Assembly (NCBI GenBank): GCA_965178125.1
Contig: OZ237764.1
Span: forward strand, 682,001-746,000
DNA from: Bilabrum cf. latius
Taxonomy: Eukaryota
DNA length: 64,000 bases
Direction: 5' to 3'
Part shown: one piece after another, positions 1 to 64,000 of the stretch
How positions within the stretch are numbered: position 1 is the first letter of the stretch
Layout: the number at the start of each line of letters is the position of its first letter
Translations under genes and position numbers: made by a program
Notes under the pieces: generated by a model
What the model was told of the DNA's origin: nothing
The model's database searches: none
Seen by the model: the letters and a program-made list of their open reading frames with translations, nothing else

Positions 1-11779: not shown

Positions 11780-11981
11780 GTTAAATGAACGGAGCAGGAA
11801 CTTTCTTCAAAAATTACCCAATCTCCGCCCCTCTCCTGAACACAGAGAGGGTATGCGCGTCATCGCAAGCAATCCGTTGGCTTGGTCGCACCTTCCCGGT
11901 CGCAACTGCCATCGGAACCCAACGAGACGTTCACGCGCTCCCACTCTGGCATCAACACCGAACCCCATCCGGCGTTAGGAT
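9770..11981 (-). mobile_element. YR-retroelement derivative 1 (gag-like ORF only), 2.2 kb
   Basis: 5' 175 bp (11982-11808) and 3' 121 bp (9890-9770) match the ends of element 2 at 12363-12537 and 15651-15771. GAT/ATC core at both junctions. Confidence 0.85.
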
Positions 11982-12537
11982 CATAATCAGTATATCAAAG
12001 GATATATTTACAAGTTGTTTTCACCAAAGGCACCACAAAAAATTTATATTGGAAGCACCACCAATAGTTTGAAAGGTAGATTATATTCCCATATGGCAAA
12101 TTATGAGAACTATTTACAAAATCCAGAAGGTAAAGGTTGTTGCTCATCATATTCCATACTACAGCATACAGGAGAACCCGAAATAAGTTTAATTGAAGAA
12201 ATAGAACTGGATAAAACCAAAATCAGCTTTAGACTACCACTAGTCAAGAGAGAACGATACTACATAGAGAAATTTAAGCTAATGGAGAATATTGAATGTG
12301 TGAATAAACGAATTCCTTCCCGTAATCAAAAGGAATGGAAGGCGGAAAATAAAGAGCATCTTGATCCTAACGCCGGATGGGGTTCGGTGTTGATGCCAGA
12401 GTGGGAGCGCGTGAACGTCTCGTTGGGTTCCGATGGCGGTTGCGACCGGGAAGGTGCGACCAAGCCAACGGATTGCTTGCGATGACGCGCATACCCTCTC
12501 TGTGTTCAGGAGAGGGGCGGAGATTGGGTAATTTTTG

Positions 12538-15408
12538 TGGGACCGTGAGCGGATCCACCTGAAGGTTCACGAAGACCCGCTGGCATTCACGCCACGCAAG
12601 TACTTCGACAAGGTGCCTCGCTAGACTGCAACACTGCGGACTCGGCGGGAGGTTCTGTTTGGCGGCCGCACACCGAGGAAGGCCCCGTCCCTTGCCGAGT
12701 TCAAAGCCCTCCCACGAGTCGAGCGTGTACTGGCAGCACTGAACTATGGTTGCCCCCTAGCCATCGTGGACGAGGTGCCCAAAGAGCACGATCTAGATTA
12801 CAAGGACCGTAAGCTGTCTCCGGAAGAAAAGTGGGAGATCGCCTGCGAGATCGGGCGCTCCATGCGGGCTGGCGAGCGTGACTTCGTGTCACCCAAAGAT
12901 TTCGACACAGCCCGGGCCCGGCCGCTGGTGATCCCCAAGAAGGACTCGACAAAGCTACGGTTCCTTCAGGACTCCTCACTCAAGGTGAACGGCCAGCGTA
13001 CCGGTCTGAACAAGGCCATCGACTACAGTGCAGCCACGCCTGTGCAGCAGACGAGCAGCATGGACGTGCTGCGCTCGGCAGCCGCAGCAGTTCGATCCTG
13101 CCCCAAGCGTGCCAGCGGTTACGTCGTCGACATTTCCTCGTACTTTCGGGTCCTGCCGGTGGCAGTGGAGGATCTCCAATACAACCTGATCAAGCTGCCC
13201 GACGGGCGCATCGTGCAAGATTTCAGGCTCTCTATGGGCAGCTCATCATCTCCCGCGTTCGCAACTACGATCAGTTCGGCTTTGGCCCAAGCCCTCGAGG
13301 AGCAGTCCATTGGCAGGGCCATGCGACCCGGACGGAGACACAAGCAGAAGCAACGACGCCGGCAGCAGCAGCACGCCAACGCCCAATCCAGCACGACGGA
13401 CCAGGCGCCCCAGGCGAACTCGTCAGCAACGTCCACCCCGCCTGCCGCTAGCACGACAACGGGACATGTCAAGACGGCCCAAGACTAGTCCCGCCATTGG
13501 TAGGTCGAAAATGAGGTGTTTGTAGATGACTTTGCCTGCCTCGGCGGAGATCACGAAGTCGATGCATGGGCAATTCGAGCCATGGGGCAGCTGGACTCCA
13601 CAAACTTCCCCGTCAGCATCTCGAAAGCATTGAAGCAAGGGGCCCCAGCCCCGGTGTTCGAGTACTTGGGCCTCACCTACGACTTGATCAAACACGAGGT
13701 GCGGTGCCCTAAGGACAAGGCCACCGACGTCCTGCGCAGACTGCACGAGGCACTCACGACGAAGGGGATGCTGCTGTCTAGCTTTGAGACCTTGGTCGGC
13801 AAGTTGTCCTTCCTGTCGGGCGCACTTTATGGTATGCGCGGTGCTCTACGTCCCCTGTATGACGCCAAGGGCTGGGCCCTTCACAAGTAGGCCAGCCGGT
13901 CACGACCAGGTGAGGTGTGGGTCCCCACCTCCTTCGTGTCCAAGGGTGGCTTCACCGTTGGGGAAATCCTCGAGGGATTCCAGGTGGCTATCCAGCGCAA
14001 AGGCGGGCGCAGTTTTCCGATGCGGAGCACCATTGACTGTCCCATCATTCGCACTGATGCGTCGGTGACAGGCTACGGCGCCGAGCTACTTCTCCACGAC
14101 ACGGACGGAAACATCACATCGCACACCGGCATCCACGGCACTTGGCCGCATCGCCTAGAGGCGAAGGATGTAGCGGCGGCAGAACTTGCAACATGTTTGT
14201 TGGCACTGGCGCATTGGCGACAGCACCTGCGTGGACGTGTGGTGCGTTTGTGGTGTGATAATGATGCTTCCGTGTAGCTGATACGCTACGGCAGACCCAA
14301 GAGCCACATCATGGCAGCCTTACTTCGCCCTATCTTCGTACTGCAGACAACGCAAGATGTGCAGATTCACGTGAAACACATTCCTGGCGAGGACAACATC
14401 GTTGCGGACGCTTTGAGCCGCGGCTCACAGGAGGCATACACGCACCTGGACGCGGTGTATCAGGTCGACTGTCCCACGCCGATCTGGAGGACCTTGTACA
14501 AGCACGACCATTTCACGCTGGTGGCCACTCTGGACTCAGTGGGTTGCGCACGGCGTGGGGGCACTTCGACAACTTCCTCACGTGGTACGACATCGACCGC
14601 AGCTTCATGGACGGGCATCTTCCAGCAGCTCGCAGACTCTTCGCGTTCAGGCTCAATGCAGCGCTCTCGAGATTCGCAGTCTTCTTAGGGGAATGTTCGC
14701 CTCTCAGTGGCGGCACCATCGCTACATACACCAGAAATGCCTAGCGAGTCGTCATCGAGTCCACAGGAGCGTGCGGCGTCCCACGGTCAAGCTAGCTCGA
14801 CAGCATCCTCCGGTACTACCACAAAGCATCGCCATCGGCGCACCCGTTGCGTCGATCTTCAGCCCCACTCCGCGCAATCCGACGGTGTTTCTCGACAGCC
14901 GGTTGCAGCACAACAGAGTAGGCTGCTCGGGCAGCTGTCTGTCTCTGCTTCTGTGGGGGCCTCCGGCTGGGAGAGCTCGTCGGTGCGTCCAGACGACAAG
15001 CCGGCCTCCAATGGCAGCAAGTGCAGTTCATCACGCGAGACGGACGCATCCATGGTGTTGCCATCCGACTGGGCCTCCACAAAGCCGACGGCCCAGCCAA
15101 GTTCTCCATCCAAGCCGCAGAGCCCATCGCAGTCCATTGCAGAGCCGGACGATGGGCAGTCACAGGCAGCAGGTTCTGCGGCGTGCGAGCCTTCGTGGCG
15201 TGGGCAGCAGCGAGCCACGCCCCAACTGCAGGCGCAGACGAAGACTACGCCCGGTAGCTGGCGCTCAGCTGCCCCACGTCAGGGCCAGTCTTCGTGGCGA
15301 ACACGAAGCCGATCGTCAAGGCGCACGTAGTACGGGCGCTCCGCAGCTTCTGCTCACGAGAAGTTGCAGGAGCGGTGCACGGACATTCCATCCGCATCGC
15401 GGCAGTGA
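12538..15408 (+). CDS. Reverse transcriptase-RNase H (5' truncated, TAG read-through)
   Basis: One frame through TAGs at 13486, 13501, 13888, 14275, 14686 and 15328: VIPKKDSTKLRFLQD, VVDISSYF, LSMGSSSSP, FVDDF, YLG; RNase H TDAS, AAEL, CDN, HIPGEDNIVADALSR. TGA at 15406. Confidence 0.9.
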
Positions 15409-15602
15409 TGTGTTTGGACCGTGCTGGGGTCGCCTTCGAGGTCATTAGGCGATTCGGCAGATGGAAGTCGGCATCTGCATGCGAGGTGTACTTGCGGGGC
15501 GTCAGGGAAGGCTTGCCTCCTCTGGAGCTCGGCGGCAGGAGCCTCGATTTGAACAGGCCAGTGTGGGTGCTGGCCAGCGCGCTGCGGCTGAACTTGGAGT
15601 GA
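14544..15602 (+). CDS. Tyrosine recombinase overlapping the RT/RH frame (start uncertain; frame open from ~14265)
   Basis: With TAG=Gln: GGLRLGEL (Arg), HGHSIRIAA (HxxR), FGRWKS, EVYLR (Tyr); TGA 15600-15602. Confidence 0.9.
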
Positions 15603-15774
15603 GCCACACAGCCGCAGCGTACAAGACATGGCGGTAAGATTTGGCGGAGTAGTGCACGTGCTCTTCCCAGCCCCGGTCAGTCCGGTCAAGGGTCGCGCAC
15701 AGGCACAGCTTTGTCAGGTCTTGCCATGTCTGATTGTTAACGAGACTAGGTTGCGCGTACACTCTGGCATCATG

Positions 15775-15926
15775 ATCCTAACGCCGGATGGGGTTCGGTG
15801 TTGATGCCAGAGTGGGAGCGCGTGAACGTCTCGTTGGGTTCCGATGGCGGTTGCGACCGGGAAGGTGCGACCAAGCCAACGGATTGCTTGCGATGACGCG
15901 CATACCCTCTCTGTGTTCAGGAGAGG
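15775..15926 (+). mobile_element. 5' fragment (~150 bp) of a third copy of the same YR element, fused to the truncated capsid gene
   Basis: Matches 12364-12515, then switches abruptly at GGAGAGG to minus-strand MCP coding sequence. Confidence 0.85.
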
Positions 15927-16933
15927 AAAATGCGAGAAGGAACGGAATTGGAAAGCTTGTTGTTGTTATTTACCAGAGTAGCCGTGGCTCCGCTTGGAAT
16001 GCCAGCACCATGTGCCTAGACATACTGCGTCATTTCAAAGACATCGTAGGAAACTTGCTTGGGTAGGGTAAAGCCGACCTTGGGGGTAAGCATTTCAAGC
16101 ATTAGCCTGGGGTTCATTACCTTGACATCCGAGACGCTCACGGAAGCCCCCTGAGGAAGAAAGTGAGACCAAAGGGTGTTGCGAAGATTGGCAAAGTTCA
16201 CATCTAATTCAAGGGTTTCCAGACCGAATAAGGCGGGTTGCTCTTCCTTGGTTTCATAGTGGAAAGGGGGAACCATAATACATTCGGCTACGGTGAACCT
16301 CACGGTGCGTTGCGCCGTGCCTGGACCTCCTGCTGCTGCGGCGGGAACTGGGGTATTGTCTGGGGTGTTTTCCAACTGGAAATACCCGACACCACGTCCT
16401 GGACTCTGATACATACCGTCAGAATACGACCGAAGAGGATTATTGGAAGCAGCGTTCATCATTGAATAACTGGGACAATTATCACGGCGATACACGGAAT
16501 TCAGGCAGTTTACCTTGTGGACTTCGTCGTCAAGACAGTGATTGACTACATCCATGATTTGAGCGTTATTCTGGGTAAAGCGAACGGAATCAAGCGTTGC
16601 GGTTTGGGTGGCGATAGAACGGTTCAAGGGGTATGCCCTGGGGGCGTAAGTGTCTTCTCCAAATGGAACAACTGTTGCTGCGTTCGTGTTGCTGAAGTCA
16701 AGAGTTAGTTCAAAGGTTGCGGACATATACCCACGGCGACTGACACCGACCCCTGAGGGAATGGAAAGCGACCAATTCACGCCCGAGGAATAGTCACCGG
16801 CAGACCCTGAAGGTGCGTAGGAACGGAAGGTTCGGTTGGCATATCCAGTATCTACGGCGTAGGGTTTGGCGGTGATGTCAAGGGAGGCGGGTTCAATTTT
16901 GACTGGCTCCAATGCGTGAATATTGAGGCTCAT
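15921..16933 (-). pseudogene. Virophage major capsid protein, C-terminally truncated (~335 aa remain)
   Basis: RAYPLNRSIATQTATLD...AQIMDVV...NNPL...ECIMVPPF...FGLETLELDVNF, then through TAG 16016 to NSVPSRIF. Collinear with Sputnik-type virophage MCP as recalled (RAFP, NNPL, PPF, SIPRKL). Confidence 0.85.
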
Positions 16934-17041
16934 TGTCTGTTATACTATACACTCCGTTTTAATTTCTGATATTCCTTTCACGAAATATCAAACAAATCAT
17001 TTCCAATGTTTTCCAATGTTTCCCAATGCTTTTCTAAAGGA

Positions 17042-18151
17042 TTACCTGTGTCGGGAAAACTTAAATTTCACCGATGCGGAACCATGCCGAAGATATAGGG
17101 GGTGCGTCTCTCCATAGGAATCTTTCCAATACAAATTAAACTGTAGCGTGTCAATACTAGAAGCGTTGAGAAGATCTATGGTGTGTTCTATCTTGGGCTG
17201 ATACTGGAGAACGGCCTGGTTAATCATCTGGGAATCATCTAGGACACAATCCATATCCACCAAAACACTTTCCGTGCCTCCTGTAGAACTAATGGACTAA
17301 TTCGTGGAAAATCCAAAGGGAGTTTTGGCTGATACCCCCTCGCTTCGCACTGGAAGACTGCTCGTTGTGAAAACGACTCCGCGGAACACCTGGAAATGTG
17401 CTAGACTGCCCCTATCCTGGGTCATTTTGAGTCTGTAAGGGGACTAGGGTATAGTTTCCGTGTATGGGATTGGTGCGAATCCATCATCATCGTTTTCCAC
17501 CAAATAGTTTGTGCCTAGGGATTTGAATAGAACGGAGGAAAACACGTCTGGGTTCGTGTCTTGGATTCGCTGGACTGGGAAACCGCTTAAAAGTTCTCCC
17601 AATGGTTCATTCAATACCAATCTGTATTTCTGGGAAGGTTGTCCTTCGTGATAGTTGGAATCCGCGAACAGGGAAAACTTTCCATCGTCATAGGTAAGCG
17701 TTGGCGTGGTTGCTACTGCTGACTAGGGAAACTTCTCCATGGTCTCATTAAAGAGACTGACAAAGTGTTCTATCGTGTATAAATAATAATATCTTGTAAA
17801 TGCCTGGGGGGACTACCAGCTCGGCTACGGTTCTGCGATTAACTAGGGTTTCCAAATGATGGGTTGCGTTCCAATCATGCTCCCGTCCTCCACGTCTTGG
17901 ATGCTGATTCTGTAGATGGTTTGGTCTGGATTCTTGCTAGAATTTGTGGAAAGGTCTATATCTATGTGGGGAATCCATACGGGAATTGTATTGGTGGATA
18001 TGGTGAATCGTTGGACGCTCAATTTGTAATCCTCCACATTTCCGCTTAAGATTGGCTTTTTCCTCACCTCGTTGTATTGGGCGGGCTGATAGGAGTCTTC
18101 ATTATTGCGTATATTTGCGTTGATATAGAAGTAGTCCGGTTGTCTAGACAT
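17042..18151 (-). CDS. Virophage minor capsid (penton) protein, 369 aa with 6 in-frame TAG
   Basis: YNEVRKKPIL...DYKLSVQRFTISTNTIPVWIP, YYYLYTIEHF, LNEPL, VVFTTSSLPV, YWKDSYG..P..L..GSASVKFKF. TAGs at 17843, 17825, 17813, 17723, 17444, 17297; TAA stop. Confidence 0.85.
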
Positions 18152-18381
18152 TTACTATACTATCACTTTTTTAGAAAAAACAATCCTTTTAAGAAAAGAA
18201 TAAGCAAAAGAGCGGAGCGCGCTTAAGCGCGAGCATCTTGACTAAAAACAGTGAACGGGAGGGGTTTTCAACCCTTTGGGAAATGGTCGGAAGTCTTGGG
18301 AAATGGATAGGAAACACTTGGGAATTGCTAAAAAAAAAACATTCTAAAGATATACTAAGTGGTTTTTCTCAAAAAGTAACT

Positions 18382-19503
18382 ATGGACTACGCTCTAAGTG
18401 ATACAGATGTAAGGAATTTGTGTGGGAATCCGCCCAGAGTGAAGGGGTTCAAGGCGTGTGCCGTCTCCATAATACCATATGAGAACTTGGAAAGAGTGGA
18501 AAGCATAGATAGAATCGTTTCACCGTCCAAGCCTTGTATTTTGTTGTATTAGGAAAGTCCTAATTCAGGTCATTGGGTTGCCTTGTTTCGTCGTGGGAAA
18601 ACCCTGTGTTTCTTTGACCCCTATGGCGTGAAACCTAATGCTAACGCCGAATGGGGTTCGGGGTTGATGTGGCGATGCGTTCGAGACTCGAACACAGGCT
18701 CCGGTCTACCAACGCGAGGTTGCAACCGCCAGTGCGACCAGCAGCTTGCGAGGCATTCCCTCGTCTCCTTCCTTAGGGAAGGGGGCGGGGCAGCGCGGCA
18801 GTGGCCGTTCCGGCTCATGCCGTTGTTTTGTATTTATGTTCGGTTTGGTGCTCACACGGGTAGTGCTTAACGCCGTGTCAACTATCGCGCGTGTCCCTGT
18901 GGGTCCGTTCGCCGACGGCGTTCGGCCTACATCGTGCATCCATCCTCGGCCTACTTGGCGCTCCAGTGGATCCGAACCAATATTTACTTCGATGTGATCC
19001 ATCTTTCTCGGCACATCGATGGGACTTCGGTGGCCGTTCCGGCTCATGCCGTTGTTTTGTCCCACCCTCCTCTCCCTGGTTTGGCTGATAGTGGAGCGGA
19101 CGCGCAACCGACGGTTCTGGTGCTTTCCAACCGACGTCGGCGCGCGGTCTGCTCAGATTGGCCATGCTTTGCCCATGTCTTGATTGAACTGGAGACGAAG
19201 TGTGTCGAGTAAGCATCGTTGCATCAAGATATGTAGCAGACTCTAATGAGTTCTAAAGTGCGGAAACGATTCTATGAAAACCCACACCTCGCTAGGCTCA
19301 TGTATGAATGCCCTTACTCTATAGATTACAATTAGTATCCTTTCCAAGCCGATGGAGACGACATAGCAACCTGTGGGAGACACTGCGTGGTCCGCCTTTG
19401 GAATCGTGGGAAAAGCACGGAAATGTATGGGAAATATGTGGAAAAGGTGTGTAAATCATAGGAAATAAATCCGGATGAATTAGTGTTCTTATTGACGACT
19501 TAA
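18382..19503 (+). pseudogene. Virophage maturation cysteine protease interrupted by a 585-bp insertion
   Basis: MDYALSDTD...ILLY(Q)ESPNSGHWVAL...FFDPYGVKP | DM...YN(Q)YPFQADGDDIATCGRHCVVRL...TAA; His, Asp, Gln and Cys catalytic residues present. Confidence 0.9.
18640..19224 (+). mobile_element. Non-autonomous 585-bp YR-element relative
   Basis: Begins GCTAACGCCGAATGGGGTTCGGGGTTGATG (cf. CCTAACGCCGGATGGGGTTCGGTGTTGATG) and ends GCATCGTTGCAT(C); 31-bp direct repeat at 18801-18831 and 19030-19060; removal restores the protease frame. Confidence 0.8.
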
Positions 19504-19577
19504 AGCGTTTTCCATTTTCGTCAAAACTATATGCGTCCAGTGAAACACTATTATCGTTATCTATACTATAGAAGGAA

Positions 19578-20489
19578 ATGCCCTCATTCACTTGGACTCA
19601 CACTGTAGACACCATACCAATTGCGAAAGACACAGAATAGAACAGAATATTGTTTCTAGATAAAAGGGACGATCACGAGACGAAGTTTGGCGACAACGAC
19701 GACATGACAGCGGAAGATTTAGAGCTCACGGAAGTTCTTAAGAATAAAGTTTCAATGAAGCGTTTGGATTTACTCCGCAAACATTTAATCCAGTCTGTAG
19801 AACCTTTGGATAGCGATATGAAGCGGTTCTATGACTTGGCGTAGGAAAAGAAGCGAAAGGAAGTCAGTCTGCGGAAAGGACAATTTGACCCAATGCCGAG
19901 TGGGAAAGGGCGAGAAGTCATATATATTACCGCTCCAAGCGGTGCGGGTAAGTCTACATGGGTTTCCAAGTATTCCAGGAACTATTCCAGACTTTTCCCA
20001 GACCGAAAAATTGTCTTGTTCTCACGCTTGGAAGACGATGAGGTGTTAGACGCGATCCCGTCTCTCGTGAGAATCCAATTAGATGAAGAATTAGTAGAGA
20101 ATCCCATTGACATTCACACCGAATTAAAGGACTGTCTGGTGATTCTAGACGATATTGACACGGTGAATGACAAGAAAATCCGTTTGGCATTGGAATAGTT
20201 GTAGGACGACTGTCTGTAGACCGGAAGGCACTCAAACACTTCTTGTTTGATTACTAGTCATTTAAGCACCAATTATAAGAGCACCAGGATAGTGTTAGCG
20301 GAATCCCACAAAGTGGTTATTTTTCCAAGGGCTTCCAGCGCTCACTCTTTGCGTTATTTGTTGAATAAATATGTTGGACTTGAGAAACAAGACATTTCTA
20401 AAGTGATGAAATTACCGAGCCGTTGGGTGTGTATCCATAGGAATTATCCTAGATATGTTTTAGGCGAGAGGTAGGCATACATAGTGTAA
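19578..20489 (+). CDS. A32/FtsK-HerA-type genome packaging ATPase, 6 in-frame TAG
   Basis: Walker A YITAPSGAGKS, Walker B LVILDDID, L(Q)TGRHSNTSCLITSH, RIVLAESH. TAGs at 19638, 19842, 20196, 20202, 20217, 20472; TAA stop. Confidence 0.92.
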
Positions 20490-20496
20490 AAGCTTT

Positions 20497-20964
20497 TTAA
20501 AATAAATTTTGCTCCTTGACATATTTACTTGCTTGTGGAAGAGACATGGCAGTCTGCTCCATCACCGCCTTTACTACTTTATTCCTTTGCTTCATTTTCT
20601 CACTTATTTTCCTCTTACGCCCTTCCGTGGGCTTTTGGGAAAAGCTTTTACGTTTTCCAGAACCGCCCAGAGATAATCCACCGATATTGGATAAATCCTC
20701 TACTGGGGTTCGGAGATTGTCAAAACTGCCGACATGAAAAGGGGTTTTCTCTTGCTTTCCAGCCAGTTTCTTCCAGATCTGTTTGCCCTTGGCGACTACA
20801 CCTTGTCCCAAGGTTTTGAATATGAACTTCATCGCCTTGGCATCATCCCTCCATTTTCCGCCTTGGAGATTGGGGGACACTTGGGCGATTCTCTCGTTGG
20901 CGTCCTTCTGTTTCTGCTACACTAACTATGCCGTCCGCTTCCTAATGTATTCGTCAATATCCAT
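20497..20964 (-). CDS. Basic core (pVII-like) protein, 155 aa
   Basis: MDIDEYIRKRTA(Q)LV(Q)...LQGG...IGG.SLGG...RNKVVKAVMEQTAMSLPQASKYVKEQNLF; C-terminal motif recalled from virophage core proteins. Confidence 0.65.
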
Positions 20965-21174
20965 TATAGTATAGAATGAGCTTTTTTTAAAAGAAGTATG
21001 CTCTTTTATTGTTTTCCATTGCTTTCCATAGTTTTCCAAACATTTCCCTCTGTTTCCCACCCATTTCCAATCCACTTGGAAAACGCTTGGAAAACAAGAT
21101 GCTCGGCCTTTGGCCTCCGCTCTTTCCATTTTTTTCAAAAGGATCTTTATTAAAACGTAATCTTATAGTAAAGC

Positions 21175-22518
21175 ATGTCATTCCAATCACCAAACGTCCA
21201 AGCACTCATACAACAAGCCCTTGGAAAACAGCTAGACTGGGCGAAATTGTAGGATTTAGAAGCAAAAGACACCGCCGACCTGGAAAGCGAATACGCTTCC
21301 TATATTAGGTAGAAAAGTAAAGTAGAACGATTGAAAGAGAGTGGAAAATATGGAACGCCTTCTATGAGGAAGAAAGCGGACCAAACCAACTAGGAAATCG
21401 TGGGGAAATCCATCGCTGGGATCATGAAGGGAGTGGTTGAGGGAGAGCTGGGAAAAGCGCGGAAAGCGACGGAAGCTTTAAAACAGTTCTTGGGAAGCAT
21501 CAACGTGAGTGGGGAAATGAAGGAATACTTGGGGAGACAAATTGTAAACATAGCGACCCTTGCGAGGAAGGGATACGCAGGCTTGCGTAAAGTCCCATCA
21601 GAAGATATGAAAATCTTGAATAACCTTAGAGAAATTGTTTAGAGTTCAGCAGGATAGCCGCATACTATACCACGAGGACTTCGTGAAACACCAGAACGGA
21701 CTGTTGAGAGAACACCGCAGTTGCGAGAAGAAGAGGCAGAAAGGGACGACGAAGACAACGACGAAAGACCTGAGCCGACAAGAACGAACAGGCAATTGCG
21801 AACCATCCTAAAAGATATGGGAAAAGCAAATATTGATACAAGCCATTTACTTCGTTTAAGAGACGCAAAAGACCAGCGACTAGCAGCCCGCATTTGGGAC
21901 GCAAACAGAGACCAAGGGATAGAGTATGCTTTACAATTCGCCAGCGGCTCCACGGTATCACCAGCCAAAACACGAGCAAGACGACAAAAGGAAGCAGACA
22001 TTCCACTGGAAGACCCGCCAGCGCAGCCTCAACCACAAAGAAAGTCCCGACCACAGAAAGAGATAGAGAAAGATATGGATAACGCATATCAGGCAGGATT
22101 CATTACAGAGGATGAAGTTAGACTATTCCAGCGAATTAAAGATTCCAGCGACAGGAAGGTGGTGCGAGCGTTTTGGGATAGGCATAAAAATTTACCGCTT
22201 AAACGAGCCATTCAAATTGTAGACCCGCAGTTGTGGACTGAAGAAGAGGCGGAAGTGAGACGAATGTAGCGGGAGGGACGGGCTCCAAGTTTCGCATCAC
22301 CTATACAGAAAGGAGCCAAGAAAGGAGCCAAGAAGGGAGCCAGGAAAGGAGCCGTGCGAGGGCGCGGACGATTAAATCCATAGGAATCACACATTTTCCA
22401 GACCGCTAAGAATGTTTCCAAGAAGGTAAAGGGAGCGACCAAAGACATTCAAGACTAGGTTGCGGACGAAGTGATTTCTCTACTTAAATCTACTGCTATA
22501 CTATATAGCACAGAATGA
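21175..22518 (+). CDS. Hypothetical viral protein, 447 aa
   Basis: ATG 21175; one frame joining ORFs 21400-21642 and 21721-22269 via TAGs only; KGAK repeats; TGA 22516-22518. Confidence 0.7.
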
Positions 22519-22727
22519 CGGAAGAATGGAGTTACAATAAATACTATTACGAGAAAAATAAGGAACGCTTAAAGAAAAAGGTGGAGTGCGGGTGCGGTTC
22601 CAAAGTAGCTCGCTACAATTTGTAGCACCACAGGAAAACCAAGAAACACATGGCGTGGGAAACCGATGAAACCAAGCAGGAAATCCAACGACTCAAGGAC
22701 GAGTTAAAATGCTTGAAGCATGAATAA
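22515..22727 (+). CDS. Small zinc-finger protein (70 aa)
   Basis: YYYEKNKE...VECGCGSKVARYNL(Q)HHRKTKKH; one TAG lies between the Cys and His ligands; TAA stop. Confidence 0.75.
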
Positions 22728-22832
22728 AAGAGCTTTTTAGGAAAAACCTCAGCCAAAAAGAATTCAGAGAGTCCTTAAGTAGTTTTGGTTAAGCTTTTCT
22801 TAAAAGCTTACTATATATATATATATTAACGG

Positions 22833-24008
22833 ATGTCCGTCTCTAATTTATTAGTGCCGAACACATATAGGTTGTATTGTCAGAGTATAACACCCGTTGA
22901 AGGTGGTGGAGGTGGCGGAACACCGAGTCTATCAAGTGTTCTACAGGTGGGAAATGATGCTGGAAATACTACAATCACAAATGTTGCCCTTCCAGTCAAT
23001 AACCAAGATGTTGCTACGAAGCAATATGTGGATTCCACGAGTGGCGGAGGAGGTGGTGGAGGAGTAACACCAAACCTAACTGCTGTGCTGACACAAAGTG
23101 GAGACGCGGGAAACCTTACCATATCAAATGTAAGGTCTCTGCGAATGGCAACAGGAGGCAACGGGGAAATCCAAACACCTTTTTCGGGGAACGCCTCTTT
23201 GGGATACACCCGTTAGACAGATGAAAGTGCTTTGTTTGAATACTATGCGAACTATGGAACGGGAAGTAAGAACCCTATGACACGACTTTATACAGGAAAC
23301 GGGAACGAAGACGGAACGAACGCCGAATTTATGGTGTATGGGACAATTGAGTCTAACAAAGGGGTCATGGGGGGTATGACGCTCACAGGTGCGATTGACG
23401 GAGATAAACAAAGAGAACAACCCACCATCACACTTCAAACCACACCAAGTCCTCTCAAGAACCAAATAGAGGGAAGGAATACAAATGGAACTCCAGCAAA
23501 CAACTTCATTCAATTCTGGATTGATGATGGTAGTGGAAATCTGGTAGGCACAGCACAGATACGTGGAGATGGAACTATGTTCGTGTAGAATGGAGTTGTT
23601 CCTTTCACGGGAGCACACGTGGGAACGCTGGGAAGCGGTCCGAAACCAAAGATTGGGTAGGTTATGTCAGTAAGAACTGCGACGGTAAACGATGTGTCTA
23701 ATTGCGAGTTTTCATTCAGGGTTTGCGATCACACAAGCGTTCCATTTGGAGTCTTTAGCGGAGAGGGAAAGGATGGGGAAATACGGGTTAATTCCGTGGG
23801 AGAAGGTGCTGTCCTTTGTCTGCGAGATGACAGCGTTCCTATTTTGGCAGGGGACTATCTGTCTATTTCCAGAACGAAAAAAGGATATGTGGAAAAGTCC
23901 AGGAGTTCTCAATTTTCTAAATGGGTCGTTGGGAAAGCAATCGTAGATGTTGAGTGGGACGACGAGGAGGAGGAAAAGTTAATTCCAGTGGTATATTATT
24001 GCGGATAA
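22833..24008 (+). CDS. Fibre/spike-like protein with putative C-terminal intramolecular-chaperone domain, 391 aa
   Basis: MSVSNLLVPNTYRLYC N-terminus, poly-Gly linkers, repeated TPxLxxVLxxGxDAG, DVATKQYVD, FTGAH...YYCG-TAA; TAGs at 23214, 23586, 23658. Confidence 0.65.
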
Positions 24009-24042
24009 ACGAAAAAAGCGGAGATTATAGTATATACACAAT

Positions 24043-24822
24043 ATGAGTCTTTCCAACATCCTTCAAGACAACAATTTTGCCCTCAAGTGTGCGTCTCTTA
24101 CCGCCAGTCAGTCTCTGGAAACCCCCCAGAAAGTGTATGCGAGAGCATTAGAATAGACTAACAACGTTGGTGCCAATTGGATTTTTGATAGAAACAGTCC
24201 AGATGATAATGAAGCTATCATTTTCCAGAATCAACCTGAAGGACTTCACAAGTCCGTGAGTGTTTACGTGGGGTAGAACAGCGCTGCTGCGCCCATCAAA
24301 ATGACATCTGCGTATTTCACAAACGGGAACCCGCACACAGGAACGATTAGTGTGAATGGGTAGGTCATTTCTGATTCTATGGGAAATTTCACAGGGGCGC
24401 ACAGAGGAACTCTCCGGAAAGAGGACGAAGCATATGTTAAGAAGGGAATGGTTGTGGGGATTTCCAAAGCTTCCGTGGATGAGGAACGCCTGGAACGTTG
24501 TGAGTTTGAGTTTAAGATTGCCGACGCTGGAGATGTGCCGTTTGGAGTCTTTTCCAAGATAGATGAGACCGATGGGAAAGCAGTGGTATTTGGTCTGGGA
24601 GAGGGTGGGATTCGTGTCGCACAGGAGGGATCAAGTCCGCCTAAAGCAGGAGATTATCTAGAAGTGTCGGGAAAACACTCTGGGTATGCCGTAACGGCTA
24701 AGGAGCAAATCCTAGGGAAATCCACCGTCGCCAAAGTTCTCGCAGGTGTTTCCTTCTCCAAGTCCAAGAGTGACGGGGACATCACATACACCATCGCACC
24801 CGTGTAGTATCTGTGTGGATAA
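24043..24822 (+). CDS. Fibre-like paralogue 2, 259 aa
   Basis: MSLSNILQDNNFALKCASLT...FTGAH...CEFEFKIAD..DVPFGVFS...GEG...PV(Q)YLCG-TAA; C-terminal domain paralogous to that of 22833-24008. Confidence 0.7.
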
Positions 24823-24856
24823 ACGAAAAAAGCAGACACTATAGTATACAGGCAAT

Positions 24857-25381
24857 ATGAGTCTTTCCAACATCCTTCATGACAACAGTTTCGCCCTCAA
24901 GTGTGCTTCTCTCACGACTGAAGCAATCTATGGACTACAAGGAAAGGATTTGACGATTCAAACCACAAGGGCGGATTCTGGCGACGATGGATATGCTGTG
25001 GTGCTGAAAGCGTCAAATTCTACCACTACTGAAACGTGTGATATTCGGTTTGGAAATGGCGAGCTTGGAACAGCCTCGGCTCGTATTTACGCAAGGCAAG
25101 GCGGACAAACTCAACAAGATGACATAGATGGGTCGTATTTCCTTGGTGGGTATTGTGTTCTTTCCAAAGGGGGGGCGGGTCTTGGTCTTCCAGTAAGGAC
25201 TGCGACCTAGATTGGAGACTCCACGGATACTTGTAATAAAACAGGTCGTCCAGAAGACACAAAACGAGCGGGTGTGCTTCTGTTTAATTCTACAGATTCT
25301 ATTGTGATGGTTTCCGTAGGTGATGACTCTACGAGTGCTTGGAAGGAAGTGGGTGGAACAACCACCATAACACCATCATGA
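24857..25381 (+). CDS. Fibre-like paralogue 3, 174 aa
   Basis: MSLSNILHDNSFALKCASLT N-terminus shared with 24043; one TAG at 25208; TGA stop. Confidence 0.65.
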
Positions 25382-25475
25382 TGTATCTCCAAAGAACCCT
25401 AAGGGCTTTTTGTAGAATACCTATCCGGTAGTTCAATACAATCACTATTGTAAGGAAATCATTCTATTGACTCCT

Positions 25476-27320
25476 TCACTATAGGAACACCTTTTTCTTC
25501 GCGTGAGTAATCTCACAAGCCCCTTGAGCCTCTAATTTCCACTCTCCAAGGTTTTCCGAGAGCTTCAAGGGGATTTCCACATCGCTCACAAATCCGTCCG
25601 TATTCACATAGTGGATTCTATCTAGGTGCGGTTCTATCACCTTGGAAAGTTTCCGCCGACCAAAAGCTGTGAGGAACGGGCCCAGACGAGCATAGCAAGT
25701 TTTATACGTGTATGTTTGTGTCGTTAGAATGCCTTTTACCCTTCTTCCACCGTCCTGAATGAAGGCGTCTTTAAGCGTTCTGAAGTCCACAACTTCGTCG
25801 TCGCTGGAAATTGTCTAAACTACCTAGTTTTTCTAGCACAACGCACCCCACACGGAGTTAAGTAGTTGTTTTGCTGTTTTAAATCCTTTCTTTTTATATC
25901 CAAAGAGTCTCTCCACCAAACCCTTGAAGAGACTGACTGCCTTAATACGCTTGTGCTTTTCGTAGATGAGGGCGTTCGCCTGACCGTCCTGAATGATGGA
26001 AAAGGTCGCCCCTGTTTCCTACGCCCTTACTATATCGTGGTGAGTCCAATAATTGTTTTTGCGTGGCTGGATAAGCTTGGGATTTAGGTGTTCCACCTTT
26101 ACCCTGTAAATCCCGAATTTCCAACCGAAGTCCTCTGGGGTCTGGGAAAGAGTCTGGAAATCTCCGGAAAGGATTGGAAACTACATCTATGACTTCAACA
26201 TGCTTGGATAGAAGCTGTTCATGTCATATTGATATGCTTTCTCCAGTTTCGTGTCGTTGTTCGCCCAGTTCAGTCCGCCCCCTGATGCCTTGGAAATCCA
26301 CTCCGCCTCTTTGCGCCCCAAAGGCTCGGCTGGGAAAAGCTTGGAAAACTTGGAAAAGTAATGCTTTACGTAGTAGGAAGGTCTATATCCATATTTAGAT
26401 AGATCCATATACCCACCAGTCTCTTGAGAGAGTGTCTCGGCGTCCTCGTGGATTCGCCTCCAGGTCGGTTCTAGGTCTTCCTCTACAGAGACTTTCCAAA
26501 GACTCTTTGTTTGTATATCTGTTCTTAATCGTGATTCAATATGTCTAGTTGCTCCGTCATACATGATATATTCGCTTTCCGCCTTTTTCCAGTAGGTGAT
26601 TAGGCGAACTGACTCCTTCGTGGGAATACACATTAAATCTTTCTGGGATCCTGGGGAAATGAACTCGTAATGTCCGTTTGTAAGGGAGATGTTCGCCAAG
26701 GGGTCGTAAGACTTTCCAGATGTGTAGGAAAAGTCTCCAGTCAGATGAATACGGATCTTCAGATAATCCTCTACCTCGGGAATTCTCTTGTAGTGGATTG
26801 GTTCGCTCCGTCCTAGGTTCAGTTGGGACTTTAGCTGGGCGGGAGAAATCCTATGGAAACCACTTTTATACTTGCCATTTACCTTCTTGTTTCCTCTAAA
26901 TCCTACTTGGAAGGGAAAAGCCTTCTTTAAGGCGTTATACAGACAGTCGTTATTCTCGTCCTTTCCGCCCCTCGGATTGTCCTTGGGAAGCAAAAGAAGT
27001 TCAAATGTGTTTAGTCTGCGGTGTTCCTATTCATCTACATCCTCGTCTTCATATCCCTTCCACAGAGAGGTAGTTTCCTTCAAGTCTTCCGTGGTGATCC
27101 AAGCACTCCTTGTCCGCCACCCTTCTTCCACAAAATTGAGGTTTATCTTGAACTTGTATCCGTCAAAGGGATTCTCTCCGTCCTCGTCGTAGTCCTTGAT
27201 AAAATCCATCACATCCTTTACAGTGATTAGCTCGTCCGCATGGAACCTAACGCTCCAAATTGGAACGCCGTTGAGTCTCAAGTTGGTCCTCTCGGGTTCG
27301 CCGAAATCAATCTCAACCAT
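25476..27320 (-). CDS. Family B DNA polymerase (protein-primed type), 614 aa
   Basis: Motif A GG...YQYDMNSFYPS, motif B AKQLLNSVWGALC(Q), motif C YVNTDGF, LGEWKLE; one frame via TAGs; ends TAG-TGA. Confidence 0.85.
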
Positions 27321-27373
27321 TCTAGAGTATATAATATACTATAGACTACCAAATTATACTTAATGTATGAGCC

Positions 27374-29056
27374 TCACGCCTCGTCAATTTTACACAGAGA
27401 CAGTTTCAGAGATTTCCCTCGCTTTCCATGTGGTTTTCCTTTGGGTTTTGGTGGGTTTTCCATCATCCATGCGGTGATTGCTACACATGACTCGGCCGAG
27501 AGTTTCCTCTATGTTTTCCTGTGGAAAAGCTAATTGTCGTCCATTTCCCTCTCCAGTTCCAACTCTTCTATGCGTTCCGTTTGCTCCTGTAGTTTCTTCT
27601 ACATTTCCTATAGTTGTTCTCGTAGCAGTTCCACCTCGGTCTTGGCTTTCTCTACCTCTGCTTCTTGGCGGAGAGCTTTGAACTTCTTCCGAAACCCTTC
27701 CAATAGGTCTTCGTGCTTAACATTGAACTCTTGTTTTCTCTGTGAGTTCATCGTGGAATACACACCTACTTCCGCCAACTGTTCCTTAATCTTAGGCGTG
27801 GAGAGGTTCTTGATTTGTCCCTTCAGTTCGTCCTTTAGGTAGTTGCGGAAGGCCATCACGGAAATGTGGAAATCTTTTCTCTCGTCCAACCACTCTTCCT
27901 TTAGCGTCCGCAGGATAGGGTGTGCCCCTTGTAAAATCCCCTTATGGAAATTCTAGGATTTCGGAGCGTATAGTCCCTTGAACTCGGGTGAGTCGTCGTA
28001 AACTTTCGCGAGGTATAGGAAGAACGCCCTCGCCACCTCTTTGCTCTCCGTTGCTTCCTTGAGTTTCTTAAAGTATTCCTTGTCGCCTTTCCTGGATGTG
28101 TTTACATCCAACACGCAATATCTGCGGATTTCCTCTGTAATTTTGATGGGTGCGTCGTTCGTGTCAATGATGAGGTTGAAGGTGTTGGGACGGCTCTCGG
28201 TCTTGACGAATTTCTCATTACAGGAAAAGGTCTTCTCGGTGATTAGATTGCGTAGGGTCGCCTACATAGCGTTCCATCTAGTATTGGAAGCTTTTGGAAT
28301 CTCGTTGAAGTTCACAAGTAGTTTTCCATCTAGGATAGAGTTGAAGGCATCGGGCTGAAGCATGGCGTTCGTGAGCGTCTGGAGCGTCAGGGTGTATCCA
28401 AGGAGTTTTCTCATAAGGAACGTAATGATGATAGATTTACCAGTTCCCTACGGAGACTTTAGATACAGGGCGGTCTGAAGTTTTTCCCCGCCTACAATCA
28501 CGTGTGCCAGCCACTTCATCACGAAGTCAAACTGGGTGTCGTCCTCGCTCGTCCAGACCTTGTGGATATGTTCGGAAATACGAATCACGCCTTCCCGTGC
28601 GTCTTCAGGCACGTCTTCTAGGTTTCCGCAGTTTTCCCGAGTCATCAGGGGTTTTCCCATGAGGTTAATCGTTTGCTTCTCGTAGTCCACAGTGGGTGCG
28701 TTGAATCGTCTCACCACCCGAAAAACATCTGTGTTCTCGTTAAAGAACCAATCACGAGCAGACCAATCCTTCACCTTCCTATTGTTTACCATTCGGTAGA
28801 TACAGTGTCCGCCAATTAGGTAGTTCTCGCTGATGTTTCGGTTCGCCAAGAACTACCAAACTGGTTTCTAGGGATTCTCGTCGGAAATGTTCTAGCGGTT
28901 CAGTTCATCCCCCTAGAGGAAATACACGCCTCCACCTTGGTCGTGGGTGCGGTAGAAATATTGCTGAATGTATTTGATACAATCCTCCTGATTTCCAGTA
29001 TCACAGAGTTGCTTGAGGGTTCTGGCGGAAAAGGCAACGGTTGGCATCTGACACAT
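27374..29056 (-). CDS. SF3/D5-like helicase, 560 aa
   Basis: FVMKWLAH...LYLKSP(Q)GTGKS (Walker A), FNSILDGKLLVNFNE (B), NLIIDTN (C), RRYCV; TGA 27374-27376. Confidence 0.88.
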
Positions 29057-29269
29057 TTTTCTGTTGGTTATACTATATACTACCAAAATATACTTAAGTG
29101 CTGACGCGTCAATTTTCCAGAGAGTCATCGGAGACATTTCCAGAGATTTCCAAGAGGTTTCCAGAGATTTCCAAGAGATTTCCATAGCTTTCCAACGATT
29201 GGAAAAATATAGGTAGTGCGTTAGTCTTAAGGTATGGAATTTTCCCCACTCATCTTCATTGTTCGCCAC

Positions 29270-30349
29270 TTATGTCAGGTCTATTGGGGCTATCCCAAAC
29301 TCCGCTGGAAGTTGCTTTTTGGCGTCTTCTAGGGTTTCCCACGTCCAATCCTTTTCGTTTGGAAGACCGTCCCATTCCACTTGGACTCTCGTTGGTTCTC
29401 GGGTATGGACTTTCTTCATATCCTTTCTGCGGATTGCCTTGGTGTTGTGGAGCTCATCGTCGTCAATTATCTATAGTTCTTCCTTTGTGTAGGCTACTTT
29501 GTGTTTCTAATCCACGACATACAAAGGGGGTTGCCCTGGTCGCAGAAGCACCTTGGTAATTTGTCGCTCCGTCGGGTCGTAGCGTAAATCACTGGCTCTA
29601 AATGAACCCATGAGTTTCTTGGAGAGTTTGTAGGCCTCTCTAGGTTCTTCCAATGGAATCCTAACCATTGTTCCCTTTTCCAAGATATCGCAAGCCTTTC
29701 CCCTACAGTGGGTCGCTCCAAAGTCAGTCGTGGGAATTGGTGGGTTTTCTTTGAGTTTCTCTTTCTGGAATTCGTTGTAATCATTGACAATCGTAGGGAC
29801 TAAATCCAACCATCGTCGCTCCACTTTTCCCTTGGCTATTTCCTCTACATTCTGGACGGAATTGATGACGATTCCAAACAGCTTGTTAAGGTTTTCCACC
29901 ACGGCCTGTTGTTTGTGTCGCCCTGGCTTGTTTCGGCGCACGTAAATAGGCCTTTCCTATTCTTGTAGGTGTCTTGCCAATTCGTTAAATTCATTTCCGT
30001 TGTCTATTTCTAGCCTCACGGTGGGTTGCTAGACATTTCCCCGCATGAATATCTAGAGAGCTTTTTCATAGGTTTCTTTCTGGGTTTTCTTCTATAGTGG
30101 TTCTGCGTCTATTAATTTGGTGTGTAAATCCACAGCAGTTAAAAGGTATTTATATCCTTGGTCGTTCGGCAATTGGAGTAAATCCATCTGAACGACTGCG
30201 TTTGGCTGCGGGACGTTCACCTTGGGTCTGTTCTTGCCCTTGGGTTTCTTTGGGCGTTTCATTAAATTGCGGATTCTAGAGTCCTGAGGTATGTGAACCC
30301 CTTGGAGAACATATTGGAGAACATTTGGGTATTCCTTAATGATTTCCAT
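29270..30349 (-). CDS. Second rve integrase with degenerate chromodomain (part B), 359 aa
   Basis: QMDLLQLPNDQGYKYLL...EIDNGNEF...QQAVVE; CRGKACDIL; FRASDLRY; VEWDGLPNEKDWTWE; collinear with 5135-6208; TAA stop. Confidence 0.9.
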
Positions 30350-30360
30350 TTACTATAAGG

Positions 30361-30977
30361 GTCGGTAGGGAAACCGTGGGAAAGTCTTGGGAAAAGGTGG
30401 GATACCTTGGGGAACACCTGGGATTTCTTTGAGAAAGGTGGGATACCTTGGGGAACACCTGGGATTTCTTTGGAAAAGGTGGGATGCTGTAGGAAATTAA
30501 TTGGAAACCGAGGGGAAACCTTGGGAAAGTCTTGGGAACCTTCGCTTCGGAGAAAGACCAGACGTTCCCTCGGCTCCCGTCATGACTCTAGATGGAGACC
30601 GATGTAGAAACTCTTCAGTAAGTCTAAAATTGAGTTTTGCCCTGCGAAGTAGGGACAAATTCGTTCCTTCGGCTCCCGTATCCCTCTAACAGCAAACACA
30701 GGGATGTTTTTGGGAGGCCGTTGGATTCTTCAAATTTCTTCTGACACTTTTATAAAAACATCTCTGTCATTGCTGTAGGAGAAATATAGGAGTAGTAATA
30801 AAAGATAAACTTTAAATTCCCCTACTTTGTAGGAGATAAAAAGTAGTCTGTTTTATGAGACATGGACTATGAGACACGCTACGGAATTCTACTAGGAGAC
30901 TTAAGAGGAGTAGAGAGGCGCGGAGCGTCTCCTCTATATTGCTGTGGAGCCCCGCTCATCACACTTGACCCCCCCCC
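30361..30977. repeat. Non-coding repeat-rich region ending in a C9 run; possible terminus of virus B
   Basis: Tandem AAAGGTGGGATACCTTGGGGAACACCTGGGATTTCTTTG (~30393-30471), repeated CGTTCC(C/T)TCGGCTCCCGT, poly-C at 30969-30977. Confidence 0.45.
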
Positions 30978-31132
30978 GTTTCAATAGTCAGAAAGTGTTC
31001 AGCCTTCATTAGGTTGATGAATTTCATTATACAGATATAGGTTTTTTGTCTTTAACCCCCTTAAAATATCCCTAGATAGAAAGGATAGGAGGATAAATAT
31101 GAAATCTGGTCAGTTGATGAAAGGTATGGGAA

Positions 31133-32291
31133 GCAAAGAGTTTGAGCCTGAGACCTGACATATCTTGACAGCAGGCAAAGAGTTGCCCACCATATCTTGA
31201 CACTTCACATATCAGATGACTCAAAGAGTTTGTCATATCTTGAGAAATATAGGTTGTCTGGTCGAAGAGTTTGGTAGTCTGGTTCAAATATGTTGGTCGA
31301 ACAGTTGGTCGAACAGTTGGTCATCTGGTTCATATAGGTTGGTTGACTGGTCGAACAGTTGGTCGAACAGTTGGTCGAACAGTTGGTCGAACAGTTGGTC
31401 ATCTGGTTCATATATGTTGGTTGACTGGTCGAAGAGTTGGTCGAAGAGTTGGTCGAACAGTTGGTCATCTGGTTGATATATGTTGGTTGACTGGTCGAAG
31501 AGTTTGTCATACCTTGATATATGTTGGTTGTCTAGGGAGATGATCGTATGAAGAGTTAGAAGAGTTAGAAGAGTTAGAAGAGTTGGTCGAAGAGTTGGTC
31601 ATCTGGTTCATATATGTTGGTTGACTGGTCGAAGAGTTTGTCATACCTTCATATATGTTGGTTGACTGGTCGAAGAGTTTGTCATACCTTGATATATGTT
31701 GGTCGAACAGTTGGTCGAACAGTTGGTCATCTGGTTGATATATGTTGGTTGACTGATCGAAGAGTTGGTCGAACAGTTGGTCATCTGGTTGATATATGTT
31801 GGTTGACTGGTCGAAGAGTTGGTCGAAGAGTTGATGCGGACGATTTCATCCGGAAATGATTCATAATGATGGATAGAGTCTATTACTGAGAACAAGCCCT
31901 CCCAATATGAGAATGATGAGGTGAAGAGTTGATGAAGCGAAACCGAAGCAGTCGACGAAGCCAGAAGCCCACCACAACCACGGCTTCCAAAAGTATTTCA
32001 TATAATAGTACTATTTTATATACAATACTTTATAGAGTGGTGTAGTGTAATAGTGTATTTTAATGAGATGGAAGCATAAGAAGAAAACCAGTAGTTGGAA
32101 GAGGTTATCATCCCTTTGGGATGAATACCTCCCAATTGATGGATATTCGTAAATGGGAAGTATCGGAAGGAGAACCCAGATAATGATAACCAGTGATAGG
32201 TATCCATAAGAAAAACCTTTAGGTTTTTCGACTATTCGTAGGCAATCGTAGATAAGATTTATCTTATCTATGTGCCGCCTTTGGGGGGGGG
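31133..32291 (-). repeat. Right TIR (~1.16 kb)
   Basis: Reverse complement of 3172-3670 plus 4444-5101. Confidence 0.95.
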
Positions 32292-32340
32292 GGCACCCGC
32301 CCCCGCCTCACCGCCGTCTGCGTCAAACCAAAGAGTCGGC

Positions 32341-34323
32341 ATGATTTATGCATGGCCGCAAACCTTATCGGTTGAGGAAAGTGGCAAACTAGAGCACATC
32401 GACATGGGTGTCAAGGTCGGCATGACCAGCGATCGTTTCGAGCTTGACAAGCTCGATCCGGACAGCCTGGTGCTAGCCACCCAAGTCGGATTCGGTGCAG
32501 AGGCAGCACAGTCTGCCGGCAGTGCGTCATTCGAGCCATACATCACTCAGGTATCGTCCACAGATCCGCCGATTGCCGCTGTGGCCGGAAGCTCGGGTCT
32601 CAGCGTCGATTCACAGGGCGCTGGGAGCAAGGCCCAGTCTGGCTAGCCTTCCGGTGCTGCTGATTCTGCGGGTCAATCCGGCTCCTTGGAGTCTGAATCT
32701 CCTCCAGGTGCTTCGCGCGAGCCGACGTCCACCAGCTCCAGCGCTTCTGCTCAGAAGCCAGCCACTAGAGCGGAGTTCCCATCCGATGGCACCGGCGCAG
32801 GGGGCTCTGGTGCTGGATAGGACAAGGCTTCGACGGCAACTGGAGAGGCGGCCAGCGCGGCCCATGGTGAGCATACCTTGCCTGCCGGTGCATCTGTCGG
32901 TCCCTCAGTGCCCATGAGCGGGGCATCGGCGAGTGCTTCCTACCAGCAGTCCCCAGGTGGTGCCAAGGATGGACAGAAGATCGGGAGCGGCTTCCTCGAA
33001 CTGAGCCACAGGGTTCTATCGCGCGCTCTGGACACGCTTGCGAGTGGGAATCCCGCCATCCTCAACTTCTGGCGCGAGCAAGTGCATGGGGACGAGGGAT
33101 CAGTCGTGTCATCCGATGGCTCGTCCACAGGGTCATCGCCACACAAGAAGCCGAGGCAAGAAGACCACGCCGGGGACAGTTCGGATGGTGAGGACGGTGA
33201 CCATGGCCAGCAAGCCAGTGGTGGCGCAGCTTCCAAAGCAGGGGTGCCCGAAGCCGGCTACCCGCTCAGGATGGTGATGCCACCCGTCGACGCGGACCAG
33301 CCCATCAGTTCACTCACGAGGATCACCAAGATGTCCACTCTGCTCGTGAGCATGGACCACTTCTTCGCAGCGCATTTCCTGGTAGATGCAGGGCAACATG
33401 CCGGGCCTGCACCGGTAATCCCTGAGCCACTTGATGCGGGCAAGGTGGAGGAGTCATCCAAGGTTACCCTGAACAGTGCCAGCGATGTGCTTGCCAAAGC
33501 TGGCTCCAGTGATGTAGTGCAGCGATTCTTGTCGCGGTTCCCAGACTCGGATGGGGAGACGCATAGCGGACCAGCAGCGTCTGGGTCTGGTGCAGCAGAA
33601 CCAGACCCACGGTCTGGCGCGAAGCGTCCTCGCACGATTGCAGTGCGCGGTGGCAAGGTCGAGCATCCAGCCGGGCAGCCGATGCATTACTCGCATGGCG
33701 CGCAGACTGTGGAGAGGATGGCCCACCTGAACCTGCAAGCATTCGGGCTGGTGAAGCTGGGCTCCCTTGCTGGCACGACGGAGACATTCATACCTCTGGT
33801 CCAGGTCACTTCTGGGATGACGACTGCCGACCTGAGAACACGCATCACGACTGCAATTCATGACGCGAAAGAACTAGCGAAAGTGTTTGCAGTTGTGCTC
33901 GACCATGATTCGTTCTCAGGGATCATGCGTGAGGTGTACGCATTCAAGCAGAAGCTGGACCCTGGTTTGCTAGCTGGAGGGATCGATCGTTCCAAGCTGA
34001 ACCAAGAGTACATTGCCCATTTGCGCGCTGCACTGATCGATGCCATGGAGACCTGCCAACGGATGGCTCTGGTGGATTCTTTGGTGGGCGTGGGCGAGAT
34101 TGCGATTCGCCTGGCGGAGCTGGGTGTTGTCGTGAACATGCGACCAGGAGAGGATCAAGAATGGCTCAAGACCTTCACGCCGTCCATATTGCGAGACTTC
34201 AGCGAGATGGTATTGACTCCAGCACCCGATGAAGACGAAATAGCGATTGGTGCCGTGACATGGGCAGGCCCAATCCACTATGCGCACCACATGCTCCTGC
34301 TTAGAGACTGCCCGATGAATTGA
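32341..34323 (+). pseudogene. Host gene X copy 2, lacking the N-terminal signal-peptide region
   Basis: One frame via TAGs from MIYAWPQTL to RDCPMN-TGA; ~0.9 kb present at ~45351-46264 is absent at ~32330. Confidence 0.7.
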
Positions 34324-36349
34324 AGCGTTTGTCGTATCATACTTGCTGCTTGCTTCTGACACCCATCAACGCACTCACGCAGTCCGCATGGCCTCCCGCC
34401 CTTGCTGCTTCCAGCACGTCCATATCCACACCATCCACCACCCCGATCACCCACGCCCCACCAGCCAACTTGCCAAGCCTCAGCCGCTTCTCCAGCTCCA
34501 TGGGCCTCCCCTCCCTTGCGGCCTGAAACACCATCGAGGCATCCCTGTGCGCCTCATGTGCCCGCCGCCACCGCACCAGCTGGTCCCCCCGTCTGGGATC
34601 CAGGTGCTTCACACGAGCCAGCTCCCCTGCGGGCACTAGCTCAAAAAGCTTGCCCAGCACCTCTCGGGGCCTGGCTCCCCGCTTGCTGCTGTACAGAGCT
34701 TTAGGCACCGGCAAATGCTCCGTCATGCTCCCGTATGACATGTGCAATTCCGTTTCCCTGCATGCCACATCCAGCCACGTCGCACCGGTCTCGCTGTCTA
34801 GCCCTTGTTGGTACACCCGGGTGCCCCAGTAAACTGACATTGATTTGTACGTTACATCGAATCAGTTCTAGAACCTCCGGTTAGGGTTGCTAGAAAATGC
34901 GAGGGCGTGCTGGGCCCCGGCTCCTCGGGCGGTTGACCACCCGTGGCGCCACAAGGGGACCCGGCTGCTGGTGCAGCCTGCGCGCCTGACGCGGGTAAGC
35001 AAAGTGCCTACCCACCGGAGGTATCATTCAATCATACAATGTAAGCAGATGCGCTCGAAGATCTAAACACCCAGCCAGTGGCTGGGAAAAGTCACCCGAG
35101 CTCGGTGCCGCCCTCTCAGTGAGGTGACGACCCCTACATCCAAATCCCTCAGAGTGTCTGCATGGCCTGGACTATAAAGACCGAAAATGTTCCGGAAGAA
35201 AACTATCCATGCCTGGGTGCCGCCCTCTCGTTGAGATGACGACCCCGTCTTCTGCTGACTGTCCCGCGGTGTGATTTGTTGGCTGAGGATGCCGACAAAC
35301 TCACGCGCGATCCTGGGTGCCGCCCTTCGGTGTCCGGTGGCGACCCCTGTACCTCTGGGTGTTGAGTCATGATCCCTGCCCTGCAAGATATGCGCTATCG
35401 TTGCGCCAAATCGCAGGCCCTGGGCTGTCCTCGCGCTCCAAATTGCTGTGGTACGCGTGGGCTCTTTGCCCCATCATTCAGGGACTTGAGTCATGACACT
35501 CCTCTCTGCACTTCCTCTACACTTTGCGGGTGGGCGGGAAAACTTTTGCAAGCTGACTCAGAACTACACTACATTGTAGTACGTGTCTTCTTGAGCACTG
35601 CCGAGATCAGTATCTTCGGCGTACCCTCGGGAAGATGAGTCGGCCTTCACGCAAATCAATCCCAGTTTCTACAGTTCCGGTCTTACTGATTGTAACCCCA
35701 GACCTGCTAAAAACTGACATTGATTTGTACGTTACATCGAATCAGTTCTAGAACCTCCGGTTAGGGTTGCTAGAAAATGCGAGGGCGTGCTGGGCCCCGG
35801 CTCCTCGGGCGGTTGACCACCCGTGGCGCCACAAGGGGACCCGGCTGCTGGTGCAGCCTGCGCCGTACTGACCCGCAGATTTGGCCACCTGTGGCCACTG
35901 CGGCTTGCCGCCCTACGCATACTGACCTGTGGGTCACATTAATCCGCTCCTTGGATATAGTCGCCACGATGGCTGCTGTCCGCTTTGCTTGCCACTAGTG
36001 GTAGTCATCTGTCGGTGGTGACCACCGTGGAGCCACTTGCATCGACTGTTGTGTTGAACTGTCAGGTTATGGTGGCTGATCTGCAGCATTCACCGTACCA
36101 CCGATGAGCCTAGTCGTTGATCGCAACCAGAGATGTCAATTATATACGAAATCCTCGCCGAGCTTAATACTGGTGCCTAAGATGCATTCAAGTACACAGG
36201 TTGCTGCGGGAGTGATCATCGCTTTCGTCGTTGTTAGTGCTATCCATTCGACAGGACCTCCCAGTCTAGCTTACAAATGGTGCATATGGTGCTGCTCATT
36301 TTGTCCTGTCGTTGCTAGTGCTGTTCATCCGGAACTTACAAAACTCTGT

Positions 36350-36955
36350 TGTCGAGCTGCGTCCCTGCAAATGGTGCAATTGCTCACACAGGCTGCCTTG
36401 GGGATGGGCATCTCCTCCTTGGCAGCTAGTGCTGTTACTATGACAAGACCTCCTGGTCGAGCTGTTCAATGGTGTACATGGTGCAATTGCTCACACAGGC
36501 TGCCTTGGGGGTGGTCATCTCCTCCTTGGCAGCTAGTGCTGTCGCTATGACAAGACCTCCTGGTCGAGCTGTTCAATGGTGTACATGGTGCAATTGCTCA
36601 CACAGGCTGCCTTGGGGGTTGTCATCTCCTCCTTGGCAGCTAGTGCTGTCGCTATGACAAGACCTTCTGGTCGAGCTGTTCAATGGTGTACATGGTGCAA
36701 TTGCTCACACAGGCTGCCTTGGGGATGGTCATCTCCTCCTTGGCAGCTAGTGCTGTCGCTATGACAAGACCTCCTGGTCGAGCTGTCCAATGGTGCACAT
36801 GGTGCAATTGCTCACACAGGCTGCCTTGGGGGTGGTCATCTCCTCCTTGGCGGCTAGTGCTGTCGCTATGACAAGACCTTCTGGTCGAGCTGTTTCATGG
36901 TGCACATGGTGCAATTGCTCACACAGGCTGCCTTGGGGGTGGTCATCTCCTCCTT
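36350..36955. repeat. 107-bp tandem repeat, array 1 (~5.5 copies)
   Basis: Unit starts at 36469, 36576, 36683, 36790 and 36897. Confidence 0.95.
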
Positions 36956-36956
36956 T

Positions 36957-37417
36957 GCATGTGGTCGTAGTCCCGAGAAATCCACGACGATCCTGGCCTA
37001 TTCACTTGGTACTATGCGTCGCTGCATGCCCACGCCGGGGCTGAGCTTCCAAGCGTACTTCCGGACCAGCAAGGCTCTCGGCATATCTGATGTTGCTGGT
37101 GTCGATGTAACTCGAATGAATCCTGCCTCAACCTGCTTGCGAATCTCAGTAAACAGGGCTGATTGCGTTGAGGTACCTTCGTGCCAGTCGGCGTCCCCAC
37201 CGTCTCGTGGAGCCTTGATCGCTGCGTCAGGCTCGAGGTACCAGTGGAAAGGCGCGCCATACTTGCGTAAGACGTGCAACACCTCCGCCACCGGACAACA
37301 CTGCGTGGTGCAGATTGAGAATGTAGCTGGCTGCATCCAATACAGTTTGTCCCCACTGTGCACTTGCATGCTCCTCAGTGCGCTGCTCTGCGAGTTCATG
37401 CCGCTACGTTGCTCCAC
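36957..37417 (-). pseudogene. Remnant N-terminal part of a reverse transcriptase
   Basis: VLHVLRKYGAPF...EIRKQVEAGFIRV...LLVRK...(Q)ARIVVDFS resembles RT motifs 1-2; cut by the 107-bp array. Confidence 0.55.
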
Positions 37418-37772
37418 AATAGCCCTCTCGGTGTGCTCTGCTCTGGCTCCCTGACGGGCTACGAGAGTTCGCTCCTGGGTGGCCTGCTTTACAGCGGACG
37501 ACTAATTCCTCGAAGCCTCCTCCCGGGTCCCCCCAAGGCTAACTCTAGCATCAAGGGATGGTCCCGTGGATTTGACAGGCAGTATGAGTCCCCCTTCGCC
37601 GTGACCTAGTCGGACCTCTCCTTCTAGTGCGAACGTCGGAGGCACTCTGCCGCCTTGCTGCTGCTACGTCGGTGCTGATGTTCGTGCTGCTTCCTACTAC
37701 CGCGGCTGCCCTGTGACCTGGCCCTTCTGCGCCTCGCGCTGGGGGTGCTGTCGTCGCGCCGCTAGTAGATGT

Positions 37773-38113
37773 TCTCCTCCTTGGCCGCCAGTGCTGTCGC
37801 TATGACAAGACCTTCTGGTCGAGCTGTTCAATGGTGCATATGGTGCAATTGCTCACACAGGCTGCATTGGGGATGGTCATCTCCTCCTTGGCAGCTAGTG
37901 CTGTCGCTATGACAAGACATCCTGGTCGAGCTGTTTCATGGTGCATATGGTGCAATTGCTCACACAGGCTGCCTTGGGGGTGGTCATCGCCTCCTTGGCA
38001 GCTAGTGCTGTCGCTATGACAAGACCTCCTGGTCGAGCTGTTTCATGGTGCATATGGTGCAATTGCTCACACAGGCTGCCTTGGGGGTGGTCATCTCCTC
38101 CTTGGCGGCTAGT
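37773..38113. repeat. 107-bp tandem repeat, array 2 (~3 copies)
   Basis: Unit starts at 37831, 37938 and 38045. Confidence 0.92.
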
Positions 38114-38154
38114 GATGTCGCGGTTGAGCATCGTAACACAACCTTAAGTTATCC

Positions 38155-41100
38155 AATGGACGACTCGCAGCAACCCACCCAGGCTCGCCAAGCTGCCCAC
38201 AGCAGCAAAGGCGGCCAGTGGCAGGCGCATTCAGGCGCCATCACAGACAAAGGCAAGCGGACGTCAAATGGACGACGCGCAGCAACCCACCCAGGCTCGC
38301 CAAGCTGCCCACAGCAGCAAAGGCGGCCAGTGGCAGGCGCATCAAGGCGCCATCACAGACAAAAGCAAGCGGACGTCAAATGGACGACGCGCAGCAACCC
38401 ACCCAGGCTCGCCAAGCTGCCCACAGCAGCAAAGGTGGCCAGTGGCAGGCGCATCAAGGCGCCATCACAGACAAAGGCAAGCGGACGTCAAATGGACGAC
38501 GCGCAGCAACCCACCCAGGCTCGCCAAGCTGCCCACAGCAGCAAAGGCGGCCAGTGGCAGGCGCATCAAGGCGCCATCACAGACAAAGGCAAGCGGACGT
38601 CAAATGGACGACGCGCAGCAACCCACCCAGGCTCGCCAAGCTGCCCACAGCAGCAAGGTGGCCAGTGGCAGGCGCATCAAGGCGCCATCACAGACAAAGG
38701 CAAGCGGACGTCAAATGGACGATGCGCAGCAACCCACCCAGGCTCGCCAAGCTGCGCACAGCAGCGAAGGCGTCCAGTGGCAGGCGCATCAAGGCGCCAT
38801 CACAGACAAAGGCAAGCGGACGTCAAATGGACGACGCGCAGCAACCCACCCAGGCTCGCCAAGCTGCGCACAGCAGCAAAGGCGGCCAGTGGCAGGCGCA
38901 GTCAGGCGCCATCACAGACAAAGGCAAGCGGACGTCAAATGGACGACGCGCAGCAACCCACCCAGGCTCGCCAAGCTGCGCACAGCAGCGAAGGCGTCCA
39001 GTGGCAGGCGCATTCAGGCGCCATCACAGACAAAGGCAAGCGGACGTCAAATGGACGATGCGCAGCAACCCACCCAGGCTCGCCAAGCTGCCCACAGCAG
39101 CAAAGGTGGCCAGTGGCAGGCGCAGTCAGGCGCCATCACAGACAAAGGCAAGCGGACGTCATATGGACGACGCGCAGCAACCCACCCAGGCTCGCCAAGC
39201 TGCGCACAGCAGCAAAGGCGGCCAGTGGCAGGCGCATCAAGGCGCCATCACAGACAAAGGCAAGCGGACGTCAAATGGACGATGCGCAGCAACCCACCCA
39301 GGCTCGCCAAGCTGCGCACAGCAGCAAAGGTGGCCAGTGGCAGGCGCATTCAGGCGCCATCACAGACAAAGGCAAGCGGACGTCAAATGGACGACGCGCA
39401 GCAACCCACCCAGGCTCGCCAAGCTGCCCACAGCAGCAAAGGCGGCCAGTGGCAGGCGCATCAAGGCGCCATCACAGACAAAAGCAAGCGGACGTCAAAT
39501 GGACGACGCGCAGCAACCCACCCAGGCTCGCCAAGCTGCCCACAGCAGCAAAGGTGGCCAGTGGCAGGCGCATCAAGGCGCCATCACAGACAAAGGCAAG
39601 CGGACGTCAAATGGACGATGCGCAGCAACCCACCCAGGCTCGCCAAGCTGCGCACAGCAGCGAAGGCGTCCAGTGGCAGGCGCATCAAGGCGCCATCACA
39701 GACAAAGGCAAGCGGACGTCAAATGGACGACGCGCAGCAACCCACCCAGGCTCGCCAAGCTGCGCACAGCAGCAAAGGCGGCCAGTGGCAGGCGCAGTCA
39801 GGCGCCATCACAGACAAAGGCAAGCGGACGTCAAATGGACGACGCGCAGCAACCCACCCAGGCTCGCCAAGCTGCGCACAGCAGCGAAGGCGTCCAGTGG
39901 CAGGCGCATTCAGGCGCCATCACAGACAAAGGCAAGCGGACGTCAAATGGACGATGCGCAGCAACCCACCCAGGCTCGCCAAGCTGCCCACAGCAGCAAA
40001 GGTGGCCAGTGGCAGGCGCAGTCAGGCGCCATCACAGACAAAGGCAAGCGGACGTCAAATGGACGACGCGCAGCAACCCACCCAGACTCGCCAAGCTGCG
40101 CACAGCAGCAAGGTGGCCAATGGCAGACGCTTCAAGGCGCCATCACAGACAAAGGCAAGCGGACGTCAAATGGACGACGCGCAGCAACCCACCCAGGCTC
40201 GCCAAGCTGCCCACAGCAGCAAAGGCGGCCAGTGGCAGGCGCATCAAGGCGCCATCACAGACAAAGGCAAGCGGACGTCAAATGGACGACGCGCAGCAAC
40301 CCACCCAGGCTCGCCAAGCTGCGCACAGCAGCAAAGGCGGCCAGTGGCAGGCGCAGTCAGGCGCCATCACAGACAAAGGCAAGCGGACGTCAAATGGACG
40401 ACGCGCAGCAACCCACCCAGGCTCGCCAAGCTGCGCACAGCAGCGAAGGCGTCCAGTGGCAGGCGCATTCAGGCGCCATCACAGACAAAGGCAAGCGGAC
40501 GTCAAATGGACGATGCGCAGCAACCCACCCAGGCTCGCCAAGCTGCCCACAGCAGCAAAGGTGGCCAGTGGCAGGCGCAGTCAGGCGCCATCACAGACAA
40601 AGGCAAGCGGACGTCAAATGGACGATGCGCAGCAACCCACCCAGGCTCGCCAAGCTGCGCACAGCAGCGAAGGCGTCCAGTGGCAGGCGCATCAAGGCGC
40701 CATCACAGACAAAGGCAAGCGGACGTCAAATGGACGACGCGCAGCAACCCACCCAGGCTCGCCAAGCTGCGCACAGCAGCAAAGGCGGCCAGTGGCAGGC
40801 GCAGTCAGGCGCCATCACAGACAAAGGCAAGCGGACGTCAAATGGACGACGCGCAGCAACCCACCCAGGCTCGCCAAGCTGCGCACAGCAGCGAAGGCGT
40901 CCAGTGGCAGGCGCATTCAGGCGCCATCACAGACAAAGGCAAGCGGACGTCAAATGGACGATGCGCAGCAACCCACCCAGGCTCGCCAAGCTGCCCACAG
41001 CAGCAAAGGTGGCCAGTGGCAGGCGCAGTCAGGCGCCATCACAGACAAAGGCAAGCGGACGTCATATGGACGACGCGCAGCAACCCACCCAGGCTCGCCA

Positions 41101-43144
41101 AGCTGCGCACAGCAGCAAAGGTGGCCAATGGCAGACGCTTCAAGGCGCCATCACAGACAAAGGCAAGCGGACGTCAAATGGACGACGCGCAGCAACCCAC
41201 CCAGGCTCGCCAAGCTGCGCACAGCAGCAAAGGCGGTCTGTGGCAGGCGCAGTCAGGCGCCATCACAGACAAAGGCAAGCGGACGTCAAATGGACGACGC
41301 GCAGCAACCCACCCAGGCTCGCCAAGCTGCCCACAGCAGCAAAGGCGTCCAGTGGCAGGCGCATTCAGGCGCCATCACAGACAAAGGCAAGCGGACGTCA
41401 AATGGACGATGCGCAGCAACCCACCCAGGCTCGCCAAGCTGCCCACAGCAGCAAAGGTGGCCAGTGGCAGGCGCAGTCAGGCGCCATCACAGACAAAGGC
41501 AAGCGGACGTCAAATGGACGACGCGCAGCAACCCACCCAGACTCGCCAAGCTGCGCACAGCAGCAAGGTGGCCAATGGCAGACGCTTCAAGGCGCCATCA
41601 CAGACAAAGGCAAGCGGACGTCAAATGGACGACGCGCAGCAACCCACCCAGGCTCGCCAAGCTGCCCACAGCAGCAAAGGCGGCCAGTGGCAGGCGCATC
41701 AAGGCGCCATCATAGACAAAGGCAAGCGGACGCCAAATGGACGACGCGCAGCAACCCACCCAGGCTCGCCAAGCTGCCCACAGCAGCAAAGGCGGCCAAT
41801 GGCAGGCGCATCAAGGCGCCATCATTGACAAAGGCAAGCGGACGTCAAATGGACGACGCGCAGCAACCCACCCAGGCTCGCCAAGCTGCGCACAGCAGCA
41901 AAGGCGTCCAGTGGCAGGCGCAGTCAGGCGCCATCCCAAACTAAGGCAAGCGGACGTCAAATGGACGACGCGCAGCAACCCACCCAGGCTCGCCAAGCTG
42001 CCCACAGCAGCAAAGGCGGCCAGTGGCAGGCGCATCAAGGCGCCATCACAGACAAAGGCAAGCGGACGTCAAATGGACGACGCGCAGCAACCCACCCAGG
42101 CTCGCCAAGCTGCCCACAGCAGCAAGGCGGCCAGCGGCAGGCGCATCAAGGCGCCATCACAGACAAAGGCAAGCGGACGCCAAATGGACAACGCGCAGCA
42201 ACCCACCCAGGCTCGCCAAGCTGCCCACAGCAGCAAAGGCGGCCAGTGGCAGGCGCATCAAGGCGCCATCATAGACAAAGGCAAGCGGACGTCAAATGGA
42301 CGACGCGCAGCAACCCACCCAGGCTCGCCAAGCTGCCCACAGCAGCAAAGGCGGCCAGTGGCAGGCGCATCAAGGCGCCATCACAGACAAAGGCAAGCGG
42401 ACGTCAAATGGACGACGCGCAGCAACCCACCCAGGCTCGCCAAGCTGCCCACAGCAGCAAAGGTGGCCAGTGGCAGGCGCAGTCAGGCGCCATCACAGAC
42501 AAAGGCAAGCGGACGTCAAGTGGACGACGCGCAGCAACCCACCCAGGCTCGCCAAGCTGCCCACAGCAGCAAGGCGGCCAGTGGCAGGCGCATCAAGGCG
42601 CCATCACAGACAAAGGCAAGCGGACGTCAAATGGACGACGCGCAGCAACCCACCCAGGCTCGCCAAGCTGCCCACAGCAGCAAGGTGGCCAGTGGCAGGC
42701 GCATCAAGGCGCCATCACAGACAAAGGCAAGCGGACGTCAAATGGACGACGCGCAGCAACCCACCCAGGCTCGCCAAGCTGCCCACAGCAGCAAAGGCGG
42801 CCAGTGGCAGGCGCATCAAGGCGCCATCAAAGAAGAAACAAGCGGACGTCAAATGGACGACGCGCAGCAACCCACCCAGGCTCGCCAAGCTGCCCACAGC
42901 AGCAAGGCGGCCAGCGGCAGGCGCATCAAGGCGCCATCACAGACAAAAGCAAGCGGACGTCAAATGGACAACGCGCAGCAACCCACCCAGGCTCGCCAAG
43001 CTGCCCACAGCAGCAAAGGCGGCCAGTGGCAGGCGCATCAAGGCGCCATCACAGACAAAGGCAAGCGGACGTCAAATGGACGACGCGCAGCAACCCACCC
43101 AGGCTCGCCAAGCTGCCCACAGCAGCAAGGTGGCCAGTGGCAGG
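38155..43144. repeat. 112-bp satellite, ~44 copies
   Basis: Unit AATGGACGACGCGCAGCAACCCACCCAGGCTCGCCAAGCTG...GCAAGCGGACGTCA; occasional 111-bp variants. Confidence 0.98.
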
Positions 43145-44647
43145 CCCCGTTTGCGACACAATGTTAATAATAATCTTGATTTACGATTCACTAGCGGCCT
43201 TGCTATGGTTTTTGGGATGCAATACAAGCATAAGTCGAGTTGCGCAGTGTTGTGCCTTGACGTGCCGTGTGCGTTATGAAGCAGCGCCGGGTGAAATGCA
43301 CTCGCAGCAGACCTTTGGCAGCAACTATGCAATAAGTGCATATACCAGCGTGCGTTTGACATGGGTTATGTTTACTTTTTCCTTATAGGGATCAACCTGA
43401 GACGAACACATCCCGATTGCCCTTGGAGCCAGCCGATAGGCCTCTCGAAAACTTTTAAAACTTTTGCAAGCTGACTCAGAACTACACTACATTGTAGTAC
43501 GTGTCTTCTTGAGCACTGCCGAGATCAGTATCTTCGGCGTACCCTCGGGAAGATGAGTCGGCCTTCACGCAAATCAATCCCAGTTTCTACAGTTCCGGTC
43601 TTACTGATTGTAACCCCAGACCTGCTAAGCAGGAGAATAGCAAGAGAGGCAGCTGATTTCTCATCGCATGCTTGCTGTGCAGCATACACTACTACAGCTT
43701 GCCGCTACCGATCAAGCCAGCAGTTGAATATTTCTTCATGCGTTACAGACTACCAACCTGTATCCAGGGTACCGGCTCGACACATATACTCGAGGGATTG
43801 CAGCGCGCTTTGGCGAATGAAGCTCAAAACCAGTGTCACTTGTTTCTGCGTGATATCGATCAATGCAAGCTCAATCAGTCACTCACTGAACTTTCACTAT
43901 CCAAGGCAGGACACTAGCATGGCATGATGCACGGGGTAGACTTCTTGCTCACACATCGCAATCTTGCAGACTTGGACAGAGCTCGCTACAGCACTGCAGG
44001 GCGATCGAACGCTCCAAGTGCATAAGATATACTCATAAACTGCGTGAAAGGAAGACACTCTGTGTTGTAATGAACCATGGCGACAATTGCTGTGCATGTC
44101 TTGACAAGATTTGCATCGTGCTCACGCTGTGGAGCTCGCCATCGAGTGTCAAGTTCCTGGGCCAATGTGTCCTGCATAGCTTCGCTTCATACTTATCGAA
44201 CAATGCAATGGCGACGGCATCATTGCGATCATTCAAGGCTTGAAGAAAGCGCCTTTTCAATGCTGCCCACTCCCTGCAATCAATAAAACCGAAGATTGTA
44301 GCAGAAAAATCAATCAGGAAACAAACAGCAAATACTCATATATTCACCCATACAATAAGCCGTACACACCTCATCTGGTCAACGCAGCTATTCTCAGGGC
44401 AGTCCTCGCGTGGACGATAGCCAACCCGAAGTGTACTTGTGTAAGCCTCTCTCAAGGATTCACGCGATACCATCCTACACAACTATCCACACTTTGCAAA
44501 CGAGTAAACGCGAACTCAGGCCCAAATGTATTGCTGTGTCCAGACACCAGCAAACTGTGATTGATTCTTACTTTAGCTTCTGTGAGAGTGAGAACCAAAC
44601 AAACCTTCCACCGCCGGCGTGACCAAAGAGCACCTAGCAAGGCAACC

Positions 44648-45826
44648 TCAGAATCCCACACCAGCTATCGACCCGCCCTCCACGCCCTCCACAAACGCAC
44701 TCAAATCAAGACAACTAGGCACTTCACCACAACCAGACCCTCCCGCACCAGCCTTGCAACCAGCCGATGCACCGGATGCCCCGCCAGCCCCACCATCACC
44801 AGCCCCGCCATCACCCGCCCCGCCATCACAAGCCCCGCCCCCCAGCACGAACTTCACCTGCCGAGGCACGTCCAGCACGACCACCCGCACCGAATCATCA
44901 CCGTCCCCGTCCCGCACCCAGGCCTTGTCGCACGCCATCCGCACCTCGTCCGCAGCCGTGTCGTCCTCGGGCCCCGCGAAGAAGAAGCGCGTCTGCCCCT
45001 CCGCCCCCCTCGTCACGTCGAACCGCCGACTGGCCACCTCCTCCAGCGCAGAGCGGAGTTTCTCCGATTTCTCCGCGTCCGTCAGCCTGTCCGCAAGCAC
45101 CACCACGCAGCGGGTGCTGTTGAGCGCGCTGCCCGCACTCCGCAGCGGCGCCACCGGAGCCAGCCACGGGAACTGCGCGGCGCCCGTCTCTGGTTCCGCA
45201 GCGATGGACTTGGCGTTGCGGTGCACCATCCAGCTCGTGGGAGCGTGGAGGATGGTGAGCTGCGGAATCTTCTGCACCCTGCACGCCAGGGCCAGCTGCT
45301 GGCTCACGGCCCCGGCACCCGCCCCCGCCTCACCGCCGTCTGCGTCAAACCGCAGCATGGGGAAGGGCATGGTCCCGGCGTACTCCTCCGTCTGGCCCCT
45401 GTCCGTGTCCGCCGACACGAAGATCACCTCGGAGCCGGGCCGGGCTGGCTCGTCGGACTTGCTCTCCTCCTCCTCCTTGGCTTCCTGCTCGACCCCTGAC
45501 GCTGCCCCGGCTCCAGAGGCGGCTCCAGCCTCGGCATCGGCCGGCGACGCAGCCTTCGCCGGTGCGGAACCGGCGCCGCGCGATCCGATCATAGCGATGG
45601 CGGGATACATGCCCGCCAGCCTGGGAGTGAAGGTCTTGCACGGCTTGCAGAAGGCAGCGCTGAAGTACAGAGCCACGTACTCGCTGCGAGCGCACACCTC
45701 CTGTTGCGTCTCTTCTCTCCCGTCCTTGTGCTGGATGACGGCGTCTTTGCGGCGAGCGATCTGGGCGAAGGTGGGCCGGCTGCAGGGGAAGTTCAGTCCG
45801 GCGGAATCATCCATGACTTCGGTGCG
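44648..45826 (-). pseudogene. Nucleoredoxin-like copy 2 (second Trx domain and C-terminus only)
   Basis: Matches 49827-50985 but lacks the 5' exons; YFSAAFCKPC motif. Confidence 0.75.
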
Positions 45827-45978
45827 TTCCGTTTTGTGTCAGCCTCTTGTTTTGCCTTTTGCCAATCACGCCATTGTTGCGTTCGATTCATGGAGGCTCT
45901 GGTTTATTCTAGAAACTGCATCGGATTGGCCAGCGTGTACTTCAGGGCTCAAGCTGAAGCTAAATCTGGTGCGGCTCC

Positions 45979-48294
45979 ATGCAAACGGTACTGGTAAAGA
46001 TGGCGGCTGTTGCTGCATTCTTGCTAGTGATGCTAGTGGTCGCTCCTGCAGCTGTGGCCGAAGAGCAAGGAGATTCGTTGATGCTGCGGCATGATACCAT
46101 GGTACAGCGACCTGACGGTATTCCGAAATCCGCCAGGAACTTCTTAAAGAAAGAGCAAAAGAGACGAGCTGGCAAGAGAAAGACGGGCAAGCAGGAAACC
46201 TAGCCTTCGGGCGGTCAATCGAGTAAGATCTCAGCCCAAGGTAGAACAGTCCATTCAATGCTGAAAGTCGGCATTATTTATGCATGGCCACAGACCTTAT
46301 CGATTGAGGTAAGAGGCGAACTAGTGCACATCGACATGGGTGTCAAGGTCGGCATGACCAGCGATCGTTTCGAGCTTGACAAGCTCGATCCGGACAGCCT
46401 GGTCCTAGCCACCCAAGTCGGATTCGGTGCAGAGGCAGCACAGTCTGCCGGCAGTGCGTCATTCGAGCCATACATCACTCAGGTATCGTCCAAAGATCCG
46501 CCGATTGCCGCTGTGGCCGGAAGCTCGGGTCCCAGCGTCGATTCATAGGGCGCTGGGAGCAAAGCTTCCGGTGCTGTTGATTCTGCGGGTCAATCCGGCT
46601 CCTTGGAGTCTGTATCCTCTTCCGGTGCTCCGCTCTTCCCGACGAGCACCACCTCCAGCGCTTCTGCTCAGAAGCCAGCCACTAGCGCGGAGTTCCCATC
46701 CGATGGCACCGGCGCAGTGGGCTCTGGTGCTGGATAGGACAAGGCTTCGACGGCAACTGGAGGGGCAGCCAGCGCGGCCTATAGTGAGCATACCTTGCCT
46801 GCCGGTGCATCAATCGGTCCCTCAGTGCCCATGAGCGGGGCATCGGCGAGTGCTTCCTACCAGCAGTCCCCAGGTGGTGCCAAGGACCAACAGAAGATCT
46901 GGAGCGGCTTCCTCGAACTGAGCCACAGGGTTCTATCGCGCGCTCTGGACACGCTTGCGAGTGGGAATCCCGCCATCCTCAACTTCTGGCGCGAGGAAGT
47001 GCAGGGGGACGAGGGATCAGTTGTGTCATCCGATGGCTCGTCCACAGGGTCATCGCCACACAAGAAGCCGAGGCAAGAAGACCACGCCGGGGACGGTTCG
47101 GATGGTGAGGACGGTGACCATGGCCAGCAAGCCAGTGGTGGCGCGGCTTCCAAAGCAGGGGTGCCCGAAGCGGGCTACCCGCTCAGGATGGTGATGCCAC
47201 CCGTCGACGCGGACCAGCCCATCAGTTCACTCACGAGGATCACCAAGATGTCCACTCTGCTCGTGAGCATGGACCACTTCTTCGCAGCGCATTTCCTGGT
47301 AGATGCAGGGCAACATGCCGGGTCTGCATCGGTGATCCCTGAGCCACTTGATGCGGGCAAGGTGGAGGAGTCATCCAAGGTTGCCCTGGACAGTGCCAGC
47401 GATGTGCTTGCCAAGGCTGGTTCCAGCGATTCGTTGGATGCAGTGCAGCGATTCTTGTCGCGGTTCCCAGACTCGGATGGGGAGACGCATAGCAGGCCAG
47501 CAAGCTCGGCTGAGTCCAGCGAGAGCATGGCAATGGCATCCGGGCCGGCGTCTGGGCCTGGTGCAGCAGAACCAGACCCACGGTCTGGCGCGAAGCGTCC
47601 TCGCACGATTGCAGTGCGTGGTGGCAAGGTCGAGCATCCAGCCGGGCAGCCGATGCATTACTCGCATGGCGCGCAGACTGTGGAGAGGATGGCCCACCTG
47701 AACCTGCAAGCATTCGGGCTGGTGAAGCTGGGCTCCCTTGCTGGCACGACGGAGACATTCATACCTCTGGTATAGGTCACTTCTGGGATGACGACTGCCG
47801 ACCTGAGAACGCGCATCACGACTGCGATTATTGGCGTGAAAAACCTAGCGAAAGTGTTTGCAGTTCTGCTGGACCATGATTCGTTCTCAAAGATCATGCG
47901 GGAGGTGTACGCATTCAAGCAGAAGCTGGCCCCTGGTTGGCGCGCAGGAGGGATCAACCGTTCCACGCTGAACCAAGTGTACATTGCCCATTTGCAGAGT
48001 GCGCTGAACGAAGCCATGGAGACCTGCCAACGAGTGGCTCTCGTGGATTCTTTGGTGGACGTGGGCGAGATCGCGATTCGCCTGGCGGAGCTGGGTGTTG
48101 TCGTGAACATGCGACCAGGAGAGGGCCAAGAATGGCTCAAGACCTTCACGCCGTCCATATTGCGAGACTTCAGCGAGATGGACTTGACTCCAGCACCCGA
48201 TGAAGACGAAATAGCGATTGAGGCCGTGACATGGGCAGGCCCAATTCACTATGCGCACCACATGCTCCTGCTTAGAGACTGCCCGATGAATTGA
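45979..48294 (+). CDS. Host gene X copy 3, full length (~771 aa), predicted signal peptide
   Basis: MAAVAAFLLVMLVVAPAAVA (ATG 46000); one frame through TAGs at 46201, 46546, ~46735 and 47773 to TGA. Confidence 0.8.
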
Positions 48295-48307
48295 AGCGTT
48301 TGTCGTA

Positions 48308-49740
48308 TCATACTTGCTGCTTGCTTCTGACACCCATCAACGCACTCACGCAGTCCGCATGGCCTCCCGCCCTTGCTGCTTCCAGCACGTCCATATCCAC
48401 ACCATCCACCACCCCGATCACCCACGCCCCACCAGCCAACTTGCCAAGCCTCAGCCGCTTCTCCAGCTCCATGGGCCTCCCCTCCCTTGCGGCCTGAAAC
48501 ACCATCGAGGCATCCCTGTGCGCCTCATGTGCCCGCCGCCACCGCACCAGCTGGTCCCCCCGTCTGGGATCCAGGTGCTTCACACGAGCCAGCTCCCCTG
48601 CGGGCACTAGCTCAAAAAGCTTGCCCAGCACCTCCCGGGGCCTGGCTCCCCGCTTGCTGCTGTACAGAGCTTTAGGCACCGGCAAATGCTCCGTCATGCT
48701 CCCGTATGACATGTGCAATTCCGTTTCCCTGCATGCCACATCCAGCCACGTCGCACCGGTCTCGCTGTCTAGCCCTTGTTGGTACACCCTTGACCCCCAG
48801 TGCAGGAGGATCGCGAGAGAGGCAGCTGATTTCTCATCGCATGCTTGCCGTGCAGCATACACTACTACAGCTTGCCGCTTCCGACGAAGCCAGCAGTTGA
48901 ATATCTCTTCATGCGTTACAGACTACCAACCTGTATCGAGGGTACCGGCTCGACACATATACTCGAGGGATTGCAATGCACCATGGCGTATGAAGCTCGT
49001 AACCAGTGGCACTTGTTTCTGCGTGATATCGATCAATGCAAGCTCACAGTGAATCACTCATTGAACTTTCACTATCCAAGGCAGGACACTAGCATAACAT
49101 GAGGCATGGGGTAGACTTCTTGCTCACACATCGCAATCTTGCAGACTTGGACAGAGCTCGCTACAGCACTGCAGGGCGATCGAACGCTCCAAGTGCACCA
49201 GTTATACTCATAAACTGCGTGAAAGGAAGACACTCTGTGTTGCAATGAACCATGGCGACGATGTGCTGTGCCTATCTTGACTAGAGTTGCATCGTGCTCA
49301 CTCTGTGGAGCTCGCCATCGAGTGTTAAGTTCCTGGGCCAATGTGTCCTGCATAGCTTCGTGTCATACTGATCGAATAATGCAATGGCGACGGCATCATT
49401 GCGATCATTCAAGGCTTGAAGAAAGCGCCTTTTCAATGCTGCCCACTCCCTGCAACCAATAAAACTGAAGATTGTAGCAGAAATCTCAATCAGGAAACAA
49501 AAAGCTAATGCTCATATATGCACTCATACGATAAGCCGTACACACCTCATCTGGTCAACGCAACTATTCTCAGGGCAGTCCTCGCGAGGACGATAGCCAA
49601 CCCGAAGTGTACTTGTGTAAGCCTCTCTCAAGGATTCATGCGATACCATCCTACACTACAATCCACACGATGCAAACGAGTAAACGCGAACTCAAGCCCA
49701 AATGTATTGCTGTGTCCAGACACCAGCAAACTATGATTGA
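48308..49740 (-). CDS. Host gene Y copy 3 (ankyrin-like C-terminus; 5' boundary approximate)
   Basis: Paralogous to 958-2390 and 34337-44560. Confidence 0.5.
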
Positions 49741-49826
49741 TTCATACTTTAGTTGTCGTGAGAGTGAGAACCAAACAAACATTCCAACGTGACCGGCGTG
49801 ACCGAAGAGCACCTTGCAAGGCAACC

Positions 49827-51623
49827 TCAGAATCCCACACCAGCTATCGACCCGCCCTCCACGCCCTCCACAAACGCACACAAATCAAACCAACTAGGCA
49901 CTTCACCACCACCAGACCCTCCCGAACCAGCCTTGCAACCAGCCGATGCACCGGATGACCCACCAGCCCCACCATCACCAGCCCCACCATCACCCGCCCC
50001 GTCTCCCAGCACGAACTTCACCTGCCGAGGCACGTCCAGCACGACCACCCGCACCGAATCATCACCGTCCCCGTCCCGCACCCAGGCCTTGTCGCACGCC
50101 ATCCGCACCTCGTCCGCAGCCGTGTCGTCCTCGGGCCCCGCGAAGAAGAAGCGCGTCTGCCCCTCCGCCCCCCTCGTCACGTCGAACCGCCGACTGGCCA
50201 CCTCCTCCAGCGCAGAGCGGAGTTTCTCCGATTTCTCCGCGTCCGTCAGCCTGTCCGCAAGCACCACCACGCAGCGGGTGCTGTTGAGCGCGCTGCCCGC
50301 ACTCCGCAGCGGCGCCACTGGAGCCAGCCACGGGAACTGCGCGGCGCCCGTCTCTGGTTCCGCAGCGATGGACTTGGCGTTGCGGTGCACCATCCGGCCC
50401 GTGGGCGCGTGGATGATGGTGAGCTGCGGGATCTTCTGCACCCTGCACGCCAGGGCCAGCTGCTGGCTCACGGCCCCGGCACCCGCCCCCGCCTCGCCGC
50501 CGTCTGCGTCAAACCGCAGCATGGGGAAGGGCATGGTCCCGGCGTACTCCTCCGTCTGGCCCCTGTCCGTGTCCGCCGACACGAAGATCACCTCGGACCC
50601 GGGCCGGATCGGCTCGTCGGACTTGCTCTCCTCCTCCTCCTTGGCTTCCTGCTCGGCCCCTGACGCTGCCCCGGCTCCAGAGGCGGCTCCAGCCTCGGCC
50701 GGCGACGCAGCCTTCTTCGGTGCGGAACCGGCGCCGCGCGATCCGATCATAGCGATGGCGGGGTACATGCCCGCCAGCCTGGGAGTGAAGGTCTTGCACG
50801 GCTTGCAGAAGGCAGCGCTGAAGTACAGAGCCACGTACTCGCTGCGAGCGCACACCTCCTGTAGCGTCTCTTCTCTCCCGTCCTTGTGCTGGATGACGGC
50901 GTCTTTGCGGCGAGCAATCTGGGCGAAGGTGGGCCGGCTGTAGGGGAAGTTCAGTCCGGCGGGATCATCCACGACGTGGGTGCGGCCTTTCAGGGTGATG
51001 ATCTTGCCTTTGGGGGAGATGACGATGACGGTAGGGATGAATTTGAACGAAAACACGTCGTTCTTGAGCATCTCTACCTTCTTGGGGTCCCACGGCATGG
51101 CAGACCAAGGCTGCGAAAGAATTGTAGAGTTCAGGGATGGGTTTTGGTTATGTAGTGACGCCAGTTAAATACGAAACATCGTCTTATTCGTCGTCTCACC
51201 ATCTTGGAGAAATAGCGATCAAACTGCTCCTGGGATCGGTCGCGAGACATGTATACGACTTCGAAATTTAGCCTTTCGTGGTGGTCCTCGTAGTATTTCA
51301 CAAGTTTTGGCGTGAACCCCACGCAACTCGGGCACCTGCACGAATGAACGGATGCTTGATTCGTATGTTAGGCGAACATGAAGATAAACGTGACGGCAGA
51401 TTGTACATTTAACTCTTATAGCTTACCACTCCGCAGAGAAATACAGCAAAGTGTACTTGCCACTGCGATACATGGTCGATTGAAAAGATGGTCCGATGCG
51501 CTCCAGCACAGGGCTAAATTACACCTTTCACAGAGAACAGATCGATCAAAATACGCACTTTAAAGACGATGTGGGTATTATGTCTCCTTTATGCCGAAGC
51601 GCATCACCGAGCATCGTGTTCAT
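49827..51623 (-). CDS. Nucleoredoxin/tryparedoxin-like protein, two thioredoxin domains, three introns
   Basis: Exons MNTMLGDAL...SSLK / SGKYTLLYFSAEW / CPSCVGFTPKL...FSKM / PWSAMPW..., separated by GT-AG introns; WCPSC and FCKPC motifs. Confidence 0.85.
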
Positions 51624-52341
51624 CTTGCAAAAACAGAGCCTGTGCAAGAGAAATTCAAACAGCCCTTCGGAATAAATCAATTTTGTAACGTTACCACTAT
51701 AATGCGTCGGCGGAGCCTGGAGCCTGGGGGTACCGCTGGGAGCCAGTTTGCCAACGCACCAATTTACAAATATGAAGGGCCACATATTGAGAGCTGTTGC
51801 CTGCGAGCCGATAGGTAGTCTTGGGACTGAACCAATATGAAGTTCGGTAGGATCGCACGGGCATCCTGAGATCGGAGGCCATCACTAGCATTGGTTCACT
51901 AATGGGCCACCAATGACCTTATGCTACCCAAATATAGCATTTCCCTTGACTGGGGTGGTCAGCAGTTCGTTGCGTCGTCATGTTGTTGGTGTCCAGGCCA
52001 AGGTGGCAGCACTCGTCACTGCCAGCGGATTCTCTACAGCTTTTTCCAAGGCATTTGCTCTTAGTGGGAAATCTAATCAACATGCAAAATAAGATCGATG
52101 TAGATGTGTCCATTCCGCGCGAGTCGATTCCGGCGCCGCAGTAGGCCGGGCGTTTGGTTCATTCCGAGCGTGCACGTGCAATGCAGGTTGCCGCCGCTGT
52201 GCTTGCGTAGCACCCAACTGCTACCAATGGCAATAAATTGATCAATAAAGATAAACGGGGCGCACTGAAGTAGTTCTGGTCCGAGCACGTGAGCAACACG
52301 ATACCCGGGCAGGTGTCTCCGTTGCGTTTCACTATTTTGTT

Positions 52342-54324
52342 TTGCTACGCTTCCTTGGTGCACCTGCCCTCTTTGCTCAGGAAGATGCCGCCGTGCTGCA
52401 ATGGCTTCAAAGTTCATACGGAAGCGTTGAAATCGAGCTGTCTCAGGTTGACTGGAGAGCATGTGCTTCTGAGGTTTGTAGCACCCGAACATACAAGCAG
52501 GTTCGGGACAGGTACGTAAATGTCCTAGACCCGCGCATAGATCGTAGCGCCATGAGATGCGAAGAAGTAGAGGAATTATTCCGATGCAGAGACACGCTTG
52601 GCAATCGATGGAAGGACATTGCTTCGAACTTACCCGGCCGAACGGAGCTCATGGTAAGGAATGCATTCTACGCAGCAAAACGAAGAGCAGAGCGGCGTGC
52701 CCGGAAACTGTTTGGGTCGATTACAGAGGTTACAGACGTACATATCAAGGAAGAAGCAGTAGCAACCGCTCGATAGGATACCAGCAGTCGAGAAGGCCCC
52801 GAGCACGGCAAGTGCTACAAAGCATCTGCTGCAGCAGGCGCCTCGCATCGTGACCCACGAGGACGCCCGGTGCATCTATCCACTGCAGCATCAGGCATTA
52901 CCAGCTAGTCGTATCAGTCAGTATTAGGTTCTCGAGCGGGCAGTGTGGTGTCAGCAATCGGCAGCCTGAGTGCTCAGCAGCCGAAGCTACCTGCCATGCA
53001 AGTTGCTGCGCAAACCCGGCAGGCTGGCTCGGCTCAATCTTCGCAGCTGTCAGTAATACCATCAATGCTACCATCTAACGGGTCTGCATTGGCATAGTCT
53101 GCATACCAAGGAGAGCAACTGCATGGCAGCAGCCCGCAGCAAGCAGGCGGGCCGCCTTCCATGCCGGTGCTCGGCCTACAGGCAGGGCCAGGGCCAGTGG
53201 CAGCCGGAGATGGCACAATCGCTGTCTCAAACTCAATTGCAAGTGGACACCCTATCATTACGGGAGAAACAGTAGCCTGCGCTGTCCGAGACGCGTTGCA
53301 AGCAGCTCGAGAGCAGAGACAGTCCGCTCCGTCCAGGGAAGGGACTCATGGACTACAGTCCGCTCCGTCTAGGGAAGGGACTCATGAACCACTGAACCAC
53401 TGCCACCCCGCAAGCATCTCTAGTTCCAGCTCAGCAAAGCACCTGGACAAATTGCCAAGCTCCAGCTCCAACTCTAGTTTGAGCAGCAGTAGCATCGCAA
53501 TGGGCTTGCGCGCTTCATTCTCGAGTGTTGGTGCAGGCACCGGTGCGCTGGCAGACGCAGGCGCAGGTGCTGCTTCAAGTTCAGGCACCGGTGCTGCTCC
53601 AAGTTCAATGGGGCTCCAGGCCGCCGTGCCGCTAGGGCGTCTACAAGCACCAGGTGGGACAGCGATGGCGGCGATGCAGCAGCAGCAGCAGCAGCAGCAG
53701 CAGCCGCCGCCGCCATACCGCTAGCAGTACCAGCAGCAGACCATGACACACGACCACTGCCCCGCTCCCGGCGATAGCGAGACAGCGCGTGGCAGTGTAT
53801 TGCACGGTAGTGCACGCGGGTTCAATTTGCGACCAGGCCAGAGGCGTCGCTCTGCGCAACAGGGGGGCCGGTCCCACAAGAGGCGGCGGACGGTCGAGCA
53901 GGTGATCCGGTCAGTGCTGCAGGACGCACCCGCTGCCTCTGCCTCTGGTGGTGCCACTGCCAGCTCGGCCGATGGAGAGCCACTGGACAGGCCGGGTGGA
54001 CACATCAGGGCCATGCATGTGCATGCCGGCTCTTCGCTCGGAGACAGGCGCAGGCAGAGGTATCCAGCTGCTCTCTAGGGAACAACCGAGGGTCATGGGG
54101 GCATGCCCAGGGCTCCTACCAATGTTGGGCCTGTGCTAGTAGGCATGCAGGGCGGTGAAGTCGCTCAGCATGAGGATCGGGAGGCGCGAAGTAGTGTAGC
54201 GCCAGGGACCGCTGCAGCCAGTGTGGATGAGGCCGCGTCTGCTGCGGCAGCTGCTGCGGTTGCTGCCATACAGCGAGGCCAGAAGCAAGCCAGCGGTAGG
54301 CGCGGATCGCAGTGCTCAATGTGA
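52342..54324 (+). CDS. MYB-repeat transcription factor (5' end uncertain)
   Basis: DWRACASEVCSTRTYKQVRDRYVNVLDP...LGNRWKDIASNLPGRTELMVRNAF; frame continues through TAGs (52774, 53722, 54076 and others) with poly-Gln to TGA. Confidence 0.85.
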
Positions 54325-54614
54325 GCTTCTCTCGCGATCTAGACTGCCGTGGAAGATAGATGATTGAAGTCAACGCCGGCCAAGTCAACAGTTGGTCAGC
54401 TGATTTGCATTCGTCATCATCTCTCCGAGAGTCTGCTGCCCGCGGTGCAGTCGCAATCCAATGTCGGATCCCAACTTCTTCTTTCGACCTCAGCATCGCC
54501 AGCTTGCTCGAGCGCGGCTTCACTCAGCAGTCAAAGGCTAAACAGCCTTGGGCTAAGATCAGCTGTGGTGCGAGGGGGGAACTAGGGGCAGCTTCACAAG
54601 GTTTCAAGAGCAAA

Positions 54615-55761
54615 ATGGGATGTGGTGCATCCGTTGCGAATCACGTACCGCAGGTTAGTTCAGTAGACCTTGGGTACCAAACTCCCACAGAAATAATGCT
54701 GTGGAAGATTTCAGTATCAGAATGTTCTTCCTTTCATGCTTGCATTACCATTATCCCAAGAGTTTTGCGAGTGTTCGCCACCGTGATCCTTCCCGCAGAC
54801 AAGCGACGGCACTTTGTACCAGGATCCAACCAATGGAAGCACCAAATGGTACTTGCATGGAAATTGTCTAGATGGCGCCACAGGATTCGCTGCGGATGGC
54901 ACAAAAGAAGAAATTAAGCCCAAGTTCCCCGTAGTACGGCAAGAACAACAGCACAGCGCCGAACAGCAACGCGACCGCCCTTCGGCATGGGTCCTTGCAG
55001 CGGTTTAGAGCAAGCACCAACACCCCTTTTTCGCATGTGGGCGAGAAGAAGCCCGCGCGGTGGAGGCCTGGTTCAGAACAATGCATCGAATTTTCGGGGA
55101 TCGAGTGAAGGCAGCTCGCGGCCGGCTCGGGTCTGTTCACCGCATCAGGTGTATCTCCGCGCAGCAGAAATCCTTCCTTGCGCGCGTACCAGACAAATTG
55201 CGCGTACTTGTCTCATACAACCTTCCGCGCGGTGGTGCCAGACTCCCTCGAAAGTGGCTGGCAGGCTTGCTGTCCTGCCTCCAGCTTCCGCCAGCTGGCA
55301 TGGAAAGGGGACTGGTGGTCACCGGTTCGTTCGAATCTGCCGCCGGATACAGCAGCAACGAGGCAGTAGTGTCTGCTCGATCCATAAATATGCGCCTTGA
55401 CGGGGACCAGGAAGCCGCTGGCGTCCGCTCTAAGCTATGGGGCGCGTCCGAAGGTGCGTTGCTTGGCCTGGGCCTCAAGTCGTGCTTCCGGAATCCAGAG
55501 CACCGATCGCCGCTGTACAGGCAAGTGGAACGGGGACGGTCTGTAGCTGTCCAAGATCAGTCCATGCTATAGGCGGCTGGAGCGGGGCGGCGGCACGGCA
55601 CACGGGCTGGAACTGAGAACACCCGCAGCGGCGAGGGGATGACACGCCGTGGTGCTGCCCCAGATGTGAAGAGCTCGAGCTCGGGCATTGGCACCAGCAG
55701 CAGCAGTAGCAGTAGCAGTGGGATTTTCGGTGACTTGGACGACGAGAATGCAGTGCGCGCG

Positions 55762-55794
<33 letters not shown>

Positions 55795-57453
55795 GGGAAC
55801 AATGGGAACAACAAGTGGGCCGCACTGCTGGCAGTCGCTACAGCCAGGAGTGTGACGAGAGCCCCGTTCCGAGACAGGAGGCGGGGTGGCAGCGAAGGGC
55901 TAGTCCGCACAACTGGCACTCAGCTTCGCGGCGAGCCGGCGTATAATGGCTTGAATCGTGCGACATCGGAGGAGAATGTCACTGCGGGCAGATCGACGAC
56001 CGAGTCCGGCACGGTGTTCCATCCGTCGGAAACGTCGGGAACGGATGTTATTGGAGTGGGCATGGGTCGGCAGGACGGCAACGGCAAGGCCAGCATGTAC
56101 TCAGGCGAGTAGTACGCATGGCAGCTCAACAAGGGTAAGAACAGGTCTACCAGCGCCGCCAGAGGTCATACTCGTGCTAGCGATGCGATAGACGGTGCGA
56201 CAGCGACAGCGGCAGCGGCAGCGCCCACCCCGATGACGACGGTGCCCGCCCCAGAGTTTGAGGTCGCGAGGATTTTCCTTGGTGTAGGTGCACTGCATGG
56301 TGGTGCTGACGGTGGCTGTACCCACAAGCCCGTGCTGTTGAAGCGCCGAAGCAATCTGGGCACAGGTGGCGGGACTGATGCAGCAGCAGTAATAACACCA
56401 GCAACAGATGTGGCAGGTGGAGCAGACTCAAGCGGGTGCGAGGACAGGCCCAACGCACCAGTGGGACACATCGGAAGTCCAATAGGAGAAGTCCAGAGAG
56501 CTGATAAAGGTCATGCCGCCCATCCGGATTCCACACACATTGCACTGGAAGGCAGTGCACCCAACCGGGGCGGGTACCTCAAGAGCAGCGCCAACGCTAG
56601 CACAAGCTCCGGCATCGGCGCTGGCACGTCAAGAAGGAGCCGGTCCTGCCCCGGCGTGGATGGTCGCACATTCAAGCCGCCTGGACCCCGACATGGTCGC
56701 AGCACCGATGTGCCGGTGCTCCAAGGGACACAACCACAGGCCGGAACAGCGAGGCCTCCGTTGCCTGCCAGTGGGTCCAAGTGGGCCGCGCGTGGTGCTT
56801 GTGGGGACCGGCCGAGTCACCATGAGGAGGACGCGCGTGCCAGTGCCAGGGCCAGTCCGCTGAAGGAGAGCAGAAGCGGCGCAAGGGGCATATCCACGGA
56901 AGCTGTCAGGCGGCACGTATCCGTGGGCTCTTTCCCGCGACCGGGCGAATCTGCCCGTAGGGTACACTCGTCACACAAGCTTGAGGCTGCCAGGAGCGAC
57001 CGAGCTGCGCCCAACTCTGGCACCGGCAGTGGCACCGGCACCGGCACCGGCCATGCCCCTAAGCTGCGCAGTGGACCGTTCCTTCCATCCGCAGAGGAAG
57101 CCGCTGAGGCCAATACTGGCAAGAACACTGCCGGTAATCGCAGTGTCGGTGGCAGTGGTGATGCCAGTCCGGACATGATGTCGCCTGTGGGGGGAGGCTC
57201 GGTCCGGCTTGTGCCGACTGACGTATTTCTCCCTGCGCGGAAGCACGGCCACGATAAGAATCATAGTAAGCTCCCGTCCGACCGAAAAATGACGCTGACT
57301 CCGCTGTTCCTGCTGGCCATGGAAGGCCCTGGCTGGGAGGCGCTCATGAGGCAGGCGCACTTCGTCCAGGCGGTGCGTAGCATGCTCGGCGTGCACCACA
57401 TGGCGTTCGTGAAATTGGGCGATCCGGTGGACGGAGACCAGTGGCTGCGGTGA
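54615..57453 (+). CDS. Hypothetical protein with N-terminal MGCGAS acylation motif; intron 54654-54798
   Basis: 13-codon exon, phase-0 GTTAG...CGCAG intron, then one frame via TAGs at 55006, 55570 and 56110 to TGA. Confidence 0.7.
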
Positions 57454-57593
57454 TTATACAGATACAATGAGGAATGGTTATCACGGTATACCACTGTTGT
57501 GATTTTTCTACCGGACACCGAATGAAGATGAAAGAAATTCCTGGCGCGAGCGCATGTCGCGCGAAGGCACTCCCACTGTGACAATAGAAGAAC

Positions 57594-59677
57594 ATGGCAG
57601 CTTGGGCTGCTGGATCAGCGATCATGTTTGTCGCACTAGCCGCTGTCACGGCGTATTTAGTTTGGTACTACGCTCGACGTGATGTAGGCTGGCCGTACCT
57701 GCTCTTGGTTGCAGTGACATGGTGAGCCGATTTCTCCACTGGCCATGGCTCACAGACTACACTTTCCTCACAATTAGTGCGTATGGGAGTTATAATTATC
57801 ATCGCAGGTACTTTGGATTCTTCGGGGCGCTGTTTATTCCTGTGGACCTCGCGACGACGTACGACAGCGCAGACGGTCCCAAGAGTATGCAGCAGCTGTG
57901 GCTTGCAGTGTACTGGATGACGTTTGTAGTAACGTGGCTTGTAATTCCTATCGTAAACGAGTTCCAGTCCAGTGGCTATTACCACTGGTAGGACGGTGTT
58001 CTGTCGTCTCTTCGATCCAACCTGATCCAGTACATCGTGATGATAGTTCTCGGCGCCGCTTTTGTGGTATGGGTTCTCGCATCCCACCGATTAACGGCGG
58101 CTGAACTCCCTGACTTTGTTGTGGTCGCCGCGACTGCCTACGGTATGATTTTCGTGGCCGCACTCGGCGGGTACGGCCTCATTGAGCTCCCGCGTTGGTT
58201 TTGGAAGCAGGGTGACGCTGCTGGGACGCTGCGAACGCTTCAATTTTAGGCACCCGAGCTAGAGAACGCTGCGTATGAGGCGCGCCAGGAGCTTGAGGCC
58301 GTTCTGGCTGACGTGCGAACGGCAAACGCCCGCATCCCGAGGGAGGGCGAGGCCTCCTCCCCGAGCGCCCGGGCCATGCGCACACACATCGACGCTGTGC
58401 TCGAAACGGCGAGGATCGCGGAGCATGAGGGGCAGGACGGTCTGGTGCTGGAGGCGTCGCACGGCGGTGCGGGGGGCAGGGGGGGCTCGTCCTCGACAGA
58501 CTTGGAGGGATCCGGAGCGGTGCCGGACCTGTCTGGCATGACGAGCGGCTGGCTGGCATCGGTGCACCGGCGTCTGATTTTTGCGACCAGCGCGTACTGC
58601 AAGGCCAGGTACCGCTGGGTCGGGCTGGTGCGGAATTGCGCGGCGATCTAGGGGGCTCTAGAGGAGGGCGGAACTGGGGGTCCACCGGTGGGCGGGAATG
58701 CTGCCGCTGCCACGGGTCGGTCCCAGTGCCAGCTGCTGGGTGATTGGGTCAACTGGCAGTGGCAGCACAGGGCGAGACACTGGGTCATGCGGGGGCTAGC
58801 TATCGCCTGCGTGCTGATTTCGCTGCTGCTGCTGTGGTCCGAGGCAGTGGCACCCCTGAAGATGTCCAAGAAAGTCAGGGCCAACCTGAGCCTCGTCTCG
58901 GTCATCACCCACGGAGCTGACGCACCAGGATGGAGGTGGATCCTGGGCCAGCTTTTCTACGGTTACCTCTCTGTGTGCGTGTACTATGGCCTGTTCTAGC
59001 TGCGGCCCTTCGCGTTCATGGACTTGCTTGGGGGCAAGCAGACGGATGCATACGCTCTGCTCTTCAACGCCATGTACCTGTGCAGGCTGCAGTTCTCCCT
59101 GGCCTTCAACTACCTGGCAATATGCCGGTTTGACCAGTACCACGGCGACGGGGCTGGATCTTCGCACCCTCATACGGCGTTCCAGGCATCGGTGGGCGGG
59201 GGATCAACGCAATCGGGGATTGACTTCGGGCTGTGCGCGGTGTTTGCGCTCGCTGCCCTCCTAACGGCGGCGGACTGCCAGACCAGGCTGACTCGCTGGC
59301 TCGGGTTTGACCACCTGGCAAGCGAGCCGAGATCGGATCATGCCGAGGATGACGCGATCGTGAGCGAGGGCCGGTCTCTGGTTCGCAGGGAACTCAAGCG
59401 AATCGGGGCCTCTGACGTTACGGTCGGGTTGGCGGGTGCAGACGCCAACGCTGATAGAGGGGTGGGCGCGTCGACTCCGCTTAGCTCGGCTGACGTGGTC
59501 GGAATGGAGGAGGGTGACAGGAGCATGGGGCGGGGGGCGGCGGGGACTAGTCGTGAGTTCGTGTTTGGAGAGGCTCCTCTGCCCCCGGGTGTCACCCGGG
59601 GTGGAGGGGGGAGTGGGAGCAGGGGTGGGGGGAGCGACGGGTTCGATTTTTTAGGGGAAGGCGCAGGTGAGCGGTGA
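57594..59677 (+). CDS. LMBR1-domain multi-pass membrane protein; intron ~57722-57807
   Basis: IPVDLA...LWLAVYWMTFVVTWLVIPIVNEF..SG...GYGLIELPRWFW...LLFNAMYLCRL..SLAFNYL; TAG read-through at 57989, 58247, 58649, 58997. Confidence 0.85.
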
Positions 59678-59906
59678 ACAGGGCCCTCGCCTGCGCTTTG
59701 CATGAATATGATGGTTGTGCTTGGGTTGCTTTGGTGCCATGGGGGGCGGTCTCGCTTGCCAACAGCTCCTGGGGCAGCAGGGAGTCGGCAACGGGGTGAC
59801 GAATGCACTTTGGCATTGCAAAATGCATACGCAAACTGTGTTATGAGTTGTATCAAACGTTTGAAAATAAGATTTGAGTAACGACCTACAAAGCGAGCTG
59901 CGTGGC

Positions 59907-62777
59907 ATGGACCGGGGTGCGCTCGCTATGGCACGAGCCAAGATGGCGGATGAGTCTAAGAGTGCCATTGGGAACCCGCTTGGGGTGTGCGAGCATGGCG
60001 AGCCAACACTAAGGCACCAGGACATTCTTTGGATAGCAGAAGGACTGCACTGTTTCGCAATCATGCTGCATCCTAAGGAGCCCATGGTGTGGACCGATGG
60101 TATGTTCATTGTAGTTCCGCGACGAACTGCGCCACGCATTGCCGGCGTCGAAGACTTAACAGACAGAGAAGCAGCTGAAATAGGGATAATCAGTCGATCA
60201 CTGGGCCAAGCCGGGAAGCGGGCAGTCATGGCGATGCTAAATCTCAGCTCTGATGAAGTGTATGTTGAACAGCATGCGGCTCGCTGCACGCAACCGCCGT
60301 GGTACAGAACTTGCATGGAGATCACAATCAACCGAATCGGTAGCAATCGATTTGAATCTCTGCGATGGATGCTACTTGCAGGCAGTGGCAAGGGGTCGAT
60401 AGCACAGATCCGCAAGTGCTTCGATCCCACGGTCCCGCTGGCATTTCCAGGGCCTATTCTACCAACCGTCGCCCTCCACGCGAACGTCTTGTCGAGAGTG
60501 AACAACATCGAGCAGTCCACATCTGGTTGTTGGGTAACTCTGAGCCTTCGCGACGGAGACGACAAGCTAATGCAGTGGGACGACGGGTGCGAAGGGCTGG
60601 CTGCGGGCGAGCACGCCAGGCAAGGCGGCCCGTGGGTGCAGGCCGTGCCGGCGCCCCCAAAACCGGAACACCTACCGAAGCAGGTGCCCGAAGCGAGCAG
60701 AGGCATGCGCGCAGTTCGGCTGGTAGAGCACATTCGGGGCCGCATTGGCTGCACGGTGGTCGGCTTGGGGCGAGCCAGCTTGGGGCATACAGCAGCAGCG
60801 GGCACCGAGCAGTCGGGGCGGGCGACCACTGGAAGCAGCGTGACCTCTGACTCTTTGAGTTCGGGCAAGGCAATGAACATGTCTCGTGGAAAGGGGTTAT
60901 CAAAGGGCATTCGCATTAGTCCTCACTTCGAGCATGTAGTCCAGCGCTCCGTGGCACAGGCATGGGTGCTCGAGCAAGTGCTCGCGTATCCGGTCGCAAG
61001 CGAAGAAACCGGTGCAAACGGAGCAGCCAGCAACGCACCAAGCATTCCATCCAGATCGAAGCCAGGCGCTTCGCTCCCCGTTTCGACTCCGGATCACCTG
61101 AAGGAGGGTCGCATGACAGCCGAACGGACACCCACGGGCCTGCACACACTCCGCTCGGCTCGCACCGGGCTGTATATCGCTGCCGAATCCAGGAGCAAGT
61201 CGCTCATCGCGCCAGGGACCCGGCTGTGCCTCCGCAAGATGGCACCGGGCAGCAGTTTCGCGCTCCGAATGCAGATCGTCCCCGACGAGGATGGCAGGAG
61301 CGTGAGACTTCGGGTTCCCTATCGCGTCAGCGGCAGCGGAGGGAGCAAGGGAGGCGGGCAAATGTGCAGCTCCATCGACAGCGAGATTGACGCCAGGGCC
61401 GGGGCCGTGGGCCTCAGGGAGGCGACACGGGAGGATGCATCGCACGATGGCGCGGCAAGCGGGTCGTCTTCGCAACCCGCTGCGACTGTGCTCAAAACAC
61501 AGGGCTGGCTGTACGTGACACTCGACCGCGACCTGGCTCCAAAGGAGTACACGGGGGACCCGGGGATACGGCTCGTGCTGCTTCAAGGCGGGGAAGAGGC
61601 AGAGCATCGCCAGAAGTTTCGGCTACAGGGCTGGCGGTTTCCCCTGTGCAGGCCGTGCGACGTGCCTCCGATGCAGCCCGTGACCGACGCGATGAAGCGG
61701 CGGGCGGCGAGGGAGAGAGAGGAGCTGGCGCGATCCAGACACACAGAAGGCTTGGATTCCAGTGCTGCGGATCATGATCGGGTCCTGAGCAAGAGCAAAG
61801 CGTTCGATCGGGGCGGCAGCGCCAGTGGCGGCAATGTGATCTCACTCCGGAAAGAGACGCGAGCGCAGATGGACCAGGTCGTGCAGCTCACCGCGGGAGT
61901 CACGAGGATGGAGAAGGAGGCGGCAATCGCAAAGGTCATTCCAGTGGGGCAGACCCAACGCCCCCCCCCCCCGAGCAGCCGCGCGCTGGCAGGCAAGGAC
62001 ACCGCAAAACATCTGGAAGAGGCCGATGGCACCGGGGTCCTGCCAGAGGGCCCATCCCCTTTCGATGAGCTGTCACGGCGTTTCCTCTTCATCCGCAAAG
62101 ATTCCAAAGGCAGGAAAGGCCCAGGCGTAGGATTGCCGCAACGATCCAGTGGTGCGATATCCCTACTTCACGAGAACAGCTTGTCATCGGACCCTGGTCA
62201 GGGTGGTGGTCCAGTGCCGGCAGAAATCGCAATCAACTCCGGCTCCGGCCCCGCCCCTTCCAGCACGTGGAGAGGCCGACACGGCCGCTCCTTCGATGCA
62301 GCCAAGCTAGAGCAGGCGAGGCAGATCGAGCGGGTCTTCGCGCAGGACCAGGCAGCGAAAGCAAGGCGCGGACGAAAGGCCAAATCCATGGCTGGCAGGC
62401 AGCGCGGCACGCAGCGCGGTAGAGGGCAGCGTGGGGTAGGTCACACGCCAGGGCAGGGGTTGCACAATGCAGCTGGTTCTAGCCGTAGTAGAGAGTTAGA
62501 GCCCGTGAAACCGCAGCAGCTGCTGCCAGAGGCCATGCGGCACCGGATCATTAGGCACCTGGGTGACGCAGAAGGCCTCCCCTAGAAGGACAGGAAGCAA
62601 GCGAGCAGATAGCGGGTTAGGATGGCGGGGGCAGTAGATTCGGAAACTCTGGGGAGATTCAAAGCGGCCGCTGCGGCGGATGCGCGGTTGGTGACTTCAC
62701 CCCTCGCGCAGAGCGGGGCCCGCAGCTTGGCGTACGGCAGGGCAGTGCACGGAAGCATCATATCTGGCTCGGACTGA
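59907..62777 (+). CDS. Large hypothetical protein
   Basis: Long open frame; TAG at 62583 and 62610 read through to TGA 62775-62777. N-terminal FIVVPRR...EDLTDREAAEI is weakly HIT-like. Confidence 0.65.
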
Positions 62778-62963
62778 AAAAGTGTTTTGGCTCGGACCAA
62801 ATGCGGATATTAGAGAGACGCCGCAATCCGATGCATCGAGACGCTTCCCTGGCGGGTCTGAAACAGGAATCCAACGGTAAGAAGCGTCCAAGTGCTCCGT
62901 ATCCTGCTCACCAAGATCGGAAGCACGCCAGAGCATGCAAGTTATCACTCGTCACACCGTTCC

Positions 62964-64000
62964 TCAGCGCCCTCGGATGCCCTCGCACACGCCAGGCTGC
63001 TGAGCGAGTGCGTAGGCCTGCTGCACCACGTCATTGCGCGCGTCATCGAACCACGGGAAGCACAGCAGCACATCGCCCCTGCAGACGGCCGGCAGGTAGG
63101 CGTCAACCACGGTGCGGTTCGCGTCCCGTGGCACCGATCCCTGCATGAGGTTCACCGAGAACGACTCTGGCCAGGTAAAGTTGCTGGCGATGGGGGTGGT
63201 GAAAGGCGCGGGCTCGTTGTTGGTGAGCGGCGCAGAGACTCTCCGGTAGGCAAGGTCGCTTTCCTCGGGAGCCATGAGTATCCCAGGGACGGCCTTGTAC
63301 ACGAGCTCAAACACATCCGCGTCCAAGGCCCCGCCGCCGGGGCCAGTCACCGTTGAGTCGACGTAGAAGATGCTCAGGTTCTCGCCCCACCGCTTGCGGG
63401 CGTACTGGATCTTGCGGATCAGGTTGTCGGCCACCGCTTGCACGTCGCTGCGCCCGTCGGGCTTCAGCAGAAACTTCTGGTAGTACTTGAAAGGGGCCTA
63501 GTCAGGGGGCTGAGTGGACGAGTGGTTCGGGTTGATGGTGAGCACTTGCGGCCGGAGAGTGAGGCCTCCCCTGAGCCCCGCTCGCTGCATCATCGCGAAT
63601 GCCTCGTCGGCGATGCCATCCATCTCCGGGGCCAGGATGGGGAGCAAGTCTGGGCTGCCTATGTACGTGATGTCCTGAGGGTACTGCTGGCCCTCGATGC
63701 TCCAGATGATGATGCCCTGGCAGTCCAAACCGGACGTAGGCTGCTGCTGCTGCCGATGGGGCCTCCCAGAGGTGCACCGCTCGATGGAGCCGTTGACTTG
63801 CTGCAAGAACGCCTCCTGGAACGCCTTCACCCCCGCGGGGCTGGTCGTGTTGATGGACCCGGGGTCGGGGCCCACGGTCCATCCCCGTGGATTGGGGCAG
63901 TCTTCAGGTGCCAGCGACTTGCAGGAGCACGAGGCGCCGCATTTGCCGGCAGGGAACAGCGTGCCGATGGGTCGGCGGTCCTTCCAGTCCAGTGTCTCGG
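62964..64000 (-). CDS. Hypothetical protein, 5' end outside window
   Basis: WKDRRPIG...NPRGW...QGIIIWSIEG...TYIGSP...APEM...GLTLRPQ, continuing through TAG 63498 into KRWG...FYVDSTV. Confidence 0.65.

What the first reader, a model, noticed from the sequence alone, without database searches (positions are those of the whole stretch)
15921..30349. Endogenous virophage gene set recoded to TAG=Gln
Seen: all four virophage morphogenesis genes (MCP, penton, Cys protease, packaging ATPase) plus PolB, SF3 helicase, integrase and fibres contain in-frame TAG, with no internal TAA/TGA or frameshift in the frames I traced. TAG falls where Gln is expected: SP(TAG)GTGKS, LNSVWGALC(TAG), and KEEL(TAG)IIDD aligning to KEEIQRVDD of the other integrase. 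Inference: this virus is adapted to a UAG=Gln host, could not be expressed in standard-code hosts, and would be missed by standard ORF calling. Its helper giant virus may be recoded or TAG-avoiding.
Basis: partly seen in the sequence, partly recalled or inferred. Interest (0 to 1): 0.93.

Follow-up and report, generated by a model that had tools for sequence, protein, structure and literature searches.

The report
Virophage that reads TAG as glutamine
A virophage (a small virus that parasitises giant viruses) integrated in a protist genome, and its relatives in environmental metagenomes, use the stop codon TAG as glutamine as the host does, so standard gene finders cut their genes into pieces.

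Summary
The core of the finding holds. Window 15.9-30.3 kb carries a Sputnik/Mavirus-type virophage gene set that is open only if TAG is a sense codon. There are 57 in-frame TAG, no internal TAA or TGA, and the genes end in TAA or TGA. TAG behaves as glutamine in three tests: comparison with orthologues, profile log-odds, and host paralogues that differ CAG<->TAG. Host genes and nested retrotransposons also carry in-frame TAG.

New here:
- Six metagenome contigs hold syntenic relatives (50-76% identity) with the same recoding, shared TAG sites and dN/dS below 1. This is a recoded lineage, not decay after integration.
- The element is larger than reported: 3170-32291, with perfect 1.16-kb terminal inverted repeats and a 4-bp target-site duplication.
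- This copy is dead. A Ngaro-like retrotransposon removed the C-terminal capsid domain, and a 595-bp insertion splits the protease. Other copies lack that insertion.
- A conserved TATAGTA motif precedes the TAG-using genes.
- A 5-kb low-GC module in the same element has no in-frame TAG and no TATAGTA motif, and probably arrived recently from a standard-code virophage.

The idea about the helper giant virus is untested. Verdict: a new variant of a known kind, with interest about 0.7.

The parts
3166..3169 (.). Left copy of the 4-bp target-site duplication, GGCA
   Evidence: Uninterrupted paralogous sites at 45314-45317 and 50478-50481 show the left and right flanks overlapping by exactly 4 bp.
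3170..5101 (.). Left terminal inverted repeat (3170-3670 plus 4444-5101), split by a 773-bp GC-rich multi-copy insertion at 3671-4443
   Evidence: arms 658 nt and 504 nt, reported 100% complementary. Searches show the right arm is continuous across the insertion point. One search gives GC 0.63-0.70 for the insert.
5135..6208 (+). int2: rve-type integrase with a chromodomain. Part of the TAG-free low-GC module ('B').
   Evidence: Pfam Chromo 7.5e-15. 35% identical to the other integrase, E 4e-67. 0 TAG.
6238..7311 (-). L363: unknown protein with a Rho_N/SAP-like N-terminus. Module B, 0 TAG.
7330..9102 (-). L593: conserved virophage gene of unknown function. Module B, 0 TAG.
   Evidence: Homologues in 70 IMG/VR loci, of which 34 also carry a Sputnik-type MCP. 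A relative 84% identical over the aligned 37% of L593 (P0191), called as 510 aa under the standard code.
9265..9705 (+). orf161, DUF5824. Module B, 0 TAG.
   Evidence: Pfam DUF5824 4.1e-6..
9769..11983 (-). R2: Ngaro/DIRS-like retroelement fragment (gag-like ORF with 5 in-frame TAG), inserted after codon 3 of the GIY-YIG gene
   Evidence: Repeats. Contigs of runs X1 and X4 join 9768 to 11984. The joined form reads in frame as MTSNQYIKGYIY....
11984..12361 (+). GIY-YIG nuclease gene body. Its start codon is at 9761-9763 and its 3' end is lost at R1. Module B, 0 TAG.
   Evidence: Pfam GIY-YIG 1.5e-6..
12362..15926 (+). R1: Ngaro/DIRS-like retrotransposon (RT/RNase H ORF 12532-15408 with 7 TAG; tyrosine recombinase ORF 14265-15602 with 4 TAG). 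It replaces the 3' ends of the GIY-YIG and MCP genes.
   Evidence: RVT_3 1.2e-5. Phage_integrase 4.2e-4, below Pfam's cut-off. Terminal repeats. Multi-copy depth and a deleted variant in the reads.
15927..16933 (-). Major capsid protein, N-terminal jelly-roll only (336 aa, then L-S-stop read from R1). 1 TAG.
   Evidence: Sputnik_MCP_1st 2.8e-23. 69% identical to the L006 MCP, which continues into the MCP_V20_C domain. Junction sequence.
17042..18151 (-). Penton (minor capsid) protein, 6 TAG
   Evidence: Pfam V18-19 8.2e-13. Sputnik 3j26_N 4.4e-11. 64% identical to L006.
18283..19503 (+). Putative cysteine protease, split by a 595-bp GC-rich multi-copy insertion at 18633-19227
   Evidence: Contigs of X1 and X4 skip 18633-19227 with 4 letters in between. 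That form gives a 209-aa ORF with 124 of 178 residues identical to the L006 protease, including GHWVAL and ATCGRHC. No Pfam family.
19578..20489 (+). Packaging ATPase (Walker A APSGAGKS), 6 TAG, of which 5 are shared with L006
   Evidence: 76% identical to L006. 40 homologues. Only sub-threshold AAA Pfam hits.
20497..22518 (.). orf210 (20497-21129, minus strand, 2 TAG) and orf447 (21175-22518, plus strand, 8 TAG). Unknown function, both conserved in L006.
22833..25381 (+). Three paralogous ORFs (391, 259 and 174 aa; 3, 4 and 1 TAG) with a shared N-terminus. Two end in ..Y.CG followed by TAA. 'Fibre' is unverified.
   Evidence: alignment. L006 has one orthologue at 58% identity. No Pfam hit. 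The fold prediction failed.
25476..27320 (-). Protein-primed family B DNA polymerase, 8 TAG
   Evidence: DNA_pol_B_2 6.9e-8. 55% identical to L005-L009.
27374..29056 (-). D5/SF3-type primase-helicase, 11 TAG. The likely start is M44 or M47, just downstream of a TATAGTA motif; the ORF is open up to 29185.
   Evidence: DUF5906 1e-15. 7780 homologues..
29270..30349 (-). rve integrase, 6 TAG
   Evidence: rve 2e-10. 50% identical to L005-L008.
31133..32291 (.). Right terminal inverted repeat
32292..32295 (.). Right copy of the target-site duplication, GGCA

Best explanation
Window 3170-32291 is one integrated virophage of the Sputnik/Mavirus kind, about 22 kb of viral DNA plus 7.1 kb of later insertions. 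It sits in the nuclear genome of a GC-rich eukaryote that decodes UAG as glutamine and keeps UAA and UGA as stops.

Shown:
- The core module (capsid, penton, protease, ATPase, pPolB, helicase, integrase and accessory genes) belongs to a virophage lineage that has evolved for a long time under this code. TAG makes up 27% of its Gln codons.
- TAG sites are shared with environmental relatives that are only 50-76% identical.
- Those relatives are under purifying selection.
- The element entered by one integration that left a 4-bp duplication.
- Retroelement insertions have since broken the capsid, protease and GIY-YIG genes. This copy cannot make particles, while other copies in the same organism lack at least the protease insertion.

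Inferred:
- Translation relies on a host tRNA-Gln(CUA) and an eRF1 that ignores UAG. No tRNA is encoded by the element.
- The rve integrase made the insertion.
- The TATAGTA motif in front of nearly every core gene is the promoter read by a helper giant virus, as in Sputnik and mavirus.
- The TAG-free, motif-free, low-GC module at the left end was acquired recently from a virophage that evolved with TAG as a stop.
For: Code:
- 57 in-frame TAG against 0 TAA/TGA in 12 ORFs, with terminators TAA (7) and TGA (5).
- In 4074 core codons, in-frame TAG/TAA/TGA counts are 56/0/0, while all three are common off-frame.
- TAG sites aligned to L006 pair with Q 14, TAG 10, T 5, E 4, K 4, A 3, N 3, R 2, M 2, I 2, D 1 and S 1, of 51. 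Ordinary Gln codons behave alike (33% Q, 7% TAG). No other residue pairs with Q more than 6.7% of the time.
- Log-odds over 15 TAG columns of 147 helicase and 40 ATPase homologues: Q +18.1, E +7.3, the rest negative. In the control every true residue scores itself highest.
- The nearest TAG-free ATPase homologue, P0151, has Q at 3 of the 5 TAG sites shared by the window and L006.

Host:
- LMBR1 matches Pfam at 5e-64 in one stretch spanning 4 TAGs.
- Host paralogues show CAG<->TAG twice and TAG=TAG once.
- The Ngaro ORFs stay open across 7, 5 and 4 TAGs.

Lineage:
- 6 metagenome loci were found, and L006 is fully syntenic.
- All 6 need TAG as sense, against 0 of 74 IMG/VR virophage-like loci.
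- TAGs are conserved, for example 4 of 4 in the helicase between L005 and L008 despite 140 differing codons.
- dN/dS is 0.11-0.54 in 10 of 10 pairs.
- TAG use is 0.70 of a synonymous expectation taken from TTG/CTG.

Virophage identity:
- Pfam.
- PDB Sputnik V20 at 2.8e-34 and the Sputnik penton at 4.4e-11.

Integration:
- Terminal inverted repeats.
- Duplication and empty sites.

Damage.

Motif:
- 14 TATAGTA in the window against 1.5 expected, all within 16943-30357.
- 9 lie within 25 nt upstream of core genes in the right orientation.
- L006 has 11 against 1.2 expected, in front of its genes.
Against: - No tRNA(CUA) is in the window or the loci, and the host genome was not available. The decoding machinery is therefore unseen.
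- No RNA or protein evidence exists that any TAG is translated.
- Among close metagenomic relatives, the few sites where TAG differs pair with CGG, TGG, TTG, ATG and others, and with CAG in only 2 of the pairs. The identity of the residue rests on the deeper comparisons.
- PolB TAG sites align with Q poorly: 0 Q and 1 TAG of 8 against L006.
- The protease, the ATPase and the 'fibres' have no family-level confirmation.
- The R1/capsid junction at 15926 was not shown to be bridged by a listed contig.
- The promoter role of TATAGTA rests on analogy only.
Confidence: 0.9

Rival explanations
1. The element is a decaying pseudogene set. The TAGs are nonsense mutations, for example C-to-T changes turning CAG into TAG, in a standard-code virophage.
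For: TAG often aligns with Q, which CAG-to-TAG decay would also produce. This copy really is damaged in three genes.
Against: - The same mutation pressure would turn CAA into TAA and CGA into TGA. Yet there are 0 in-frame TAA/TGA beside 88 CAA and 42 CGA.
- 10 TAG sites are shared with L006 at about 60% identity.
- The relatives show dN/dS of 0.11-0.54 with their TAGs kept.
- Host genes carry TAG too.
Confidence: 0.02
2. UAG is a sense codon here but encodes a residue other than glutamine, for example Glu, Lys or Leu.
For: Glu is second in the log-odds test (+7.3 bits). It equals or beats Gln in two conserved columns: helicase 246 (Q 66, E 66) and ATPase 214 (E 25, Q 9). UAG=Leu is known in one rhizarian (recalled; the abstract of PMC5304391 was only partly seen).
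Against: - Q leads E by about 11 bits, and Leu, Tyr and Trp are strongly negative.
- The closest TAG-free homologues have Q.
- Host paralogues differ CAG<->TAG.
- 14 of 41 non-TAG partners are Q against 4 E.
Confidence: 0.04
3. A standard-code virophage integrated and only afterwards picked up TAGs by neutral CAG-to-TAG drift as a resident of the recoded genome. On this view there is no recoded virus lineage.
For: Endogenous copies do drift with the host. The host uses TAG as Gln, so such changes would be silent.
Against: - Syntenic relatives on 6 metagenome contigs carry TAGs. Three of them end 213-243 nt before the integrase gene, and L006 has no GC-rich flank.
- TAG sites are shared across 50-76% identity.
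- The perfect 1.16-kb terminal repeats argue for a recent integration, yet TAG use is already near equilibrium.
- The TAG-free module in the same insertion shows that residence here has not been long enough to create TAGs.
Confidence: 0.03
4. The joining of the TAG-free left module to the TAG-using core is an assembly chimera across the multi-copy retroelement R1, not one element.
For: R1 is highly repeated (depth 300-2000 against 45-150). The left module's depth is about half that of the core. No listed contig was shown to bridge 15926.
Against: - The left and right host flanks fit one empty site to the base, with a 4-bp duplication, as seen in two uninterrupted paralogues.
- The two terminal repeats are identical.
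- A unitig runs from inside the left repeat into the left module (5072-8626).
Confidence: 0.12

Closest known systems
Endogenous mavirus-like elements (EMALEs) of Cafeteria burkhardae, with nested Ngaro retrotransposons (PMC8547959; passages read)
   Same: An integrated virophage of lower GC content in a GC-rich host genome. It has an rve integrase, pPolB, a primase-helicase, terminal inverted repeats and short target-site duplications (3-5 bp there, 4 bp here). GC-rich tyrosine-recombinase retrotransposons are inserted in it, and there are signs of modular recombination between element types.
   Different: No departure from the standard code is mentioned there ('genetic code' occurs 0 times in that text). 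Here every core gene depends on TAG=Gln. The capsid protein is much closer in sequence to Sputnik V20 (2.8e-34) than to mavirus (6e-7).
Sputnik virophage capsid (PDB 3j26; Pfam Sputnik_MCP_1st, MCP_V20_C, V18-19)
   Same: The MCP and penton match these families and chains.
   Different: Sputnik is not recalled to carry an rve integrase or pPolB (recalled, not tested). This copy lacks the second capsid domain.
Polinton-like endogenous viruses of Streblomastix strix that use the host's TAA/TAG=Gln code (PMC10120064; passages read)
   Same: An integrated capsid-encoding DNA virus that shares its host's reassigned stop codons, read there as a sign of long association.
   Different: That case is a Maverick/Polinton-group capsid and a code with both TAA and TAG reassigned. 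Here it is a virophage-type capsid, and only TAG is reassigned while TAA is a working stop. This case also has free-living relatives, a promoter motif and a TAG-free module.
Giant-virus metagenome genomes that annotate better under alternative codes (PMC13524828; passages read)
   Same: Points to giant viruses of hosts with reassigned stops, the kind of helper this virophage would need. Code 15 is among the codes listed in a figure legend there.
   Different: 'Virophage' occurs 0 times in that text. No link to this lineage was tested.
Bacteriophages using code 15, TAG=Gln (PMC9523058; search listing and start of abstract only)
   Same: The same codon takes the same new meaning in a virus.
   Different: By that abstract the phage code can differ from the host's. 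Here virus and host agree, and no suppressor tRNA is encoded.
Eukaryotes in which UAG alone is reassigned (PMC5304391 and PMC11687900; listings and starts of abstracts. The names Iotanema spirale = Gln and a rhizarian = Leu are recalled.)
   Same: UAG is decoupled from UAA, and UAA and UGA are kept as stops.
   Different: The host here is GC-rich (about 0.6) and intron-poor in this window. Its identity was not sought.

Membership tests
Virophage (Sputnik/Mavirus type) | Double jelly-roll major capsid protein of the virophage families | tested here: met
   The window has the first domain only (2.8e-23). The orthologue L006 has both domains (5.5e-26 and 6e-26) and matches Sputnik V20 at 2.8e-34.
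Virophage (Sputnik/Mavirus type) | Penton (minor capsid) protein | tested here: met
   V18-19 8.2e-13. 3j26_N 4.4e-11.
Virophage (Sputnik/Mavirus type) | FtsK/HerA-type packaging ATPase | tested here: inconclusive
   Walker A and B motifs are present, there are 40 homologues, and 36 of 70 virophage-like loci are hit. Pfam gives only sub-threshold AAA matches.
Virophage (Sputnik/Mavirus type) | Maturation cysteine protease | tested here: inconclusive
   The position beside the ATPase, the His and Cys motifs (GHWVAL, ATCGRHC) and 35 of 70 virophage-like loci hit all fit. There is no Pfam family. PDB gave only spurious repeat matches with 0 stretches. That these motifs define the family is recalled.
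Virophage (Sputnik/Mavirus type) | Replication depends on a giant virus | not testable with these tools
   The only hint is a conserved upstream motif.
Integrated EMALE-like provirus | rve integrase, terminal inverted repeats and a target-site duplication at a single insertion | tested here: met
Nuclear code with TAG=Gln and TAA/TGA as stops (table 15 pattern) | In-frame TAG in conserved genes of the host as well as the virus, with TAA and TGA excluded | tested here: met
Nuclear code with TAG=Gln and TAA/TGA as stops (table 15 pattern) | TAG columns specify glutamine | tested here: met
Nuclear code with TAG=Gln and TAA/TGA as stops (table 15 pattern) | TAA still terminates | tested here: met
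   7 of 12 genes end in TAA in tight gene spacing. The paralogues fib391 and fib259 end at homologous ..Y.CG followed by TAA, and the L006 orthologue ends its reading at the homologous ..YVCG.
Nuclear code with TAG=Gln and TAA/TGA as stops (table 15 pattern) | tRNA-Gln with anticodon CUA and an altered eRF1 | not testable with these tools
   No tRNA is in the window or the loci. No genome is held.
Ngaro/DIRS retrotransposon | RT/RNase H plus a tyrosine recombinase, with terminal and split repeats | tested here: inconclusive
   RVT_3 1.2e-5 passes its cut-off. The Phage_integrase hit, 4.2e-4 at 20.6 bits, is below the 27.1 cut-off. Repeats are present, but the A1-B1A2B2 layout was not worked out.

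The most novel reading that the evidence does not exclude
The element records gene flow across a genetic-code boundary inside one replicating virus genome. A core locked to UAG=Gln (56 in-frame TAG, with a TATAGTA promoter motif) is fused to a 5-kb module with no in-frame TAG. That module holds a second integrase, two SAP-like proteins, DUF5824 and GIY-YIG. It has 0 TAG where about 28 are expected, lacks the motif, and has GC3 of 0.20-0.33. It evolved with TAG as a stop and came from the standard-code virophage pool. If so, a reassigned stop codon acts as a one-way valve: TAG-free genes that end in TAA can enter recoded hosts, while recoded genes cannot leave. In that case, in-frame TAG content could date acquisitions and tie uncultured virophages, and their giant viruses, to recoded hosts.
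Probability: 0.45. Interest if true: 0.8.

Novelty: new variant of a known kind. Interest (0 to 1): 0.7.

Why it matters
Virophages, their giant-virus helpers and the host all share the host's ribosomes. A virophage lineage that needs UAG=Gln therefore implies a three-partner system living under a variant code, including a helper giant virus that must tolerate UAG read-through.

This gives a sequence-only handle for linking metagenomic virophages to a host group. It also shows that pipelines built on standard gene calling break these genomes into fragments. The protein database holds only TAG-to-TAG pieces, and the viral contig collection had no close relative.

The searches of the paper library found no report of a recoded virophage. 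They found only a hint from an ochre tRNA in one clade (PMC6905037, passage read) and the S. strix polinton-like case (PMC10120064, passage read). Supplementary files of these papers were not seen and could hold relevant cases.

The TAG-free module and the retrotransposon nesting add a second example of the virophage-plus-Ngaro association outside Cafeteria.

Tried and rejected
- Host genome: none is held.
- LMBR1 word-index search: no hit, so host lineage was not inferred.
- Single-protein scans of viral contigs with the ATPase and with L593 found no relative.
- The helicase alignment scan of viral contigs gave only relatives at 26-30% identity.
- tRNA scans: 0 genes in the window and in L005-L010.
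- Sequencing runs: no RNA holder is listed.
- Laid contigs cannot show expression. Parts without cover, and the unlisted R1/capsid junction, are left open. Depth ratios (left module about 45-52, core about 90-150, terminal repeat about 190-340 in X1 and X4) are only a rough hint that extra core-type copies exist.
- Fold prediction of the 259-aa 'fibre' paralogue from a 4-row alignment failed (mean pLDDT 28.1). No fold search was made, so 'fibre' stays unverified.
- The PDB search with the L006 protease returned only TAL-effector and WD-repeat entries with 0 matched stretches, which are spurious.
- P0001, first taken as an independent 64%-identical relative, is the L009 helicase fragment (99.6%). 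It is not counted separately.
- A paper search for the TATAGTA motif with 'giant virus' found nothing relevant.
- Searches for a named GC-rich UAG=Gln protist found none.
- dN/dS between the window and L006 was not used, because synonymous sites are saturated at 50-76% protein identity.

Full report
**1. What is in the sequence**

The GC profile shows a 0.43-0.47 block from about 16 to 32 kb inside DNA of about 0.6 GC. A second low-GC block (0.28-0.40) lies at about 4.4-9.7 kb.

Under table 11 the block at 16-30 kb has only short ORFs, the longest 305 aa. With TAG read as a residue it becomes twelve tightly packed ORFs of 174-614 aa. Making TAA or TGA sense instead does not have this effect. 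In 15900-30400, ORFs of 200 aa or more total 789 aa (standard), 5241 aa (TAG sense), 2157 aa (TAA sense) and 1832 aa (TGA sense).

The twelve ORFs hold 57 in-frame TAG and no internal TAA or TGA. Seven end in TAA and five in TGA.

Pfam identifies:
- the Sputnik-type capsid first domain (2.8e-23)
- the Sputnik penton V18/19 (8.2e-13)
- an organellar/viral family B polymerase (6.9e-8)
- a D5/DUF5906 helicase (1e-15)
- an rve integrase (2e-10)

The ATPase gets only sub-threshold AAA hits. The protease and the three 'fibre' paralogues get nothing.

**2. TAG is glutamine, and the host agrees**

A scan of metagenome contigs with the helicase found six loci from five data sets. L006 holds 13 kb of a 15-kb contig and is syntenic gene for gene: integrase, helicase, pPolB, fibre-like, orf447-like, orf210-like, ATPase, protease, penton, capsid. 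Protein identity to the window is 39-76%, and 50-76% for the named genes. All six loci are open only with TAG as sense.

I aligned ten window proteins to their L006 orthologues. The two shorter fibre paralogues have no separate orthologue and were left out.
- 51 window TAG sites aligned. They pair with Q 14, TAG 10, T 5, E 4, K 4, A 3, N 3, R 2, M 2, I 2, D 1 and S 1.
- The 42 aligned L006 TAG sites pair with Q 10, TAG 10, A 4, E 4 and singles or doubles of others, including one W.
- Ordinary Gln codons of the window pair with Q 33% and with TAG 7% of the time.
- No other residue pairs with Q more than 6.7% of the time.

A profile test used 147 helicase homologues (of 150 listed; three window-identical fragments were dropped) and 40 ATPase homologues. 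Over 15 usable TAG columns it gives Q +18.1 bits, E +7.3 and every other residue negative (L -34, Y -39, W -54). In the control each true residue scored itself highest.

The nearest full-length TAG-free ATPase homologue, P0151 (58% identical), has Q at three of the five TAG sites that the window and L006 share, E at one and V at one.

Results less favourable to Gln:
- PolB sites pair with Q 0 times and TAG once out of 8.
- Among close metagenomic relatives, the few sites where TAG differs show CGG, TGG, TTG, ATG and others, and CAG in only some pairs.

These are what single-step replacements at variable sites would look like. They add nothing in favour of Gln.

Host evidence:
- An LMBR1-like ORF matches Pfam at 5e-64 in one stretch across four TAGs.
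- Two host paralogues (656 aligned codons, 92% identical) differ CAG<->TAG at both sites where only one has TAG, and share TAG at a third. Both end in TGA.
- The retroelement ORFs stay open across 7, 5 and 4 TAGs.

No tRNA gene lies in the window or the loci, so the decoding machinery itself was not seen.

**3. A recoded lineage, not decay**

C-to-T decay would also make TAA from CAA and TGA from CGA. There are none in frame, beside 88 CAA and 42 CGA, in 4074 core codons, while all three triplets are common out of frame.

Ten TAG sites are shared between the window and L006, five of them in the ATPase. Between L005 and L008 the helicase keeps 4 of 4 TAGs despite 85 synonymous and 55 non-synonymous codon differences. 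dN/dS among the loci is 0.11-0.54 in 10 of 10 pairs.

I used the synonymous Leu pair TTG/CTG as a yardstick for T against C at the first codon position. By this measure the core has 56 TAG against 80 expected, which is close to equilibrium. The host-plus-Ngaro set has 22 against 46 expected.

Of 80 fetched loci, only the six metagenome loci need TAG as sense. All 74 IMG/VR virophage-like loci are well coded under the standard code.

**4. True extent and state of the element**

The element has perfect inverted repeats. The 658-nt and 504-nt arm pairs match at 4444-5101/31133-31790 and 3167-3670/31791-32294, and the ends are at 3170 and 32291.

The host flanks match two uninterrupted paralogous sites in the same window (98-100% identity). 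There the left and right flanks overlap by 4 bp, so the duplication is GGCA. The 29,122 bp between are therefore one insertion.

Four GC-rich multi-copy insertions lie inside it:
- 3671-4443, in the left repeat.
- R2, 9769-11983. It is absent from some contigs of runs X1 and X4. The joined form restores an in-frame start of a GIY-YIG gene.
- R1, 12362-15926. It carries RT/RNase H and tyrosine-recombinase ORFs.
- 18633-19227, in the protease. Contigs of X1 and X4 skip it, and the skipped form gives a 209-aa ORF with 124 of 178 residues identical to the L006 protease.

R1 abuts the capsid gene after residue 336. The L006 capsid continues into the MCP_V20_C domain and beyond 586 aa. R1 also removes the 3' end of the convergent GIY-YIG gene, which fits a deletion between two retroelement insertions (inference).

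This copy therefore cannot build capsids. The virophage-plus-Ngaro nesting repeats what was described in Cafeteria (PMC8547959, passages read).

**5.

First, the heptamer TATAGTA occurs 14 times in the window against 1.5 expected, with 0 of 100 shuffles reaching 14. All 14 lie between 16943 and 30357. Nine sit within 25 nt upstream of core genes in the right orientation and two more in the reverse orientation. L006 has 11 against 1.2 expected, again in front of its genes. By analogy with Sputnik and mavirus, whose genes carry their helper's late promoter (established knowledge, recalled), this is the likely helper-virus promoter.

Second, the left 5 kb has 0 in-frame TAG, TAA or TGA in 1577 codons, against 44 and 39 TAG in the other two frames. 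It holds int2, L363, L593, orf161/DUF5824 and GIY-YIG. About 28 TAG are expected by the TTG/CTG yardstick (P about 6e-13). GC3 is 0.20-0.33 against 0.37-0.59 in the core, and no gene there has the TATAGTA motif.

L593 has homologues in 70 IMG/VR loci, 34 of which also hold a Sputnik-type capsid gene. A relative 84% identical over the aligned 37% of L593 was called as 510 aa under the standard code. The simplest reading is a recent import from a standard-code virophage. An assembly chimera across R1 is the main alternative, which I put at 0.12.

**6. Comparison and verdict**

The element works like an EMALE/mavirus-type provirus, with a capsid closer to Sputnik's.

Use of a host's reassigned stops by an integrated capsid-encoding virus has one printed precedent that I found, the Streblomastix strix polinton-like elements (PMC10120064). 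Giant-virus genomes that annotate better under alternative codes have been reported (PMC13524828). Five searches of the paper library for a virophage with a variant code found none. The papers' supplements were not seen.

I rate it a new variant of a known kind, with interest 0.7. The helper-virus idea remains open.

Noticed in passing
window 38040-43400: An array of at least 43 copies of a 112-bp unit (mostly 94-100% alike). It is very A-rich and T-poor on the + strand (AT skew 0.5-0.58), so all three + frames are open for 4-5 kb. This looks like a satellite rather than a gene, since 112 is not a multiple of 3.
   Followed up: no
window 2700-3169 with 32292-34323; 44848-48294; 50012-51168: A host sequence family is present in three copies, 90-99% alike. 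One copy is the virophage's insertion site. The paralogues show more non-synonymous (55) than synonymous (31) codon differences, and both keep long ORFs with TAG codons.
   Followed up: partly
window 12537-15643: Contigs of all four laid runs hold a form of the Ngaro-like element in which 3105 bp of ORFs are replaced by 26 letters, at the highest depth seen (about 900-1300 in X1 and X4). This suggests an abundant non-autonomous or solo-repeat derivative.
   Followed up: no
window 18633-19227 and 15769-15800: The first bases of the 595-bp insertion in the protease gene resemble the terminal repeat of the Ngaro-like element (…CTAACGCCG.ATGGGGT…). It may be a solo repeat of a related retroelement.
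   Followed up: no
window 6238-7311 and 7330-9102: The two adjacent left-module genes share a 47-residue N-terminal Rho_N/SAP-like segment (57% identical) and then diverge completely.
   Followed up: no
L005, L006, L007 (first 213-243 bases): Three metagenome contigs end 213-243 nt upstream of the integrase gene. That could be a true genome end, with a much shorter terminal repeat than the 1.16 kb in the window.
   Followed up: no
L009 4056-6813: This lower-GC relative (0.35) carries two tandem 459-aa ORFs with one TAG each downstream of pPolB, where the window has its three fibre-like paralogues.
   Followed up: no
runs X5, X6 (organism B) on window 3143-3657: A second coded organism holds a contig that spans the left host/element junction without a difference. 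The same insertion, or the same repeated flank, therefore exists beyond the source organism.
   Followed up: no
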